Shown here: one piece after another, positions 1 through 64,000 of the stretch | Layout: each line of letters opens with the position of its first letter | Position numbering within the stretch: position 1 is the first letter of the stretch | DNA from: an uncultured Alphaproteobacteria bacterium | GTDB lineage: Bacteria; Pseudomonadota; Alphaproteobacteria; ATCC43930; CGMCC-115725 | Assembly (NCBI GenBank): GCA_963807985.1 | Contig: CAWEEA010000007.1 | Location: forward strand, 178,120-242,119 | DNA: 64,000 nt | Direction: 5' to 3' | Translations under genes and position numbers: made by a program | The notes under the pieces: model-generated | What the model was told of the DNA's origin: nothing | The model's database searches: none | What the model saw: only the letters and a program-made list of their open reading frames with translations

Positions 1-395
1 TTTTTGGGGAGGTTCACTGGGCCAGACGTTGGTTTCGCAACCCTCGCCGGCGCCTCTCCTGTACTGTCAGGGACCTTCGCAATAAGAGTTGTTATGTCGT
101 GACTGTCGAATTCAATGTGAACGCGGTAGGTGCCGTTCGAATCTTTACCACGATATTCCCAAACGACAGGGCCCGGTTCATCCGCGTCATCGGCAAAAGT
201 TGTCCGCCACGGCTGGCCGAGCAACGCCTCGATCTGCGTTTTGGTGGTTTGGCCTGGGGTAACTTTAGCGAGAGTTGCCGCGCTGAAGTCCCGAGCCTGC
301 CCGGGGTCAGCCGTGGCATTCGCACAATAACCGGACGACGCTGCGATCCAGCACAGCATGAACGCTACTGCCGGCAAGGCCCACTTGGCGGTCAT
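1..395 (-). CDS. partial CDS (3' end beyond left edge): exported/lipoprotein-like protein with a SmpA/OmlA (BamE)-like segment
   Basis: Absent from the ORF track because there is no stop inside the window. Hand translation of the minus strand from ATG (complement of 393-395) reads MTAKWALPAVAFMLCWIAASSGYCANATADPGQARDFSAATLAKVTPGQTTKTQIEALLGQPW... and stays open to position 1. GGAGG Shine-Dalgarno at complement 402-406. Hydrophobic signal-like N-terminus. Confidence 0.55.
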   Translation of the reverse strand, partial: MTAKWALPAVAFMLCWIAASSGYCANATADPGQARDFSAATLAKVTPGQTTKTQIEALLGQPWRTTFADDADEPGPVVWEYRGKDSNGTYRVHIEFDSHDITTLIAKVPDSTGEAPARVAKPTSGPVNLPK

Positions 396-552
396 GGCTT
401 TCCTCCCTGCGGGTTCGTTTTTCGCTGCCCTGAGTTGGTCCTCGGCAATCCATGACGGCACGATGGATGTCCTGCCTGATACGCAGCAACCGGCGGAACC
501 CAGCCAAGCTTCCGAAAGGAGCTTGGCACGGGTTCCGTCAACGAGTGGGAAC

Positions 553-2337
553 CTATTCTTCTTTTAGCGGCGGTGGCATTGGTACCGGTTGCATTGGCGG
601 CGACGTTATCGGGGGTGCCGTTGCCACTTTCAAGGCGTCGCCCGTTAGTTGCAACACGGTCAGGCCGGAACCGGCACGGTCCAGATTATAAATATAGCCT
701 CGATCATCGACCTCCCCTAGGTCGGAGAAGATCGCATTCCGACAATAACTCGCATTACCCTGGTACGTCCCACAAGTTGAGATGGTGTTTTTATTCTTCG
801 CCTGAATGAAATAGCCAACGCGTCTCGGGTTGTAGGGGTCACGGATGTCCCAAATCTGCAGGCCGGCGTTGAACATCGCGACGACGACGACCTTGCCATA
901 ATAGGGGGCATAGATCTCCCGATTGAGCTCGTGCGAACCAAAACGCGCTCCCTTGGCGCAGAAATCTCCCGGGAACTGACCGACCGTCATCGAGGAAATC
1001 GGCCAGATCGCCAGGTCGTTGGTTATGTCGAGCAGCTGCGGATTTTTCCACGGCTGCCCAAGGCAGTCGTTGGTGGTGTCTTCGGAAGTGACCCCCAGCA
1101 GATCGTACTTTTGCGGTGTACCGTCGAGAAAATTCTCCTGCGATTGCGGTATCGGCACCCCGAAGATCGGGATACTGGTATGCCCGCCCTGGTTGGGATT
1201 CGTCGTGGTATAGCTGATTTGCGGATAGAGCAAATCGGCTTGGGACGGATGGTTCGGACAATCTGACGAGGTCGACACCGAGCAGCCGGTCAGCAATTTC
1301 TGCCGGTCAAGAATTTGAAACACCCCGGTGCTACTGACCCCATAGGGCATATATACCCGATTTATCTTCACCCCCGCCGAGTAGACTTGGTGAACCATTT
1401 CAGGATCGGCGGGCCCGTTGGGATTGGTGACGCCTTCGTAGCACGGACCGTTGACCCCAGTAGGATCGTTGTAACAGCTTTGCGCCGTGGCCGATGCACC
1501 AGGCTGCTGACCAACCAGCCCCCACTGGCGAATGAAGACCGGTTTTGCTGGATTGCTCAGATCAAAGATATAGACGTGCTGCCCCGAGTACCATCCATCG
1601 GACGCGCTGCCGGCGATAACATACGCAATCCCGGTGTCGCATTCCCACCAGATATGGTGCGTGAAGTTTAAGCCCGTCAGGATCTGCTCGAGTTCAACCG
1701 GCGCCGTTGGAATCGTGACATCCCAAACCTCCTGATCGATCGATCCGTTATGCCGGACGATGTACCAGTGGTTTGCCGGCAGCCCAGGCTTCGACGGCGC
1801 GTTATTCAAAGTGTTGCTGCCGCACACGGCGACATGCGACGAGCTGCCTTGCGACGCCGGGATGTGCCACAGGAAGACCGGGTTGTTGGGAAAGGTGACG
1901 TCGATCAGCGACGTCCCGTTTCCCTCCACTTGTTGGGTTAGCGGGTTGTAAGCGCTACCGCCACTGTCGGTCATGTACAGGATGTAACGGCCATTTTGGT
2001 TTTCGATCCAACCGTCGTCCGAGCTGGGGCGCCCCTGATTGTCGTTGAACCCGACGACTTTCATGTTCCAGATCGATTCCTGGTTCCATCCATTGGGTGG
2101 AGGAACCGGCAGCGGCGGGAGGCCAGCCGCCCCCTCTTCGCTTTCATTGAGCGTGATATTCGGGACGTTCGGGCCGTCGGGTAAATAGCCGAGCCCAGCT
2201 TGGCCTCCTGCCCAGGCTACGCCGCCCAATCCGAAAACGAGACCGGAAAAAGCAGCAAGAAACGATAGCCCAAAGCGACGGGCCATTCGACGCAGGTCAC
2301 GCATGTCAATCCCTCCTAGGTTGTCCTCCAACCGCAC
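553..2337 (-). CDS. exported beta-propeller protein with LVIVD-like repeats and a Pro-rich C-terminus
   Basis: 594-aa ORF with an N-terminal hydrophobic segment (FGLSFLAAFSGLVFGLGGVAWA). Recurring motifs LIDVTFPNNPVF, VYIFDLSNPAKPVF and LQIWDIRDPYNPRRV resemble LVIVD-repeat propellers. Family call is from memory, not searched. Confidence 0.6.
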   Translation of the reverse strand: MRLEDNLGGIDMRDLRRMARRFGLSFLAAFSGLVFGLGGVAWAGGQAGLGYLPDGPNVPNITLNESEEGAAGLPPLPVPPPNGWNQESIWNMKVVGFNDNQGRPSSDDGWIENQNGRYILYMTDSGGSAYNPLTQQVEGNGTSLIDVTFPNNPVFLWHIPASQGSSSHVAVCGSNTLNNAPSKPGLPANHWYIVRHNGSIDQEVWDVTIPTAPVELEQILTGLNFTHHIWWECDTGIAYVIAGSASDGWYSGQHVYIFDLSNPAKPVFIRQWGLVGQQPGASATAQSCYNDPTGVNGPCYEGVTNPNGPADPEMVHQVYSAGVKINRVYMPYGVSSTGVFQILDRQKLLTGCSVSTSSDCPNHPSQADLLYPQISYTTTNPNQGGHTSIPIFGVPIPQSQENFLDGTPQKYDLLGVTSEDTTNDCLGQPWKNPQLLDITNDLAIWPISSMTVGQFPGDFCAKGARFGSHELNREIYAPYYGKVVVVAMFNAGLQIWDIRDPYNPRRVGYFIQAKNKNTISTCGTYQGNASYCRNAIFSDLGEVDDRGYIYNLDRAGSGLTVLQLTGDALKVATAPPITSPPMQPVPMPPPLKEE

Positions 2338-2699
2338 GATTTTTGTCTCTTACTCGCCAGCGCCACGCTTGGTCCGCAACAAACGTCAGGCGGCGTCAGC
2401 TTGTTGTAAGATTTGTTCCTAGTCCTCCTGTGGCAATCTCGGGATGTTTAAACAATATCAAACCCAGACACCGATCCTTAGCCAAGCTAGAGCGAGTTTT
2501 CCTATCCCGTGTCCCAAGCTCAACCGTGTTGCTCGATGAAATCCTAGCGTTTCACCGATTTTTCGGGCTGTCAATGGATTAGCCGATCGCTAAGCGTCTT
2601 GTTAACGAATTGGTAAGCTGTACGGTCTTCGCCACGGACCGCTCGTCACGCTCAACCAGAGCGTTTAGCCCAGGGCCCAGCAGATCTCCAGGTCGACAC

Positions 2700-3049
2700 G
2701 CGCTGCGGGACGGCGTAAATCCACTGGTCGTCAGGCCCGAGCCGGCGCGGTCGAGGTTATAGATATAGCCGCGGCCATCGACCTCACCCAGATCGGTAAG
2801 GTCGCCTCGCGGCGATAATGGGCGTAGCCCTGATAGGTTTCACCGCTTTGGCGGGTATTTTGTTCGGCGCCTGAATGAAATAGGCGACGCATCTCGGGTT
2901 GTAGGGGCGCGGACGTCCCAAACCTGCAACCCGCGTCGAACATCGCGACGATCAGCAGCCTTCCGTAATAGGGCGGCGGGTAGATCTGGCGATTGATCTC
3001 ATGGACGCCGAACCGTGACCCTTGGCGCAGAAATCTCCCCGAATTGCAT
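2700..3049 (-). pseudogene. degraded C-terminal fragment of a paralog of the 553..2337 gene
   Basis: ORF 2731..3087 reads ...GSRFGVHEINRQIYPPPYYGRLLIVAMFDAG..., matching ...GARFGSHELNREIYAPYYGKVVVVAMFNAG... of the intact neighbour. Downstream similarity (GLQVWDVRAPYNPR, YIYNLDRAGSGL) continues only after frame changes. The N-terminal ~450 aa are absent. Confidence 0.6.
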
Positions 3050-3538
3050 TCAGGCGGATGGGGCAACGCCGTTGGCGGCGCGCTCAAGCGCCGCGATGTC
3101 GATGCGCTTCATTTGCATCATCGCGCCAAAGGCGCGTCTTGCCCGGGCGGGATCAGCATCGCCGATGAGCCTGATAAGCTGGCGCGGAACGATCTGCCAC
3201 GAAACGCCAAAGCGGTCTTTCACCCAGCCGCATTGTTCCGCTTCGGGCACTGCCGAGAGCGCGTCGGCGAGGCGGTCGGCCTCGGCCTGAGTCTCCACGG
3301 GTATCTGGAAGGAGATCGCCTCATTGAACCGGAACAGGGGTCCACCATTCAACCCGGTGAATGGCCGACCCATCAGGGTGAACTCGACCGTCAGCACGTC
3401 GCCTGCCTTGCCCGAAGGGTAGTCACTCGGGGCGCGATGGACGGCATCGACACGGCTGTCGGGAAACAGCGAGGCGTAGAAATCGGCTGCCTCTTCAGCT
3501 TTGCCGTCGAACCAGAGGCAGGGGGTAATGCTCCGCAT
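3050..3538 (-). CDS. VOC/glyoxalase-fold protein of the PhnB / 3-demethylubiquinone-9 3-methyltransferase-domain type
   Basis: 162-aa ORF. ITPCLWFDGKAEEAADFYASLFP...VEFTLMGRPFTGLNGGP...CGWVKDRFGVSWQIVP is the typical signature of this family. Confidence 0.7.
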   Translation of the reverse strand: MRSITPCLWFDGKAEEAADFYASLFPDSRVDAVHRAPSDYPSGKAGDVLTVEFTLMGRPFTGLNGGPLFRFNEAISFQIPVETQAEADRLADALSAVPEAEQCGWVKDRFGVSWQIVPRQLIRLIGDADPARARRAFGAMMQMKRIDIAALERAANGVAPSA

Positions 3539-3568
3539 GGGTTCTCTTCCTATTGGCAGTCGTGTCGA

Positions 3569-4168
3569 TTATGCGCGCGTCGCTTGCACATGGCCCTTCT
3601 CCGATAGGCTGCGGAAGGTGATCGACCAGCGCGTCGCCGCCATCCCGGCGATGCTGTGCTCCCATACATGCCGGGCCTCGCCGGTCAGATGATAGATCGA
3701 TCGCGGCTCCAACAGCACCGACGCGCGATCGAAACCACCCGGCCTGCGTCGCCGGAAACGCATCGTCGCTGGGCTGCCCAGCGAGATACCGAGGACATGC
3801 TCGAACACCGGCCGGTCGCGGTGCCAGCCGATTCCGGCCCCCGGGTCATAGCGGATCAACAGGGCCTGGACGAGTTCGTCCGGTTGCAGGCAGGCTAACC
3901 GCGCCGCCCTTTCGCGACGCGGCAACAGCCAGTCGGGGATCGCCTCGGACGGCGTGAAACTGGCATCTTCGAAGTCATAGCGCGAGCCGTAGGAGGCGGT
4001 CAGCCGCTTGCCCTGCCAGCCATGGAAACGGAACGGCGAAAGCTCCGCGGCGTCGATCGCCGCTATCAACCCGCGCTCCTCGGCCGGCGTGACGATGGCA
4101 GCGGCCTGGGACAATCCGGCAAGGCGTGGCCCACCAAACAGATCGGGCTGGGCAGCGGTCAGGGTCAT
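3569..4168 (-). CDS. alkB: Fe(II)/2-oxoglutarate-dependent dioxygenase, AlkB-like
   Basis: ORF 3569..4324. C-terminal half has LIRYDPGAGIGWHRDRP ... IYHLTGEARHVWEHSI ... RWSITFRSL (HxD...H jelly-roll arrangement). Start is placed at the internal ATG (complement 4166-4168, MTLTAAQPDLFGG), giving ~200 aa. The upstream ORF extension is Arg/Trp-rich and looks non-coding. Confidence 0.7.
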   Translation of the reverse strand: MTLTAAQPDLFGGPRLAGLSQAAAIVTPAEERGLIAAIDAAELSPFRFHGWQGKRLTASYGSRYDFEDASFTPSEAIPDWLLPRRERAARLACLQPDELVQALLIRYDPGAGIGWHRDRPVFEHVLGISLGSPATMRFRRRRPGGFDRASVLLEPRSIYHLTGEARHVWEHSIAGMAATRWSITFRSLSEKGHVQATRA

Positions 4169-4499
4169 TTCTTCCGGAGGCTGGTATCGCATCCACCCTA
4201 TGTGGGCAGCGATCGGAGACGATCCACCGAATAGAGGGGTTGCTTCGGGGCCGTTCCGCGGCCAATCGCGTGCTCCATGATGCAGCCACGCATATCGACG
4301 GCCGACCGCTGAGGGTGGGCGCATGCGTGCTCGACCCAGCGCGGTTGCGATCGAATCGGGTTGTCATGCGCGACGATCGGATGGAGTATCATGCCCATCG
4401 GTCCAGGCATCCGGGGAATGTCGATTCTGGTGTAACTCATTTGTCGCTTATTGGAAAACTGAGCTTATGAGCGTCTAAAATTGGCCAGTTGGAGAAATC

Positions 4500-4940
4500 A
4501 TGCCAAATAAAACGGTTGTGGCTTTCACGTTTACCGCGGCACTGTTGGCGGTCCTATCGGGATGGGCGCAGAATCCCGTGGACCAAGTCTACATAGGTTC
4601 GACGACGACCGCCAGCGTGCTCAATTATTCCGGGGTTACTCCGCTGAACGGCGTCGTGACGGTTACCTGCGTGGCAACCAAAGGGCGCCTCGGCGGTGCG
4701 ATCGGCGCGGTCACGAGATCCACTACGAAGGGCAACCAGGGCGGCGGCCTATGCCCGAGCGCCTTCGCCGTCACCGGCTCAGTGCAGCTCGGCGACGGAC
4801 CGCAGGTGCAATGTGAGGGAAAGAGCGTCGACCGACCGCCGAACGGCTGGAACAGCGGGAATACCCCGATCCATCACGCCTTCTACGATAGCGTCGACGT
4901 CAACAATAACCAGGTCTTCTGCGTCATGGGCGCGGACTGA
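4500..4940 (+). CDS. small exported hypothetical protein
   Basis: 146-aa ORF with GGAGAAATC before the ATG and a signal-like N-terminus (VVAFTFTAALLAVLSGWAQN). No family recognised. Confidence 0.55.
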   Translation: MPNKTVVAFTFTAALLAVLSGWAQNPVDQVYIGSTTTASVLNYSGVTPLNGVVTVTCVATKGRLGGAIGAVTRSTTKGNQGGGLCPSAFAVTGSVQLGDGPQVQCEGKSVDRPPNGWNSGNTPIHHAFYDSVDVNNNQVFCVMGAD

Positions 4941-5073
4941 GCCACCCGGCGGGCGGCCACAGTCGGAGAGCGGTTAGGGAGCGCGTCGATCACCCCCGCG
5001 AGCCCCCACCGGCCAGAGGAGCAGGGCATCGGCGCCGCTCGGGTTTCGCGGCCTGCAACGAGCATTCCCATCT

Positions 5074-8000
5074 CTATTCGGCTGCCGCGCTCTGCCGTTG
5101 CGTGACGAGTCGCAGAACGCCGACGAGATCGGCCTTACCCGAGCCGAGGACCGGCAATTTGTCGACCACCATCACCTCTGCCGGCGCCAGCAAATCCGGA
5201 GCTCCCTTGCTCTTGGCATAGGCTTGGAAGGCGGCGCGCGTCGCGCCCTTTTTTTCGGTGACCAGCACAAGGCGTTCGCCCCGGCGCGGATCGGGTTCGG
5301 TGACGACGGCCGACTGGGCATCGGGCCACAGTTCGGATGCGAGCGTCTCGACCGCCGCCAGTGAGATCATCTCGCCGCCGATCTTGGCGAAACGCTTGGC
5401 CCTGCCCTTGATCGTTACAAAGCCGTCGCGGTCGATCGTCACGATGTCGCCGGTATCGTGCCAGCCTTCTTGCGGCGGCACCAGAACGCCCGGCCGATCG
5501 GATTTGAGGTAGCCGAGCATGATGTTGGGACCGCGCACGTAAAGCCGTCCACCTTCCTCGACGCCGGGCACCGGTTCGAGTCGCGCTTCGATCCCGGGCA
5601 ACAACCGCCCGACCGTGCCGAAGCGGTTGAACATCGGTGTGTTGAGGGCGAGCGCAGGCGCGGTTTCGGTGACACCGTAGCCCTCGAGAATCCGCAGGCC
5701 GAATTTCTCGGACCACAGCCGGCGGGTCGCCTCCTTGACCGGCTCTGCGCCGGCGAGCACGTAGCGCACCGAGCGAAAATCGTAAGGATGGGCCGCGCGT
5801 GCATAGCCCGACAGAAAGGTGTCGGTGCCGAACAGGATCGTCGCGTTGGCGCCATAGACCAATTCGGGAACGACACGATAGTGAAGAGGCGAAGGGTAGA
5901 GAAAAACCGGCACTCCGGATACCAGCGGCAGAACCAGCCCGACGGTCAGCCCGAAGGCGTGGAACACCGGCAATGTGTTGAAGACCTTGTCTGTGCGGCC
6001 AAAGTCGATGCGCGCCGCGGCCTGGGCTGCATTGCACAGCATGTTGCGGTGCGAGAGCACGACACCCTTGGGTGTGCCCTCCGAGCCCGAGGTGAACAAG
6101 ATCGCGGCCGGCTCGTCCGGGTCGCGCGGCACCAGAGCGCGGCGATAGCGAATGAACCCGCGGATCTTGTCGACGGTGGAAACCGTCGCGCGCAGATCCT
6201 CGAGATAGATGATGCGGGCCTTTTCGGTGAGCGCTTCGACCAGCTTGTCGAGCCTCGCCTTCTCGACAAAGGCGCGCGACGTGACGATCGTTCCGACCTC
6301 GGCGGCGGTGCACGCGGCTTGGACGTTGGCGACGCCCGCGGTGAAATTGATCATGGCCGGCACGCGTCCCGCCGACATCATGCCGAGCAAGGTCGCCGCG
6401 GCACCGTTGGCATTCGGCAGCATCACGCCGACCGCCTCGCCCTCGCCTGCAAGCGTGGTGAACTTGCCGGCCAACACCCGGGCCGCAACCATAAGCTTGC
6501 GGTAGCTTAACTTGCCGGTGACCGGGTCCTCGACCGCGATGCGACTCCAGCCCTGGATCTTCCCCGCTTCGACGACCGCATCAACGACGGTGCGGTCGGT
6601 CGGCGTCGTGCGGAAGATCAGGTCGGACATGATCTGGTAGAGCATCGCACCCGCCGCCTGGCGGCGTGCCCTGCCCTTCAGCGCCTCGTCGACTGTGAGA
6701 CGCACCGGCTCGAGTACCGTGACCCTGACCTTGGGAAACCACCGGCGGCGAACCTGCGCGCGGCTGAGGCGCGAGAAGATCGTGGCCTCCAGACCCTCGA
6801 TGCGGACGGGCACAACCATTGCGCCGGATTTCTCGGCAATCAGCGCGGCCCCGTCATAGACCTTCATCAGTTGGCCGGTGACCGTGATGCGCCCTTCCGG
6901 GAAAATCACCAAGGTGTCGCCGTTCCTGACGGCTTGAATGAGCGTTCGCGTCCCCAATGGCCGGGCGGGGTCGAGCGGCATCGCGCGGGTCAGCTTTATC
7001 AGAGGCCTTGCCCACCACCGCTGGGCCATGCCGTGATCGACCGCGAAGATCGGTTCCTGGTTCAGGATCGAGAGGGCGACGGCGCCGTCGAGAAAGCTCA
7101 CGTGATTAAGCGCGATGATCGCGTTGGGGCCGGCTTTGTCGAGATTTTCACGGCCTTTGACCTCAAGCCGATAGAATGCACGCAGCAGGATCGACAGAAA
7201 GTCGTGGAAGGCATTGGTCGGCATGGTCTTGCCGATCCACAGGGCAGTGAGAAGACCGACGCCAGCAATGCCGAGGAACAGCGTCGGGATGCCGACCCCC
7301 GCTCTCTGCAACAGCGCCACGACAAGCGCACCTGCGACCATGAATGCGGCGTTGAGGACATTGACGGCGGCAACGGCGCGGGCGCGCCGCTCGGGTAGGG
7401 CCCAGGCTTGGATTGCCGCGAAGGACGGCACGATCATCAAACCGCCGGCAACCGCGAGGACGCCGAGAGCGATCACGGTATGCCAAGCAATCGGCCGTGC
7501 AAAGAAGGCCGATGGCGCCAAAGCGGTTGTCAGGTCGGTCGCCCGCAGGCGCAGCAATGCGAGGCCGAGGTCGAGCGCGCAGAGACCGATCAGCAGCGCA
7601 CCGATAGCGGTGGGCAACAGGATTATGCGCCCTGCCGAGAGCCAAGCAGCAAGGCCGGAACCGACGCCGATAGCGATTGCGAAAACCGCGAGGAAGATCG
7701 TCACGACGGGTTCGGCGCCGCCAAGCGTGTGCATAACGAGGGATGGCAGCAGCGACAGCAGCACTGCGCCGACCAGCCAAAAAACGCTGGTGACGACGGC
7801 ACAGCGCCACAGCCGGGTATCCGCCCACAATTCGCCGAGCAACCTTGCGGTCGAGCGGAGGAGATTGGGATCGATGGCCAGATCCGGCGCCGCACGCGCG
7901 GTTTTCGGGATGAACAGGCTGGCGCCCCAGCACAGGAGGGCAAAGAGCATCATCGTGACCGCGAGCACCATGGGATCGCCGCCGTCCTTCATCGCGACGC

Positions 8001-8490
8001 CGCCGGCAATCGTGCCGCCGAGGATCGCCAAGAAAGTGGCGCCCTCGATCAGCGCATTGCCGGCCGGCAGCTCTCCCCGCTGCAAATGATCGGGAAGGAT
8101 GCCGTATTTGATCGGCCCGAACAGAGCGCCGATCAGGCCGAACAGGAACAAGGCCAGGAACAGGAGCGGCAGCGAATGCAATTGGAAGCCGGTGATGGCG
8201 ATGGCCGCCGCGCCGATTTCGACGAGCTTCAGGATGCGGGCCACCAGCGCCTTGTCGAAGCGATCGGCTAGCTCACCGCCGACAGCCGACAGCAGAAAAA
8301 ACGGCGCGATGAAGACGCCGCCCGCCGCTGTCACCAGCGACTCGGCCGCCTGGCCGCCGATCTTAAACAGGATCAGCAAGGCGAGGGCATTCTTCAGAAA
8401 GTTGTCGTTGAAGGCAGAGAAGAACTGGCACCAGAACAAGGGTGCAAAGCGCCGGGATGCGAGAAGTGCTTGCGACATCTTTACCTCCAA
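5074..8490 (-). CDS. three-domain fusion: MFS (LplT-like lysophospholipid transporter) + PlsC-type acyltransferase + AMP-dependent acyl-ACP synthetase (Aas-like acyl-[ACP]--phospholipid O-acyltransferase)
   Basis: Uninterrupted 1138-aa ORF. N-terminal ~400 aa are polytopic and hydrophobic. Middle has NHVSFLDG (HxxxxD acyltransferase motif) and FPEGRIT. C-terminal part has ILFTSGSEGTPKGVVLSH and GWHDTGD...KGRAKRFAKIGGEMIS (AMP-binding motifs). The start could instead be ATG at complement 8476-8478 (MSQALL). Confidence 0.85.
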   Translation of the reverse strand: MEVKMSQALLASRRFAPLFWCQFFSAFNDNFLKNALALLILFKIGGQAAESLVTAAGGVFIAPFFLLSAVGGELADRFDKALVARILKLVEIGAAAIAITGFQLHSLPLLFLALFLFGLIGALFGPIKYGILPDHLQRGELPAGNALIEGATFLAILGGTIAGGVAMKDGGDPMVLAVTMMLFALLCWGASLFIPKTARAAPDLAIDPNLLRSTARLLGELWADTRLWRCAVVTSVFWLVGAVLLSLLPSLVMHTLGGAEPVVTIFLAVFAIAIGVGSGLAAWLSAGRIILLPTAIGALLIGLCALDLGLALLRLRATDLTTALAPSAFFARPIAWHTVIALGVLAVAGGLMIVPSFAAIQAWALPERRARAVAAVNVLNAAFMVAGALVVALLQRAGVGIPTLFLGIAGVGLLTALWIGKTMPTNAFHDFLSILLRAFYRLEVKGRENLDKAGPNAIIALNHVSFLDGAVALSILNQEPIFAVDHGMAQRWWARPLIKLTRAMPLDPARPLGTRTLIQAVRNGDTLVIFPEGRITVTGQLMKVYDGAALIAEKSGAMVVPVRIEGLEATIFSRLSRAQVRRRWFPKVRVTVLEPVRLTVDEALKGRARRQAAGAMLYQIMSDLIFRTTPTDRTVVDAVVEAGKIQGWSRIAVEDPVTGKLSYRKLMVAARVLAGKFTTLAGEGEAVGVMLPNANGAAATLLGMMSAGRVPAMINFTAGVANVQAACTAAEVGTIVTSRAFVEKARLDKLVEALTEKARIIYLEDLRATVSTVDKIRGFIRYRRALVPRDPDEPAAILFTSGSEGTPKGVVLSHRNMLCNAAQAAARIDFGRTDKVFNTLPVFHAFGLTVGLVLPLVSGVPVFLYPSPLHYRVVPELVYGANATILFGTDTFLSGYARAAHPYDFRSVRYVLAGAEPVKEATRRLWSEKFGLRILEGYGVTETAPALALNTPMFNRFGTVGRLLPGIEARLEPVPGVEEGGRLYVRGPNIMLGYLKSDRPGVLVPPQEGWHDTGDIVTIDRDGFVTIKGRAKRFAKIGGEMISLAAVETLASELWPDAQSAVVTEPDPRRGERLVLVTEKKGATRAAFQAYAKSKGAPDLLAPAEVMVVDKLPVLGSGKADLVGVLRLVTQRQSAAAE

Positions 8491-8517
8491 GGTTCGCGGC
8501 GGGCGGGAGCCTGCGGT

Positions 8518-8796
8518 TCAAGGCTGTCCCTTGGCGACATCCATCAGTAGGCGCTCGGTCTTGGCGTCCTCGATCCGGTTCGCCAGCTTACTCGCTTCCT
8601 CGTTATCGCGGATCGTCTTGGTCAGCGTGATGCAGGACTGGATCAGCATGACGATGCCCATGGCGAGATAGCCTTTCAGCGCGAGATCGATCGGCATCAG
8701 GATGATGCCGCCCACGACCATAGCGAGCGCGGCGACAAAAGAGGCATAGGTGAAGGCGATCCACGACTGACTGTGGTGAACGACTGGGTTGTTCAT
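8518..8796 (-). CDS. YiaA/YiaB-family two-helix inner-membrane protein
   Basis: 92-aa ORF with two hydrophobic helices (WIAFTYASFVAALAMVVGGIILM, GYLAMGIVMLIQSCITL) and a charged tail, typical of YiaAB-domain proteins. Confidence 0.7.
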   Translation of the reverse strand: MNNPVVHHSQSWIAFTYASFVAALAMVVGGIILMPIDLALKGYLAMGIVMLIQSCITLTKTIRDNEEASKLANRIEDAKTERLLMDVAKGQP

Positions 8797-8832
8797 CGTA
8801 ATGCTCCTGTGGTTAAGCGTGCGGAAACAAGA

Positions 8833-9532
8833 TCAGACGCCGGGCGCCGGCTCGCCGCCGGCAGCCCGTTGCCGCAACCGGGCGAGCACGTCGGCGGCGT
8901 TGGGTTTGAGGCGGGGACCGAAACCTTCCGCCGAGAGTTTCTCTGCGATGGCGATCGGGCCGGTCGCGGCATCGAGGGCGTCGAATGCCGCTTCGGCGGC
9001 ATCGGCCTCGACCTGATGTTCGCGCAGGCGGGAGAGCGTCGCCTCGGCTTCCGCGAGCGTGCCCGCAAAAATCGATCCGCCCTCGCCGCGCGACCCGCAC
9101 CGCCTCTCCCGCCCGTGCGATCCGCCGCCCACGCTCGAGCTGCGAGAGCCGCATCTGCTGCTGCAGGACATGGCTGCGCAGCTTTGCGATCTCGGCGGCA
9201 AAAAGGGCGCGAGCAGTCAGCGAAGCATCGCGTTCGGCCTCGAGGGTCGCAATAGCCTCTGCGGCCTCTGCCGCGAGGTCGTCGCGTTCGGCCGCGATGG
9301 CGGCAACGGCACGCGTCTCGAGATCCTCGATCCGGGCCCGAGTCGCGTCCAGCCGCTGCCCCTCCTGGCTCTCCTGGGCGATGGCGACCGCCAGCGCCTT
9401 TTTGGCTCTGTCGAGCGCCCCGGCGGCATCGCGCATCTGCTGGTCGAGGATCGCCAGGGCATTCTGATCCGCGACCTCCTCACCGATCGCCACGACGCGT
9501 CCGCGAACCAGCGTAACCAGGTTTTTGAGCAT
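8833..9532 (-). pseudogene. PspA/IM30-family membrane-stress protein with one frame break as assembled
   Basis: ORF 8813..9553 gives the coiled-coil N-terminal part (MLKNLVTLVRGRVVAIGEEVADQNALAILDQQMRDA...) from ATG at complement 9530-9532, with GGAGG at complement 9538-9542. The plausible C-terminus (GGSIFAGTLAEAEATLSRLREHQVEADAAEAAFDAL...) is in the frame of ORF 8833..9201. The switch is near 9070-9085. Confidence 0.7.
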
Positions 9533-9546
9533 CCTTGCCTCCGTGA

Positions 9547-9616
9547 TGAACATCGTTCAAAATCGAATGTAGCATCTCTGTGAACGACGTTCAAGAGAGA
9601 AATTGAACGAAGTTCA
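9547..9616. promoter_or_regulatory. three perfect TGAAC-N3-GTTCA palindromes; candidate TetR operators
   Basis: TGAACATCGTTCA at 9547-9559, TGAACGACGTTCA at 9581-9593 and TGAACGAAGTTCA at 9604-9616. All lie in the 99-bp gap between the divergent PspA-like gene (start 9532) and the TetR gene (start 9632). Confidence 0.5.
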
Positions 9617-9631
9617 AACCCGGAGGAATTT

Positions 9632-10258
9632 TTGCAAGCGGACCATCACGCGGCGCTGCGGGAGAGGCTGGTGGATGCCGCCGAACGCACCATCGCCGAG
9701 AAAGGGCTTGGGGCCCTTAAGGCGCGCGACCTCGCCCGAGAGGCCGGGTGCGCGGTCGGTACGATCTATAATGTCTTCGAGCATCTCGACGAGCTAATTC
9801 TGTGCGTCGGATCGCGGACGTTGGCGATGCTCGACGCCGCGCTCGGGGTCGTCCGATCGGCAAGCCCATATGGTTCGACCGAGGAGGCCGTTGACGATCT
9901 GGGGCGGCTTGCCCTGGCCTATCTCGAATTCGCCGCCACGCACACGATCCGCTGGCGCGCACTCTTCGAGCACCGCATGAGCGAGGCCCGCCCGCTGCCG
10001 GACCGGTTCGTCGAGCAGCAGCACCGACTTTTCACGCAAGTCGAGCGGCCATTGGCGGCGCTGCTGCCCGAGCTTGAGCACGACGCCCGCCGGATCCTGG
10101 CGCGCACCGTATTTTCGGCGGTGCACGGCATCGTCGCGCTCGGGCTCGACGAAAAGCTCGTCTCGCTGCCGTTGCCGGCTCTCCGCAGTCAACTCGCTGC
10201 GACAGTGCGCGCGATTGCGACCGGCCGCCACGAGCTTCGCTCGCGCTGCCCGAGGTGA
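9632..10258 (+). CDS. TetR/AcrR-family transcriptional regulator
   Basis: 208-aa ORF with a TTG start 5 nt after GGAGG (9622-9626) and an N-terminal HTH (LGALKARDLAREAGCAVGTIYNVF). Confidence 0.85.
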   Translation: MQADHHAALRERLVDAAERTIAEKGLGALKARDLAREAGCAVGTIYNVFEHLDELILCVGSRTLAMLDAALGVVRSASPYGSTEEAVDDLGRLALAYLEFAATHTIRWRALFEHRMSEARPLPDRFVEQQHRLFTQVERPLAALLPELEHDARRILARTVFSAVHGIVALGLDEKLVSLPLPALRSQLAATVRAIATGRHELRSRCPR

Positions 10259-10329
10259 TGAAGCGGGTGATCGACGGGCTCGTCGCCGCCCGGACGACGC
10301 GCGGTCGAGTCCACCGGGGAGGCGCCTGT

Positions 10330-12450
10330 TTACATCGGGCGGCCGGGTTTGGCGTCGCGCAGGGGGGTGTTGGTTTCGGCCAGGTGCCGGAGCAGGGCGG
10401 CGGGGGCCCAGCGCTCACCGTAGCGCTGGTGCCAGGCGGCGATCTGGCGATAGACCTCGGCCACACCGATGCCGTCGGCCCAATACATCAGCCCACCGCG
10501 GTAGCGCGGAAAGCCGAAGCCGTTGAGCCACATCACATCGATGTCGCTGGCCCGGTAGGCCTTGCCTTCTTCAAGGATCTTGCAGGCTTCGTTGACCGAG
10601 GCGAACAGCAGCCGGCGCAGGATTTCCTCGTCGCCGAAGCTGCGCTGGGCTATCCCGAGTTCGGCCGCCTTTTCCTTGATCATGCGCGCGACTTCGGGAT
10701 CAGGGTGCGGGGTGCGGTCGCCCTTTTCGTAGCGGAACCAGCCGGCTCCGCTCTTCTGGCCCAACCGTCCGATTTCGACCAGATGGTCGGCGATCGGCAT
10801 TTTGCGATAGTTCGGGTTCTCGGCCGCGCGCCGCTGGCGGCTGTCATAACCGATGTCGAGCCCGGACAGGTCGGCGGTCGCGAACGGCCCGATCGGGTAG
10901 CCGAAATCGACCATTACCTTGTCGACCTGCTCGGGCAGGCAGCCCTCCTCGACCATGATGTTCATCTCGGTGCCGAACGGGGTGCGGCTGCGGTTGGCGA
11001 CAAAGCCGTCGCAATTGCCGGCCATCCCGCTGATCTTGCCGATCTTGCGGCCGAGATCCATCGCCGTCATCAGGGTGTCGGGCGCGCTTTTTGCCCCGCG
11101 CACCACCTCGAACAATTTCATGACGTTGGCCGGAGCGAAGAAATGCGTGCCGGCGACGTCCTGTGGACGTTTGGTGGCATTCGCCATGATGTCGATGTCG
11201 ATGCCCGAGGTGTTGGAGAATAACAGCGCCCCCGGCTTCATCGTTGCGTCGAGCTTGGCGAAGACCTCCTCTTTGACCGGGATGCGCTCGAACACCGCCT
11301 CGATGACGACGTCGGCCTGGGCGATATCATCGTAGCTCTGCACCCCTTCGATCAGTCCTAGCCGGCGCTCCATTTCCGCCGTCGAGAGGCTGCCGCGGCT
11401 GACGCTGGTCTGGTAATTGGCGCGAATGCGCGCGAGGCCGCGGGCCAGCGCGTCCTCGTCGACTTCGAGCAATTTCACCGGAAAGCCGAATTCGGCGAAG
11501 CTCATCGCGATGCCGCCGCCCATCGTGCCGGCGCCAACAATCGCCGCGGCCTTGATCAGGCGCAGCGGCGTGTCGCGCGGGATGTCGGGCAGCCGTGCTA
11601 CCTCGCGCTCGGCAAAGAAGGCATAGCGCAGGGCGCGCGCCTCGGCCGAGTTTTCGACCTCGTTGAACAGCTCGCGCTCGCGGGCAACGCCGTCGTCGAA
11701 CGGCATCGTGCAAGCATTTTCGACCGAGGCGATACATTGATAGGGTGCCTTCTGGTTGCGCGCGCGGCGGGCGATCGATTTGCGCATCGCGTCGAAGATG
11801 CCGGGATCGGCATTGGCCTCGGCGAGCTTTTCGTCATGGTCGCGGATGCGCGGCAACGGCCGGATGTCGGCGACGCGGCGGACAAAAGCGATAGCAGCTT
11901 GGCGCAGATCGGCGCCCTCGGGGACTAGTTCGTCGATGATGCCGAGGCGTTTTGCCTCCTCCGCAGGCACGTGACGGCCTGACACGATCATCTCGAGCGC
12001 GGCCTTCGGGCCGATCAGCCGCGGCAGCCGCTGGGTCCCGCCGCTTCCCGGGATGATGCCGATCAACACTTCGGGCAGCCCGACCTTCGCGCTCGGCACC
12101 TCAATGCGATAGTTGGAGGCGAGCGCAATCTCGAACCCGCCGCCCAAGGCATAGCCGTGGATCGCGGCGACGACCGGCTTCTGGCTGGCGTCGAGGACGT
12201 CATGCGCGCGCTTCCCCAAGACCGGCGGCGGGCGGTTGCCGAAAGTGCGGATATCGGCGCCGGCAATAAAGCTGCGGCCGGCGCCGATCAGCACCATCGC
12301 TTTTACCGCCGGATCGGCGTTGCCGCGCTCGATATTCTCGATGATGCCCTCGGGCACGCCCGGAGACAGCGCGTTGACCGGCGGGTTGTCGATCGTGATG
12401 ACGCCGATCCCGTCTACATTCTCAAACCGCACCAAGGTGTTTTCGGGCAT
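10330..12450 (-). CDS. multifunctional enoyl-CoA hydratase / 3-hydroxyacyl-CoA dehydrogenase (FadB/FadJ-like)
   Basis: ORF 10330..12474. Start is taken at MPENTLVRFENVDGIGVITIDNPPVNAL, with GGGAGG upstream. Crotonase fold is followed by a Rossmann motif (AAIVGAGTMGGGIA) and a 3-HCDH C-terminal domain. Confidence 0.9.
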   Translation of the reverse strand: MPENTLVRFENVDGIGVITIDNPPVNALSPGVPEGIIENIERGNADPAVKAMVLIGAGRSFIAGADIRTFGNRPPPVLGKRAHDVLDASQKPVVAAIHGYALGGGFEIALASNYRIEVPSAKVGLPEVLIGIIPGSGGTQRLPRLIGPKAALEMIVSGRHVPAEEAKRLGIIDELVPEGADLRQAAIAFVRRVADIRPLPRIRDHDEKLAEANADPGIFDAMRKSIARRARNQKAPYQCIASVENACTMPFDDGVARERELFNEVENSAEARALRYAFFAEREVARLPDIPRDTPLRLIKAAAIVGAGTMGGGIAMSFAEFGFPVKLLEVDEDALARGLARIRANYQTSVSRGSLSTAEMERRLGLIEGVQSYDDIAQADVVIEAVFERIPVKEEVFAKLDATMKPGALLFSNTSGIDIDIMANATKRPQDVAGTHFFAPANVMKLFEVVRGAKSAPDTLMTAMDLGRKIGKISGMAGNCDGFVANRSRTPFGTEMNIMVEEGCLPEQVDKVMVDFGYPIGPFATADLSGLDIGYDSRQRRAAENPNYRKMPIADHLVEIGRLGQKSGAGWFRYEKGDRTPHPDPEVARMIKEKAAELGIAQRSFGDEEILRRLLFASVNEACKILEEGKAYRASDIDVMWLNGFGFPRYRGGLMYWADGIGVAEVYRQIAAWHQRYGERWAPAALLRHLAETNTPLRDAKPGRPM

Positions 12451-12546
12451 GTCCCGTCCTCCCGCTCGATTCATTCACCAGTGAGGCAGCGAGACGTTTC
12501 ATAACATCAGCCGCCGCATGCCGTCCTTTGGCAGGTTGTACCGAAG

Positions 12547-13296
12547 CTAAGCAACCGCCATCTGCTGGCGTGGTTGAAATTGCCAGATGCCGATAGAGCC
12601 ATTATCGCGCGCGGTAAACCATCCCTTGCCGTCTGAGAGAACCGGACCGACGGTCTCAATCCATACACGCGCTCCTGTGTCATCATCCGCCGTCCATGGC
12701 AGCGGGCAACCGAGGCTAGAAAATATTCGGCATGGTCCGACTATATTCATTTGCCATGAGCAGAAAGAACGCCAATCCCACTTCGCGTTCTCGCATCGAT
12801 ACAGATGAACCGTTAGCGGCGGTCGCTTCCCCTTTTTTAGGAATCGGAGTTGAATATATAAATATAATAAATCCTTATTCTTGTATGGCGCGTCTATCGT
12901 GGAATCAATCTTCGCCACGTTATCTGTGGTGTCGATCCAGATGCTGTGCGGCTTTCTGCCGTGTTCATAATAGATTTTTGAGGGATCAGCTAGGTCCACT
13001 CCGTAGACCCATTGATCGCAGCCGCGCCGCTGAAGCCCTATCGGCGGCTTTGCGGAGGATCTTGGCAGTTGTCGGCGGCTGATAGGAATGTTTCCCTTTA
13101 TCCGATCCCGGCTGACCATATCAGAGCCATCTGCCGTTTCCAGACATGTGTCGCGGTCTTCCCTAGCTGGCCCCGAGCCGTCCCCAATCCTAGTCACACT
13201 GCGGATCTGGGTTCGTGAATGGGGATATTGCGCGTTTTTGCGCTGCGTTGCCGCGCGCTCGGCCTCTCGTTGTCTAACTGCCTCTTTGTTTAACAA
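12547..13296 (-). CDS. hypothetical protein of no recognised family, with an AT-rich core and uncertain start
   Basis: 249-aa ORF lying 4 nt after the thiolase stop and 73 nt before the FadB-like start. The track start is a TTG; the first internal ATG is MVSRDRIK. The stretch ~12780-12990 is conspicuously AT-rich relative to its surroundings. Confidence 0.35.
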   Translation of the reverse strand: MLNKEAVRQREAERAATQRKNAQYPHSRTQIRSVTRIGDGSGPAREDRDTCLETADGSDMVSRDRIKGNIPISRRQLPRSSAKPPIGLQRRGCDQWVYGVDLADPSKIYYEHGRKPHSIWIDTTDNVAKIDSTIDAPYKNKDLLYLYIQLRFLKKGKRPPLTVHLYRCENAKWDWRSFCSWQMNIVGPCRIFSSLGCPLPWTADDDTGARVWIETVGPVLSDGKGWFTARDNGSIGIWQFQPRQQMAVA

Positions 13297-13299
13297 GAA

Positions 13300-14454
13300 T
13301 TATACCGTGGCTTGAGTGCCGAGAATCACGGTGGCCTGCGAGGACAGCACACCGCCATTGCCATGCGCTAGTGCGACTTCGCAGTCGGCCACCTGGCGGG
13401 CGCCGCATTCGCCGCGCAGTTGGCGGGTCGCCTCAATCAGTAGAAAGAGGCCGTACATGCCGGGATGGCAATAGGACAGGCCGCCACCATTGGTGTTGAC
13501 CGGTAGGCTACCGCCCGGCGCGATCCGGCCGCCCTCGACAAAAGAGCCGCCCTCGCCCTTTGGGCAGAGGCCGAGGTCTTCGAGGAACAGGATCGTGTTG
13601 ATCGTGAACGCGTCATAGAGTTCGAGCACATCGATATCGCCGGGGCCGAGTTCGGCCATCTGATAGGCAGCACGGCCGGAGGTAAGGGCGCCGGTCACGG
13701 TCAGGTCCGGCATGCTCGAAATGTTGGCGTGGGTGATCGCCTGACCGGTCCCGAGCACATAGGCCGGCGGCTTTTTCAAGGAGTGGGCGCGGTCGGCGGA
13801 GGTCATGATCACCGCGCCGCCGCCGTCGGTCACCAGGCAGATGTCGCGCACGGTGAACGGATAGCTGACCATCCGCGCCGCCAGCACCTCGGCGATCGTC
13901 AACGGCTTCTTTTCCCAGGCGACCGGGTTTAAGAGGGCCCATTGGCGCGCCGCGACCGCGACCGCGGCCAATTGCTCGCGCGTGGTGCCGAACTCGTACA
14001 TGTGACGCGAGGCGGCCAGCGCATAGGCGGTCGACGGCAGGAACGGCCGAAACGGCGTCTCATAGGGGTTATATTCACGCACCGAGGCGTGACGCCGCCC
14101 GATCGTGCGCTGGGTACTGCCATAGGCGATGACCGCGACCTTGCACAGCCCGAGCTGCAACGCCGCCTGGGCATGCGCCACGTGGAACATGAAGGACGAG
14201 CCGCCGAGGATCGTCGTGTCGACGAAGGCCGGCGAGATCCCGAGATATTCGGCGAGTGCCAAGCCCGAGGTACGGCTCTGCGCGGTTGCGCAGATCAGGC
14301 CGTCGATGTCGCCCAGCGCGAGCCCGCAATCGGCGAGGGCGCGATGGATGCCTTGCGCCATCAAATCGATCGGGCTCATCTCGGCGGCGACGGCGCCCAG
14401 ATCGGATTCGGCGACGCCGACGATCGCGGCACTGCCGCGCTGCAGCCCGTCCAT
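13300..14454 (-). CDS. thiolase-fold protein (SCP-x/lipid-transfer type that pairs with DUF35 proteins)
   Basis: ORF 13300..14601. Start is taken at MDGLQRGSAAIVGVAESDLG, whose ATG overlaps the upstream stop (ATGA). Ends ...NTNGGGLSYCHPGMYGLFLL..., typical of this thiolase subgroup. Confidence 0.8.
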   Translation of the reverse strand: MDGLQRGSAAIVGVAESDLGAVAAEMSPIDLMAQGIHRALADCGLALGDIDGLICATAQSRTSGLALAEYLGISPAFVDTTILGGSSFMFHVAHAQAALQLGLCKVAVIAYGSTQRTIGRRHASVREYNPYETPFRPFLPSTAYALAASRHMYEFGTTREQLAAVAVAARQWALLNPVAWEKKPLTIAEVLAARMVSYPFTVRDICLVTDGGGAVIMTSADRAHSLKKPPAYVLGTGQAITHANISSMPDLTVTGALTSGRAAYQMAELGPGDIDVLELYDAFTINTILFLEDLGLCPKGEGGSFVEGGRIAPGGSLPVNTNGGGLSYCHPGMYGLFLLIEATRQLRGECGARQVADCEVALAHGNGGVLSSQATVILGTQATV

Positions 14455-14837
14455 CAGGCGCCCTCGACGGGTGCGAAGACCGGATAGGCCGGCTCGTCGC
14501 CAGCAGGACGATGGATCCGGAACTTGACGCGCATGCCGATAACCACCGCCTCGGGCGCTACATCCTCGACCCGGCTCATCAGCCGGAAGCCCTCGTCGCA
14601 ATCGATCAGGGCGACGTTGTATGGAGCCCCCTCGCGCGGATGTGTGACCGTCGTCGCATAGACCGTTCCGAGCCCGGCGCTAACCCGCCACTCGAGCCGG
14701 TCGCTGCCGGTGAACGGGCAGATCACGCGCGGGAAGAACACCGCCCGGTTGGCTTCAAGGCTCCATTGATAGGCCAACTCGCCGCGCTCGAGATACGACT
14801 GATAGACCGCAAGCGGCGATTGCGATATCCGATCCAT
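14454..14837 (-). CDS. DUF35 OB-fold protein (thiolase partner)
   Basis: 127-aa ORF. YQSYLERGELAYQWS...FFPRVICPFTGS...LEWRVSAGLGTVYATTV is the usual DUF35 layout. It is translationally coupled to the thiolase gene. Confidence 0.75.
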   Translation of the reverse strand: MDRISQSPLAVYQSYLERGELAYQWSLEANRAVFFPRVICPFTGSDRLEWRVSAGLGTVYATTVTHPREGAPYNVALIDCDEGFRLMSRVEDVAPEAVVIGMRVKFRIHRPAGDEPAYPVFAPVEGA

Positions 14838-14940
14838 TCCCCCGCCCTTTCTCGAAGCACCGCATTGTGTCGGGTCATACCCGCAGCGGCAAGCCCTGGG
14901 TCGGGCGGTGACTCCCGTCTGACGCTCGCGGCGGGCCGGC

Positions 14941-15204
14941 TCAGCTCAGAGAGATCAGGGTCCCGATCAGGTCGGCCGGCCAGACCAGGCTGACCGGCGC
15001 GCTGGTAAGGGCCGCGCCGAAGGACGGGTCGCCTCGGGCGATGTCGAACGCCATGTGGTGACTGAAATGCGCCAGCACGCCCGCTAGGTATAGCCCGGTT
15101 GCCCATTTCCAGGCGTGGTGATGCTGTCGCGTGCGACCTGGCTTTGCAGGCGCAAAGGAGAAGACTCGGCGTCCGAATTTGGGCAGTCCCGGCGGGCCGA
15201 TCAT
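14941..15204 (-). CDS. possible small hypothetical protein
   Basis: 87-aa ORF in an otherwise unassigned gap. One hydrophobic stretch; no motif recognised. Confidence 0.25.
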   Translation of the reverse strand: MIGPPGLPKFGRRVFSFAPAKPGRTRQHHHAWKWATGLYLAGVLAHFSHHMAFDIARGDPSFGAALTSAPVSLVWPADLIGTLISLS

Positions 15205-15360
15205 AATCTCACCTGGTCGTTTACTTTGCCGCGAACAAAGCTACGCGAAAACCGGCCGCACTGCCCTTGAAGATCGGAACGACATTCCGCGGCGAAGAGC
15301 GACCGCTGTTCCATGATACTCGGCGTGGTCGGCGCCGTCATCATGCTAGTCACCGGCTAG

Positions 15361-16128
15361 TCACCGGCCGCCGCTCTGGAACCCCGCGGCGGCAAGAGTA
15401 TATAGCCCAGCCGCCCCGAGCAGGCCAATGGCGAGGGCGGCAAAAGCGTCCTCGCCGAGGCGATCGCCGAGCGGCCGACCAACGAGCCCGCCGACCAGAG
15501 CGAACGGGATCAGGAAGCCGGCTGCGATCCAGGTCGGCGCCGCAACGCCGATAGTCGCCGCATGGGCGGCGAGCGTCACCGTATAGCTCAGTGCGAAGAA
15601 CGCCAGCAATGTCGCGCGCACGGTCCCCGGTGGCGCTCCGGTAAGCATCAGATAGATCAGCACCGGGGGTCCCGACATCCCGACAAGCGCGGTAGCGGCG
15701 CCGGACACCGCCCCGGCGGCAAGATCGCGCCCGGGTATCATGGCGAGCGTCGTGCGCTTGCCGCGGCGCGAGCCTCGCCGCATCGCTGCGATCACCACCG
15801 CGAAGGCAAGCACCGTCATCCCGGCCGCCACTCGCACCAGCCGGGGATCGCTATGGCGGAAGGCGAGCAATCCGAGCGGCAGCCCGAGCAAGCTGCCTCC
15901 TGTCAGCCGCAACAGCAGTCGCGGCGCGATCGCCCGCCACAATCGCGGCAGCACGACGATGGAAAGGGCCGCGGTGACGATTATGACGAGCTGGATCGCG
16001 CGCACCGGCTCGACCAGCAACAGAAATAGCGGCGCCGCAACGACGGCGAAGCCGAAGCCGCCGACAGCCTGAAGCACCGCCGCGCCAAAGGTCACAACCG
16101 CCAAAGCGGCCCAGTCGAAAAGGCTCAT
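15361..16128 (-). CDS. TauE/SafE-family anion (sulfite) exporter
   Basis: 255-aa polytopic ORF with the two-fold internal repeat of 4-TM units typical of TauE/SafE. Confidence 0.8.
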   Translation of the reverse strand: MSLFDWAALAVVTFGAAVLQAVGGFGFAVVAAPLFLLLVEPVRAIQLVIIVTAALSIVVLPRLWRAIAPRLLLRLTGGSLLGLPLGLLAFRHSDPRLVRVAAGMTVLAFAVVIAAMRRGSRRGKRTTLAMIPGRDLAAGAVSGAATALVGMSGPPVLIYLMLTGAPPGTVRATLLAFFALSYTVTLAAHAATIGVAAPTWIAAGFLIPFALVGGLVGRPLGDRLGEDAFAALAIGLLGAAGLYTLAAAGFQSGGR

Positions 16129-16171
16129 TTGCCGCGTTCGTCGAGGGTTCGACTGCCGTATCGCAGAAAAA

Positions 16172-17374
16172 CTAGCGTCGCGGCAGCGCCGAACGGAGCG
16201 CCCAGGTGAGCGGCAAGGTCAGCAGCACAACAGCAGCGATAAGCACCATCATCCGCGGCACTCCGGCGGCGTCGCTGACCAGCCCATAAAGCGCTGGAGA
16301 CAATGCGCCGGCGCCGATCGTTCCGGTATAGAAGATGCTGAAGGCGCGCCCGCGGCGCTCGGGAGCGACGAGCTCGGGCACCGTCCCGTACAGCACCGAA
16401 GAGGTGCCGTTGAGTGCTACGCCGATCAGCGGCAGCACCGCCAGCCCCGCCGCGAGAGGCAGGGGCAACAGGATCAAGATCCCAGCGGCGGTCAGGCCTT
16501 CGGTCAGAAAGACGGCGGGAACAACCCCGAGCCGCGCGCCGAGAAAACCGCAGACAAGCTTACCCGCCGCACCACCGGCGAAGATCGAGGTCAACGCCAC
16601 GCCGATTACCGGCAAATCGGCGCCTTTTGCCCGCAGCAAAAATGGCAGAAAGGTCAAAAAACCCATTCGCGTCGCGCTGTCGATGATGCCGATCGCCAGC
16701 AACAGCGGAAAGCCATGTCCGGCCACCGGCGACGACCCCGGCACGGAAGTCTCGGCATGGCCGGTGACAGCCGCGGTCTCGTCCGGCAGGCCACGCCGCG
16801 ACAGAAAGATCGCGATCGCCGCGGCCAAGCCCACGATGCCCAACAGTGTCGTCGCCGACCGCCACGGCATCATGGCGACCAGCCACGCGGTGGCGGCGGG
16901 CATCGCCATCTTGCCGAGATCGCCGGAGAAATTGTAGCTGGCGAGGGCGCCGCGCGAGCGCTGCCCGGCAAAGCTGCGGGCGACGAGACTGGCGGCGATC
17001 GGATGCTGGACGCTCGAACCGAGGCCGCCGATGACAAGGGCTGCGGTCAGCATCGCAAAACCGGTGCCGGCGCCGGCGAGGAGATAGCCGATGCCGGCGA
17101 GCGCGGTGCCGGCCGCCAGCAGCGCAGGACCGCCGACACGCTCGGCGAGCTGACCAGCGGGGACCTGAAACCCGGCCATCGACCCGGCATAGAGGGCGCG
17201 CAGAATGCCGATCTCGGCATAGCCAAGGCCAAACTCCGCCTGCCACAACGGCAACAGCACATAGAGCAGATCGGTAAAGCCGTCGTGCAACGCGTGGGCG
17301 CCGCAGGCCACGGCCATCGTCCGCCGTTGCCCGCCGCGATCGACGCTGCGGACCAGTGCCGTAACCAGAGACAA
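16172..17374 (-). CDS. MFS transporter
   Basis: 400-aa ORF with ~12 hydrophobic segments and an MFS-like loop (GQLAERVGGP). Confidence 0.85.
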   Translation of the reverse strand: MSLVTALVRSVDRGGQRRTMAVACGAHALHDGFTDLLYVLLPLWQAEFGLGYAEIGILRALYAGSMAGFQVPAGQLAERVGGPALLAAGTALAGIGYLLAGAGTGFAMLTAALVIGGLGSSVQHPIAASLVARSFAGQRSRGALASYNFSGDLGKMAMPAATAWLVAMMPWRSATTLLGIVGLAAAIAIFLSRRGLPDETAAVTGHAETSVPGSSPVAGHGFPLLLAIGIIDSATRMGFLTFLPFLLRAKGADLPVIGVALTSIFAGGAAGKLVCGFLGARLGVVPAVFLTEGLTAAGILILLPLPLAAGLAVLPLIGVALNGTSSVLYGTVPELVAPERRGRAFSIFYTGTIGAGALSPALYGLVSDAAGVPRMMVLIAAVVLLTLPLTWALRSALPRR

Positions 17375-17500
17375 TCCACACTCCTTTGCCGCCGATCAGC
17401 CCGGATCGTGGCCTGCGGCGCCGGCGAATACAATTGTTTCCAAATTATGACAGGCCGGCGACGGCGGAATGGGTGCCCGGACGACCGCCGCGGCAGTGTC

Positions 17501-17842
17501 TTACGGGGTTTTGTGGGTGGCGGCGCTACGGCGGGGCGCCGGCCCGTCCCTGCGCACGGCGAAGGCGCCGGCGATCGTCTCGACCCGATAACCGCAGCAA
17601 AACCGGGCGACAAAGGCGTGAGCGAACGCTGCATCGGCAAAATAAAAGGCGATCGCATCGTTGACAACGCCAACGCTCCCGGCCGGCGCTGCCGCCCAAC
17701 CCCTGGCGCCGCAGGTGTCGTCGAGCCAGGCGTGCATCAGGGCGAGTTGTTGTCCCAGGCCCTCCGGCGGTACCGCGATGCGCACCCGCACCGGATAGCG
17801 CCGCTCGGCTTCGCGCTGCTGATGTTGTGATGATCGAGCCAT
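17501..17842 (-). CDS. hypothetical protein
   Basis: 113-aa ORF in a gap between assigned genes. No family recognised. Confidence 0.45.
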   Translation of the reverse strand: MARSSQHQQREAERRYPVRVRIAVPPEGLGQQLALMHAWLDDTCGARGWAAAPAGSVGVVNDAIAFYFADAAFAHAFVARFCCGYRVETIAGAFAVRRDGPAPRRSAATHKTP

Positions 17843-18002
17843 GCGACGTCTTCATTCATGATCTGTTCTACAGAGGATTATCATGGCGCCGCCAACCCTG
17901 TCGATAGGCGGCGCAACCGCTTCCGAGCGCGAGCCGCGCGGCTTGACCTCCGATTGCCCACGCGTCAGGGTTGACGACACGGGTGGCTGGCGGGGGCAGG
18001 GC

Positions 18003-18785
18003 ATGAGCGAGCCGCGGACAATCTCGATCGACATCAACGGGTTTCCCGCTCGGGTGTGGCAGAAAGGCGAAGGCCCGAAGCTCGGCTTTCTGGCCGGCTT
18101 TGGCGGGCTGCCGCGCTGGGTCCCGTTTCTCGACGCGCTGGCGCGTGAGCGCACGGTGATCGTGCCCTCTCTGCCGGGGTCCCCGGGCGGCGATCGCGGG
18201 CATACCGTGCTCGACAGCCATCTCGACTGGGTTTTGGCGGTCCGGCAGCTGCTGCAAAAGGCCGGTCTCGACGGCGCCGACCTTGCCGGCGGCTCGGTCG
18301 GCGGCTCGTTCGTTGCCGAGATCGCGGCGATTTGGCCGCAATCCGTGCGTCGGCTCGCCCTGATCGCGCCGTGGGGCCTGTTCGACGACAAGGAGCCGCC
18401 GACCGACCCTTGGGCACAGCGTCCGCCCGAGGTGCCGGCGCTGTTGTGCGCCGATCCGGAGCGCTGGAATGAGCTCAAGGCCGCGCCCGAGGGCGCCAAT
18501 TCGCCAGAATGGCCGATCGAGCAGACCCGTGCGGCCGAGGCGGCGGCCCGCGCCTTCTGGCCGCTCGGCAACACCAGGCTCGAAAAACGCCTGCCGCTGA
18601 TCAGCGCTCCGACCCTGCTGATCTGGGGCGCTGAGGACAAGATTATGCCGCGCAGCTACGCCGACCGCTTCGCGAACGCGATCACCGGCCGCACCGAGGT
18701 CGCGACGATATCGGGGGCGGGCCATCTGGCCGAACTCGACAAGCCCGACGAGGTCGCCGCAGCGATCCTGCGCTGGACCGACTGA
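18003..18785 (+). CDS. alpha/beta-fold hydrolase
   Basis: ORF 17883..18785. Start is taken at MSEPRTISIDINGFPARVW. Nucleophile elbow GGSVGG; C-terminal ...GAGHLAELDKPDEV (catalytic His region). Confidence 0.8.
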   Translation: MSEPRTISIDINGFPARVWQKGEGPKLGFLAGFGGLPRWVPFLDALARERTVIVPSLPGSPGGDRGHTVLDSHLDWVLAVRQLLQKAGLDGADLAGGSVGGSFVAEIAAIWPQSVRRLALIAPWGLFDDKEPPTDPWAQRPPEVPALLCADPERWNELKAAPEGANSPEWPIEQTRAAEAAARAFWPLGNTRLEKRLPLISAPTLLIWGAEDKIMPRSYADRFANAITGRTEVATISGAGHLAELDKPDEVAAAILRWTD

Positions 18786-18842
18786 AGCATTTTCTCCGCC
18801 CGTAATCACCCGCCACGCGAGCATCAGGACAGGGGGGCGAAT

Positions 18843-20174
18843 ATGGCGACAGAAACGGCGGCCCGTCCGATCGAGGCTCGCCTGCTGGACTTGTTTCGGC
18901 AACTGGGGATCGAGCGAGCTCACATCGCGGCCGGCGGCCCCCCTCCGCTTCTCGACTGGTGCAACTTGGCGACCCTTCATCCCGAGCGGGTCTCCTCCCT
19001 GACGCTGATTTCTCCGCCTATCCTCAACACGGTCCCCCTTGCGGGTTTGGCCTCTCGGCTGCTGACCGTCGCAGGAGATCGAGGCCAGCTGGCGCGCGGC
19101 GCGGCCAAACTTCTTGCCGATCTTCCGGGCGTGTCGTCACACATTCTGCGTGACTACGAATGGCACCCTTGGTCGGACGTCATCGCCGATCGTGGCGCAG
19201 AAATCGGCTCGGCCATGGTGGATTTTCTCGACCGCCATTCAATCCCGCCGGCCGCGTTTTCTGAAACGGAAGGCGAGGTCGCGAGCATTGCGTACAGCAT
19301 TCGCGGCGCCGGTCCGCCGCTCGTCTTGATGCCGCTTTCATTGGCGCCGTCGCAATGGCAACCCCTGATTGCGAGTCTCAGCGCGCGGTATTGCACGATC
19401 AGCCTGGGCGGGCCGCTCCTTGGCGTGGTCGGCGTCCTCGAAGAGCGGGGCCGCTCGAATTACCTGGCTCTTGTGCGAAGCGTTTTGGATGTGGTTGCAA
19501 TACGGCCGGGCGAGATGGTGCTCGAAATCGGCGGCGGGTCGGGGGTCGTCTTGCGCGAGATCGCGCGCCGCACCGCCGGCGCCAACCGCATCATCGACGT
19601 CGACATCAGCCCGTACCTGCTCCGCGAGGCGGCGTCCCTGGCAAGACAGGCGGGGTTGGCCGATTGTATCAGCTTTCAGGAGGGGCATGCCGAGGCGATC
19701 CCGCTCAGCGCCAACAGCGTCGATGTTGCGCTCTCGTTCACCGTAATGGAGGAAGGCGACGCCGACCGGATGCTTGCCGAATTAGTGCGGGTCACGCGCC
19801 CGGGCGGACGCGTCGCGGCCATCGTGCGTTCCCTCGACCTTCACCCTTGGACGAATGCAGCGCTAAGCCCCGCCGTCCGGGCCAAAGTCGATATGCCTGG
19901 AATGGGGGACGTTGCCCCAGCCGGGTGCGCCGACGCCTCTCTATATCAGCGCTTTCGTAGAGCAGGCCTCATCGGGTTGACCTGCTTTCCCCAGTTGGCG
20001 TCCGTCGACCCGCCCCAGATTTCCCGGATGGCTGTTATGAAGCCGAGAATTCTCACAACTCTCTCGGGAGAGGAAGGTGCCGAATGGGAATCTGCTGTCG
20101 CCCAGGCCGAAGCTGACGGGACGTTCTTTATCGCTACCCCCCATCACTGCGCGGTGGGCACCAAGCCGGGGTGA
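18843..20174 (+). CDS. fusion of a degenerate alpha/beta-hydrolase-like region with a class I SAM-dependent methyltransferase domain
   Basis: 443-aa ORF. MVLEIGGGSGVVLREIA...VDISPYLL...ANSVDVALSFTVME...RVTRPGGRV are methyltransferase motifs I-III. The N-terminal 200 aa resemble hydrolase-fold segments but no GxSxG was seen. Confidence 0.65.
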   Translation: MATETAARPIEARLLDLFRQLGIERAHIAAGGPPPLLDWCNLATLHPERVSSLTLISPPILNTVPLAGLASRLLTVAGDRGQLARGAAKLLADLPGVSSHILRDYEWHPWSDVIADRGAEIGSAMVDFLDRHSIPPAAFSETEGEVASIAYSIRGAGPPLVLMPLSLAPSQWQPLIASLSARYCTISLGGPLLGVVGVLEERGRSNYLALVRSVLDVVAIRPGEMVLEIGGGSGVVLREIARRTAGANRIIDVDISPYLLREAASLARQAGLADCISFQEGHAEAIPLSANSVDVALSFTVMEEGDADRMLAELVRVTRPGGRVAAIVRSLDLHPWTNAALSPAVRAKVDMPGMGDVAPAGCADASLYQRFRRAGLIGLTCFPQLASVDPPQISRMAVMKPRILTTLSGEEGAEWESAVAQAEADGTFFIATPHHCAVGTKPG

Positions 20175-20246
20175 CTGGACACCGCATAAGTCGGCACTGC
20201 GAAGGGATTAACGGCGGCAATCGATTACCGAAAGGGAGCGCTACCG

Positions 20247-21530
20247 ATGAAATTCGGGCTTTTCTACGAACACCAATTGCCGCAGCCTTGGGGCGAGGAT
20301 TCCGAGCTACGCCTTTATCAGCAAGCGCTCGATCAGGTCGAGCTCGCCGACCGGCTCGGCATCGATTACGTCTGGGAGGTCGAGCACCATTTCCTCGAGG
20401 AGTATTCGCACTCCTCCGCGCCGGAGGTGTTTCTCGCGGCCTGCTCACAGCGCACCAAACAGATCCGGCTCGGCCATGGCATCGCGCTGATGCCGCCCAA
20501 ATACAATCATCCCGCTCGGGTCGCCGAGCGGATCGCGACGCTCGACCTGGTGTCGAACGGCCGGGTCGAATGGGGCACCGGCGAGTCGGCAACAGCGGTT
20601 GAAATGGGCGGCTTTGGCGTCGATCCCGACGACAAGCGGGCGATGTGGCAGGAAGCGGCCGAGCAGGCCGCCAACATGCTGGCGATGCGGCCTTATCCGG
20701 GGTACCAGGGGCGCTGGTTCGACATGCCGTGCCGCAACCTTGTGCCGAAACCGGTGCAACGACCACACCCGCCGATGTGGGTGGCGTGCTCGCGGCGAGA
20801 GACCATCCACTTGGCCGCACGCAATGGGCTCGGCGCCCTGACCTTCTCATTTCTCGATCCCGACCAGGCGGCGAAGTGGGTCGAGGAGTATTACGACATC
20901 ATCAAATCAGCGGAATGCGTGCCGATTGGCCATCGCGTCAACCCCAATATCGCGATCGTCACCGGCATGTCCTGCCATCCGGACGAGGCCGAAGCGGTCC
21001 GCCGCGGGCTCGATGGGTTCCGCTTTTTCGGGTACTCGCTCGGTTATTACGCATTGTTTGGCGAGCACATGCCGGGCCGGACCGATCTGTGGCAGCGCTT
21101 TCTGCAGGTTAAGGACCAGCTACTGGATAATGCCGGGCGTGGCGGGATTGGCACCCCCGACCAATTGCGCGCACACCTAGCCCGCTACGAAAAGGCTGGC
21201 ATCGACCAGGTCATGTTCATCCAACAGAGCGGCGGCAACCGGCACGAGGATATCTGCGAGTCGCTCGAAATTTTTGCGTCTGAAGTGATGCCGGAATTCA
21301 AGGAGCGCGAGCAGGCGCGTGCGATGGAAAAGCAACGCGAACTGGTGCCCTTCATCGAGGCCGCACTGGCGCGCAAGCCGCGCATGCCGCCGGTCGAAGA
21401 CGCAAACATTCCGCGCGTCGAAGCGTTCGGACGCAAGGCTCCTTCGCCGCTCCTCAATTCCGATCGGGGCGGGGCGATATCGATCCCGACCATCGACCCG
21501 CTCGCAGCGCGCGAAGGCGCACAGCCCTGA
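20247..21530 (+). CDS. LLM-class (luciferase-like) flavin-dependent oxidoreductase
   Basis: 427-aa ORF. MKFGLFYEHQLP...GIDYVWEVEHHFLEEYSHSSAPEVFLAA... is the typical N-terminus of this class. Confidence 0.85.
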   Translation: MKFGLFYEHQLPQPWGEDSELRLYQQALDQVELADRLGIDYVWEVEHHFLEEYSHSSAPEVFLAACSQRTKQIRLGHGIALMPPKYNHPARVAERIATLDLVSNGRVEWGTGESATAVEMGGFGVDPDDKRAMWQEAAEQAANMLAMRPYPGYQGRWFDMPCRNLVPKPVQRPHPPMWVACSRRETIHLAARNGLGALTFSFLDPDQAAKWVEEYYDIIKSAECVPIGHRVNPNIAIVTGMSCHPDEAEAVRRGLDGFRFFGYSLGYYALFGEHMPGRTDLWQRFLQVKDQLLDNAGRGGIGTPDQLRAHLARYEKAGIDQVMFIQQSGGNRHEDICESLEIFASEVMPEFKEREQARAMEKQRELVPFIEAALARKPRMPPVEDANIPRVEAFGRKAPSPLLNSDRGGAISIPTIDPLAAREGAQP

Positions 21531-21737
21531 GCCAATGGGACCCTCGGACGGCTCGCGCGAAGGACCGGAACGTTAGGTTTCATAGGTACCCGCCGGTCAG
21601 CGTGCGAGATCAGCGGCAATTGGCCGACGCTCGACGCCAGCCCGTCGACCCCCCGGCCAAGCCAGGGCCGGGCCCAGGGGTGACGGGCGGATGTGCCGGC
21701 TCGTCGCTGCTTGTTCTCCGAGTTTCTTTAGCGACGC

Positions 21738-22064
21738 TTATTTGACTGCGGAGAAATTGGTTGGCTGCAGGATGCTGTTCTCGACTCGGGCGACGATCGC
21801 GCCGTTTTTTTCGGTCTCGGCGCGCTTGGTGTGCCATTCGGGGTCGGCCTGGAACGCGTTCCATTTCTTTTCGCGGTCGGCGAGCGATTCCCATTTGAGC
21901 AGGTAATAGAGCGCCTGGTTCGAGTCGCCGATTGCCGTGGTCCAGAACCCGGCCTGCTCGATGCCGTGCCGCTTCCAAATCCCCAAAGTGACCGTGTCGA
22001 AGCGCTTGAGAAGATCCGGCAGGCGGCCCGGCACGCAATGATAGACGCGCAGTTCATAGAGCAT
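21738..22064 (-). CDS. NIPSNAP-family protein
   Basis: 108-aa ORF reading MLYELRVYHCVPGRLPDLLKRFDT... Confidence 0.8.
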   Translation of the reverse strand: MLYELRVYHCVPGRLPDLLKRFDTVTLGIWKRHGIEQAGFWTTAIGDSNQALYYLLKWESLADREKKWNAFQADPEWHTKRAETEKNGAIVARVENSILQPTNFSAVK

Positions 22065-22079
22065 GTCTTTTCCTCGCTT

Positions 22080-22406
22080 TTACTTTACCGACGAAAAACT
22101 GGTCGGCTGCAGGATCGTGTTGGTGATCGACGCGACGATCTGGCCGTTTTTTTCGGTCTCGGCCCGCCCCGATATCCACGCTGGATCGGCCTGGAATCCG
22201 GCAAATCGCCGCGCCCGGTCGTCGAGCGATTCCCATTGCAGCATGTAATAGAGGTCCTGGTTCGACGACCCGATCGCCACCGTCCAGAATCCCGCCTGCT
22301 TGATCCCGTGCTTTTCCCACAATGGCAGGGTCAAGGTATCGAACCGCTTGATCAGGTCGGGCAGCCGGCCCGGGACGCAGTGATAGACTCGCAATTCATA
22401 GATCAT
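22080..22406 (-). CDS. NIPSNAP-family protein (tandem paralog)
   Basis: ORF 22080..22466. Start is taken at MIYELRVYHCVPGRLPDLIKRFDT after GGAGGAG. Colinear with its neighbour. Confidence 0.8.
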   Translation of the reverse strand: MIYELRVYHCVPGRLPDLIKRFDTLTLPLWEKHGIKQAGFWTVAIGSSNQDLYYMLQWESLDDRARRFAGFQADPAWISGRAETEKNGQIVASITNTILQPTSFSSVK

Positions 22407-22472
22407 GTCGTCTCCTCCGGACGATGAGCCTACACAATGCTGCCGCGGAGCGCCGCCGGCAAGCATGCCGGT

Positions 22473-23744
22473 TCAGCCGAGCCGGGCTTCGACCCAGGCG
22501 GCGGCGTCGAGCAAGGCCTCGTCGCCAAAACGTGCGCCGACCAGCTGGACGCCGAGCGGCAGGCCTTTCCCGCCGCTGCCGGCCGGCAGGGTCACGCACG
22601 GCGTCCATGCCAAGGTCCAGATCGCGTTGAAGCGCGCGTCGCCAGTCGAGCCCAACCCCTCGGGCGCCTCGCCGACCGCACTCGGCGTCAACAACACATC
22701 GAATTCGCCGAAGAGATCGTCGAGATAGCGGCGGAACATCTCGGCGGTCTCGATTGCCACGATATAGGCGGCGAGCGGCAGTGCCCGGCCCGGCGCCAGC
22801 AGCCCGTCGCGCAATGCCGGACTGAGCTTGTCGCCATGCACCTCGTATTCGTAGGCGTAGTTGCGCGCCGCCTCGAATTCGAAGATGCGGTGCTGGTAGT
22901 CGAGGATATCGGCCGGCGTCAGGGTCACGTCCTTGACCGCCGCCCCCGCCGCTGCGAGCTGGCTCGCCGTTCGTTCGAGCAGTGCATGGGTATCGGCGTC
23001 CGCGCGGTCCCACTCCGGCGTGCGGCAGAAGCCGATGCGAGGGGCGGCCGAGCGCCGGTCGACCGGGCGGAGCGGTTGCACCTGCAATACCGCGCGCATC
23101 AGCGCGACGTCATCGAGGCTGCGGCAGATGATGCCGAGCGTGTCGAGGTTGTGACACTGCATCTTGATGCCGACGCGGCTCAACTCGCCAAAGCTCGGTT
23201 TGTAGCCGATGAGCCCGCAGAATGCGGCCGGGCGGATCGTCGAACCTCCGGTCTGCGTCGCGAACCCGATCGGTACTTGGAAATCGGCGACCGCCGCGGC
23301 CGAGCCGCTCGACGAACCGCCCGGCGTGTGTGCCGGGTTCTGCGGGTGGACCGTTTCGCGCGGATGGCGGTTGGCGAATTCGGTCGTCACCGTCTTGCCG
23401 AGAATGACCCCGCCCGCCGCACGGGTCAGCGCCACGCAGGCGGCGTCGGCAAAGGGCCGATTGCCGCGGTAGATCGGCGAGCCGTGCTGGGTCGGCATGT
23501 CGTAGGTGTCGATTACGTCCTTGACCCCGACCGGAACGCCCTTGAGCAGGCCCGGCCGCCCGGCGCGGTCGGCGTCGCGCGCCTGGGCCAATACCAGCTC
23601 CGGGTCGAGCCAAACCCAGGCCTTGACCGAGGCGCGGGCTTCGGCGCGATCGAGGCAATCGCGGACCAGCGTCTCGGCGGTCAAGCTGCCGGTTTCGAGG
23701 CGGGCTGCCGCCTCGCTCGCGGTCAGCCGCTCGGCGCCGCTCAT
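22473..23744 (-). CDS. amidase (amidase-signature family)
   Basis: ORF 22473..23774. GGSSSGSAAAVA signature. Start MSGAERL overlaps the upstream stop (ATGA). Confidence 0.85.
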   Translation of the reverse strand: MSGAERLTASEAAARLETGSLTAETLVRDCLDRAEARASVKAWVWLDPELVLAQARDADRAGRPGLLKGVPVGVKDVIDTYDMPTQHGSPIYRGNRPFADAACVALTRAAGGVILGKTVTTEFANRHPRETVHPQNPAHTPGGSSSGSAAAVADFQVPIGFATQTGGSTIRPAAFCGLIGYKPSFGELSRVGIKMQCHNLDTLGIICRSLDDVALMRAVLQVQPLRPVDRRSAAPRIGFCRTPEWDRADADTHALLERTASQLAAAGAAVKDVTLTPADILDYQHRIFEFEAARNYAYEYEVHGDKLSPALRDGLLAPGRALPLAAYIVAIETAEMFRRYLDDLFGEFDVLLTPSAVGEAPEGLGSTGDARFNAIWTLAWTPCVTLPAGSGGKGLPLGVQLVGARFGDEALLDAAAWVEARLG

Positions 23745-25036
23745 CTCGCGTCTCCCAACCGGCGCTCGACCCATAACCCGGTTTCCAAGAGCCTGGCGTC
23801 ATCGTGACGGCGGCCGACCAGCTGGATACCGACCGGCAACCCGTCCGGCCCGTGCCCGGCGGGGAGGGTGAGACCGGGCATCGCGAATTGCGTCCACAAC
23901 GCGTTGAATACCGCCGAGCCGGTGTCGGCGAGCCCGCGAGGCGCCTGACCAGGCGCCGGCAGGGTCAGGATCGCGTCGAACCCCGCGGCCCATTCCCGTG
24001 CGGCTATGCGCGCCTTTTCCGCCGTGCGGCAGGCATTGCGGAATTGGTCGAGGGTCAACCTGCGTCCGAGCGCGATCTTTTCCTCGCGCAAACGTGGGCT
24101 CAGCAAGGCTTCGTGGCGATAGAGCTCGGGCATGTGGTTGCGCAGCCCCTCGAAGGCGCCGAGGATTTGCTGGATCTCGTCGGCGTCGGCGCATTCGGAT
24201 GGCAAAGCGGCGTCGGCGATTGTCGCACCGGCGGCGGCGAGCCGGTCGGCGGCGGCTTCGAGCACGGCTCGTCCTTCCGGCTCGGCGTCGTCCCAATGCG
24301 GGCCGCGGCACAGGCCGAGGCGAGGCGGGGTCTCCGACATCGAAGGCGGCTCATATGGGATCGCCATCATTGCCGCGCGGAACAGGGCGATGTCGCCGAC
24401 CGAGCGCGCCATGATGCCGACCGTATCGAGGGTTTCGGTGTTGATCCGCATGCCGGCCGGCGGGAACAGGCCAAAGCTCGGCTTGAACCCGACGACCCCG
24501 CAATAGGCGGCAGGGCGAATGACCGATCCGCCGGTCTGGGTCCCGATCGCCAACGGCACCATGAAATCGGCGACCGCCGCCGCCGAGCCGCTCGATGAGC
24601 CACCCGGCGAAAAGGCCGGGTCGTGCGGCTTCGAGGTCGGACCGGGCTGGCGATTGGCGAATTCGGTCGTCACCGTCTTACCGAGCAGGATCCCGCCCGC
24701 CGCTTTGGGCAGCGCCGCCGCACTCGCATCGCTCGGCGGCCACCACCCGGTATAGATCGGCGAGCCGTAGGTCGCCGGCATGCCGGCAGCATCGAAGATG
24801 TCTTTGATGCCGAACGGTATGCCGCCGAGCAGCGCCTTTCTTCTAGCGCGGTCGAAGGCGCGCGCCTGGGTGAGCGCCGCCGCGCCGGCAAGATACGCCC
24901 ACGCCCTTACCACCGGCTCGCGTTCGGCTATCCGTTCGAGACAGCTCGCCACCACCGCCTCCGCGGTCAGGCCCCCGGCCTCGATCAGGCGGAGGATATC
25001 GGTCGCAAACAAGCGGTGCGGTTCGACATTCGGCAT
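23741..25036 (-). CDS. amidase (amidase-signature family, tandem paralog)
   Basis: ORF 23741..25075. GGSSSGSAAAVA signature. Start is taken at MPNVEPHRLF. Confidence 0.85.
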   Translation of the reverse strand: MPNVEPHRLFATDILRLIEAGGLTAEAVVASCLERIAEREPVVRAWAYLAGAAALTQARAFDRARRKALLGGIPFGIKDIFDAAGMPATYGSPIYTGWWPPSDASAAALPKAAGGILLGKTVTTEFANRQPGPTSKPHDPAFSPGGSSSGSAAAVADFMVPLAIGTQTGGSVIRPAAYCGVVGFKPSFGLFPPAGMRINTETLDTVGIMARSVGDIALFRAAMMAIPYEPPSMSETPPRLGLCRGPHWDDAEPEGRAVLEAAADRLAAAGATIADAALPSECADADEIQQILGAFEGLRNHMPELYRHEALLSPRLREEKIALGRRLTLDQFRNACRTAEKARIAAREWAAGFDAILTLPAPGQAPRGLADTGSAVFNALWTQFAMPGLTLPAGHGPDGLPVGIQLVGRRHDDARLLETGLWVERRLGDAR

Positions 25037-25161
25037 TGGCGCAGTCCCCCCGGGCGAGCCCCGGCACTCTATCACTTTATTTAGCCACAGCGCCGAGCAA
25101 CCCGCATGCGCGAACTTTCTTTGATCTCCTTCCCGTGCGAAAGCGACCCAAGGCTAGGAGG

Positions 25162-25830
25162 TCAAGGGGCCAGCACTTGCACAGTGACGGCGACATCCGC
25201 GGTAGTGTAGCCGGGGGCTGAGGCGGTCAGGTGGATAGTCTGCGGGCCGGCCGCGATCGTGCCCGTCCACGTCGTCGTCAAATAATAGGTGCCGGCGTTC
25301 GTATTGGTGTTGCTGACCTTGAAGTTCAGGTTGTCGCTAGTCCAGGTGACACCGCTGTCCAGATTGCCGATGGTCCCGTTTTCTTGTGAGACGACAAGAG
25401 AAGATGCGATGGTCGCCGACGGCGAGTTATCGTAAACCGGCCCCACCGGGGTGGCGGTGACAAGCATCTCCTGGGCCGCCATGGTGCCCGTCACAGTGAC
25501 GGTCAACGCTTTGGACCCGGGTGTATAGCCTGGCGCCGAAGCGGTGATCGTCATTGCCTGGGGGCCGGGAAGGATGATGCTTTCCCAACCGGTGTGAAGA
25601 TCGCCGAAAAAGTCGGTGTAGAAATCGGGGTTGTTAACCGACCAAGTAACCCCGGACATCACTCTTGCCCCAGCGCTGTTAAACGCCATGGGGGCGCCAA
25701 CGACCGTGCCATAAGCGGCGGTGTTAGCGACGGTGGGGTTTCCCGCGAAGTTGATCGTCAGCGGACCCGCGGCTTGAGCATGGGCCGCCGGGAGGACGAG
25801 TGCGGCGAGTAAGAACAGGCGCTTTAACAT
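25162..25830 (-). CDS. exported protein with two tandem beta-sandwich (Ig-like) repeats
   Basis: 222-aa ORF with a signal peptide (LFLLAALVLPAAHAQAAG). Internal repeat: GVTWSVNN...MTITASAPGYTPGSKALTVTVTG versus GVTWTSDN...IHLTASAPGYTTADVAVTVQV. Confidence 0.6.
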   Translation of the reverse strand: MLKRLFLLAALVLPAAHAQAAGPLTINFAGNPTVANTAAYGTVVGAPMAFNSAGARVMSGVTWSVNNPDFYTDFFGDLHTGWESIILPGPQAMTITASAPGYTPGSKALTVTVTGTMAAQEMLVTATPVGPVYDNSPSATIASSLVVSQENGTIGNLDSGVTWTSDNLNFKVSNTNTNAGTYYLTTTWTGTIAAGPQTIHLTASAPGYTTADVAVTVQVLAP

Positions 25831-26239
25831 GTCACGTTCCTCGAAAAGATAGTCCCCGCGCCGAAGTTTGGGAGGAAAATATTTCCTCTAGATTAAACTT
25901 CGATCACTTCTGGGAATTCCGAAGAAACCGGATAGCGTTACTGCAACAGTCTCCGACGATTAGTCGATTTTTATCTAAATGGCGACGGAAGTCGTCCGTC
26001 CGTTCAGGGGGCCATTAAAGACAAAAACTTGCTAAGTGCTTTTATCGCTACGGGAAAGTAAACGCGGCGAGCGTCAATTTATAGTTGGTGAACCGGCGTC
26101 TGATGTCAGCACCCGGTCACACCTTCCCCTCCTGCCTCGCCAACAACGCACTAGCCGGCACGACGCTCAATTCAAGCAAGCGTGGGACTGAAAGGCGCGC
26201 GGCGCATTCCGGCTTTTTCCGAGACCGGGCATGCCCGCT

Positions 26240-27565
26240 TCACGCCGGATTGATTTCCTCGGCACGGCGGAGAAAGCGTCGGTTCGGGGCGCTGCGCGGG
26301 CGGGTCGCAAGACGCTCGTGAGCGAGCGACAAGGCGACGTCACGCTGACCGGCGCGCACCGCTGCCTCGGTCAATGTCCAGTCGACGACGTCGCGTTGCG
26401 CGTGGCTGCCGCCGATCTGCCATAGATCGACGCGAACCGGCAGCAGCAGTTCGACCGCCTCGGCATAAGCGCCGCGGTGGAACGCGGCGAGGCCCTCGAC
26501 CACCGGAATCCCAACGGTGCGATAGAGGCCGGCCGCTTCGACGCCGCTGGCCGCGGTCTGCTGCATCGCCTCGAGCCGCCGCTCGACCCGCGCGACCCGG
26601 CCCGAGCGCAACTCGGCCATCGCGGCGTGGATATCGGCGAAGACCAGGCATTTCCCGTCGGCGTGATGCTCCCACAGATCCACTTGCTCCCGCCAGCGCT
26701 CGCCGATGTCAACGCCGAGCATGTCGAGGCGCCACAGCAGCGCGGTGGCGTTGGTGAGGCTGAGCGCAAGAGCGCGTTGCGTGGCGCTCATCGGCCCGTC
26801 ATAGAGCGCGAGCGCGGCGTCGTACTGTCCGAGTTCGAGGTGGAACAATGCCTTGTGCCACCAGATATGGACCTGGTTCAGGTGGCCGGGGGTCGACCAC
26901 AGCGCCTCACGCGCCGCCATCCAGCCCAACCCGTCTTCCGGGCGCCCGGTCATTTCCATCACGTGGGCCACGGTGTGATGCGGCCAGAAACTCAACGGTT
27001 CGAGTTCGGCGGCGGCGCGTAATTCGTCCTCGGCGCGGGCGTAATCGCCGGCTTCCTCCGACCCGAACCCGTGGAAAGCCAACAGGGTGCCATAGCCCGG
27101 CCGGTCCTTGGACCACAGCGGCAGGGCACGCGCCGACCGATCCCGAACCCAAGGGAAGCGCCCCAGAAACCCGTCGATCAGCGCGGCAGCCTGATGCGCC
27201 ACAAGGTCGAACGGATAATGCATCAGGTGGCGGTCGAGCACCGCAACAGCGGCGGCCCGGGCGCCCTCGACCAGATGTGACAGAGCGGCGAGGTGGGCTT
27301 GCTCGCGTTCGTTCAACCTCAGGGGGCGGGCGGTTTCGACCAACGCCGCGGCCTGGGTCATCAGGCCAGGGTCATTGGCCAGGCCCAACACCCAAGCCTT
27401 TCCGAGATATGCCATCGCGAAGTCGGGCGCGGCCTCGTGTGCCGCGTCGAACAGAACGATCGAGTCGCCGTGAACCAGGTTAAACGCCCGCACCGCCTGA
27501 TCGTATGCGGTTACCGCCTCCGCCGTCGCGCCGGAGAGGTAATGTCCCTGAGCGTCCTGGGTCAT
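26240..27565 (-). CDS. tetratricopeptide-repeat (TPR) protein
   Basis: 441-aa helical-repeat ORF with recurring A/Y/L-spaced helices (e.g. AVTAYDQAVRA, MAYLGKAW, YDAALALYDG). Confidence 0.7.
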   Translation of the reverse strand: MTQDAQGHYLSGATAEAVTAYDQAVRAFNLVHGDSIVLFDAAHEAAPDFAMAYLGKAWVLGLANDPGLMTQAAALVETARPLRLNEREQAHLAALSHLVEGARAAAVAVLDRHLMHYPFDLVAHQAAALIDGFLGRFPWVRDRSARALPLWSKDRPGYGTLLAFHGFGSEEAGDYARAEDELRAAAELEPLSFWPHHTVAHVMEMTGRPEDGLGWMAAREALWSTPGHLNQVHIWWHKALFHLELGQYDAALALYDGPMSATQRALALSLTNATALLWRLDMLGVDIGERWREQVDLWEHHADGKCLVFADIHAAMAELRSGRVARVERRLEAMQQTAASGVEAAGLYRTVGIPVVEGLAAFHRGAYAEAVELLLPVRVDLWQIGGSHAQRDVVDWTLTEAAVRAGQRDVALSLAHERLATRPRSAPNRRFLRRAEEINPA

Positions 27566-27572
27566 GGTTGGC

Positions 27573-27941
27573 TCAATAGGTGGAGATCTCGATCGAGTTC
27601 TGATCCGGGTCGTCGATATAGACCGATTGAATCGTACCGATCGCCCCGGCGCGGGGTCCCTGCATCCGCACTGGCACGCCGCATTGTTCGAGATGGGCCG
27701 CGACCTCGCCCATCGGCGCCTCGGTGATAAAGCAGATATGCGCCGGCATCCGCTTTTCTCCGCTCATCGCCATGGCGCCGCCGGCGGCATCGAGGTGGAT
27801 TTTCTGCTGGCCGAAATGCAGCGCCGCGCGGCCTTCGCCCATGCTCTCGATCTCCATGCCGAGCACGCGCTTATAGAACTCCACACTGCGGTCCATATCG
27901 GCGACGGTGATGTTGAGATGGTCTATGCGTTCGATCTTCAT
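27573..27941 (-). CDS. VOC/glyoxalase-family protein
   Basis: ORF 27573..28076. Start is taken at MKIERIDHLNITVADMDRSVEFYKRVLGM. Ends ...YIDDPDQNSIEIS. Confidence 0.8.
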   Translation of the reverse strand: MKIERIDHLNITVADMDRSVEFYKRVLGMEIESMGEGRAALHFGQQKIHLDAAGGAMAMSGEKRMPAHICFITEAPMGEVAAHLEQCGVPVRMQGPRAGAIGTIQSVYIDDPDQNSIEISTY

Positions 27942-28099
27942 GGCCGGCCTCGTCGGTTTCGAGAAGATCGACAGCTTGCCACGGCGCGGAGCCTCCTGCC
28001 AGCCCAACCGCGCGAGCCGATCATGTTGCGGCTTTGACGAAGCCGGCTTGCTGCGATGGCGCATGTGAAAAGGCAAGCGCCTATCGCCAGGAGGTCGCG

Positions 28100-28410
28100 C
28101 TAATCGACCGTTAGCGTGAACTGCGAATTCGCGGAGCCGACCTCACGGCGAACGAAGATGATCTTGCCCGAAAGCTTATGGGTATCGATGATCGTCAGAA
28201 ATTTGAAACCCGGACCACCTGAATCCGATATCTGCAGTCCGCCGCTCCCCGAGGCGAACTGGGCGTCGGTACCGGCAAAGAGGCCGAGATTGGTGCCGGA
28301 GGTATTGTTCTCGAACGCGATCTTCAAGACGGCATGAACTCTGTATCGACCGGCATCCCGGTGACGAGATACTTTCCGCTGCTTCCGACAGTACCCGTTA
28401 TGGTAAACAT
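28100..28410 (-). pseudogene. small (~103 aa) hypothetical protein with a single frame break as assembled
   Basis: ATG at complement 28408-28410 follows GGGAGG. MFTITGTVGSSGKYLVTGMPVDTEF (frame of ORF 28324..28566) continues as HAVLKIAFENNTSGTNLG...SQFTLTVD (frame of ORF 28100..28432). The switch is near 28335 and is consistent with one missing C. Confidence 0.5.
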
Positions 28411-28662
28411 GGTCGCCTCCCGATTGGGCCAAAGACTAAGTGGCAGACATGTGCTGTAAGGATATCCATGCGCCCGCGCCCAGCAGTATGGTCCCGGGAA
28501 GGGGTCGAGGGTGTGAGGCCGCTCACACTTCGACAAATTTTTGTTAAGGGGCAGATCACTCCGCAAAGGCCGATTTCACGAGGCTGCTATTGACGGTCTC
28601 GGCCGGTTGCGCCGCAGGTTGTGGGCGACTATCATCGGCTCTTCGGCGGGAGCCGTCCCGGT

Positions 28663-28740
28663 CGGAGCGTAGCGCAGCCTGGTAGCGCATCAGCATGGGG
28701 TGCTGAGGGTCGAGAGTTCGAAATCTCTCCGCTCCGACCA
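28663..28740 (+). tRNA. tRNA-Pro (anticodon GGG)
   Basis: Hand-folded cloverleaf: acceptor CGGAGCG/CGCTCCG, D arm GCGC-AGCCTGGTA-GCGC, anticodon arm TCAGC-ATGGGGT-GCTGA, T arm GAGAG/CTCTC, then ACCA. The T-loop reads TTCGAAAT (8 nt), one longer than canonical. Confidence 0.85.
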
Positions 28741-28787
28741 ATCCCGTCTCCCTCGCCGCTGGCCGAAGCACCGACGAGGAGGACGGC

Positions 28788-29691
28788 ATGAACGCCCGCA
28801 AACCCGATCTGGAACCCTGGCAGTGGCCCGAGGAGGAGTGGCGCAAGCGCGTCGAGCGCGTCCGCGCCGGGCGCAGCCTGCGGCCAGCGGAGTGGCCGGG
28901 CGGAGCGCGCTGCGCGGTGGCGCTGTCGTTCGACAGCGATCACGAGACCAGCGATCTGCGCGAGGGCGGCAACTCGATCGGCCGGCTCGCCTGGGGCCAG
29001 TATGGCAGCCGGGTCGGCGTGCCGAGAATTCTGAAAGTGCTCGAAAAATACGGGGTCAAGGCCAGCTTTTACGTGCCGGCGGTGACCGCGCTTCTCCACC
29101 CGGACGAGCAGCGCCGGGTCATCGCCGAAGGCCATGAGATCGGCATCCACGGCTGGATTCACGAACTGAATTCGGTTCTGCCCTACGAGGCCGAACGTGA
29201 CCTGATGCGGCGCTCGGCCGATACCCTGGAGCAGATTTCCGGTGTCACGGCCGGTCGGCTTGCGCACCCCGTCCTGGGATTTCAGCTGGCACACCCTGGA
29301 AATCGAACAGGAGATGGGGCTCGCCTACAATTCCTCGCTGATGTCGGACGAGGATTGCTATGAGCTGCTGCTCGACGGCGTGCCGATCGGAGTCGTCGAA
29401 TTGCCGGTCGAGTGGGTGCGCGACGACGCGGTCTATTTCATGATGAACCGGTTTTCGGCGCTGCGGCCGTACACGCCGCCCGGTGACGTATTCGACATTT
29501 TCCGGCGCGAGTTCGATGCGGCCCATGCCGAGGGCGGCCTCTTTCAGCTGACGATGCATCCGCACGTCATCGGCTATCGTTCGCGCATATGGATCCTCGA
29601 CGAGATCATCCGCCATGCGAAGGCGCAAAAGGGGGTCTGGTTCGCGACCCACGCCGAGGTGGTCGATTGGGCGAAGCGTCACGCGGCTTGA
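28788..29691 (+). pseudogene. polysaccharide deacetylase (NodB-fold, PuuE-like) with a single frame break as assembled
   Basis: ORF 28788..29363 (CAVALSFDSDHET..., FYVPAVTA..., EIGIHGWIHE) continues in ORF 29242..29691 (VGLRTPSWDFSWHTLEI...LTMHPHVIG...). The switch is near 29245-29255. Confidence 0.8.
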
Positions 29692-29718
29692 CTAAGGTGT
29701 GTTCTGATCGCGGTGCGT

Positions 29719-30633
29719 ATGGCTGAGGGGGAACCACAAGCATCCACGCGCTGCGGCTATGTCGCGCTAATCGGCGCGCCCAATGCCGGCAAGTCGACCC
29801 TGCTGAACAGACTCGTCGGGCGTAAGCTGGCGATCGTCACTCCCAAGGCCCAGACGACGCGCAGCCGGCTCCTCGGCATCGCGATCGAAGGGCCGGCGCA
29901 GATCGTCTTTGTCGACACCCCCGGCATCTTTGCGCCCCGGCGGCGCCTAGACCGGGCGATGGTGTCGGCGGCCTGGTCCGGAGCCGAGGATGCCGATGAG
30001 ACCGTGCTGCTAGTCGACGCCGCGCGCGGGATCGATCGGGATACGCGGCGCATCCTCGACCGCCTGGCCGAGCGCGGCCACAAATCGGTCCTGGCGCTGA
30101 ACAAGATCGACCTCGTGCGTCGCGATACGCTGCTCGGCTTGGCTGCTACCTTATCAAAGGAAGGCCGCTTTGACCCGGTATTTATGATTTCGGGACTGAG
30201 CGGTGATGGGGTCGAGGATCTAAGGCGGCACCTTGCTGCGGCCGTGCCGCCAGGTCCGTGGCTGTTTCCCGAAGATCAATTGTCGGATGCGTCGGAACGC
30301 CTGATCGCCGCCGAGGTCACCCGCGAACAGGTCTTTCTGCAACTCCATGACGAGCTGCCCTATGCCTCAACCGTCGAGACCGAAAACTGGGAAGACCGCC
30401 GCGACGGCAGCGTGCGCATCGAGCAGGTGATCTATGTCGAGCGGCAGAGCCAGCGCGCGATCGTGCTCGGCGATCGCGGGCAACGGATCAAGGCGATCGG
30501 CGCCCGCGCCCGCGCCGAACTTGAACAGATGCTGGAGCGGCGGGTCCGCCTGTTTCTGTTCGTCAAGGTGCGCCAGAACTGGGGCGAAGACCGTGAGCGC
30601 TTCGCCGCCCTCGGCCTCGATTACGACGCCTGA
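29719..30633 (+). CDS. era: GTPase Era
   Basis: GYVALIGAPNAGKSTLLN (G1), DTPG (G3), NKID (G4) and a C-terminal KH domain. Followed by recO as in many bacteria. Confidence 0.95.
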   Translation: MAEGEPQASTRCGYVALIGAPNAGKSTLLNRLVGRKLAIVTPKAQTTRSRLLGIAIEGPAQIVFVDTPGIFAPRRRLDRAMVSAAWSGAEDADETVLLVDAARGIDRDTRRILDRLAERGHKSVLALNKIDLVRRDTLLGLAATLSKEGRFDPVFMISGLSGDGVEDLRRHLAAAVPPGPWLFPEDQLSDASERLIAAEVTREQVFLQLHDELPYASTVETENWEDRRDGSVRIEQVIYVERQSQRAIVLGDRGQRIKAIGARARAELEQMLERRVRLFLFVKVRQNWGEDRERFAALGLDYDA

Positions 30634-31376
30634 TGGAGTGGCGGGACAACGGGTTTGTCGTGGCCGTGCGCCGGCACGGCGAGAGCGCACTGATCGCGGA
30701 GCTGCTGACCCGCGAGCACGGGCGGCATCTGGGGCTGGTGCGCGGCGGGCAGTCGCCCAAGGCGCGAGCGGTATTACAGCCCGGCAACGAGGTCGCGGCG
30801 GCTTGGCGCGGGCGCCTTTCCGAGCATCTCGGCACGATCTCCTGCGAATTGGTGCGCGCACACGCCGCCCGCATGATCGACGATCCCGACCGGCTCGCCG
30901 GCCTCGCCGCGGCAACCGCGATGATTGCCGCCACCTTGCCCGAACGCGAGCCGCATGCCGATGTCTTCGCCGCGTTCGGCGCCTTGCTCGAGGCGCTCGA
31001 TTCGGCGGCCGACTGGCCGGCTCGATACGTCGGATGGGAGTGCAGCCTGCTGGCGGCGCTGGGCTTCGGCCTCGAATTGACGCGCTGCGCCGCGACCGGC
31101 GTCACGACAGACCTTGCCTATGTCTCGCCGCGCACCGGACGCGCGGTATCGCGCGATGCGGGCCGGCCCTACCACGACAAGCTATTGCCATTGCCCGATT
31201 TTTTGTGGCGGGACAGCCCCGCTGATAATGCCCAGGTCGCGCTTGGGTCGCGCCTGACCGAGCATTTTCTCGTACATCACGTCCTGTCGCCGCATGGCCG
31301 CACCCTGCCGCCGGCGCGCGCGCGCCTTGCCGAGCGCATGCGACAGCGGTCCGCCAATGCTACGATCAGCAGCTAA
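30633..31376 (+). CDS. recO: DNA repair protein RecO
   Basis: 247-aa ORF immediately after era, starting MEWRDNGFVVAVRRHGESALIAELLTREHGRHLGLVRGG (OB-fold N-terminus typical of RecO). Confidence 0.9.
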   Translation: MEWRDNGFVVAVRRHGESALIAELLTREHGRHLGLVRGGQSPKARAVLQPGNEVAAAWRGRLSEHLGTISCELVRAHAARMIDDPDRLAGLAAATAMIAATLPEREPHADVFAAFGALLEALDSAADWPARYVGWECSLLAALGFGLELTRCAATGVTTDLAYVSPRTGRAVSRDAGRPYHDKLLPLPDFLWRDSPADNAQVALGSRLTEHFLVHHVLSPHGRTLPPARARLAERMRQRSANATISS

Positions 31377-31396
31377 ACCACTGAGGTCATAGACGC

Positions 31397-33625
31397 ATGC
31401 CTGTGACGGCTCTGGCCGGCGAGATCCGCAACGTCGACTTCGCCGAGGCGCTCGGCGAGCGGTATTTGTCTTATGCGCTGTCGACGATCATGTCGCGCTC
31501 GCTGCCCGATGTGCGCGACGGGCTGAAGCCGGTGCATCGGCGGATATTGCATGCGATGCAGCAGCTGCGGCTCGACCCGGGCTCGGGCTACAAGAAATGC
31601 GCTCGCGTCGTCGGCGACGTGATCGGCAAGTTCCACCCTCATGGCGAGCTGGCGGTCTATGATGCGCTGGTCCGCCTCGCCCAAGATTTCTCGCAACGCT
31701 ACCCGTTGGTCGATGGTCAAGGGAATTTCGGCAATATCGACGGCGATAACGCCGCGGCGATGCGCTACACCGAGAGCCGGCTGTCGGCGGTGGCGCAGGC
31801 GATGCTCGACGGCATTGACGAGGACGCCGTCGATTTCCGCGCGACCTATGACGGCGAAGACCACGAGCCGATCGTTCTGCCGGCGCGGTTTCCGAACCTG
31901 CTCGCCAACGGCGCCTCGGGCATCGCCGTCGGCATGGCGACCAGCATCCCGCCGCACAATGCCGGCGAATTGTGCGCGGCGCTGTTGCAGCTGATCGACG
32001 ATCCGGCCTCGTCGATCGAGGCATTGCACGCCCACACCCCCGGCCCGGATTTTCCGACCGGCGGGGTCCTGATCGAACCCGCGGAGAATATTCGCGCGGC
32101 CTATGAGACCGGCCGCGGCAGCTTTCGCCTGCGCGCGCGCTGGGAGAAAGAGCCGCTGGGGCATGGCGCGTATCAGATCATCGTGACTGAAATGCCCTAT
32201 CAGGTGCCGAAAGGACGGCTGATCGAGAAGGTCGCGGCCTTGCTCGAAGAGAAGAAATTGCCGTTGCTCGCCGATATTCGTGACGAGTCCACTGAGGATG
32301 TCCGGCTCGTGTTCGAACCAAAGACGCGCAACGTCGAGGCGGAGATGCTGATGGAGCAGCTGTTCCGCCTGACCGAGCTCGAAGTCCGAGTGCCGCTCAA
32401 CCTCAATGTCCTCGATCCCGCCGGCGTGCCCCGGGTGATGAGTTTGAAGGAGGCGTTGCAGGCCTTTCTCGACCATCGCCGCGAGGTATTGTTGCGCCGC
32501 AGCCGCCACCGCCTGGCCGCGGTCGCTCGCCGCATCGAGATCCTGCGCGGCCAGATGGTCGTCTACCTCAATCTCGACGAGGTAATCCGCATCATCCGCG
32601 AAGCCGACGACCCCAAGGCCGAGATGATCGCGCGCTGGGAGCTGAGCGAGGTTCAGGCCGAGGCGATCCTGAACCTGCGGCTGCGCGCCTTGCGCCGGCT
32701 CGAAGAGATCGCAATCCGCAAGGAAATGGACACGCTGTCGGCCGAGGAAGCGAGGCTGACGCGGCTACTGGACAATGTGCGCGGGCAATGGCGCGCCGTC
32801 GCCAAGGAGGTTCGCGAAACCGCTGCCGAATTCGACGGCGACACCGCGCTGGGCCGGCGCCGCACCGCGCTCGCCGAAGCGCCGGCGTTGATCGAGATCC
32901 CGGCCGAGGCGCTGATCGAGCGCGAGCCGGTGACGGTGCTGTGCTCGGCCAAAGGCTGGGTGCGCGCGGTCAAGGGGCACAACATTTCGGCCGCGGAACA
33001 GAAATACAAGGAAGGCGACGCGGCGCGCTTTGCCATCACCGCCGAGACCACCGACCGGCTGATCGTGTTCGCGACCAACGGCCGCTTTTATACGATCGGC
33101 GTCGACCGATTGCCGGGTGGCCGCGGCCAGGGCGAGCCATTGCGGCTGATGGTCGAGCTGCCGAACGAGCACGACATCGTCGCGATGTTCCCCTATCGCC
33201 CCGGCATGGAATTGCTGGTCGCGGCGAGCGACGGGCGCGGCTTTGTCGTCGACGGCGAGGAGGCGGTGGCCCAGACTCGGGCCGGCAAGCAGGTGCTGAC
33301 CCCAGGCGAGGGCGCGGTCGCGCGGATCTGTTTGCGCGCCGAAGAGGGCGACGCCGTCGCCTTTCTCGGCGACAACCGCCGGATGCTGGTGGTCAAGCTC
33401 GACGACATCCCGCTGATGACGCGCGGCCGCGGCGTGATCCTGCAGCGCTACAAATCGGGCGGCCTCGCCGACGCCAAGGTGTTCCGCCTCGCCGACGGCC
33501 TATCATGGCGACAAGGCGAAAACCGCACCCGCACTGAGATCGATCTGACCCCCTGGCTCGGCGCCCGCGGCGCCGCCGGCCGCCTCGTCCCCAACGGCTT
33601 CCCCCGCTCCAACCGCTTCGGGTGA
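31397..33625 (+). CDS. parC: DNA topoisomerase IV subunit A
   Basis: 742-aa [27 protein letters not shown] (active-site Tyr region) and a C-terminal beta-pinwheel. Its size and lack of a GyrA box favour ParC. Confidence 0.9.
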
Positions 33626-33641
33626 ATTTCTGCGGCCGCTG

Positions 33642-34490
33642 TCAGTAGCTGGGCTTGGTCGAAAATGGCGTCAGCTGAAGCTCGTGCGTCCAGCACGACT
33701 TGTCCTGGGTGTGCAGGTACCAATAGGCCTCGGCGATCTTGACCGGGTTGATGATAAACTCGCGACGGTTCTGGTTGCGCGGCAGCTTGCGGCTTCCCGG
33801 CGAATCGATCGAACCATCGATGACAATGTTGGCCACGTGCACCCCGTGCTCGGAATAATCCTCGGTCAGCACCTGCGCCAAGGTGCGCATCAGCACCCGC
33901 GGATAGTATAGCGACTGGCCGGTCATCCGCTTCTTGCCGCGCAGCGAGCTCGAATTGTTGGAGAAGAAGAACGAGCCCCGGCCATTCTTGCGCATCGCCG
34001 GCAATACCTCCTGGGCCACGAGGAAAGGCCCTCGGGCCGAGATATGCAACCCGGTATCGAGCATCTCGACCGGCACGTATTCGAGCAGTTCCTTTTCCGG
34101 CGGCAGATCGCGGCCTTCGAGATAGCCGGCGTTGTAGATCAGCACCTCGGGGTCGCCAGCCTCGCGCCGGATCGTGGCGAATGCGGACGCGATCGAATCC
34201 TGCGAAACGAGGTCGAGTTCGACGATCATGCAGTCGCCGCCCTGCTCACGGATGGCCGCCGCCAACGATGCGGCGTTGGCCTCGTTGCGTGTCGTTAGGA
34301 CGGTAAAGAAACCCTCCTGGGCGAATTTTTGCGCGACCGCACCGCCGACGCCCCAGCGCACACCGACCTCGACGTCGCTGTCGTCGACCGGATGTCCGTG
34401 CGCCAGCACCGTATTGCGGCCGTCGGACTGCCACTTCGAGGTGGCGCCGATCACCACGGCGACTTGCTTGCCCTTCGTGTTGGTTTTCAT
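33642..34490 (-). CDS. SDR-family oxidoreductase
   Basis: 282-aa ORF with an N-terminal VAVVIGATSKWQ nucleotide-binding turn and an SDR-like core. Confidence 0.8.
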   Translation of the reverse strand: MKTNTKGKQVAVVIGATSKWQSDGRNTVLAHGHPVDDSDVEVGVRWGVGGAVAQKFAQEGFFTVLTTRNEANAASLAAAIREQGGDCMIVELDLVSQDSIASAFATIRREAGDPEVLIYNAGYLEGRDLPPEKELLEYVPVEMLDTGLHISARGPFLVAQEVLPAMRKNGRGSFFFSNNSSSLRGKKRMTGQSLYYPRVLMRTLAQVLTEDYSEHGVHVANIVIDGSIDSPGSRKLPRNQNRREFIINPVKIAEAYWYLHTQDKSCWTHELQLTPFSTKPSY

Positions 34491-34561
34491 TCTCGACCTT
34501 CCTTTTTGTGTGTAGCGTCAGTTCCGTTCCGGCGAAGGGATCCATCCCGACGGCAAGGGCG

Positions 34562-34669
34562 ATGTTCTACGTCTACATGCTCGCCAGCAAGCCCTATGGG
34601 ACGCTCTATGTCGGAACGACATCCGATCTTGCGCGGCGGATGTGGGAGCACAAGAACGAGGTCGTGCCG
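34562..34669 (+). pseudogene. 5' fragment of a GIY-YIG nuclease-family gene
   Basis: MFYVYMLASKPYGTLYVGTTSDLARRMWEHKNEVVP matches the N-terminal third of small GIY-YIG proteins (compare 40301..40639). The rest of ORF 34508..34831 is low-complexity and non-homologous. Confidence 0.6.
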
Positions 34670-34760
34670 GCGAGCCGCGGGGCGCCGCCGCTCGCGCCCT
34701 CGGATGGCGCTTCCTGCCCCAACGCGGTCCTGGCTGAAACGGGGCCGGCGCCGGCCCCGA

Positions 34761-35111
34761 TCAGCCGCGGGCGACGTAGCCGTAGGCGGCGTTGCTGCGC
34801 GCTGGCGAGCCCGACAGACAGGCCGCCTTGATCGTCGCCATTCCATCAATCTCCCAAGGCATCAGCCCGGCGTGCCGTTCGACGTTGTAGTGGCGCGCGG
34901 CGTTAAGGCTGTGCAGCTCCTTGGCCTCCGGCGGCGGCGTCCAGGGCTTCGCCGCACAGTCCGAGTAATTCCGAGTAAGCATCCGGCTATGGCAAGCGGT
35001 GCAAGGCGCCACCGGCTTCCAGCAATCGACCGCGGCAGCAGATACCCGCGGTCCGCCAGCGAGCCAGACGGCCACGCCGACGACAAAGGCGCAACCAAGG
35101 AGACGCGCCAT
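34761..35111 (-). CDS. small exported protein with a single CxxCH (haem c) motif
   Basis: ORF 34761..35162. Start is taken at MARLLGCAFVVGVAVWLAG after GGGAGGAGG. Contains one CTACH motif. Family not recognised. Confidence 0.4.
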   Translation of the reverse strand: MARLLGCAFVVGVAVWLAGGPRVSAAAVDCWKPVAPCTACHSRMLTRNYSDCAAKPWTPPPEAKELHSLNAARHYNVERHAGLMPWEIDGMATIKAACLSGSPARSNAAYGYVARG

Positions 35112-35203
35112 TCTGATCGCCTCCTCCCGGGGCCATGTTACAGGAAACCGATCGACATCCAAGCGACGACCGCGACGATCGGTGGTAAAAACAATCGGCC
35201 TGC

Positions 35204-35750
35204 CTAGAGCATGTTCCGTTTAGATTGAGGCGTATCCGGCGTCGGCGAGATATTGGGAGCACTCGTCCCCCGGGAAGTCGTCCAAGAGGCGGCCGATTGC
35301 TGCCCATAAGGACGCAATGGTTCGCTCGGCGGCCTGACGCAGCAGCGCCTTCAGCTTGGCGAAGAGCATCTCGATCGAGTTGAGGTCGGGCGAATAGGGC
35401 GGCAGGTAGAGCAGGATGGCGCCGGCCGGCTCGATCGCATCGCGGACCCGGGCGACTTTATGAGCCGGCAGATTGTCTATGATGAAGAGGTCGCCGGGCA
35501 CCAGGGTGGGGACCAGGCACCCGCCTTCGCAGGGGCAGGCGTCGGTGCGGAAGATGTGCCCGGTCATGGCGCGGTCGATGACAAAGGGCGCGGTCACCGC
35601 ATCGACGCGCAGACCCGCTACAAACGTGGTTGTTTTCCACTGTCTGTGCGGTACCCGCCCGATCAAGCGGGCACCGCGTCGGCAGCGCCCGCGCCAGCGA
35701 GCCATGTTGGTCGCTGTGCCAGTCCCGTCGGGAAACACCAGACGGCGTGG
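35204..35750 (-). mobile_element. IS630-family transposase remnant (C-terminal DDE half only)
   Basis: ORF 35220..35738 carries [14 protein letters not shown]...[12 protein letters not shown]...[24 protein letters not shown] (DDE_3 motifs). The N-terminal HTH half is missing and the fragment abuts the LysR stop. The left element end is only estimated. Confidence 0.7.
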
Positions 35751-35751
35751 A

Positions 35752-36660
35752 TCAGTGCCGCCGATCGGCTTCCTCGCGCAGCCATTGTCGGAATGCCCGC
35801 ACTTTGGGCCGTTCGAGCGCCCCTGGCGCAGTGACGATGTAGTAGGCGAACAGGTCGGGCAGCGCTAACGAGAACAGCCGCACCAGCCGGCCGGTGACGA
35901 GATCGGCGGCGGCGATCGTGCTGTGCGCCAGCACCACGCCATGGCCGGCGATCGCCGCGTCCAGCGCCAAATGCATGTTGTTGAAGCTGAGGCCGGCCGT
36001 CGCTGCGACATCCTTGACGCCGGCGGCTTTCAGCCACATCGGCCAGGTTGGCGCCAGCGGATCGCGCTCGACCGCCTGATCATGGATCAGCGCGTGGTGG
36101 CGCAAATCGTCGGGGATGCGTAGCGGCGGCCCGGCCGCGAGCAGCTGCGGGCTGCACGCCGGAAACACCTCGTTGGTAAACAGCAATTCGACGTCGAGCC
36201 CCGGGTAATGCCCAGTGCCATAGCGGATGGCGATGTCGAAATCGCCCTTGCTCAGATCGACGACCTCGTCGGTGGCAGAAATCCGTACGTCGACCTCGGC
36301 GTATTGTTCCTGGAACCGGTGCAGGCGCAGCACCAGCCATTTAGCGGCAAACGAGGGCGACGCGGTCACGGTCAGCGATCCGGTATCGTTGTGCGCCCGT
36401 AAGCGCCTGACCGAGGCCTGGATCCCGGAGAACGCCTGCGACAGCCCGGGCAATAGCACCTGCGCCGACGCAGTCAGCGCGATCGACCGGTTGAGGCGGT
36501 GAAACAGTCTGACCCCGAGGTCCTGCTCCAGGGCATGAATCTGATGGCTAATTGCGGCCGGGGTCACGAACAGCTCTTCGGCCGCTTTGCTGAAGCTCAT
36601 ATGGCGGGCGGCCGCTTCGAAAGCGCGCAGCGCGCTGAGCGGCGGCATATGGTTATTCAT
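35752..36660 (-). CDS. LysR-family transcriptional regulator (GcvA-like)
   Basis: 302-aa [43 protein letters not shown] (wHTH) plus a substrate-binding domain. Confidence 0.9.
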
Positions 36661-36790
36661 CAGAGATGAGGAATTCTAATTCGGGCCTGAAAAACTCTCG
36701 TTTGTGGATCGATGCCATCGCCCGCATTTAAGCGATAGCATAGTTGTTTGCAAGCGTAGTCACGCGCGGACACGGTTTACAGGCTTTCAC

Positions 36791-37021
36791 ATGAGTGCAA
36801 TCAGGTTCGAGGATTTGGGCGGGCGTAATGCCAGGGCAGGCCGCTCTGCGCATTCCGCAGGCAATGCAGTCTCTCGGCTAATCGGGGCGTTGCGAGAATG
36901 GCGTCAGCGTTCAAAGGGTCGCGCCCAACTCGCTGCGCTCGACGACCGGATGCTCGCGGATATCGGCATCAGCCGCGCTGACTCCGAGTTTTTGGCTAAC
37001 AAGCCGTTCTGGAGGGAATGA
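36791..37021 (+). CDS. DUF1127 domain protein
   Basis: Within ORF 36704..37021, with start taken at MSAIRFED. C-terminal ...WRQRSKGRAQLAALDDRMLADIGISRADSEF is the DUF1127 signature. Confidence 0.75.
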   Translation: MSAIRFEDLGGRNARAGRSAHSAGNAVSRLIGALREWRQRSKGRAQLAALDDRMLADIGISRADSEFLANKPFWRE

Positions 37022-37151
37022 TGATGATGCGAATACATACCGACGAGCACAAATCGCCCCGCATCGGGACTTTGCGCCGGGCCGCGCGCGCCATCGGCGC
37101 GCTGTTGGCCCGGGTTCCACTGCCAGGCAGCAGGCCGGAACAGAAGCCCTG

Positions 37152-37180
37152 GGCGGAAACGTTGCGGTTTCCGCCTTTTT
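37152..37180 (+). terminator. rho-independent terminator
   Basis: GGCGGAAAC-GTTGCG-GTTTCCGCC (9-bp perfect stem, 6-nt loop) followed by TTTTT. Confidence 0.7.
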
Positions 37181-37215
37181 GAGCGACCCTTTGAAACTCC
37201 AAGGAGGATCAGGCT

Positions 37216-38043
37216 ATGAGTAATTTCGCGACCCTTCCCTATGTCGAGGCCGAGCTGAATTATCTGGCGCCGATGGCCGAGCGGCCGCGCTATTACGCCT
37301 ATGACGCCGGCGAGGTCAGCTCGAACATGACGCCCGAGCCGCACCGAGTACACATCCGTGACATGCGGCCGATCGCTGCGGAAATCGAACTCGATCGCCA
37401 GGGCTTCGCCCTGGTCGAACAGCACACAACGGTTCGCGACTTCTGGGATGATGAAGAGGTGCGCCGGGTCTATTACCCCGAGGCGGAGCGGTTTATCGCC
37501 GAGAAAACCGGCGCCAGCCGTGTTTTCATCTTCGACCACCTGCAGCGCCGCCGCGTACCGGGCGCGACCAGGCGCGCGCCGGGCGTGCCGTCGCAGCCGG
37601 CGACGCGGGTCCATGTCGACCACACCGCGCGGTCCGGCCCGCAGCGCGTGCGCGATCTGCTGCCTGACGAGGCCGAGGAATTGCTCAAAGGCCGTGTACA
37701 GGTGATCAATCTGTGGCGCCCGATCCGCGGGCCGCTGCTGGATTCCCCGCTCGCAGTGTGCGACGCGCGCACCGTCGATCCAGCCGATCTGGTGCCGTCG
37801 GATCTGGTCTATCGCGAGCGCGTCGGCGAGACCTACTCGGTTACCTATAACCCGGCCCACGAGTGGTACTACGTGCCCGAGATGCGGCGCGAACAGGCGC
37901 TTCTGCTCAAGATCGCCGACACCAAGACCGACGGGCGTGCGCGCTTCATGCCGCATACCTCGTTCACCGACCCGACGACTCCGCCCGACGCCTTCCCGCG
38001 CGAAAGCATCGAGTTGCGCACCCTCGTCTTCCACCCCAACTGA
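37216..38043 (+). CDS. CmcJ/NvfI-family oxidoreductase-like protein
   Basis: 275-aa ORF preceded by AAGGAGGA. YLAPMAERPRYYAYD...VHVDHT...VINLWRPI... recalls the CmcJ/NvfI family. Call is from memory. Confidence 0.6.
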   Translation: MSNFATLPYVEAELNYLAPMAERPRYYAYDAGEVSSNMTPEPHRVHIRDMRPIAAEIELDRQGFALVEQHTTVRDFWDDEEVRRVYYPEAERFIAEKTGASRVFIFDHLQRRRVPGATRRAPGVPSQPATRVHVDHTARSGPQRVRDLLPDEAEELLKGRVQVINLWRPIRGPLLDSPLAVCDARTVDPADLVPSDLVYRERVGETYSVTYNPAHEWYYVPEMRREQALLLKIADTKTDGRARFMPHTSFTDPTTPPDAFPRESIELRTLVFHPN

Positions 38044-38056
38044 TCAACACTGCTGA

Positions 38057-38089
38057 GCTCCGGCCCGGCCCCACGCGTCGGGCCGGAGC
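38057..38089. terminator. GC-rich hairpin between convergent genes (possible bidirectional terminator)
   Basis: GCTCCGGCCCG ... CGGGCCGGAGC (11-bp arms, 11-nt loop). No clear U-tract on either strand. Confidence 0.35.
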
Positions 38090-38128
38090 AAGTGAATGTC
38101 ATCACTGCAGGCGCCGCCGACGATATCG

Positions 38129-38930
38129 CTAACCGCCCTGCGCGATCGTATCGGACCTATTCGGATGCCGCCCTGCGCGTTGCGGCAGAACGACAACGCA
38201 GGCGATGATAAATGCAGCGATCGGCCGAAGCCAGCGGGCGGCTGAGCGCAAGCCCGCCATGGTTCAGTGGCTTATCGAGGAAGTCGCCGACGGTGGCGCC
38301 CAGCGGCCGGGTAAGGATGAAGGCCGCCCAGAACAGCAGCACTCGCGATAGGCTCGTCCAGAAAGATAGTCCGGCGATCACGGCGAGCCCCGCGGCAAAC
38401 ACAAGCGCGCCGTCGCCATAGCCGAGCCCGCCGGTATCGGCCATCCAGTCGCCGAGCGCTGTGCCAAGCGTCTGCGAGACGGTGATGGCCGCCCAATAGA
38501 ACGCTTCGACCCTCGGCGTGCTCACCGTGTTCACCGAGATGGTGCCCTCGGACCAGTACCAGAGGCCCAGCACCGCTATCAGGCTGACGAACAGCAAGGT
38601 CGAGCCGCCAGTGTAACCGATGCCGAGCGAGCGGTCGGCGAAGTCCGCCATGGTGGTGCCGAAGGTGGTGGAAGCGACGATCGTGGCCCAATACAGGCAG
38701 GGGCTGAACCTCTTCGCGAGGATCTGCGCCGTTACCAGCGCGATGAGCAGGCCGAGGAAGAGGGCGGTGCCGGCGAGATAACCCCAGTTGAAGGTCATTG
38801 TGACCGAGTCGCCGCCGGTCTCGCCCAAGGTCGTCGCTGCGATCTTGATGATCCAGAAGACGAGAGTGACTTCGGGGACCTTGCTCAGAGCCCCCGGCTC
38901 AGACCTGCCGTTCATCGCTTTGGCGCCCAC
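38129..38930 (-). pseudogene. polytopic membrane protein (COG4705-like) with a C-terminal frame break as assembled
   Basis: ORF 38157..38930 ends ...RPLASADRCIYHRLRC. A one-base shift near 38232 restores a hydrophobic helix (IAAFIIACVVVLPQRAGRHP) ending at the stop at complement 38129-38131. Confidence 0.6.
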
Positions 38931-38963
38931 GCGGTTGAAACCAGAACCCTATTTCTTTATCGA

Positions 38964-40022
38964 CTAAACCGTGGCGACAGCGTTTGCCGGGGAGCCGACG
39001 GCGCCGGGGAGGCGCAAGGGCGGGGCGGTCAGCAGAAAGCGCGAGCGGCTGTTGGCGCGCAGCCAGTCGGCCAGCTCCGACAACCACCAGATCTCGCCGA
39101 GATAGACGCCGAGCTTGAACAGGCAATGGGCATGTAACGGCAGGGAGGCGCAGTGATCTTCCTCGCAAGGCCGTGAGGGTGAGGCCTCGACCGCGCGGTT
39201 ATCGGAAATCAATGCCACCACGCCCGACCGAGTAATCCAGTTCAAGATACGCTCGTCGCGGCCGTCGAGCGCTGCGCAAGGATATTGTTCGAGGATTGCC
39301 GCGTCGGGGTTCTTGTTCATGCCGAGGATGACTCGGTCGTAGCCGGTGCGGAAGCAGACCAGATCGCCTTCCTCGACCGTGACCTTGTCCGCGTCCATGA
39401 TCCGCATCAGCTCGTCATAGCCGACGAATTTACCGCCGCGGCCGAAATGAGCTTCGAGGTCGATCATCACGCCGCGGCCCTGGATCGGATGCGCCGCCAT
39501 GTTGTCGACCCCAAGCGCCGTGGCGCCGACATGCTCGCCCGATTCGACCGCCTGGCCGCCGCGGTAGTCCATCGGTCCGACGATGTGCTCGCCGGCGCGG
39601 TAGCCGTTATAGAAGACGATCTCGGGCTCGCCGTCGCCATCGGCGTCGAACAATTGCCCGACATGGGCGAGGCTGTCCCACTGCGTCGAGTACTGCAGCG
39701 TCATCTCGACGATGTCGTCGCAGATCACATCGACGAGACGCGGGTCCTCTCGGCTGAGCGGATAGGTCATGTAGGGCATGCCATTACGCTGGTTCGCGAT
39801 CAGGCGCGGCGGATGCCGGCGCGGGTTGACCACGGTGCCGCCCGGATAGTCGAGCGGCAGGCTCAGGCAAAAGGTCTTGCCCTCCTGTACCTCGGCGATG
39901 CCGTTGAGCACCTTGTCCGCGGTCAGCAGGTTGAGCCGGCCAAGTTGGTCGTCGGGGCCCCAATCGCCCCAAGTCGAACCCGGTGGGCGGCGTTTCCAGC
40001 GCGGATTATCGGGCATCATCAA
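38964..40022 (-). CDS. cyclase-family protein (kynurenine formamidase-like fold)
   Basis: 352-aa ORF. WGDWGPDDQLGRLNLLT...GKTFCLSLPLDYPGG...YSTQWDSLAHVG is typical of the long cyclase-family group. Call is from memory. Confidence 0.7.
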   Translation of the reverse strand: MMMPDNPRWKRRPPGSTWGDWGPDDQLGRLNLLTADKVLNGIAEVQEGKTFCLSLPLDYPGGTVVNPRRHPPRLIANQRNGMPYMTYPLSREDPRLVDVICDDIVEMTLQYSTQWDSLAHVGQLFDADGDGEPEIVFYNGYRAGEHIVGPMDYRGGQAVESGEHVGATALGVDNMAAHPIQGRGVMIDLEAHFGRGGKFVGYDELMRIMDADKVTVEEGDLVCFRTGYDRVILGMNKNPDAAILEQYPCAALDGRDERILNWITRSGVVALISDNRAVEASPSRPCEEDHCASLPLHAHCLFKLGVYLGEIWWLSELADWLRANSRSRFLLTAPPLRLPGAVGSPANAVATV

Positions 40023-40299
40023 GCTCCCCTAATTTTGCTGCCTCCGCAGCAAATCCGCAGCAAATTTCTAGTCTCTCGCTATCTGCCGGCCTCTGATCCG
40101 TCTATCATGCATCGCGATAGCGGCATTTTTTGAGGCGATCGTCCGGTCGCACGATCGTCGCTGGACGAGCCTGGCGGGCGGCGCTTCCAGCACGGATTGT
40201 CGGGTATTACTCAATGCTCCGTTGCGTGCCTCGGATGGTTCGAGACGCGCCCCCGGACGCTCCCCAGCATAAAGAAAGCCCTGAAGGGCCGGGGATTTC

Positions 40300-40344
40300 G
40301 TCATCCTGAGGAGCGGCCCTTGGGCTGCGTCTCGAAGGACGCAC
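40300..40344. repeat. left copy of an inverted repeat flanking the GIY-YIG gene
   Basis: GTCATCCTGAGGAG-CGGCCCTTGGGCTGC-GTCTCGAAGGACGCAC. The outer 14 and 16 nt are identical to the reverse complement of 40657-40700. The centre forms its own small hairpin (GCCC/GGGC). Confidence 0.8.
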
Positions 40345-40639
40345 GGGCGATAGCGCGTGTTCCGCGCGGGGAGAGGGACGGAAGCAAATGATAATCTCCA
40401 TGGATTAGCGCCTCTTTCTTCTCGCGGCGCCAGCCTTTGACCTGGCGCTCCGCCGAAGATGCATCCTCGCACCGCTCGAAATGTTGATGAAATACCAGAG
40501 CTACTGGTCGTCGAACGCTGGTGTATCCGCGGTATTCACCAGCCTGATGTTCGGCTATTCGCTTGTCGAGGCTGCCGATTGTGGTGCCGACGTAATAGGA
40601 ATTGTCGGCACAACGGAGAATGTAGAGGTAGGCGGTCAC
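40301..40639 (-). CDS. GIY-YIG nuclease-family protein
   Basis: 112-aa ORF. YLYILRCADNSYYVGTTIGSLDKRIAEHQ...ERQVKGWRREKK (GIY...YVG...R...E motifs). The last ~13 codons run into the flanking repeat. Confidence 0.8.
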   Translation of the reverse strand: MTAYLYILRCADNSYYVGTTIGSLDKRIAEHQAGEYRGYTSVRRPVALVFHQHFERCEDASSAERQVKGWRREKKEALIHGDYHLLPSLSPRGTRAIARASFETQPKGRSSG

Positions 40640-40656
40640 ATCGACCTCCGACCTTA

Positions 40657-40700
40657 GTGCGTCCTTCGAGACGGGCGCTTCGCGCCCTCCTCAGGATGAC
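40657..40700. repeat. right copy of the inverted repeat flanking the GIY-YIG gene
   Basis: GTGCGTCCTTCGAGAC-GGGCGCTTCGCGCC-CTCCTCAGGATGAC. Its centre forms a different but again self-complementary hairpin (GGCGC/GCGCC). Confidence 0.8.
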
Positions 40701-40715
40701 GGGGAGTTGCGATGG

Positions 40716-41690
40716 CTAAACGACCTTCGCCAGCTTTTGCAGGCTGCGCAGGCCGGGCGGGATTTGTTCGCCCTTGGCGCGGACGCGGCGGCCCCAATTG
40801 GTGAACGAGACCTCGCCGACATAGATGTCGCCGCGCGAATCGACGGAAATCCCGTGCGGCGAGATGAATTGGCCGGAATCGAGGCCGGCATGCGCAGGCC
40901 CGAGCCGCGCCAGCAATTCGCCCTTGGCGGTATAGATGCTGACCCGCGGCCCGCAATTCGGCAGGTCGATATTGACCGCCATGTCCGGCCCGATCTCGCC
41001 GACGAAGAAGCGCGGTGTCTTGGTGCCGGCTTCCATGTAAAGGCCCGAGGGGCGGTGCATGTTGTTCCATTGGGTCTCGTATTTGCCGTTGCCGTCGAAC
41101 ACCTGGACGCGATGGTTCTCGCGGTCGGCGACATAGACCCAGCCGTCCGGGTCGCAGCAGATGTTGTGGGCGATGTTGAACTGCCCAGGGTCGGTGCCGG
41201 GCTCGCCCCACGACATCACTCGCTTGCCGTCGGGCGTGTATTTGTGCACCCGCGAATTGCCGTAGCCGTCGGAGATGTAGAGATAGTCGGCCTGCGGCGA
41301 CAGCGCGGTATGGGTGCAACGGTGGAATGGCTCGCCGCTCATATAGGGCGCGGGCTTCCCAGGGATGCCGATCGTCAGCAATACCTTGCCGGCGAGGGTG
41401 CATTGGCGGACCGTGTGATCGCCGTCATCGGTCAGCCAGATCGTCTCGTCAGGCGCCATGTGGACGCCATGTGGGCGCAGGAACACGCCTTCGCCCCACG
41501 AACGCAGGAAGTTACCGTTGCGGTCGAACACGCACATCGGATGCTTGCCGCGGTTGAAGGCATAGACATTGTCGTTTTTGTCGACGCCGACCGCAGCGAC
41601 ATCGGCGTTGAACTCATAGCCGGGCGGCAGTTTCGCCCAACCGTCGACGACTTCGTACCGGTAGCCGTCCGTTCCGAGAATAACCGCCAT
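40716..41690 (-). CDS. NHL-repeat six-bladed beta-propeller protein (peptidyl-alpha-hydroxyglycine alpha-amidating lyase-like)
   Basis: 324-aa ORF with repeated ...P[HS]G[IV]..D..G.[IV][WY][VL][AT]D... units (e.g. RPHGVHMAPDETIWLTDD, YLYISDGYGNSRVHKY, WVYVADRENHRVQVF, PHGISVDSRGDIYVGE). Confidence 0.75.
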   Translation of the reverse strand: MAVILGTDGYRYEVVDGWAKLPPGYEFNADVAAVGVDKNDNVYAFNRGKHPMCVFDRNGNFLRSWGEGVFLRPHGVHMAPDETIWLTDDGDHTVRQCTLAGKVLLTIGIPGKPAPYMSGEPFHRCTHTALSPQADYLYISDGYGNSRVHKYTPDGKRVMSWGEPGTDPGQFNIAHNICCDPDGWVYVADRENHRVQVFDGNGKYETQWNNMHRPSGLYMEAGTKTPRFFVGEIGPDMAVNIDLPNCGPRVSIYTAKGELLARLGPAHAGLDSGQFISPHGISVDSRGDIYVGEVSFTNWGRRVRAKGEQIPPGLRSLQKLAKVV

Positions 41691-41888
41691 TGCGTTTTCC
41701 TCCGTCGCTGGATTTGCGGGATTATAGGGCCGTACCGCGCCCGCTCAACTCACAGGGCACCACACAAGGCGGCATGACGAAGATCTGCGGCCGCAGCGAC
41801 TGCCTGACATGCTCGTTTGGGGTCGGGGTTGCCACCTGCATCCCGATGGCGGACCATGAACGCCGATCTGCCAGGGAAGGGGGCGGCG

Positions 41889-43043
41889 ATGAAATACGAT
41901 CTTCTGATCACCGGCGGCGAGGTGCTCGACCCCGCCGCCGGGTTGCGCGGCCTATGGATATCGGCATCGCCGGCGGCAAGATCGTTGCGGTGGCGCCGTC
42001 GCTGCCGGCATGCGGAGGCGCGTCGCACGATCAGCGCCAAGGGCCGGCTGGTGACGCCGGGCCTGGTCGACATCCACGCCCATATCTTCGTCAATGCGCA
42101 TGATATGGCCGGCGACACCGATCGCTTCTGCCGGGCGAGCGGGGTCACCACCTTGTGCGACGCCGGCAGCGCCGGCTCGGCCACTTTTGCCGGGCTGCGC
42201 CAGGTCATCGACCGTGAGGTGCGCACCCGCACCCGCGCCTTCGTCAATCTGTCGGCGATCGGCATCGTCGGCACCTCGCGCGGCGGCGAGCTGTCGCATT
42301 TTCCCTATGCCGACCCCGAAGGCTGCGCCCGCACGATCAGCGAAAACCCCGACCTCGCGATCGGCGTCAAGCTGCGCTACGGGCCCGGGCCTGGTTTGGG
42401 AATACACCCCCGAGCCGGTCAAATTGGCGCGCAGGACCGCGGATATGGCCGGCGGCGTGCCGATGATGATGCACATCACCAACTCGCCGATCCCGCTGCC
42501 CGAACTGCTCGCCCATCATGAAGCCCGGCGACATCGTCACCCACTGCTATCACGGCCGCGCGCACGGCATCATGGGCCAGGAAAAGCAGCTGGTTCTGAA
42601 GGAGGTCGTCGAGGCGCAGCGCCACGGCATCATCTTCGACTGCGCGCATGGCCGCAGCCATTTCAGCTTTCCGATGATCGAGAAGGCGCTCGACCAGGGT
42701 TTTCTGCCCGACACGATCTCGACCGACCTGACCTTTACCAGCGCGACCCAGGGGCCGGTATGGGATCTGCCGACGACGATGTCGAAATTGCTGCATTTCG
42801 GCATGTCGCTCGACGATCTCGTCATGCGCTCGACCGCGGCGCCAGCGAAGATCCTCGGCTATGAGGGCACGGTCGGAACCCTCGCTCCCGGCGCCAATGC
42901 CGACATCGCCGCTGTTCGAGCTGCGCGACGGCAATTTCCAATTGCGCGACAGCGACGGCAACACCGTCACCGCAAAGCGCCGGCTGATCGCCCAGATGAC
43001 GATCAAGGACGGGCGCATGTGGTACGAGCGGGCGGCCGAATAA
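41889..43043 (+). pseudogene. amidohydrolase/deacetylase-family metallohydrolase with 5 frame switches as assembled
   Basis: Successive homologous segments lie in different frames: MKYDLLITGGEVLDPAAGLRG | MDIGIAGGKIVAVAPSLP | GRLVTPGLVDIHAHIF...AIGVKLRYGPG | LVWEYTPEPVKLARRTADMAGGVPMMMHITNSPIPLPELL | KPGDIVTHCYHG...LAPGANADIA | LFELRDGNFQLRDS...IKDGRMWY. Switches are near 41950, 42005, 42395, 42515 and 42905. Confidence 0.8.
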
Positions 43044-43093
43044 ACCACGCTTCATCGCCGTGGGCGCGCAAGCTGTCCCCGTGACCCCGTAGA

Positions 43094-44026
43094 ATGATCG
43101 CGACCGGGCAGACCGCGGAGCTCTCCGAGGTAGCCGCGGAGCGAGCGCAGAGCTGGCGGGCGGCGCTTGCCGCGATCGGCGACAGCGTGATGGTGGGCTT
43201 CATGCCGATCATCACCTTGCAGCTCTACAAGGCGGGGATCAGCGCGTCCTCGATGCTGGCTTGGCGCTACGGCTTGGCGTTGGTCCCGCTGGCAGCGGCC
43301 TCGGTGACGGCTGGGCACGACTTCCGCGCAGCGCTACGCAGTGGCGCGTGGCGGATTGCCGTGGTCGGGGCAACGCTCGGGGCCGGGCAGACCTTGTGCT
43401 TCTGGGAAAGCCTGCACACCCTCGACACCAGCGTCGCGATTCTCTTGTTCTACACCTATCCGGCGCTGACCTTGGCGCTCGACCGGCTGATCTTCAAGCG
43501 GCGGATCCGGCTGCGGGCGGCGGCGTGCGTCGCGATCATCCTGATTGGCGCCGGGCTGATCACCTTTCCGGGGCTGCATGGCGGCAGTCTCGACCCGCGC
43601 GGCCTGATGTGGATTTTGCCGTCGCCGTTGATCTACGCGCTCTACCTCGCCGCCAGTTCGGTGCTGATGCGCCCTTATCCGCCGCTGATCGGCGCGGTCT
43701 TCCTTTATCTCGGACTGATCACGACCTTTGGCGGTGCGAGCCTCTATCTCGGCCTCGACATTCCGGCCGCGCTTGGCACGTGGCTACTGGTCTTGTTCAT
43801 CGCCTTGGGGCCTGGCGCGCTGACCGTTACGCTGTTTTCCTACAGCGTGCCGAGGCTTGGACCCGTCAGCTATGCGGTCGTCGCCAATTGCGAGCTGGTG
43901 ACCGTAATCCTGGTTGGCGTGCTGGCCTTGGGCGAGAGACTGACCGCGGCGCGGGCGACCGGCGCCTGCCTGATCCTTTGTGGCATCCTGCTGCACGGGT
44001 TTTTCCGCAGGCCAAACCCGCGCTGA
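43094..44026 (+). CDS. DMT-superfamily (EamA-like) transporter
   Basis: Intact 310-aa ORF with ~10 TM segments in two EamA-like halves. Confidence 0.85.
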   Translation: MIATGQTAELSEVAAERAQSWRAALAAIGDSVMVGFMPIITLQLYKAGISASSMLAWRYGLALVPLAAASVTAGHDFRAALRSGAWRIAVVGATLGAGQTLCFWESLHTLDTSVAILLFYTYPALTLALDRLIFKRRIRLRAAACVAIILIGAGLITFPGLHGGSLDPRGLMWILPSPLIYALYLAASSVLMRPYPPLIGAVFLYLGLITTFGGASLYLGLDIPAALGTWLLVLFIALGPGALTVTLFSYSVPRLGPVSYAVVANCELVTVILVGVLALGERLTAARATGACLILCGILLHGFFRRPNPR

Positions 44027-44234
44027 ACCATGAGGGTGCCTGCTATGCCGAAACATCGAGAGCGAGCGGATTACACGTGATTCGATAATTACGAAAAATC
44101 TATCGATCGAAGAGAGAATTTTTAGAAACAATGCGTCCGCGACGCGATATAAGTGCTCTCCATTAGGGTAAACGACCGCTTAGCGTCCTCTTCGCCGCCC
44201 TCTGCGGGGCGCCCTTGCCCGGAAAGGAAACAGC

Positions 44235-45191
44235 ATGGCCCTCCGCCCGAATTTCGTCCAAGTTGTTCTCGTTATGTCCTTGTTGGCGGCTCCGGCGCAC
44301 GCCGCGACCACCGGGGTGAACCAGTTGACGACGGCGAGTGCCTCTACCTGCCCTGCCACTTCCTGGATCGATGTGCGCTGCTACGGTGCCACCGGTAACG
44401 GCAGCACCGACGATACCGCCGCGATCAACCGGGCACTGTCCGCAGCGCTCGCTGCCGACCAGCCTTTGTTCCTTCCGCATGGCACGTTCAAGCTCACGAG
44501 CCCGCTGGTCATCGACTACGGGAGCCGATCGGACACCGGATTTCGCGTGATTTCGATGGGCGCCATCCTCGACGGAAAGACGATCGCCGCGCAACCGGTG
44601 CTCGAAATCCTGTGCTCCGGCGGCACGCCGATTTCGCCAAAAGGATGCTTTTATTTCAACGAGCAAGGAACTCTGTTCGTCAATGGCCGCAGCGATAGCT
44701 ACGCCGTGGTGATCGGCCAGCGCGATTTTTCGGACGCGCAGAACTCGCTGAAGATCGATCATCTGATCGTCAACAACGCCGACGCCGGCGCGCGGGCGGG
44801 CGGGCTCCAGCTCAACTACGTGCTGAGCTCCGAAATCTTTGCGGTCGCCGACGCCGCCGGAGGGGCCGCAGGCATCGCGCTGGAGCAGACCCAAATTTCC
44901 CGCATCAGTGGCGCTGGCTCGGCGGCGGCCAAAGGCGGGGCGGCGCTGCTGATAGAGAACGGATATAGCTTTGCCAACACCATCGACGCGATGGACCTCG
45001 AAGTCGCGCCGACCTGCCTAGTGATCAATTCGCGCAACGCCGCTCACAACACCTTCATTTCACCTTACATGGCATGTCCGACGGCGGTCGACGCAAGCGC
45101 CGGCAACACCACTCGTCTCGTCAACCCGCTGTTTGGCGGAAACGTGAAAAAGGAGTTCGCTGCGGCGGTCGGCATCACCACGAGTCCGTGA
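44235..45191 (+). CDS. exported right-handed beta-helix protein (pectate-lyase superfamily / tailspike-like N-terminus)
   Basis: 318-aa ORF with a signal peptide (VVLVMSLLAAPAHAATT). IDVRCYGATGNGSTDDTAAINRAL is the characteristic N-terminal motif of Pectate_lyase_3-type proteins. The upstream region is AT-rich. Confidence 0.65.
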   Translation: MALRPNFVQVVLVMSLLAAPAHAATTGVNQLTTASASTCPATSWIDVRCYGATGNGSTDDTAAINRALSAALAADQPLFLPHGTFKLTSPLVIDYGSRSDTGFRVISMGAILDGKTIAAQPVLEILCSGGTPISPKGCFYFNEQGTLFVNGRSDSYAVVIGQRDFSDAQNSLKIDHLIVNNADAGARAGGLQLNYVLSSEIFAVADAAGGAAGIALEQTQISRISGAGSAAAKGGAALLIENGYSFANTIDAMDLEVAPTCLVINSRNAAHNTFISPYMACPTAVDASAGNTTRLVNPLFGGNVKKEFAAAVGITTSP

Positions 45192-45250
45192 CCGCGAGCG
45201 TCGGAGCTCGCGGCCTTTGACAAAGGCGGCCTCGCTGGCCAAATCTGGGT

Positions 45251-45676
45251 TGCCAGACGGCCGGACGGCCGCTCTCCGCCGCCGTGCGGGGAGAGGAAAG
45301 TCCGGGCTCCACGGAGGTACGGTGCCGGGTAACGCCCGGCGGGGGCGACCCCAGGGAAAGTGCCACAGAAAGTATACCGCCGAGCCCGCCCGCGGCATCC
45401 CTCGGGCGGGCGGCAAGGGTGAAACGGTGCGGTAAGAGCGCACCGCGCCGCCGGCAACGGCGGCGGCAGGGAAAACCCCACCGGGAGCAAGACCAAGTAG
45501 GAGCGGCAGGCATCAGGGAGCGATCCCGAGGTGCCGGGCGGACCTTTGCGCCGCCGCTCGGGTCGGTCGCACGAGGCGTCCGGTAACGGGCGTCCCAGAG
45601 GAATGGCCGTCACCGTCCCGCAAGCCCATCGGGCGGACTGGGGCGGTACAGAACCCGGCTTACGCGCCGTCTGGCA
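45251..45676 (+). ncRNA. rnpB: RNase P RNA, bacterial type A
   Basis: Conserved blocks GAGGAAAGTCCGGGCTCCA, GGTGCCGGGTAACGCCCGG, GAAAGTGCCACAGAAA, GGTGAAACGGTGCGGTAAGAGCGCACC and ACAGAACCCGGCTTA. P1 pairs TGCCAGACGGC (45251-) with GCCGTCTGGCA (-45676). Confidence 0.9.
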
Positions 45677-45917
45677 TCGCCCGGCCCCGTACAGCTCATC
45701 GGGCAGTAGTTTGTGGCGTGGACGATGTGCCGGACCAAACGGGGATAACTGCGCTTTTTTGGGGAAAACCCTGTGGATCGCCGATTGCCCCGTTGCCGCC
45801 CGCCTTCATCCGCCTAAGCTTGCCCGCGTGTGGTTGCGCCGCTGATGCCTAAGGTTGCGGCGGGGAGCCTGCGGGCGATGTTGCCGAGCCCGCGCGCCAC
45901 ACTTGGGGGGACGGGGC

Positions 45918-45948
45918 GGGCGACCTCCGGAGGTCGCCCGTTTCTCTT
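45918..45948 (+). terminator. candidate rho-independent terminator
   Basis: Perfect 22-nt palindrome GGGCGACCTCCGGAGGTCGCCC followed by GTTTCTCTT. No annotated gene ends directly upstream (rnpB ends at 45676). Confidence 0.5.
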
Positions 45949-46068
45949 GAGCGCCATCTCGAACTCGGTGCCGAGCCGCCGCCCAACAGCCCCGGCTCTG
46001 GCGCCGCAGATATTTTCCTCTGGTCAATATCACCATATTTATGGCATTCTTTTGCCATAGTTTCGATA

Positions 46069-46305
46069 ATGGCGGTTGCGATGGCGAGAGATGTAAATCC
46101 GTTGAAATCAGAGCTGATCACCTTGTCGCTTAACGTCCAGACCGTGTGGTACCTCGACCGCCTGGTCGAGACCGGTCTCTTTGGCAACAACCGCACCGAG
46201 GCGGCGCGGGTCGCCCTTTACGACCATTGTAAATTACTCGTTGCCGAACGGAAGCTGGAGATGGCCCCGCGCCTGCCGAGCAAACTGGTCGCCATGACCG
46301 AGTAG
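46069..46305 (+). CDS. small ribbon-helix-helix (CopG-like) protein; candidate regulator
   Basis: 78-aa ORF. ELITLSLNVQTVWYLDRLVETGLFGNNRTEAARVALYDH fits a strand-helix-helix pattern. No good SD, and ATG at 46081 is an alternative start. Confidence 0.45.
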   Translation: MAVAMARDVNPLKSELITLSLNVQTVWYLDRLVETGLFGNNRTEAARVALYDHCKLLVAERKLEMAPRLPSKLVAMTE

Positions 46306-46699
46306 TCTGGCCATGCCGTTCTGTATCCACGAAGCAAAAGTCCAGCCGGCGATCCCATTGCCACGTCGCCGACGGGTCGGACCGGCCACGGCACTCGGAC
46401 GTAGGCCGCCGGTCAGCAGCGTCCCCAACGCCGGTCCAAGCATAACCGGTTGTCTCACCACTGGAATGTCAGCGCGCTCGCCGGCGATGCGATGCCCTGC
46501 CCCCGCGTCAACCGCCTTACCCGCGTCGTGTCCGGACGTGGCCTATCCGAAATTTCTGACATATCGGTCGCGGCGGCCTGGCTTGCCTCTGAGACAGTCA
46601 TTCCGCCGCTTGTGTCCGGGACGCCTACGGCGACTACATAAGGTGGCCAAGCCATCTCGCATGCAATCCCTACAAAATCAAGAGTTTTATTTCACAAAG

Positions 46700-46744
46700 C
46701 CATTGACGACCATGAAGTACCATGCTATCCCATGTTCACCCATG
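46700..46744 (+). promoter_or_regulatory. five CCAT(G/T) repeats at exact 10-bp phasing overlapping a TTGACG -35-like hexamer; candidate MraZ operator / dcw promoter
   Basis: CCATT at 46700, then CCATG at 46710, 46720, 46730 and 46740. TTGACG at 46703-46708. Lies 92-136 bp upstream of the mraZ ATG. Confidence 0.55.
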
Positions 46745-46835
46745 GACGGATGTAGCCGATGGGGGGAACTTCGGCGGCATCTATCGGGCGCCCCTTGCCG
46801 AGCGTCCAAGGGCGAGCGTTGGGGGAAGAAGTGGC

Positions 46836-47304
46836 ATGTTTCTGTCCACTTACGTGAACAAGGTCGACCGCAAGGGGCGAGTTTCAGTGCCGGCGACCTT
46901 TCGCGCCTCATTGGCGGCCCAGCGTTTTCCGGGCATCGTCGCATTTCCGTCGTACAAATATCCGGCGATCGACGCCAATGGCATCGAGCGAATGGAGGAG
47001 CTGGCCGCCCGGCTCGAGACTCTCGAGGAATTTTCCGACGAGCACGAGAATCTGGCGGCGCTGCTGTTCGCCCCCTCGCAGCGGCTCCCCTTCGACACTG
47101 AGGGACGGGTGGTGTTGCCGGCGGACCTAGCCGCAGCATGCCTTTATTACCGACAGCGCAGCCTTTGTCGGTCTAGGCAAGAGTTTTCAGATCTGGGAAC
47201 CCGGCCGTTTCGCCGAACATCTGGCGAATCTGCGCGAGCGCGCCCGCCGGCAAGGGACCAAGATCCCGCCGCTCGGCGGTATGCCAGACCGGCGCCGGGA
47301 ATGA
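46836..47304 (+). pseudogene. mraZ: transcriptional regulator MraZ with 1 frame switch as assembled
   Basis: [23 protein letters not shown]...[16 protein letters not shown], then after TTT at 47143-47145, [26 protein letters not shown]... The stop overlaps the rsmH ATG (ATGA 47301-47304). Confidence 0.9.
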
Positions 47305-48356
47305 CCAGAAGCCGCCCACTGCCGCCGCGGCGCGAACACCGCGCCGGTCGAGACGAGAGTGAGGCGATTGGAGGGGCGGAGCATGTGCCAGTGCTGGTCG
47401 AGGCTGTCATCGATGTACTGTCGCCGCGCGACGACGCCCTCTATGTCGACGGCACATTTGGCGCCGGCGGTTATAGCCGGGGCGCTGCTCGCCGCAGCTG
47501 ATTGCCGTGTCGTCGCGATCGATCGTGATCCCGATGCGGTGCGGCGCGGCCGCGAGCTGGCGCGCGTCCCATGGCGGGCGGCTCGCCATCATCGAAGGGA
47601 ATTTCGGCGATATGGAGCGGCTGCTGGCGTCGCCGGGGTCGATGACGCCCGCGCCGATCGCCGGGATCGCGCTCGATCTCGGCGTCTCCTCTATCCAGCT
47701 CGACACTGCCGAACGCGGGTTTTCGTTCCGCTTCGATGGACCCCTCGACATGCGCATGAGCGGGGCGGGGCAGACCGCCGCCGATTTCGTCGCTACTCTC
47801 GCCGAGAGCGATCTCGCTCGCCTGATCCGCGAATTCGGCGAAGAGCGCTTTGCTCGCCGAATCGCCCGCGCGATCACCGCGGCCCGGCGGCTCCAGCCGA
47901 TCGGCCGTACCCTCGAACTCGCCCAGATCGTGCGCACCGCGGTGCCCAAGCCCGCGCCCGGGATTGACGCGGCGACGCGCACGTTCCAGGCACTGCGGAT
48001 CGCCGTCAACGACGAGCTCGGCGAACTCGATCGCGCGCTCGGCGCGGCCGAACGGCTGCTGATGCCGGGCGGACGGCTCGCCGTCGTGTCGTTTCATTCG
48101 CTCGAAGATCGGCGGGTCAAGGACTTCCTGCGGCAGCGCAGCGATAGCGGCACCTCGCGCCTCGCGCCACGAGCCGGTTCCCGCCACGGTTGCAGCGCCG
48201 AGCTTCCGGCTGCTGCATCGCCGGGCGCTCAAACCTGACATCGAGGAAATCGACCGCAACCCGCGTGCACGGGCGGCGCGGCTGCGCGCGGCGGAACGCA
48301 CCGCCGCCCCACCCTGGCCGCCGAGTCGCGACCGACAACAGCGGCACGCCGCATGA
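47301..48356 (+). pseudogene. rsmH: 16S rRNA (cytosine1402-N4)-methyltransferase RsmH with 3 frame switches as assembled
   Basis: [13 protein letters not shown]...[10 protein letters not shown] | [20 protein letters not shown] | [11 protein letters not shown]...[10 protein letters not shown]...[11 protein letters not shown] | [29 protein letters not shown]. Switches are near 47470, 47565 and 48185. The stop overlaps the ftsL ATG. Confidence 0.9.
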
Positions 48357-48724
48357 TCAAGCTCTCCGCACTGTTCTGGTTGCTATTGGTCTCGGCGACG
48401 GGCTTCGCAATGTTCGCGATCAAGTACGAGGTCCAGGCCGTCGCCGACCAGCTGGCCCAAACAACCAAACGGGCGGACGACGCCGAGCGCGACATCCGCG
48501 TCTTCGACGCAGAATGGGCTTATCTGAACCGGCCCGACGCGCTGGCCCAGATGAACCAACGCTATCTGTCTCTGGCGCCGATCGCGACGAAGCAACTGAT
48601 CGCCAATATAGCCGAGATTCCGATGCGACCGGCGCCGCCGCCGCGCGGCCGAGACAGCGGCTGCCGTCGCCGAAAACTCACACCCGCAGAACGTATCGCC
48701 CGCGGCATCCCCTCCTGCTTGTAG
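48353..48724 (+). CDS. ftsL: cell division protein FtsL (alphaproteobacterial type); C-terminal end uncertain
   Basis: [36 protein letters not shown]... gives a single TM helix followed by a coiled coil, in the canonical slot between rsmH and ftsI. The tail after ~residue 95 may be affected by an unresolved frame change. Confidence 0.7.
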
Positions 48725-48934
48725 AACAGCCGGCCGAAAGCACCAAGCCGCCGGCAGAAAAGCGGGGCCCCCGTCCTGACCGTCGCACTCGAAACCCGAA
48801 ATGCGACACCCGAGCCGGCGAGACCGGTGCCAACCAAGGCGACACCGCACCCGAACTCGGCAAACCGGGCCAAATCGCTCGATGAATTGATCGCGCAGAT
48901 CGCGGAGAACCGGTGATGAGCGCGGTCCACCAGT

Positions 48935-50692
48935 TTGACGACAATCCGTGCCGGCCGCGCCATTTCAAGCCGCCGCACTGCGCCCCGGTCGTTCCGGACG
49001 GTCCGGCAAGGCGAGCGCTCGACGGCTGCCGCGCCCGGCTCCTCGTCGCGACTGTCGTCATTCATCATGGTCTTTGCGGTCATCGCCGGGCGGCTCGTCC
49101 AGGTTACATTGCTGCCGGGCGCCGTCACCGTACCCTCTATTGCTCGCTTCCATCCGCCGCCGCCGCCCCGCCTGGCCGCGCCGACATTATCGACCGCGAA
49201 CGGCAAGCTGTTGGCGACGACACTGGACAGTCCCTCGCTTTACGCCAATCCGCGGCAGATCGTCGATGCCGCCGACGCGACGCGCAAACTCCTCGCCGCA
49301 CTGCCGGGTCTCGACCGCGCTCAACTCTTGGCCAAGCTGAACTCGGGCAAGGGTTTCGTATGGGTCAAGCGCCATCTGACCCCAGACCAGGAATATGCAG
49401 TCAACCAGCTCGGGATACCGGGGCTGCAATTCGAGCATGAGGAGCGCCGCGTCTACCCCTATGGCAATCTCCTGTCGCATGCGGTCGGCTATACCGGGAT
49501 CGACGACAACGGTCAGGCCGGGATCGAGCGCGGCCTCGACGATCAATTGCGCGGGCGCCAGGAGCCGCTGCAGCTGTCGATCGACCTGCGTCTGCAATAT
49601 ATCCTGCACGAAGAACTGCAGCGCGTGGTCGACGATTTCACCGCCAAGGGCGGCGACGGGCTGATCATGAACGTCAACACCGGCGAGGTCCTGGCGATGG
49701 TGTCCTTGCCGGATTTCGATCCGAGCCATCCCGGCACGCTCGATCCCAACCATCCGAACATTCCGGTGGCCGAGCGGATGTTCGACCGGGTCACGCTCGG
49801 CGATTACGAGATCGGCTCGGTGTTCAAGATCTTCACCACGGCGATGGGGCTCGATTCGGGCGCCACCACGATGACCGGGGTCTTCGACGCGACCCATCCG
49901 ATCCACATCGGGCGGTTCACGATCTCCGACTATCACGGCAAGCATCGCCCGCTGACCGTTCCCGAAATCCTGATGTATTCGTCGAATATCGGCGAGGCCA
50001 AGATCGCGCTTGCGGTCGGCGCCGATCGGCAGCAGGAATATCTGCGCCGATTCGGGCTGTTGACCTCGCCGAGTTTCGAGCTGAAGGAGATCGGCCGGCC
50101 GCACTTATCCGGCGAAGTGGCGCGAGGTCAACGTCATGACGATCGGCTTTGGCCACGGCATTTCCGAGACCCCGTTGCAGATCGCCAGCGCGAGCCTCGG
50201 CGCTGGTCAATGGCGGCGTGCTGCGCCCGGCGACCCTGCTCAAACTGCCGCCCGGCGATGCGCCGCAAGGCCGCCAGGTGATTTCGCGCGGAAACCTCGG
50301 AGCACATGCGCAAGTTGTTGCGCATGGTCGTCCTCTACGGGACCGGCGAAATGGTGGACGCGCCGGGCTATGTCGTCGGCGGCAAGACCGGCACCGCCGA
50401 CAAAGTCGAGGGCAAGCATTATGCCGAGCAGAAGTTGCTCTCGAGCTTTGTCGGCGTCTTCCCGATGACCGCGCCTAAATATCTGGTCCTGGTGATGGTC
50501 GACGAGCCGCATGGCACCAAGGCGAGCCACGGCTTCGCGACCGCCGGCTGGACCGCAGCCCCGGCGGTCGGCCGCACCATCGTGCGCATCGCGCCATTGC
50601 TCGGCGTGCAGCCAGTCGATGAATCCTCGCCGGCGATCGCGCAAGCGCTGACGCCCGAGAGCATGCAAGGCAAGCGGATTGAAGCTTACTGA
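48935..50692 (+). pseudogene. ftsI: peptidoglycan D,D-transpeptidase FtsI (PBP3) with at least 5 frame switches as assembled
   Basis: TM helix FIMVFAVIAGRLV. RADIIDR | NGKLLATTL is split near 49199. SxxK as IGSVFKIF. PAKWREVNVMTIGFGHGIS | ALVNGGVLRPATLL | MRKLLRMVV...GGKTGTADK. Switches are near 49100-49170, 49199, 50100, 50200 and 50295. The N-terminal start is uncertain. Confidence 0.85.
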
Positions 50693-52185
50693 GCTGATCG
50701 ACATCGCCGAATGCCCAGCCTGGCCCGGCCTCGCGAGGCGATCCGGAAATTGCCGGGATCACCGCCAATTCGCGCGCGGTACTTCCCGGCTTCCTGTTTG
50801 CTGCGCTGCCCGGCACGCGGCTCGACGGGCAGGTTATTCGCTGCCGATGCGGCGGCGCGCGGCGCGGTTGCGATCCTGACCGACGATGCTGCGGCGCTCG
50901 GCCTCGCGGCGGAAGACCGCGCGCGGGTCGCGATCGTCGCCGACCCGAACCCGCATCGCCGGCTGGCGCTGCTGGCGGCGCGCTTTTACGGCCGGCAGCC
51001 GCGAACCATCGCCGCCGTCACCGGGCACCAACGGCAAGACCTCGGTCGCCCATTTCATCCGTGAGATCTGGACCGCCGCCGGCCATCTCGCGGCGAGCCT
51101 CGGCACGCTCGGGTTGGTGACGTCCGTCCGGGCGCCGCCCGGGCGCGCTGACGACGCCCGACCCGGTCGCCCTCCATCGCGATCTCGCCGCGCTTTGCGC
51201 ACAAGGGATCGAGCATGTCGCGGTCGAGGCGTCGAGCCACGGTCTCGCCCAGTTTCGCCTCGACGGCCTGTCGGTCGCCGCTGCCGCCTTTACCAATTTG
51301 ACCCGCGATCATCTCGACTATCACCGCGACATGGCGCAATACCGCGCCGCCAAGGAACGGCTGTTTACCGCGCTGCTGGCGATCGGGGCAGCCGGCGGTG
51401 CTGAACCGTGACAGCGCCGAATTTCCGCGACTGGCGGCGCTGTGCCGCGACCGCGGCCATCCGGTTATCGGCTATGGCGGCGACCCAGCTGCCGAATTGC
51501 GGCTCGTCGCGGCGCGGCCGGGGACAGCGGCCAGCGCCTGGTCCTCGAGATCTTTGGGCGGCGCCACGAATTCTTGCTGCCGCTGCTCGGCGAGTTCCAG
51601 GCGATGAACGCGCTCTGCGCACTCGGTCTGGCGATTGCGACCGGTGTCCCGGCGGCGGCGGCGACTGCGGCGCTCGCACAGCTCACCGGGGTTCCGGCCG
51701 GCTCGAATTCGTCGCCGAGGCCAGCGGCGGGGGCCCGATCGTCGTCGATTACGCCCACACTCCCGATGCGCTTGCGACCGTGCTCGCGGCGCTGCGCCCG
51801 CATGCGCCGGGCCGGCTCGTGGCCGTTTTCGGCTGCGGCGGCGACCGCGATCCGGGCAAGCGGCCGCTGATGGGGCGCGTCGCAGCGGACGCCGCCGACC
51901 GGGTTTACGTGACCGACGACAATCCGCGCAGCGAAGATCCCGGCCGCGATCCGCCGCGCGATCCTTGCCGCCGCCCCAGGGGCGATCGAGATCGGCGACC
52001 GGCGCCGCGCGATCGAGACCGCGATCGCCGAACTCGGCACCCGGCGACCTGCTGGTCATCGCCGGCAAGGGCCACGAAACCGGCCAGATCATCGGCGGAC
52101 GAGACATTGCCGTTCGACGATGCTGAAATCGCCCGCGAAATCGCCGGCACGCTGCGGCCGAGCGTGCCGGCGGGCCAGCGGATGA
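50679..52185 (+). pseudogene. murE: UDP-N-acetylmuramoyl-L-alanyl-D-glutamate--2,6-diaminopimelate ligase MurE with ~11 frame switches as assembled
   Basis: The TTG start overlaps the ftsI end. Segments: MKLTELIDIAE | DPEIAGITANSR..LPGFLFAALPGTRLDG | RLFAADAAARGAVAIL...IAAVTG | TNGKTSVAHFIREIW | [14 protein letters not shown]...EASSHGL...[12 protein letters not shown] | LNRDSAEF... | [15 protein letters not shown]... | GRLEFV...[11 protein letters not shown]...FGCGGDRD...DDNPRSEDP | AAIRRAIL... | [12 protein letters not shown] | [11 protein letters not shown]. Confidence 0.85.
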
Positions 52186-53595
52186 CGCCGCTGTGGACCG
52201 CGGCCGACGCTGCGCGCGCGACTGGCGGGGCGGGCGCCGCCGATTGGGCGGCGACGGGTGTTTCGATCGATACCCGCACGCTGGCGGCGGGCGACCTCTT
52301 CGTCGCGCTGCGCGGCCCCAACCATGACGGCCACGATTTTGTCGCGGCGGCGTTCGAACGCGGCGCCGCCGCGGCGATGGTCGATCGCGACAGGTCGTCG
52401 GGCTGCCGCCGGGGGCGCCGCTGCTGCGGGTCGGCGACACGCTCGCCGGTCTCGGCGCGCTCGGCCGATTTGCCCGCGCCCGCAGCAGCGCGCGGATCAT
52501 CGCGGTGACCGGCAGCGTCGGCAAAACCGGGACCAAGGAGGCGCTGCGCTTGGCGCTCGGCGCCTGCGGCAGCGACTTTCGCCTCCGCCGGCAGCCTCAA
52601 CAATCACTGGGGGGTGCCGCTGTCGCTGGCCCGCATGCCGCCCGATGCGGCTTATGGCGTGTTCGAGCTCGGCATGAACCATCCCGGCGAGATCGCCGCA
52701 CTGACCCGCCTGGTGCGGCCCCACATCGCGGTGATCACGACCGTCGAGCCGGCGCATCTCGGTTTTTTCGGCTCGGTCGAGGCGATCGCCGACGCCAAGG
52801 CCGAGATCTTTCTCGGGCTCGAACCGGGCGGGAGTCGCCGTCCTCAACCGCGACAATCCGCATTATCCGCGCCTTGCCGCATGGGCTGAGCGCGCGGGGG
52901 TGGATCGAAGTGATCAGCTTCGGCGCCGATCCCGAGGCCACAGTCCGGCTCGTCGATTGCTGTGCTGGAGCCTGACGGCAGCACGATCGCGGCAAGATGT
53001 TGGGGCGTTCCCGTGCGCTTCCGTTTGCCCGTCCCCGGCCGGCACTGGGTCATGAACGCGCTCGCCGTGCTGGGCGCAACGATGGCGGCCGGCTGCGATG
53101 TCCGATTTGCGGCCGAAGGCGCTCTTGGGCCTCGAAGCGATGCCGGGCCGAGGCCGCCGCCATCGGCTGGCTTGGCGGGGCGGGATCTTGACCCTGATCG
53201 ACGAGAGCTACAATGCGAGCCCGGCGGCGATGGAGGCCGCCATTGCGGTGCTCGCCGCGACTTTGCCAGCGGCCGGCGGCCGGCGGGTGGCGGTGCTGGG
53301 CGACATGCTCGAGCTCGGCGATGCGACCGAGCGTTTCCATCGCAATCTGGCAGCACCTCTTGCCGCGGCCGGGGTCGATCGCGTGTTCCTGGTCGGCAAA
53401 GCGATGGCGGCGCTGCACGAGGTCCTGCCCGCGGCCAGCCGGGGCGGATTGTGGCCGTCTGCCGATCAGGCTATCCCTGCGCTGTTAAGCTTTCTTCAGT
53501 CCGGCGACGTCGTGACGGTCAAAGGCTCCTACGGCGTGCATGTCGGCCGCATCGTCGAGCGGCTGATCGCCGAATCGGCGCGACGCGAGACCTGA
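52182..53595 (+). pseudogene. murF: UDP-N-acetylmuramoyl-tripeptide--D-alanyl-D-alanine ligase MurF with 6 frame switches as assembled
   Basis: [16 protein letters not shown]...[26 protein letters not shown] | [17 protein letters not shown]...[15 protein letters not shown] | TFASAGSLNNHWGVPLSL...ELGMNHPGEI | VAVLNRDNPHY | EVISFGADPEA | LEPDGSTI...GRHWVMNAL | ...LIDESYNASPAAM...GDMLELGD... Confidence 0.85.
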
Positions 53596-53599
53596 TCTG

Positions 53600-54690
53600 A
53601 TGCTTTATCGGCTGCTCTACCCGCTCGCGGACCAGTTCCAGGCTTTCAACCTGTTCCGCTACATCACCTTTCGCTCGGGCGGAGCGGTCGTCACCGCGCT
53701 GTTGATCAGCTTTCGTCTTTGGCCGGCCGATCATCGCCTGGCTGCGCTCAAAGCAGACCAACGGTCAGCCGATCCGCCTCGACGGCCCCGCCGGGCATCT
53801 GGTCCGCAAAAAGGGAACGCCGACGATGGGCGGCTTCCTGATCCTGCTGGCGCTGACGGTCGCGACCTTGCTGTGGGCGGATTTGACCAACCCCTATGTC
53901 TGGATCGTGCTGCTGGTCACCGTCGGGTTCGGGCTGATCGGCTTTTTTGACGACTATAAAAAGCTGACCAGCAATTCGCATCGCGGGCTGTCCGGGTCGA
54001 CCAAGATCGTGCTCGAAATCGGGGTCGGCGTGCTCGCCTGGCATCGCGCTCGGCTATGTGACCCCGGCGCCGCTGGCGAACACGCTCGCCGTGCCGTTTT
54101 TCAAAAACGTGCTGATCCCTCTCGACGGGCTGTTCGTGCCGTTCGGCGTCCTCGTCATCATCGGCGCGTCGAACGCGGTCAACCTGACCGACGGGCTCGA
54201 CGGGCTCGCGATCGTGCCGGCGATGATCGCCGCCGGCTGCTTCGCGCTGATCGCCTATTTCGTCGGCAATGCGGTCTTCGCCAACTACCTGCAGATCCAC
54301 CATGTTCCGGGGGCCGGCGAGCTGACCGTGTTTTGCGGCGCCATGGTCGGCGCCAGCCTCGGTTTTCTGTGGTTCAACGCTCCGCCGGCGATGGTCTTCA
54401 TGGGCGACACCGGGTCGCTGTCGATCGGCGGCGCGCTCGGGACGATCAGCGTCGTCACCAAGCACGAGCTGGTGCTCGCGATCATCGGCGGGCTCTTCGT
54501 GCTCGAGGCGGTGTCGGTCATCGTCCAGGTCGCCAGCTTCAAGATCACCGGGCGGCGCGTCTTCCGGATGGCGCCGCTGCACCATCACTTCGAGCAAAAG
54601 GGCTGGGAGGAGCCGACGATCGTCATCCGCTTTTGGATCATCGCCTCGATCCTGGCGATCGCCGGGCTCGCCACCTTGAAGCTGCGGTGA
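53600..54690 (+). pseudogene. mraY: phospho-N-acetylmuramoyl-pentapeptide-transferase MraY with 2 frame switches as assembled
   Basis: MLYRLLYPLADQFQAFNLFRYITFRSGGA...LLISF | [14 protein letters not shown]...GTPTMGG...DDYKKL... | GIALGYV...[13 protein letters not shown]...FMGDTGSL...HHHFE. Switches are at TTT 53711-53713 and near 54040. Confidence 0.9.
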
Positions 54691-54824
54691 TGCGCGATGA
54701 CCGATGGGGGGATCGCACAAATAGTAGCTAGATGCGGCCACAGCCGCTATATATCCTCTCTCGACGAGGGTCGGGGGGCTGGGTCCGGTGGCGAGCCTTG
54801 CCCGAACGGCGAGGATCGATCCCG

Positions 54825-55945
54825 ATGAGGTTCGCCCGCATCGATCAGAGCCCGGTGGCGCGCTGGTGGTGGACCGTCGATCGATGGAGCCTCGCCGCGC
54901 TCTGCGTCCTGATGGGTTTCGGCGTGCGTCATGAGCCTGGCGGCGAGCCCGGCGGTCGCCGAGCGAATCGGCTATGACGGCATGCATTTCGTCCGCCGTT
55001 ATCTCGCCCTCCTGCCGGTTACGATCGGCGTGATGTGGCTGGTCTCGCTGCAAACGCCGCGGACGGTCCGCCGCATCGCCTTTATCGTCTTCGGCATCGG
55101 ACTCGTGCTGCTGGCGCTGACTTTTGTCGTCGGCGCCGAGATCAAGGGGGCGCGCCGATGGATCAATCTGCCGTTGCTGTCGTTGCAGCCCTCCGAATTT
55201 GTCAAGCCCGTGCTTTGCCGTCGTCGCCGCCTGGCTGTTCTCCGAGCAAAAGCTGCGCCGGGGCTTTCCGGGCAACCTGATCTCTGCGGCATTGTTGCTG
55301 CTGATCGTCGGGATGCTGATCGCGCAGCCCGATATCGGCATGGCGGCGGTGGTGGCGACAGTATGGTTCGGACAATTTTACATGGCCGGTCTGCGGCTCT
55401 ATTGGGTCGTGTTGTTCGGCCTCGGCGGGATTGGTGCGCTGGCCGGCGCCTATACTTGCTTGCCGCATGTCAGGGTTCGGGTCGATCATTTCCTCGATCC
55501 GGCAGCCGGCGACAGCTATCAGGTCAACCGCTCGCTCGAAGCATTCGCCAATGGTGGATTGTGGGGGCGCGGCCCGGGCGAGGGCACGATCAAATATGTG
55601 CTGCCCGACGCGCACGCCGATTTCGTGTTCGCCGTTGCCGGCGAGGAATTGGGGCTGATCGTCTGCCTTGTCGTCGTCGGGCTGTTTGCCTTTGTCGTGC
55701 TGCGCGGGTTTTCGCGGCTGCGCCAGGAGGGCAGCCTGTTCGTGCTGCTGTCGGCGACCGGCCTGTTGATCCAATTCGGGCTTCAGGCGGTCATCAACAT
55801 GGCCTCGACCTTGCACATGATGCCGACCAAGGGGATGACCTTGCCGTTTTTGTCTTATGGCGGCTCCTCGATGCTCGCGCTCGGGTTGGGGATGGGGATG
55901 CTGCTGGCGCTGACCCGCCGCCGGCTAGCGGGAAGCGCTCTGTGA
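54825..55945 (+). pseudogene. ftsW: peptidoglycan glycosyltransferase / cell division protein FtsW with 2 frame switches as assembled
   Basis: MRFARIDQSPVARWWWTVDRWSLAAL | MSLAASPAVAER...LQPSEFVKPV | FAVVAAWLF...PDAHADFVFAV...PTKGMTLPFLSYGGSS. Switches are near 54928 and 55212. Confidence 0.9.
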
Positions 55946-57058
55946 GCACGCGCTGTTGCTCTCGCCGCAGGCGGCACCGGCGGGCACTTGTTCCCGGCCG
56001 AGGCGCGTGGCAGCCGAACTGGTCGAACGCGGCCGGCAGGTGCATCTGCTGACCGATTCGCGAGCCGATGCCTTTGCCCGGGCGTTCCCGGCGTCGCGAT
56101 CCACAGCGTGCGTGCCGGAAGGCTCGGCGGCGGGCCGGTTCGCGCCGCCTACGGCCTGGCCGAGCTGGCGGCCGGTGCCGTTCAGGCACGCCGGCTGCTG
56201 CGCCGGCTGTCGCCGCAGGCGGTCATCGGCTTTGGCGGCTATCCGTCGGTGCCGACGATGCTGGCGGCGGCGTCGCTTGGACTGGCGACCCTGATCCACG
56301 AGCAGAATGCGGTCCTCGGCCGCGCCAACCGGCTGCTGGCGCCCCGGGTGCGGCGGATCGCCACCGGTTTCCCGAGACCGCCGGGATGCGCCCGGCCGAC
56401 CGAGCCCGCGCCGTCCATACCGGGAACCCGGTCCGGCAGGCGATCCTCGCCATCGGCGAGCCCGGCTATGAGCCGCCAGTGCCGGGCGGGACAGATCGAG
56501 CTGTTGATCCTCGGCGGCAGCCAAGGCGCTCATGTTCTGAGCGAGATCGTGCCGCCGGCCCTGGCGGCGTTGCCGCCGGGCATGCGCGCCGCGCTCAGGG
56601 TCAGCCAGCAGGCGCGCCCCGAGGATCTCGCCGCGGTTGCCGAAGCCTACGCCGAAACCGGCATCGCCGCAGAGATCGAAAGCTTTTTCGCCGATGTGCC
56701 GCAGCGGCTGGCGCGCGCGCATCTGGCGATCTGCCGGGCCGGCGCCTCGACCGTGGCCGAGCTCTCCGCTATCGGCCGGCCGGCATTGCTGATCCCTTAC
56801 CCGCACGCGACCGACGACCACCAGACCGCCAACGCCCAGGCTTTCGCCGCAGCCGGCGGCGGATGGGTCGTCGCGCAGGCGGATCTGCGCCCCGATACCC
56901 TCGCCGCTCGGCTGCAGGATCTGCTCGGTGACGGCGCTTCGCTGACTCGAGCGGCGCAGCGCGCGCAGGGCTTCGGCCGGCGCGATGCGGCCCGCCGTCT
57001 GGCGCTGCTGGCGCTGGCGCTTGAACCCGGCGACGCGTTCGAGGGGTATGCGGCATGA
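55942..57058 (+). pseudogene. murG: UDP-N-acetylglucosamine--N-acetylmuramyl-(pentapeptide) pyrophosphoryl-undecaprenol GlcNAc transferase MurG with 5 frame switches as assembled
   Basis: The GTG start overlaps the ftsW stop (GTGA). VSTR | AVALAAGGTGGHLFPAEA | AAELVERGRQVHLLTD | GVAIHSVRAG...GFGGYPSVP...HEQNAVLGRANR | ETAGMRPADRARAVHTGNPVR | QIELLILGGSQGA...ICRAGASTVAEL... Confidence 0.9.
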
Positions 57059-58481
57059 GGGCGTTGCCGCTGACCATCGGGCCGTTGCATTTTGTCGGCA
57101 TCGGCGGCATCGGCATGAGCGGCATCGCCGAGGTTCTGCACAATCTCGGCTATCGCGTGCAGGGCAGCGACCTCGCCGACGGCGCCAATGTCCGCCGCCT
57201 GGTCGAGCTCGGCATCCCGGTCGCGGTCGGGCACGACGCGGCCAATCTCGGCGCCGCCGAGGTCGTCGTGATCTCCTCGGCGGTCGCGCCCGACAACCCC
57301 GAAATCGCTCGCGGCCCGCGCGCGACGGCTGCCGGTCGTGCGGCGCGCCGAAATGCTGGGCGAGTTGATGCGGCTCAAATGGTCGCTGGCGGTCGCCGGC
57401 ACCCACGGCAAGACGACGACGACCTCGATGATCGGCGCTCTGCTCGAAACCGCCCAGCTTGATCCGACCGTGATCAATGGCGGCATCATCAACGCCTATG
57501 GCACCAATACCCGGCTCGGCGCCGGCGACTGGATGGTGGTCGAGGCCGACGAGAGCGACGGCACCTTCACCCGGCTGCCGGCGACAGGTCGCGATCGTCA
57601 CCAATATCGATCCCGAGCATCTCGATTTTTACGGCGGCTTCGACGCGCTGCGTCAGGCGTTCGAGACCTTTGTCGGCAACATTCCGTTCTACGGCTTCGC
57701 CGCGCTGTGCATCGATCACCCGGTCGTGCAGGGGATGATCCCCAAATTGTCGGATCGCCGCGTGCTGACCTACGGGATGAGCCCGCAGGCCGACATCCGC
57801 GCGGTCGATCTGCGGCTCGGGCGCGACGGGGCGCGCTACGACATCGTCGTTTCGGATAGCGTGACGGAGCGCGGACGGACGGTTCCGGACCTGTATCTGC
57901 CGATGTTCGGCCGGCACAACGTGCAGAATTCGCTGGCCGCGGCGGCGGTCGCCGAGGCGCTCGGGCTCGGCGACGACGCGCTGCGCGCGGCATTGCGCAA
58001 TTTTAAAGGGGTCAAGCGTCGCTTTACCAAGACCGGCGAATGGAACGGGGTGACGGTGATCGACGATTACGGCCACCATCCGGTCGAGATCGCGGCGGTA
58101 TTGAAGGCGGCGCGCGCGATCGTCTCGGGCAAGGTCATCGCGGTCGTGCAGCCGCACCGCTACAGCCGCGTGTCGCATCTGTTCGACGGGTTCTGCACCT
58201 GCTTCAACGATGCCGACATCGTTCTCGTCGCCGACATTTATGCCGCCGGCGAGGCGCCGATCGAGGGCGTAACAAGGGACGCGATCGTCGCCGGGCTGAT
58301 CGAGCACGGACATCGCAACGTGCGCGCGCTCGCCGACCCTGGCGATCTCGCGCCGCTGGTCGCCGAGCTGGCGCGGCCCGGCGACATGGTGGTGTGCCTC
58401 GGCGCCGGCTCGATCACCGCTTGGGCCAACAGCCTGCCCGGCGAACTCGCCGCCCTGGAAAATCGCGAGCGAAGCGGATGA
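57055..58481 (+). pseudogene. murC: UDP-N-acetylmuramate--L-alanine ligase MurC with 2 frame switches as assembled
   Basis: [17 protein letters not shown]... | [30 protein letters not shown]...EADESDGTF | [15 protein letters not shown]...DDYGHHP... Switches are near 57310 and 57585. ATGA overlaps at both ends. Confidence 0.9.
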
Positions 58482-59434
58482 TCGCGCTGCACGCGGAAGC
58501 TATATGCCCCGCCGATTGCGGCGCTTGGCCACGTGCGCGGCCGGCTGATCACGAATGCGCCGATCGGCCAAGCAGACCTGGTTCGGCGTCGGCGGACCGG
58601 CGGAAATACTGTTCCGGCCCGCCGATCGCGAGGACCTCGCCGCCTTCCTCGCGGCGTTGCCGCCGGAAGTTCCGGTAACGGTGATCGGCGGCGGCGCCAA
58701 TATACTGATCCGCGACGGCGGGCTTCCCGGCGTCACGATCCGCCTCGGCCGCGGTTTTGCCGGCAGTCGCCATCGACGGAAGCGAGGTCGTGGCCGGTGC
58801 CGGGGCGCTTCACCTCAACGTCGCGCTGGCTGCTGCCAAGGCCGGGATCGCCGGGCTTGAATTCCTCTCCGGAATCCCGGGGACGATCGGCGGCGGGTTG
58901 CGGATGAATGCCGGCGCCTATGGCCGCGAGATCAAGGATGTGCTGGTTTCGGCAACGGCGCTCGACCGCAGCGGCGCTTCCCACCTGATTGCGGTCGAGG
59001 CGATGGGGTTTTCCTATCGCCATTGCGGGGTCGACCCCGACTGGATTTTCGTCGAGGCGCGGCTGCGCGGCACCCACGGCGATCCGGCTACGATCGTGCG
59101 GCGGATGGCCGAGATCAGGCAGTCGCGCGAGGCGACTCAGCCGATCCGCACCCGCACCGGCGGCTCGACCTTCAAGAACCCGCCGGGCGACACGGCCTGG
59201 CGCCTGATCGACCTTGCCGGCTGCCGCGGTCTCGTGCGCGGCGGGGCGATGGTATCGCCGCAGCACGCGAATTTTCTGATCAACACCGGCGACGCCACCG
59301 CCGCCGATCTCGAAGGGCTCGGCGAGGAAGTGCGGCGCCGGGTCTACGAGGCGACCGGGGTCGTGCTCGAATGGGAAATCCGCCGGATCGGCCGCCCGCT
59401 TTCCGGGGTCGAGCCAATCGCTGAGGGGTGCTGA
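58478..59434 (+). pseudogene. murB: UDP-N-acetylenolpyruvoylglucosamine reductase MurB with 3 frame switches as assembled
   Basis: MIALHAEA... | [11 protein letters not shown] | [17 protein letters not shown]...[14 protein letters not shown] | [11 protein letters not shown]...[18 protein letters not shown]...GGSTFKNP. Switches are near 58500-58530, 58572 and 58760. Confidence 0.9.
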
Positions 59435-59438
59435 AGCG

Positions 59439-60358
59439 GTGACCAAAACCGTCGCATTGCTGATGGGCGGCTGGTCGCCCGAGCGCGAGGTGTCGCTGTC
59501 GAGCGGGCGGGAATGCGCCAAGGCGCTCGTCGACCACGGCTATCGGGTCAAGGCTGTCGATGTCGGCCGCGACCTGCCGGCATTGCTGCGCGCCCTCGAG
59601 CCGCGCCCCGAGGTGATCTTCAACGCCTTGCACGGCATCGGCGGCGAAGACGGCACGATCCAGGCCGTCTTCGAGATGCTGCGCATCCCCTACACCCATT
59701 CGGGCGTTCTCGCCTCGGCGCTGGCAATGCACAAGCCGACCGCAAAGATGGTCTTTCGTGCCGCCGGGCTGCCGGTCGTCGAGGGTGTCGTCGCCAGCCC
59801 CGAGGAACTCGCCGGCACGATCCGATGCCGGCGCCCTTTGTCGTCAAGCCGACCAATCAGGGATCGAGCGTCGGCGTGCGCATCGTCCGGATCGGCGACA
59901 ATTCCTGGCGCGAGGAGGTCGCGGGCTGGCGCTTCGGCGACGAAATCATGGTCGAGCGCTTTATTCCCGGGCGCGAGCTGACCGTCGCGGTGATGGGCGA
60001 TCGCGCGCTCGGGGTCTGCGAAATCGTCCCGCGCGGCAGCTTTTACGACTACACCGCAAAATATGCGCAAGGCGGCTCCGATCACCTGGTGCCGGCCCCG
60101 ATCCCCGTCCGGATCTACGAGGAGGCGCTCGACATCGCACTTCGCGCGCACTGGGCGCTCGGCTGCCGCGGCGTCAGCCGCGCCGATCTGCGCTACGACG
60201 ACACGCCGGAGGGCGACGGCCGGCTTTATCTGCTGGAGGTCAACACCCAGCCGGGCATGACCCCGACTTCGCTGGTTCCCGACATTGCCCGGCATGCCGG
60301 CATCGGCTTTGACGAACTGGTGGTGTGGATCGTGGAGAACGCGGCATGCGAGGGGTAA
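59439..60358 (+). pseudogene. ddl: D-alanine--D-alanine ligase with 1 frame switch as assembled
   Basis: [19 protein letters not shown]...[12 protein letters not shown]... | [15 protein letters not shown]...YDYTAKY...[10 protein letters not shown]. The switch is near 59815. Confidence 0.9.
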
Positions 60359-61204
60359 GGGCGGCGGTGCCGATGCGGCGTCGCCGCGCTGGCTGGACCG
60401 GGCGGCTGCGCCGCCTCGCCTGGTGGATCGGCGTTCCCGCTTTTCTCGCCGTCGCCGTTTACGGCACCGCGCTGTTCGGCCGATCCCCGCTCGGCCAGTC
60501 CGTCCTCCACGGCGCCTCGAGCCGTTTGCTCAGCGCCAGCGCGGCGATTGGCTTTCGGGTCGCCGACATCCGCGTCGAGGGGCGCGAAACCACCGATCGC
60601 GAGACGATCCTCGAATGCGCTCGGCGCTCGGCCCGGCACCCCGATCCTGGCGGTCGATCCGGTCCGCGCCAAGCAGCAGCTCGAAAGTCTGCCATGGGTC
60701 CGCTCCGCGCTGATCGAGCGTCGGCTTCCCGATACGCTCTACGTCCGCCTTGTCGAGCGCGAGCCGATGGCCTTGTGGCAGCACGGCGGCAAGATCGAGT
60801 TGATCGACCGCACCGGCGCGGTAATCCCGGTCACCCGTCTCGACCGGTTCGCCAAATTGCCGCTGGTCGTCGGTGAAGACGCGGCGAGCCACGCGAGCGA
60901 ACTGCTGGCGATGCTGGCGAGCGAACCCGACCTCGCCGCGCGCGTCACCGCGGCGGTGCAGGTCGGCGGCCGACGCTGGAATTTGCGCATCGACAATTCG
61001 ATCGACGTTCTGCTCCCTGCGGACGACCCAGCGGCGGCGTGGGCCGATCTCGCCCGCCTCCAACGATCGAGCGCTATTCTAAAGCGCGACGTTCAGGCCA
61101 TCGACATGCGTTTGCCCGATCGGCTCGTCGTGCGTGTCGTCCCAGAGCCGCCAAAGGAAGCCCCGCCAGCCAAGAAAGGACGCCCGCCGGCGAAGAATAC
61201 ATGA
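60346..61204 (+). pseudogene. ftsQ: cell division protein FtsQ with 1 frame switch as assembled
   Basis: TM helix WWIGVPAFLAVAVYGTALF, then FRVADIRVEGRETTDRETIL | GTPILAVDPVRAKQQLESLPWVRSALIERRLPDTLYVRLVEREP (POTRA). The switch is near 60615. The stop overlaps the ftsA ATG. Confidence 0.85.
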
Positions 61205-62562
61205 CCGCGATCGACGAGGTGTTGATGCGCGCGAGCGACCCGAAGGAGACCGCGACAACCGCAAAGCGCGGAAAGGGCGAAAAGACCAAATCGCGCCGGG
61301 CGCCGCGACCGCCCAAGCCGCCGCATCGGCCGCGCGGCAGCCTGATCGCGGCGCTCGATATCGGCACGACCAAGGTGTGCTGCTTTATCGCCCGGGTCGA
61401 GCCCGAGAAGCCGCAGGTCATCGGCATCGGCCATCAAATCTCGCGCGGCCTGCGCAACGGGGCGATCGTCGATCTCGAAGCGGCCGGCGCCTCGGTCGCC
61501 AACGCGGTGCACGCCGCCGAGGAGATGGCCGGGGAAACGATCCAGCAGGTCGTGGCCAATTTGTCGGGCGGTTTCTCGGCTTCGCGCATCATCAAGGCCG
61601 AGATCGGCGTCGCCGGGCGCGAGGTCGGCGAGGCCGAATTGCAGCGCGTGCTCGATCAAGGCTATCTGCTGCGCGAGCCCGGCGACCGCCAGATCATCCA
61701 TTCGGTGCCGGTCGGGTTCTCGATCGACGACAGCCGCGGCATCCGCGACCCGCGCGGCATGTATGGCGAGCGGCTCGGCGTCAACATGAACGTCGTGACG
61801 GCTGGCGCCGCCGGGGTGCGCAACCACAGCGCGGCGATCGGGCGCTCGCATCTCGACGTCGAGGCGTTGGTCGTCAGCCCTTACGCCGCCGGGCTCTCCT
61901 GCCTTGTCGAGGACGAAATCGGGCTCGGCGTGACGGTCATCGACATGGGCGGCGGAACGACGACGATCGGCGTGTTTTTCGACGGCAATCTGATCTTTGC
62001 CGATTCGGTGCCGGTCGGCGGCTGCCACGTCACCAACGACATCGCCCGCGGGCTGTCGACCCCGGTCGCTCATGCCGAGCGGATGAAAACGCTGTTCGGC
62101 ACCGCCATTTCCGCCAGCACCGACGAGCGCGAGATGATCGCCGTGCCGCAGATCGGCGAGGAGGAGGAAGGGCACGTCAACCATGTGCCGAAATCCCTGC
62201 TCGTCGGCATCATCGCGCCGCGCATCGAGGAGACCTTCGAGCTGGTGCGCAACCGGCTCGAAGCGAGCGGGTTCGACAAGGTCGCCGGCCGGCGCGTGGT
62301 GCTGACCGGCGGGGCCTGTCAACTGCATGGCGCGCGCGAATTCGCCGGCCTGATCCTCGACAAGCAGGTCCGCATCGGGCGCCCGCTGCGGGTTGCCGGC
62401 CTCGCCGAGGCGACTGCTGGTCCGGCCTTCTCGGCCGCCGTCGGTCTGCTCCATTTCGCGATGTCGGAGCGCGCCGAGACGCCGCACGCCGGGCGCGCGC
62501 CGGCCGGGCCGCCGAGCGGGATTCTCGGCCGACTGGGTCACTGGCTGAAGGAGAACATCTGA
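61201..62562 (+). CDS. ftsA: cell division protein FtsA (intact)
   Basis: Within ORF 61039..62562, with the ATG at 61201 overlapping the ftsQ stop (ATGA). ALDIGTTKVCCFIA, VIDMGGGTTTIGVF, VLTGGACQLHG (actin-fold phosphate motifs). No frame break found. Confidence 0.9.
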   Translation: MTAIDEVLMRASDPKETATTAKRGKGEKTKSRRAPRPPKPPHRPRGSLIAALDIGTTKVCCFIARVEPEKPQVIGIGHQISRGLRNGAIVDLEAAGASVANAVHAAEEMAGETIQQVVANLSGGFSASRIIKAEIGVAGREVGEAELQRVLDQGYLLREPGDRQIIHSVPVGFSIDDSRGIRDPRGMYGERLGVNMNVVTAGAAGVRNHSAAIGRSHLDVEALVVSPYAAGLSCLVEDEIGLGVTVIDMGGGTTTIGVFFDGNLIFADSVPVGGCHVTNDIARGLSTPVAHAERMKTLFGTAISASTDEREMIAVPQIGEEEEGHVNHVPKSLLVGIIAPRIEETFELVRNRLEASGFDKVAGRRVVLTGGACQLHGAREFAGLILDKQVRIGRPLRVAGLAEATAGPAFSAAVGLLHFAMSERAETPHAGRAPAGPPSGILGRLGHWLKENI

Positions 62563-62693
62563 GGCAAATTGTCGTTTTGATGCCGGCGCGGCTATCGGTA
62601 CCGGATAAAACCGGCTAAATCGATGTCGGCCAAAAGAGGGGGAAGCCCGGATCCGTCCGGGCATGATCGAGGCTGCGCAGCAGTGGAGGACAT

Positions 62694-64000
62694 ATGATCA
62701 ATCTGAGCATCCCGAGGGACGAGCAGGAGATGAAGCCCCGCATCACCGTTGTCGGGGTGGGCGGCGCCGGGGGAAACGCCGTCAACAACATGATCCGCTC
62801 GAATTTGGTCGGGTGTGAGTTCGTCGTCTGCAATACCGATGCGCAGGCGATGCAGCAATCGACCGCCCACCGCAAGATCCAGCTGGGGATCGGCGTCACC
62901 CGCGGGCTCGGCGCCGGGTCGCGGCCCGATGTCGGGCGCGCCGCCGCCGAGGAGGCGCTCGACGAAATTCTCGAAGCGATGCAGGGCTCGAACATGGTGT
63001 TCATCACCGCCGGCATGGGCGGCGGCACCGGCACCGGCGGCGCGCCGGTCATCGCCCGCATCGCCCGCGAAATCGGGAATTCTGACGATCGGCGTCGTGA
63101 CCAAGCCCTTTCATTTCGAGGGCAGTCACCGCATGCAGATCGCCGAAGCCGGGATCGAGGAACTGCAGAAATTCGTCGACACTTTGATCATCATCCCGAA
63201 CCAAAATCTGTTCCGTGTCGCCAATGAGCGCACGACCTTTGCCGACGCCTTCAAGATGGCGGACGACGTCTTGCATTCGGGCGTGCGCGGCGTCACCGAC
63301 CTGATGGTGATGCCGGGGCTGATCAATCTCGATTTCGCCGATATCCGCACGGTGATGAGCGAGATGGGCAAGGCGATGATGGGCACCGGCGAGGCCGAAG
63401 GCGACCGCCGGTCGATCGACGCCGCCGAGGCTGCGATCTCGAACCCGCTGCTCGAGGACGTGTCGATGAAGGGCGCCAAGGGCGTCCTGATCAACATCAC
63501 CGGCGGCCCCGACATGACCTTGTTCGAGGTCGATGAAGCCGCCAATCGCATCCGCGAGGAGGTCGATCCCGAAGCCAACATCATCTTCGGCTCGACCTTT
63601 GACGAAACCTTGTCAGGCAAGATGCGGATCTCGGTCGTCGCTACCGGCATCGACGCCGAGGCGCTGACCCAGGCGCGGCCGGCGATCAGCCTGGTCAGCA
63701 GCCGGGAGACGGTGCCGGCGCTCGCGCGAAGCGACCTCCGGGGGCTATACCCAGCCGGTGCTGACCCAGAACGCGGCGCAGCCGCCGCTCGAAGCAGGAC
63801 GAGACGCCGCCCGCGCCGAGCATGACAGCGAGCCGGTGCCGCAGGCGGCGGCAGCGGCCGAAAGCGTCGCGATGCGCGGCGGCGCCTTCATCGCCCCCAA
63901 GCCGGTCGATGCCGGTCCCGCCCGTCCGGTGCCGCTGACCCAGCCGGCGGTTCCGGTAACGCCGCCGATGCGCGATGCCGCGCCAAAACCGAAAGGGCGG
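62694..64000 (+). pseudogene. ftsZ: cell division protein FtsZ, partial at the right edge, with 2 frame switches as assembled
   Basis: [49 protein letters not shown] | [15 protein letters not shown]...NLDFADI... | [12 protein letters not shown]...AFIAPKPVDAG... remains open to position 64000. Switches are at AA 63079-63080 and near 63700-63750. Confidence 0.9.

Follow-up and report, generated by a model that had tools for sequence, protein, structure and literature searches.

Clustered single-base frame shifts in the dcw genes of an uncultured alphaproteobacterium as probable long-read consensus errors

In the window analysed here, a stretch of 64,000 nucleotides from an uncultured alphaproteobacterium, the cell-wall and division (dcw) cluster is repeatedly broken by single-base indels. 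As all tests pointed to assembly errors, these frame shifts very probably represent consensus errors left uncorrected in a metagenome assembly from noisy long reads, an artefact and not gene decay or other biology. A previous reading of the letters alone (the sequence-only reading) had favoured a locally poor consensus over ancient decay, and this view is supported by every sequence-level test, namely selection, indel spectrum, a neighbouring gene and other metagenome-assembled genomes (MAGs). The window would have been assembled from noisy long reads, most likely Nanopore reads only, as for its nearest relatives, with errors gathering in kilobase-scale patches of poor effective read support, presumably of low or heterogeneous depth. 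The real dcw genes of the organism would be intact and under normal purifying selection.

Frame shifts and gene order in the dcw cluster

When the window was aligned with close relatives (about 92% nucleotide identity to it), both with protein guidance and as DNA, the stretch from 47133 to 63725 showed about 49 single-base frame shifts, comprising 40–43 single-base insertions and 6–8 single-base deletions. Frameshift-aware protein-to-DNA alignment with intact proteins from relatives divided the 49 events into 40 of +1, one of +2 and eight of -1 (mraZ 1, rsmH 3, ftsL 3, ftsI 6, murE 10, murF 7, mraY 2, ftsW 2, murG 5, murC 2, murB 4, ddl 1, ftsQ 1, ftsA 0 and ftsZ 2). An independent six-way MAFFT DNA alignment of the cluster gave 43 insertions and six deletions when the window was set against its three closest relatives; 39 insertions and six deletions were strictly private to the window, as compared with 3–5 private indels in each of those relatives, and none of the window-private dcw indels had a length divisible by three. 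The sequence-only reading had counted about 44 switches (about 37 of +1 and 7 of -1), spread unevenly from 11 in murE to none in ftsA. Its split was nearly the same as that obtained by alignment, the three real +1 shifts of ftsL being all that it overlooked, and the unevenness was recovered, with 10–12 events in murE and an intact ftsA. The dynamic-programming aligner used for these counts has a background of approximately 0.2–0.4 false calls per kb with divergent references. It replaced a simple chain of tblastn HSPs because the latter under-counts dense frame shifts (14 of the 49 found in the window), and the chain was kept only for comparison between loci. The dcw genes, all on the plus strand, are as follows.

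46836–47304, plus strand: mraZ; one private +1 insertion, a G at 47133; frame restored, 98.7% amino acid identity to MraZ of relative L086
47301–48356, plus strand: rsmH; three private +1 insertions (47477, 47567, 48148)
48353–48916, plus strand: ftsL; three +1 shifts (about 48645, 48718 and 48761), premature stop at 48722–48724 in three-frame translation against FtsL of L087 and L003
48913–50692, plus strand: ftsI; six events (49057, deletion at 49167, 49201, 50107, 50191, 50289)
50679–52185, plus strand: murE; 10–12 events, the densest stretch at about 7 per kb
52182–53600, plus strand: murF; 6–7 events, including the sole 2-nt insertion (52386–52387)
53597–54690, plus strand: mraY; two +1 insertions (53710, 54040)
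54732–55945, plus strand: ftsW, directly after mraY; two +1 insertions (54928, 55212)
55942–57058, plus strand: murG; five events (55950, 56005, deletions at 56078 and 56367, 56492)
57055–58481, plus strand: murC; two +1 insertions (57308, 57589)
58478–59442, plus strand: murB; 3–4 events (58506, 58568, 58765; a fourth, C-terminal call is doubtful)
59439–60358, plus strand: ddl; one deletion (59812)
60325–61204, plus strand: ftsQ; one +1 insertion (60614)
61201–62562, plus strand: ftsA; intact open reading frame of 453 amino acids
62694–64000, plus strand: ftsZ; two +1 insertions (63070, 63724); the gene runs off the window

Alignment to relatives' proteins, a check that the sequence-only reading had proposed, identified the segments as colinear pieces of dcw orthologues: the 15 genes are colinear with those of the intact L003 cluster, to which they show 86–98% amino acid identity once the frames are restored. 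Start/stop overlaps (ATGA or GTGA) are kept at all seven positions listed in that reading (47301, 48353, 52182, 55942, 57055, 58478 and 61201), as are two further GTGA junctions at 48913 and 59439. In genes, order and overlapping junctions, the cluster resembles the canonical alphaproteobacterial dcw cluster (mraZ-rsmH-ftsL-ftsI-murE-murF-mraY-murD-ftsW-murG-murC-murB-ddl-ftsQ-ftsA-ftsZ), except that mraY is followed by ftsW with truly no murD between the two, in the window as in its nearest clade; the first gene list lacked murD because the cluster itself lacks it.

Selection and the indel spectrum

After deletion of the private insertions, no internal stop was present in 13 genes (5192 codons), in agreement with the claim that in-frame stops are absent. 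The dN/dS ratio between the window and L003 was 0.141, as compared with 0.14 and 0.136 for the intact relatives L004 and L067 against the same reference. Among 116 window-private substitutions, 64% fell in codon position 3 and 35% were nonsynonymous, and the relatives' branches were alike; substitution-level decay, including an excess of private substitutions, was not found in the dcw genes of the window. As judged from these comparisons, selection on the dcw genes is not relaxed and purifying selection is normal.

Insertions in the dcw cluster outnumber deletions about 7:1 (43 versus 6, p = 6e-8), and all events but one, of 2 nt, are 1 nt long. The sequence-only reading had placed several switches in short homopolymers. 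An identical base is indeed touched by 11 of the 42 single-base insertions, but homopolymers are not the main sites, since the other 31 (74%, where random insertion would give 51%) differ from both neighbours, and several of the homopolymer attributions were about 4–10 nt off or named the wrong base (at 53710 a C is inserted ahead of TTT, at 47133 a G between C and C). Deletions likewise lie mostly outside runs. No sequence motif, k-mer, methylation-site context, recurring four-base codon or position-specific signal was detected around 47 sites, the dinucleotide pattern at insertion sites was that of the local composition, and frame-shift density in 800-nt bins showed no significant correlation with GC content, divergence or private substitutions. 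Such an insertion-biased, single-base and mostly non-homopolymer spectrum appears, on the sequence evidence, unlike that of natural mutation.

These results bear on the possibility of genuine inactivation at a very recent date, the cluster being either a redundant second copy or that of a lineage giving up its wall; this is highly unlikely. In its favour, the frame shifts are present in the given sequence, with premature stops downstream in the shifted frames. No second copy of a dcw gene was found within the 64-kb window. Against it, functional relatives show the same dN/dS and the same nonsynonymous fraction, nonsense mutations are absent, and 49 indels stand against only 116 private substitutions. 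Bacterial pseudogenes are known for deletion bias and for slippage at repeats. The 7:1 excess of insertions is the opposite of that bias, no indel exceeds 2 nt, and inactivation would require a mutational spectrum unlike any known to us in bacteria. Pseudogene clusters in reducing genomes, such as those of Mycobacterium leprae and recent endosymbionts, likewise combine several shifts per gene with a preserved gene order, but the window differs from them in its unrelaxed selection, the absence of stop codons (frames restored) and of deletions longer than 1 nt, and its insertion bias; moreover, the genes hit here are essential ones and their shifts occur in a single sequence only.

The intact coding signal and purifying selection between shifts, together with the overwhelming share of +1 events, might also be expected if the extra bases were real and the genes functioned via recoding at about 45 sites, through +1 ribosomal frameshifting, quadruplet decoding or transcript-level correction. 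This is the least credible of the alternatives: the sites share no motif or recurring four-base codon, none is conserved in relatives of 92–96% identity, 6–8 events are of -1, the left 41.8 kb, from the same genome, is almost free of shifts, and we know of no recoding system of such density in bacteria. Taken in general terms, the proposition that a living Stellaceae-like bacterium truly carries about 45 extra bases in its DNA, by an insertion burst that has just disabled its sole cell-wall and division cluster or by a hitherto unknown high-density +1 recoding, is extremely improbable; were the insertion burst true, the bacterium would be at the start of a wall-less or host-dependent way of life.

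Distribution along the window and among assemblies

Frame shifts are concentrated in the right part of the window, with about 56 events in 41.8–64 kb versus two in 1–41.8 kb (binomial p = 1e-23) and a density of about 3 per kb at 47.1–60.6 kb. The following features outside the dcw cluster delimit this pattern.

8836–9553, minus strand: PspA/IM30 gene; one isolated +1 shift near 9090, the Pfam match covering only profile positions 3–144 of 220
28788–29676, plus strand: polysaccharide deacetylase gene; one isolated +1 shift near 29250, the Pfam match covering profile positions 18–101 of 124 and then truncated
41816–43085, plus strand: amidohydrolase-family gene, not part of dcw; about seven single-base shifts of the dcw kind, about 6 per kb
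43086–47132, plus strand: stretch between dense patches, with EamA-type and pectate-lyase-like genes and intergenic DNA; no coding frame shift

The amidohydrolase shifts (41816-17, 41953, 42012, 42384, 42516, 42912 and 43085) were located by alignment to L087 and by a coding-frame Viterbi procedure, and the N- and C-terminal parts of Pfam Amidohydro_1 fall in separate open reading frames of this gene. The gap in coding shifts at 43086–47132, where an intergenic extra T at 46013 is the sole private indel, has a probability of about 3e-4 at the dcw rate; that of the 2456-nt gap without events that encloses ftsA (60614–63070) is about 0.035. No coding frame shift was found in 35.7–41.8 kb. For the left 35 kb, loci retrieved via 3-hydroxyacyl-CoA dehydrogenase homologues had only that gene in common with the window, and shifts in the left part were therefore counted without a reference, from the coding-frame Viterbi and the distance to the next old-frame stop, with a Pfam check. 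The sequence-only reading was right about regional enrichment, although the left part holds two clear breaks and not about four, and the dense zone, which has its start inside a non-dcw gene (41816), is interrupted at 43.1–47.1 kb. The hits in the amidohydrolase gene and the clean ftsA, 43.1–47.1 kb and 35.7–41.8 kb stretches show that the phenomenon is not dcw-specific; that a non-dcw gene 4 kb upstream is struck alike also counts against inactivation of the cluster. A chimeric contig or lineage mosaic was rejected as the cause: across the patch borders, identity to L086 and L087 stays at about 92%.

Frame shifts in related dcw loci follow the data source: they occur in 17 of 28 loci from Microflora Danica long-read MAGs versus one of 52 from Illumina or isolate assemblies. 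Under sensitive alignment of the same cluster, L068 showed 29 events (23 of +1 and 6 of -1), L088 showed 27 and L002 showed 18, while the 3–7 events of Illumina and isolate controls represent the method background; 14 of the L002 events lie in ftsA and ftsZ, so that this locus is patchy too. The other loci combined carry 35 shifts of +1 and 18 of -1, and the close relatives L087, L004 and L067 have a few private single-base insertions, non-homopolymer as in the window. The recurrence of the pattern in unrelated long-read MAGs further argues against inactivation. Exact-protein look-ups for FtsA and 3-hydroxyacyl-CoA dehydrogenase gave no match; the best FtsA homologue was 93% identical, and the best metagenome-contig match to frame-restored MurE 75%.

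The nearest relatives are Nanopore-only MAGs, and in several of these (L068, L088 and L002) the cluster is hit as densely and patchily as in the window, again with +1 shifts in the majority. For the Microflora Danica MAGs, Nanopore reads went through Flye assembly and one round of Medaka polishing, and those of lower coverage carry Nanopore-associated errors according to their authors (PMC12313526). Frame-shift errors are a known consequence of indels in Nanopore consensus sequences, and a near-finished genome takes about 40-fold coverage (PMC9262707). The window shares with such consensus indels, as known from IDEEL-type tests (PMC9262707) and the MFD-LR catalogue (PMC12313526), the breakage of open reading frames by single-base indels with an intact protein signal, the occurrence in MAGs of the same lineage built from long reads at low coverage but not in Illumina assemblies, and the restriction to indels with no excess of substitutions. 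It differs in that its events are mostly non-homopolymer and insertion-dominated, whereas the literature stresses homopolymer indels, and in a density that varies more than 50-fold within 64 kb.

Three observations count against consensus error. The events shun homopolymers and favour insertion, unlike the classic residual error of Nanopore data, which is the homopolymer indel; a region of raw-read quality might show excess substitutions, of which there are none here; and the clean left 41.8 kb requires an added assumption, such as local depth or a polishing failure. Another technical origin of this artefact, in which polishing collapsed or mis-recruited reads of co-occurring related strains or species, or passed over parts of the contig that then stayed in draft form, so that extra bases were kept in patches, is possible, though the odds are against it. 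It would fit the relatives' data set, where the same samples yielded several related Stellaceae-like MAGs; the non-homopolymer insertions, as if two alleles had been retained at one site; and the patch size of 1–13 kb, which is the scale of reads or polishing chunks. However, the stretches free of coding shifts at 35.7–41.8 and 43.1–47.1 kb match the relatives as well as the dense patches do, at about 92%, and the window has few private substitutions and no mosaic pattern.

The frame shifts do bear on data quality: among public MAGs from this lineage, those based on long reads hold kilobase-scale patches with 2–7 shifts per kb in essential genes, adjoining nearly error-free sequence, and as most of the errors lie outside homopolymers, homopolymer-aware polishing or filters would miss them. 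Without frame-shift-aware annotation or read-level checks, such contigs would yield wrong gene calls, pseudogene counts and inferences of "loss of cell wall". As biology, the dcw frame shifts carry no weight, since the organism itself almost certainly has intact genes.

Single-base frame shifts in the dcw cluster

The window has a G+C content of about 65 %, and its right end is an alphaproteobacterial dcw cluster. Scanning of species-representative genomes with an FtsW fragment yielded 80 related loci, the nearest of which belong to uncultured Alphaproteobacteria/Stellaceae MAGs, mostly from the Microflora Danica (MFD) long-read project. Across the whole cluster, the closest DNA is that of loci L067 (92.7 %), L004 (91.6 %) and L003 (91.4 %), and in L003 nearly all dcw genes are intact ORFs.

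In a MAFFT alignment of window positions 45101-64000 with L003, L004, L067 and two further related loci (L001 and L012), 39 insertions and 6 deletions of a length not divisible by three were strictly private to the window, which showed no private indels divisible by three in that stretch, while the three close relatives carry 3-5 private frame-shifting indels apiece. When agreement of the three close relatives alone was required, 43 insertions and 6 deletions were found between 47133 and 63724, a single one of 2 nt and the rest of 1 nt. As an independent count, frameshift-aware alignment of the relatives' proteins to the window DNA gave a total of 49 events.

Frame-shift events per gene (protein-to-DNA alignment)
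mraZ: 1
rsmH: 3
ftsL: 3
ftsI: 6
murE: 10
murF: 7
mraY: 2
ftsW: 2
murG: 5
murC: 2
murB: 4
ddl: 1
ftsQ: 1
ftsA: 0
ftsZ: 2

The frame switches described in the sequence-only reading were thus borne out by both the DNA and the protein counts, its gene-by-gene tally being nearly identical to the latter, and the ATGA/GTGA gene junctions that it had reported as preserved are all present. It had overlooked ftsL, in which three-frame translation reveals three real +1 shifts (one extra base) and a premature stop.

The usual place of murD is between mraY and ftsW. This gap (54690-54732 in the window) holds no murD either in the window or in its nearest clade, and the gene occurs nowhere else in the 64 kb; the comparison covered L001-L015, L018-L020, L027 and L067 versus L016, L021, L025 and L079. 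A further 51 related loci, among them other Stellaceae MAGs and Dongia isolates, carry murD in its canonical position, and in the sub-clade of the window it has presumably been relocated.

Mutational spectrum and selection

Insertions outnumber deletions by 43 to 6 (p = 6e-8). Among the inserted bases, G (20) and C (13) exceed A (6) and T (3), in line with the local composition, no motif was found around the insertion sites, and 31 of the 42 single-base insertions are unlike both flanking bases, compared with about 51 % expected under random insertion (p = 0.003). The placement of shifts in short homopolymers, proposed from the sequence alone, holds for about one quarter of the events, and some of the examples were off by several bases.

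After removal of the private insertions and filling of the deletions, none of the 13 genes tested contained an internal stop, and the restored proteins were 86-98 % identical to those of L003. The dN/dS ratio between the window and L003 was 0.141, compared with 0.14 and 0.136 between intact relatives. The window's own branch carries 116 substitutions (64 % at third codon positions, 35 % nonsynonymous), and the branches of the relatives show the same pattern. Neither private substitutions nor divergence nor GC showed a correlation with the density of frame shifts. In bacterial pseudogenes, 49 neutral indels would be expected to be accompanied by several hundred neutral substitutions, mostly nonsynonymous, and the indels themselves to be biased towards deletion, to vary in length and to lie at slippage sites. 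None of these hallmarks (substitution excess, deletion bias, varied lengths, slippage sites) was seen in the dcw cluster.

Distribution of shifts along the window

Frame shifts outside the cluster were sought with a codon-usage Viterbi frame tracker, which recovers most of the known shifts of the right part. Where one gene truly ends and the next begins in this G+C-rich DNA, no more than about 35 nt separate the upstream stop from the frame switch, whereas most frame shifts leave the old frame open far past this distance. Judged in this way, only two shifts lie in the left 41.8 kb, both +1 and of the same type as those of the dense patch, each supported by a truncated Pfam match of the gene concerned:

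8836-9553, (-) strand, PspA/IM30 gene, isolated +1 shift near 9090
28788-29676, (+) strand, polysaccharide deacetylase gene, isolated +1 shift near 29250

The contigs L086 (that of L067) and L087, obtained via homologues of the NHL-repeat gene, are syntenic with the window from 35757 onward, and comparison with them revealed no coding frame shifts at 35.7-41.8 kb. The amidohydrolase gene that follows (41816-43085) carries about seven single-base shifts. The next stretch, 43.1-47.1 kb, has no coding frame shift, its sole private indel being an intergenic extra T at 46013. The right 22 kb is enriched in shifts (p = 1e-23), and at the local rate the clean gaps of 4.0 kb (p = 3e-4) and 2.5 kb (ftsA; p = 0.035) are improbable. 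This distribution indicates patchiness at the kilobase scale, without a tie to the dcw genes.

A real, recent inactivation of the dcw cluster is very improbable. The mutational spectrum contradicts it, and so do the unrelaxed selection, the shifts in an unrelated gene and the absence of a conserved site or motif. The same four observations contradict recoding of real frame shifts, which we regard as even more remote.

Colinearity with L086 and L087 (about 92 % identity) breaks off sharply at 35757, where a LysR-type gene has its boundary, and all window DNA to the left lies in a different genomic context in both; the cause could be a rearrangement or a mis-join, or the DNA could be an accessory region. 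L086 has about 2.3 kb of extra DNA (11400-13700, with a GIY-YIG gene and an ORF of 442 aa) relative to the intergenic region at 40210-40300 and lacks window positions 42.2-44.05 kb (amidohydrolase and EamA genes), so the region upstream of dcw is variable among relatives of 92 % identity. Further left, the (-) strand carries a tandem pair of small paralogous genes (21741-22079 and 22083-22472), each of about 110 aa and arranged head to tail; both begin ...YELRVYHCVPGRLPDL... and appear NIPSNAP-like by eye.

Frame shifts in other long-read assemblies

In a simple tblastn chain, dcw frame changes were detected in 17 of 28 MFD long-read MAG loci, whereas just one of the 52 loci from Illumina MAGs or isolates showed any, with +1 changes (35) exceeding -1 changes (one missing base; 18). 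A more sensitive aligner found 29 events in L068 (23 +1, 6 -1), again mostly in murE and murF and also in mraY, 27 in L088 (rsmH, murC) and 18 in L002, 14 of them in ftsA and ftsZ; the 3-7 events in Illumina and isolate controls represent its background with divergent references. In L068, L088 and L002, all of them public long-read MAG contigs of this lineage, the shifts are dense and patchy. A few private single-base insertions outside homopolymers are also present in L087, L004 and L067. Split genes also occur in the called gene lists of L087 and another related locus, L085.

For the MFD long-read MAGs, assembly was done with Flye (meta, nano-hq) and polishing with a single round of Medaka, and Nanopore-associated errors were noted by the authors in those of lower coverage (PMC12313526). 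Indels in Nanopore consensus sequences are known to produce frame-shift errors, and near-finished genomes require about 40-fold coverage (PMC9262707).

The frame shifts of the window are very probably uncorrected consensus indel errors of a long-read metagenome assembly that fall in patches where read support was poor, the platform being inferred from the relatives of the window. Such patches might have arisen through low depth, an unpolished draft or the mixing in of reads from related strains during polishing. The events differ from textbook Nanopore error in that they avoid homopolymers and favour insertion. Both features recur in relatives whose data are of the same type and thus appear to be a property of the pipeline at low support rather than a sign of biology.

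Follow-up and report, generated by a model that had tools for sequence, protein, structure and literature searches.

The gene order mraY-murD-ftsW is among the most conserved in bacteria, and co-translational assembly and the balanced expression of Mur and division proteins are often given as the reason; to our knowledge, Xanthomonas has no murD in this slot of its dcw cluster. Neighboring genes can also be translationally coupled via ATGA or TGATG overlaps of stop and start codons, as described for trpE-trpD and trpB-trpA of E. coli. Known fusions of Mur genes include MurD-FtsW chimeras (PMC10214165). Here we analyzed the dcw cluster of an uncultured alphaproteobacterium in which the slot between mraY and ftsW holds only a 43-codon open reading frame (ORF), compared with the ∼450 amino acids and Mur ligase domains (PF08245/PF02875) of MurD.

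The mraY-ftsW junction and its distribution

The window, by which we mean the whole stretch of 64,000 nucleotides that was analyzed, carries the dcw genes in the order mraZ, rsmH, ftsL, ftsI, murE, murF, mraY and, after the junction studied here, ftsW, murG, murC, murB, ddl, ftsQ, ftsA, ftsZ (Table 1). This region is colinear with that of the related genome L001 (91.6% nucleotide match), and the flanking genes from murE to ftsZ all lie on one strand. The genes upstream in the window include nothing related to peptidoglycan. A sequence-only reading had placed the end of mraY and the start of ftsW 134 bp apart and had found no MurD in the window. Direct reading of the sequence confirmed the distance, and in tblastn searches three alphaproteobacterial MurD queries matched only the paralogues MurC (57.3 to 58.2 kb) and MurE (51.2 kb). 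The two ORFs that it had described in the spacer are likewise present, namely, a 13-codon ORF opened by the ATG at 54690-54692, which overlaps the mraY stop codon, and the 43-codon ORF ending on the ftsW start, whose peptide terminates in GEDRSR and whose TGA (54826-54828) sits within the ATGA at the ftsW start. The dip in GC content that it had pointed out is genuine but modest (0.475 at 54720-54759 versus 0.65 to 0.75 on either side). The ftsW start, MRFARIDQSPVARWW (ATG at 54825), is the conserved start in 19 of 19 relatives.

Table 1. Positions in the window of the features at the mraY-ftsW junction and of the surrounding dcw cluster
Feature	Position	Strand	Remarks
mraY	53600..54690	+	Stop TGA at 54688-54690; reading frame broken by two single-base insertions (∼53710 and ∼54041)
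mraY-ftsW spacer, an eroded murD remnant	54691..54824	+	134 nt
Start codon at the position of the murD start	54697..54699	+	6 nt past the mraY stop
Ghost ORF, 43 codons, in the old murD frame	54697..54828	+	From the murD-position start to the stop overlapping the ftsW start
Best-conserved relic block, TAGTAG-N19-CTATAT	54722..54752	+	AT-richer center of the spacer
Shine-Dalgarno sequence GAGGA	54811..54815	+	9 nt 5' of the ftsW ATG
ATGA, ftsW start overlapping the ghost-ORF stop TGA (the former murD stop)	54825..54828	+
ftsW	54825..55945	+	Reading frame broken by single-base insertions (∼54928 and ∼55212)
Rest of the dcw cluster	46890..64000	+	Canonical order apart from murD; continues past the end of the window

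The mraY-ftsW junction without murD is shared by 19 independent relatives, comprising seven species-representative genomes (L001 to L005, L008 and L009) and 12 metagenome contigs, in all of which murD is absent between mraY and ftsW. Among 78 informative GTDB species-representative loci, mraY is directly followed by ftsW in these 7 and murD is present in all others; the sister group and ∼130 other alphaproteobacterial loci retain murD in the slot. In a neighbor-joining (NJ) tree of MraY, FtsW, MurG and MurC, which took only those murD-less loci that passed a coverage filter, six of them (L001 to L005 and L009) form one clade, and its sister is the L031 group, with murD in the slot; L008 and the metagenome contigs were placed by protein identity. 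The murD-less loci are thus one monophyletic subclade of uncultured soil alphaproteobacteria, with metagenome-assembled genomes (MAGs) labelled “Stellaceae” in NCBI records, and the junction is lineage-wide. Of the origins that the sequence-only reading had considered, a clean deletion confined to this genome is therefore excluded, since the junction is common to 19 independent assemblies forming one clade. The existence of relatives that likewise lack murD in the slot, which it had named among its refuting conditions, marks the state as lineage-typical. The dcw cluster is unusually plastic in this family, because murF and ddl are missing from related MAG contigs.

The integrity of the dcw genes was assessed by tblastn with proteins of relatives. 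In the window, these genes contain ∼43 single-base insertions between 47.1 and 63.7 kb, so that every one of them is frameshifted, and the upstream genes are intact. MraY of L082 and of L001 aligned with the window in three pieces and three frames (residues 1 to 362), and FtsW, which is of normal length (369 amino acids aligned), aligned in three pieces covering residues 1 to 369. The insertions look like consensus errors. Nearly all indels of the window are insertions of one random base, unlike bacterial mutational spectra, and substitutions relative to L001 are biased toward third codon positions in 11 of 11 genes tested (first/second/third positions, 12/3/52 in mraY, 15/6/53 in ftsW, 15/6/77 in murC and 2/7/70 in ftsZ). 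The confinement of the frameshifts to the dcw genes would fit a cluster of decaying pseudogenes, in which the frameshifts are real and murD was lost together with the cell wall. We nevertheless consider this very improbable, since the even distribution over codon positions expected under relaxed selection was not seen and since relatives with the same junction have full-size ORFs at every dcw position: in L001, murE, murF, mraY, ftsW, murG, murC and murB each give one continuous, intact gene (tblastn), and L003 and L004 have ORFs of matching size at the dcw positions. The same insertion errors could be taken to favor an assembly artefact, with murD collapsed out of an error-rich contig, as the sequence-only reading had also envisaged. 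Such a collapse is excluded by the recurrence of the junction, with a homologous spacer, in the 19 other assemblies, which are independent, come from differing samples and technologies and include MAGs from long reads as well as JGI contigs from short reads. Moreover, the window spacer is colinear with that of L001 with zero indels, which leaves an artefact with a next to negligible probability.

Ancestry and reading frame of the spacer

Aligning the spacer with the ends of murD, as the sequence-only reading had proposed, showed that its 5' junction aligns with the mraY/murD junction of the sister group and its 3' junction with the murD/ftsW junction. The layout at the 5' end is identical, with the mraY stop followed by 6 nt and the murD ATG. 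At the 3' end, GCGAGGA is kept in 12 of 18 aligned spacers and aligns with GCGAGGG or CCGAGGG at the end of sister-group murD, from which the Shine-Dalgarno sequence of ftsW is inherited; ATGA or TTGA is found at the ftsW start in 20 of 20 sequences and also in the murD/ftsW junctions of the sister group. Internal parts of murD could be recognized as well. In L091, the spacer has two matches to sister murD, at nucleotides ∼967 to 1020 (E = 9e-5) and ∼1125 to 1216 (E = 5e-18), and protein-level matches of L091, L089 and L005 fall on MurD residues 325 to 338, 372 to 401, 302 to 337 and 384 to 404, so that the pieces surviving in some lineages span residues ∼302 to 404. According to a codon alignment, which the protein matches of L091 and L089 support, the best-conserved block of the window spacer derives from codons of murD that specify LVDTIDGVRYI (residues ∼326 to 337 of MurD). 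Its pattern, TAGTAG-N19-CTATAT, also occurs inside murD of L015, L093, L096, L098 and L106 and is shared by 8 further spacers of the clade. Together, these alignments demonstrate descent from murD and indicate that the spacer is a relic of this gene rather than a gene itself.

Spacer lengths range from 42 to 223 nt across the clade, with remnants of 13 to 66 codons. The spacer originated by a deletion of ∼1.25 kb, close to what the sequence-only reading had suggested, but not by the clean single event that it had considered, since different lineages retain different in-frame pieces of murD. We likewise rejected a single clean in-frame deletion in which “IAQIV” would be the MurD N terminus, because the block is the internal LVDTIDGVRYI and other lineages keep other internal pieces.

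The murD pieces all lie in a single reading frame, and this frame is free of stops. In the window and 18 relatives (19 sequences, ∼1,000 codons), we counted 0 internal stops in the relic frame, against 44 in one and 34 in the other of the two alternative frames. Length differences between spacers are divisible by 3 in 17 of 18 distinct relatives, and the REP-like palindromes inserted in L008, L009 and L099 preserve the frame, with insertions that include 33 and 48 nt. The GC content by codon position is flat (0.59/0.56/0.62), and the open frame is therefore no leftover of coding composition. In shuffles that preserve the composition at each codon position, multiplying the most conservative probability of each group gave 10^-4.1, and in dinucleotide shuffles the probability of an open frame was 0.05 to 0.4 for most sequences; since the sequences are phylogenetically related, these probabilities overstate independence. 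Outside two blocks the clade spacers are too diverged to align, and neither the peptide nor the codon composition of the ghost ORF is conserved. A first statistic, obtained from a smaller sample, was withdrawn because the larger sample contained four to five exceptions. The robust signal is the stop-free frame.

Proposed translational coupling and alternative readings of the spacer

We propose that the ghost ORF is probably held open for translational coupling, or against polarity, onto ftsW. The copy of murD in the slot would have become dispensable in the common ancestor of the subclade, with the MurD reaction presumably taken over by another gene, and several deletions would then have whittled it down to its present lengths. 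Those deletions and insertions that survived would have spared the start at the murD position, one continuous old murD frame, the ribosome-binding site of ftsW and the ATGA combining the murD stop with the ftsW start, so that the openness of the frame was conserved and the peptide was discarded. Ribosomes finishing mraY would reinitiate on the ghost ORF, cross the spacer and stop on the ftsW start codon; ftsW would thus stay translationally coupled to mraY, and the mRNA would be covered against Rho-dependent polarity. Selection for translation is the suggested cause and coupling the suggested benefit, both as read from the sequences; the stop-free frame supports translation of the ghost ORF indirectly. 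Our assessment as probable is a single one for this explanation as a whole, i.e., for the murD remnant, the decay history, the open frame and the coupling together.

The sequence-only reading had noted that both coupling junctions of a gene in this slot are retained. This still applies, except that the TGATG at 54688-54692, with which it had defined the upstream junction, is not conserved (TAGTG in L001); it is the ATG at 54697 that is conserved as a start. Of the 20 sequences, 16 (15 of 19 relatives and the window) have ATG or GTG in frame at +3 to +9; in L087, L091 and L094 the murD-position start falls in a different frame, and L097 has none. The stop of the ghost ORF is the TGA of the ATGA or TTGA overlap in 14 of 20 sequences and lies in TGATG in L002, 2 nt before the ftsW ATG in L097 and 12 nt before it in L103 and L104. 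L086 has lost 1 nt at a point 7 nt ahead of the ftsW ATG, and its ORF therefore runs into ftsW out of frame.

These exceptions bear on the possibility that the spacer is a functionless, decaying scar, with an open frame due to accident or shared ancestry. In four to five lineages, the precise start or stop layout is gone with no apparent harm, the kinship of the sequences means that the shuffle statistics are not independent tests, and ftsW has a good Shine-Dalgarno sequence of its own, so that coupling may be dispensable. However, spacers that have diverged beyond alignment outside two blocks still lack internal stops altogether, against 78 in the other frames of the same 19 sequences; nearly all length changes, palindrome insertions included, are multiples of 3; and no residual coding GC3 is there to account for the missing stops. 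We therefore regard a mere scar as unlikely. Retention could also be explained if the ghost ORF encoded a functional small protein or if TAGTAG-N19-CTATAT served ftsW-murG-murC as an internal promoter or as a regulator site. The block occurs at fixed spacing in 13 of 20 clade spacers, its CTATAT (54747-54752) resembles alphaproteobacterial -10 elements, and the sister group encodes the same murD residues with unusually AT-rich synonymous codons. Yet a scan of 54300-55100 for sigma-70-type promoters (two hexamers, 16- to 18-nt spacing, at least 9 of 12 matches) yielded 0 sites, the block is missing from L009, L099, L103/L104, L094, L092 and L097, the peptide is otherwise not conserved, and a promoter would leave the stop-free frame unexplained; a small protein or promoter thus appears improbable. 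Downstream of mraY, no intrinsic terminator was found on the + strand, with one weak site on the - strand only. The spacer RNA folded with a z score of -1.24, and no Rfam family matched 54500-55000 at an E value of ≤1. Examined by scanning, manual inspection and folding, the conserved block gave no convincing fit to a sigma-70, RpoH-like or Caulobacter-type promoter or to an RNA stem.

A presumed MurD elsewhere in the genome and comparison with known systems

A functional murD is probably encoded elsewhere in the genome, since murC, murE, murF, murG, murB, mraY and ddl are intact and under purifying selection in the relatives, from which we infer relocation. Among the matches listed for the MurD queries of L007 and L031, only MurDs of the sister group and of other Stellaceae groups were found, and not the clade's own; the six genomic contexts looked up were canonical slots in 6 of 6 cases, and trees and identity tables yielded no early-branching clade candidate among the MurDs listed. 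The matches listed reach down to 66% and 73% identity, and a vertically inherited clade MurD would be expected at ∼64 to 70%. Because the listed matches lie above the identity expected for the clade, its absence from them means nothing.

Alternatively, the canonical MurD might have been replaced rather than relocated, through a nonorthologous or divergent route such as MurD2 (an L-Glu ligase) with MurL (an epimerase). The copy in the slot eroded in place, which means that a second activity preceded its decay, and no vertical-looking clade MurD is among the 240 Stellaceae MurD proteins listed. MurD2/MurL is known from Xanthomonas and a few alphaproteobacteria, being present in Devosia, Pelagibacterium and Parvularcula (PMC8788868). 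Against replacement, absence among the matches listed is uninformative at the expected identity, and a simple duplication with later loss of one copy is more common. MurD2 was not found among solved structures. We consider it quite improbable that the clade lacks any canonical MurD and relies, for the D-glutamate step in making peptidoglycan precursors, on a MurD2/MurL-type route or on a still undescribed enzyme. If it did, the gain of that route would have let the slot murD decay into a ghost ORF that serves coupling only. The MurD2/MurL pathway is a known case of genes at other loci providing the canonical MurD reaction; in this clade, MurD2/MurL is only a candidate.

Under the coupling proposal, which we prefer, the clade would represent a natural experiment in which an essential member of the array was removed and its start position, stop, frame and embedded ribosome-binding site were kept while the protein was discarded. 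If confirmed, this would mean that dcw gene order is constrained in part through ribosome traffic rather than through the proteins, and it would provide a clear case in which a pseudogene remnant was kept to serve as a spacer that is translated. In practice, annotation pipelines and checks for completeness or essential genes will call murD missing from the cluster in these MAGs.

Compared with the canonical proteobacterial dcw cluster, the window has the same gene order on the same strand, with tight junctions and, as in the sister group, ATGA at the ftsW start; the canonical cluster keeps murD, whereas here a 43-codon remnant has become fixed across the whole subclade. MurD-FtsW chimeras show a close tie between murD and ftsW expression in many bacteria (PMC10214165). 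These chimeras join the pair, however, and the present case is the opposite, with murD lost and an FtsW of normal length. Ordinary pseudogene erosion likewise proceeds by stepwise deletions that leave different fragments in each lineage, but neutral erosion ignores the frame, whereas here one frame and both gene ends were spared in nearly all lineages. A further parallel is coupling of the trp type, in which, as here, the upstream ORF ends on the downstream start codon and the Shine-Dalgarno sequence lies within the upstream ORF. In trp-type coupling, two genes are linked; in this clade, the coupling, putative and read from sequence, would start from an upstream ORF that is the nonconserved remnant of a lost gene, seemingly kept only for being translated.

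The murD-less junction and its distribution

The sequence agreed with the sequence-only reading on the mraY end, the ftsW start, the 134-nt gap between them, the 13-codon and 43-codon ORFs in this gap (see the table of features) and the less GC-rich center of the spacer, where GC content falls to 0.475 at 54720-54759. The reported absence of any MurD-like sequence was also confirmed for the 64-kb window, in which tblastn queries with the MurD proteins from Stella, Azospirillum, and strain BAL199 matched only MurC and MurE.

The MraY C terminus served as the query against a genome collection limited to one representative of each GTDB species. Of the 80 species-representative loci returned, murD followed mraY in 71 and was missing from seven (L001-L005, L008, and L009), where ftsW lay 119-187 nt beyond mraY; the remaining two were uninformative because their contigs end too early. 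L001 was colinear with window positions 44003-63999 (91.6% nucleotide identity), and its spacer aligned without indels. A metagenome scan yielded 12 further contigs with the murD-less junction (L086-L092, L094, L097, L099, L103, and L104) and ∼60 contigs with murD. Six of the murD-less loci (L001-L005 and L009) met the coverage threshold for a neighbor-joining tree of MraY, FtsW, MurG, and MurC and were monophyletic there among Stellaceae-labelled MAGs; L008 and the metagenome contigs were placed by protein identity. The sister of the murD-less clade is the L031 group (L006, L015, L031, L084, L085, and several JGI contigs), in which murD occupies the slot. By alignment, L001 carries one intact gene each for murE, murF, mraY, ftsW, murG, murC, and murB, and L003 and L004 have full-gene-size ORFs at all dcw positions. 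Given the clade-wide junction and these intact dcw genes, murD was lost long ago, and the loss is fixed across a clade that continues to make precursors of peptidoglycan.

Two of the explanations proposed for the missing gene can be dismissed on these grounds. An assembly collapse would not recur as the same junction in seven species-representative loci and 12 metagenome contigs, and a deletion private to the window genome is contradicted by relatives with the same junction, six of them monophyletic in the tree. Whether relatives also lack murD in this slot had been set beforehand as a test, and 19 relatives do.

At ∼43 sites from 47133 to 63724, the window has a single-base insertion compared to L001; these insertions split all dcw genes from mraZ to ftsZ, including mraY and ftsW. 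The inserted bases were mostly random and for the most part did not extend homopolymers. Genes at 5-44 kb were full length, those upstream of the dcw stretch gave end-to-end Pfam matches, and dcw substitutions relative to L001 showed a strong third-position bias in all genes. The intact upstream genes and this bias indicate that the insertions are consensus errors in a locally poorly supported stretch; a poor consensus, e.g., from few uncorrected long reads, looks like the explanation for the split genes. Pseudogene decay of the dcw genes is very unlikely in view of the substitution bias and the full-length upstream genes. Similar split genes occur in L084, a related long-read MAG contig.

Features of the mraY-ftsW junction, its counterparts in relatives and other window loci
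Feature	Location	Strand	Basis or remark
mraY stop TGA	window 54688-54690	+	sequence
ftsW start ATG	window 54825	+	sequence
13-codon ORF	window, from ATG overlapping mraY stop	+	sequence
43-codon ORF (ghost ORF)	window, ATG 54697 to TGA 54826-54828, within ATGA of ftsW start	+	sequence
AT-richer block TAGTAG-N19-CTATAT	window 54722-54752	+	murD piece LVDTIDGVRYI
Identical block pattern within murD	L015:11677; L093:4200; L096:1794; L098:4191; L106:2435		sister group
REP-like palindromes	L008:10706-10859; L009:10706-10892; L099:2662-2863; L103:3137-3281		mraY-ftsW spacer
IS630-family transposase fragment	window 35220-35738	-	
Two tandem amidase genes	window 22473-25075	-	
441-aa ORF, good coding composition	window 26240-27565	-	no Pfam or NCBIfam match
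594-aa ORF in lower-GC (0.57) stretch	window 1-3000		weak choice-of-anchor B match only

The spacer as eroded murD

In the sister group, murD starts at an ATG 6 nt past the mraY stop, and its own stop lies within an ATGA shared with the ftsW start; GCGAGGG precedes this overlap. Both junctions (mraY/murD and murD/ftsW) are present likewise in the murD-less clade, so that aligning the spacer to the murD ends of relatives, as the sequence-only reading had proposed, gave agreement at the 5' and 3' sides. The longest spacer (L091, 223 nt) matched sister-group murD at nt ∼967-1020 (E 9e-5) and ∼1125-1216 (E 5e-18; 84.5% identity to L096), and its translations QRLVDKIDRIRYIS and FFGRLRYSLPNCSATEESAATPDG matched MurD residues 325-338 and 372-395, respectively. 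L089 retained 38 residues that matched MurD 302-337, and the L005 translation HAIEEFPASFDYKPRATR matched MurD 384-404. Since different lineages keep different pieces, erosion must have continued after the clade began diversifying and was not the one clean internal deletion that had been suggested. We have high confidence that the junction is real and clade-wide and that the spacer is of murD descent. Between L091 and L096, the 71-nt remnant at L091:3324-3394 was more similar (at the same 84.5%) than the flanking mraY (79.5%) or ftsW (73.7%), a difference due either to chance, given the short length, or to additional constraint.

Of the 20 clade spacers, 13 kept the block consensus T(A/G)GT(A/G)G-N19-CTA(C/T)AT. 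Codons for LVDTIDGVRYI in the sister group are unusually AT-rich (GTA GAT ... TAT ATC) compared to those of more distant relatives, a hint that the block may carry a DNA-level signal older than the murD loss. Scans of the spacer found no sigma-70-type promoter, with the block likewise giving no match, and no plus-strand terminator; there was no Rfam match and no unusual RNA stability (fold z = -1.24).

An open relic frame upstream of ftsW

All recognizable murD pieces lay in the frame ending with the TGA of ATGA, the old murD frame. Stops were counted in the window and 18 relatives, 19 sequences in all; L104 was omitted, its spacer being nearly identical to that of L103. Counted strictly, this relic frame had 7 stops in 1002 codons, none internal, versus 44 and 34 in the remaining two frames. 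Four of the seven lay ≤17 nt from the ftsW start (L002, L097, L103, and L104) and one 8 nt past the mraY stop (L091); the other two result artificially from a 1-nt deletion in L086, the true relic frame of which is free of stops. The frame was kept at spacer lengths of 42, 119, 128, 134, 141, 145, 154, 160, 161, 163, 168, 169, 187, 202, and 223 nt. Some spacers contain insertions of one or two copies of GC-rich, REP-like palindromes (CCCTCTCCCGCAATGCGGGAGAGGG and variants), the lengths of which preserve the relic frame and add no stop.

Dinucleotide shuffles gave a chance of 0.05-0.4 of an open relic frame for most sequences. In a conservative test, with shuffles that kept the composition of each codon position, multiplying the most conservative probability from each of ten groups gave 10^-4.1. 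GC content by codon position was flat in the relic frame (0.59/0.56/0.62; GC3 of real genes here, 0.8-0.9), and conservation of the peptide was limited to the block derived from murD and to the Shine-Dalgarno region. A stop-free frame with an unconserved peptide argues for constraint on translatability rather than on the product, and selection probably holds the frame open. Coupling or anti-polarity onto ftsW may be the reason, a reading to which we give an even chance.

An in-frame ATG or GTG lay 3-9 nt past the mraY stop in 16 of 20 sequences; the murD-position start was out of frame in L087, L091, and L094 and absent in L097. The ghost ORF ended 2-12 nt before the ftsW start in L097, L103, and L104. 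Among the metagenome relatives, L086 is closest to L001 (MraY 95% identical); its 1-nt deletion (L086:1745-1752) lies 7 nt upstream of the ftsW ATG, and its ghost ORF continues into ftsW for 210 codons in a different frame. This read-through provides a naturally occurring counter-example to strict stop/start coupling.

Source of MurD and comparison with known clusters

The eroded copy left in the slot implies that another source of MurD activity existed first, and very probably a MurD-type enzyme is encoded elsewhere in the genome, in line with the relocation also considered initially. The clade's own MurD was not among the best 120 matches listed in each of two protein searches, which all came from other Stellaceae groups; six listed matches examined for genomic context all occupied canonical slots. 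A vertically inherited clade MurD is expected to be ∼64-70% identical to the queries (calibrated on MurC, MraY, and MurG), below the identities of the matches listed, so its absence among them is uninformative. Replacement of canonical MurD by a MurD2/MurL-type route, which occurs in a few Alphaproteobacteria (PMC8788868), is a less probable alternative.

In the related Stellaceae MAG contigs L083 (2385-5000 and 10031-11380), L084, and L085, mraY directly follows murE without murF, and ftsQ directly follows murB without ddl, a second, different dcw gene-loss variant in the same family. In L161, a more distant metagenome contig (MraY 67% identical), both murD and ftsW are missing from the 1.5 kb after mraY (3203-4725); here, in another lineage, the cluster is interrupted past mraY.

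Apart from the defining murD slot, the window's cluster matches the canonical dcw cluster throughout, and the murD-less form is a lineage-level variant outside the canonical arrangement. Literature searches gave no published report of a lost essential gene's ghost acting as a coupling partner. The closest mechanistic analogue would be ordinary stop/start-overlap coupling, compared to which the new element here is the upstream partner, the ghost of a lost essential gene. The murD ghost is no new kind of system but a tidy, testable evolutionary case.
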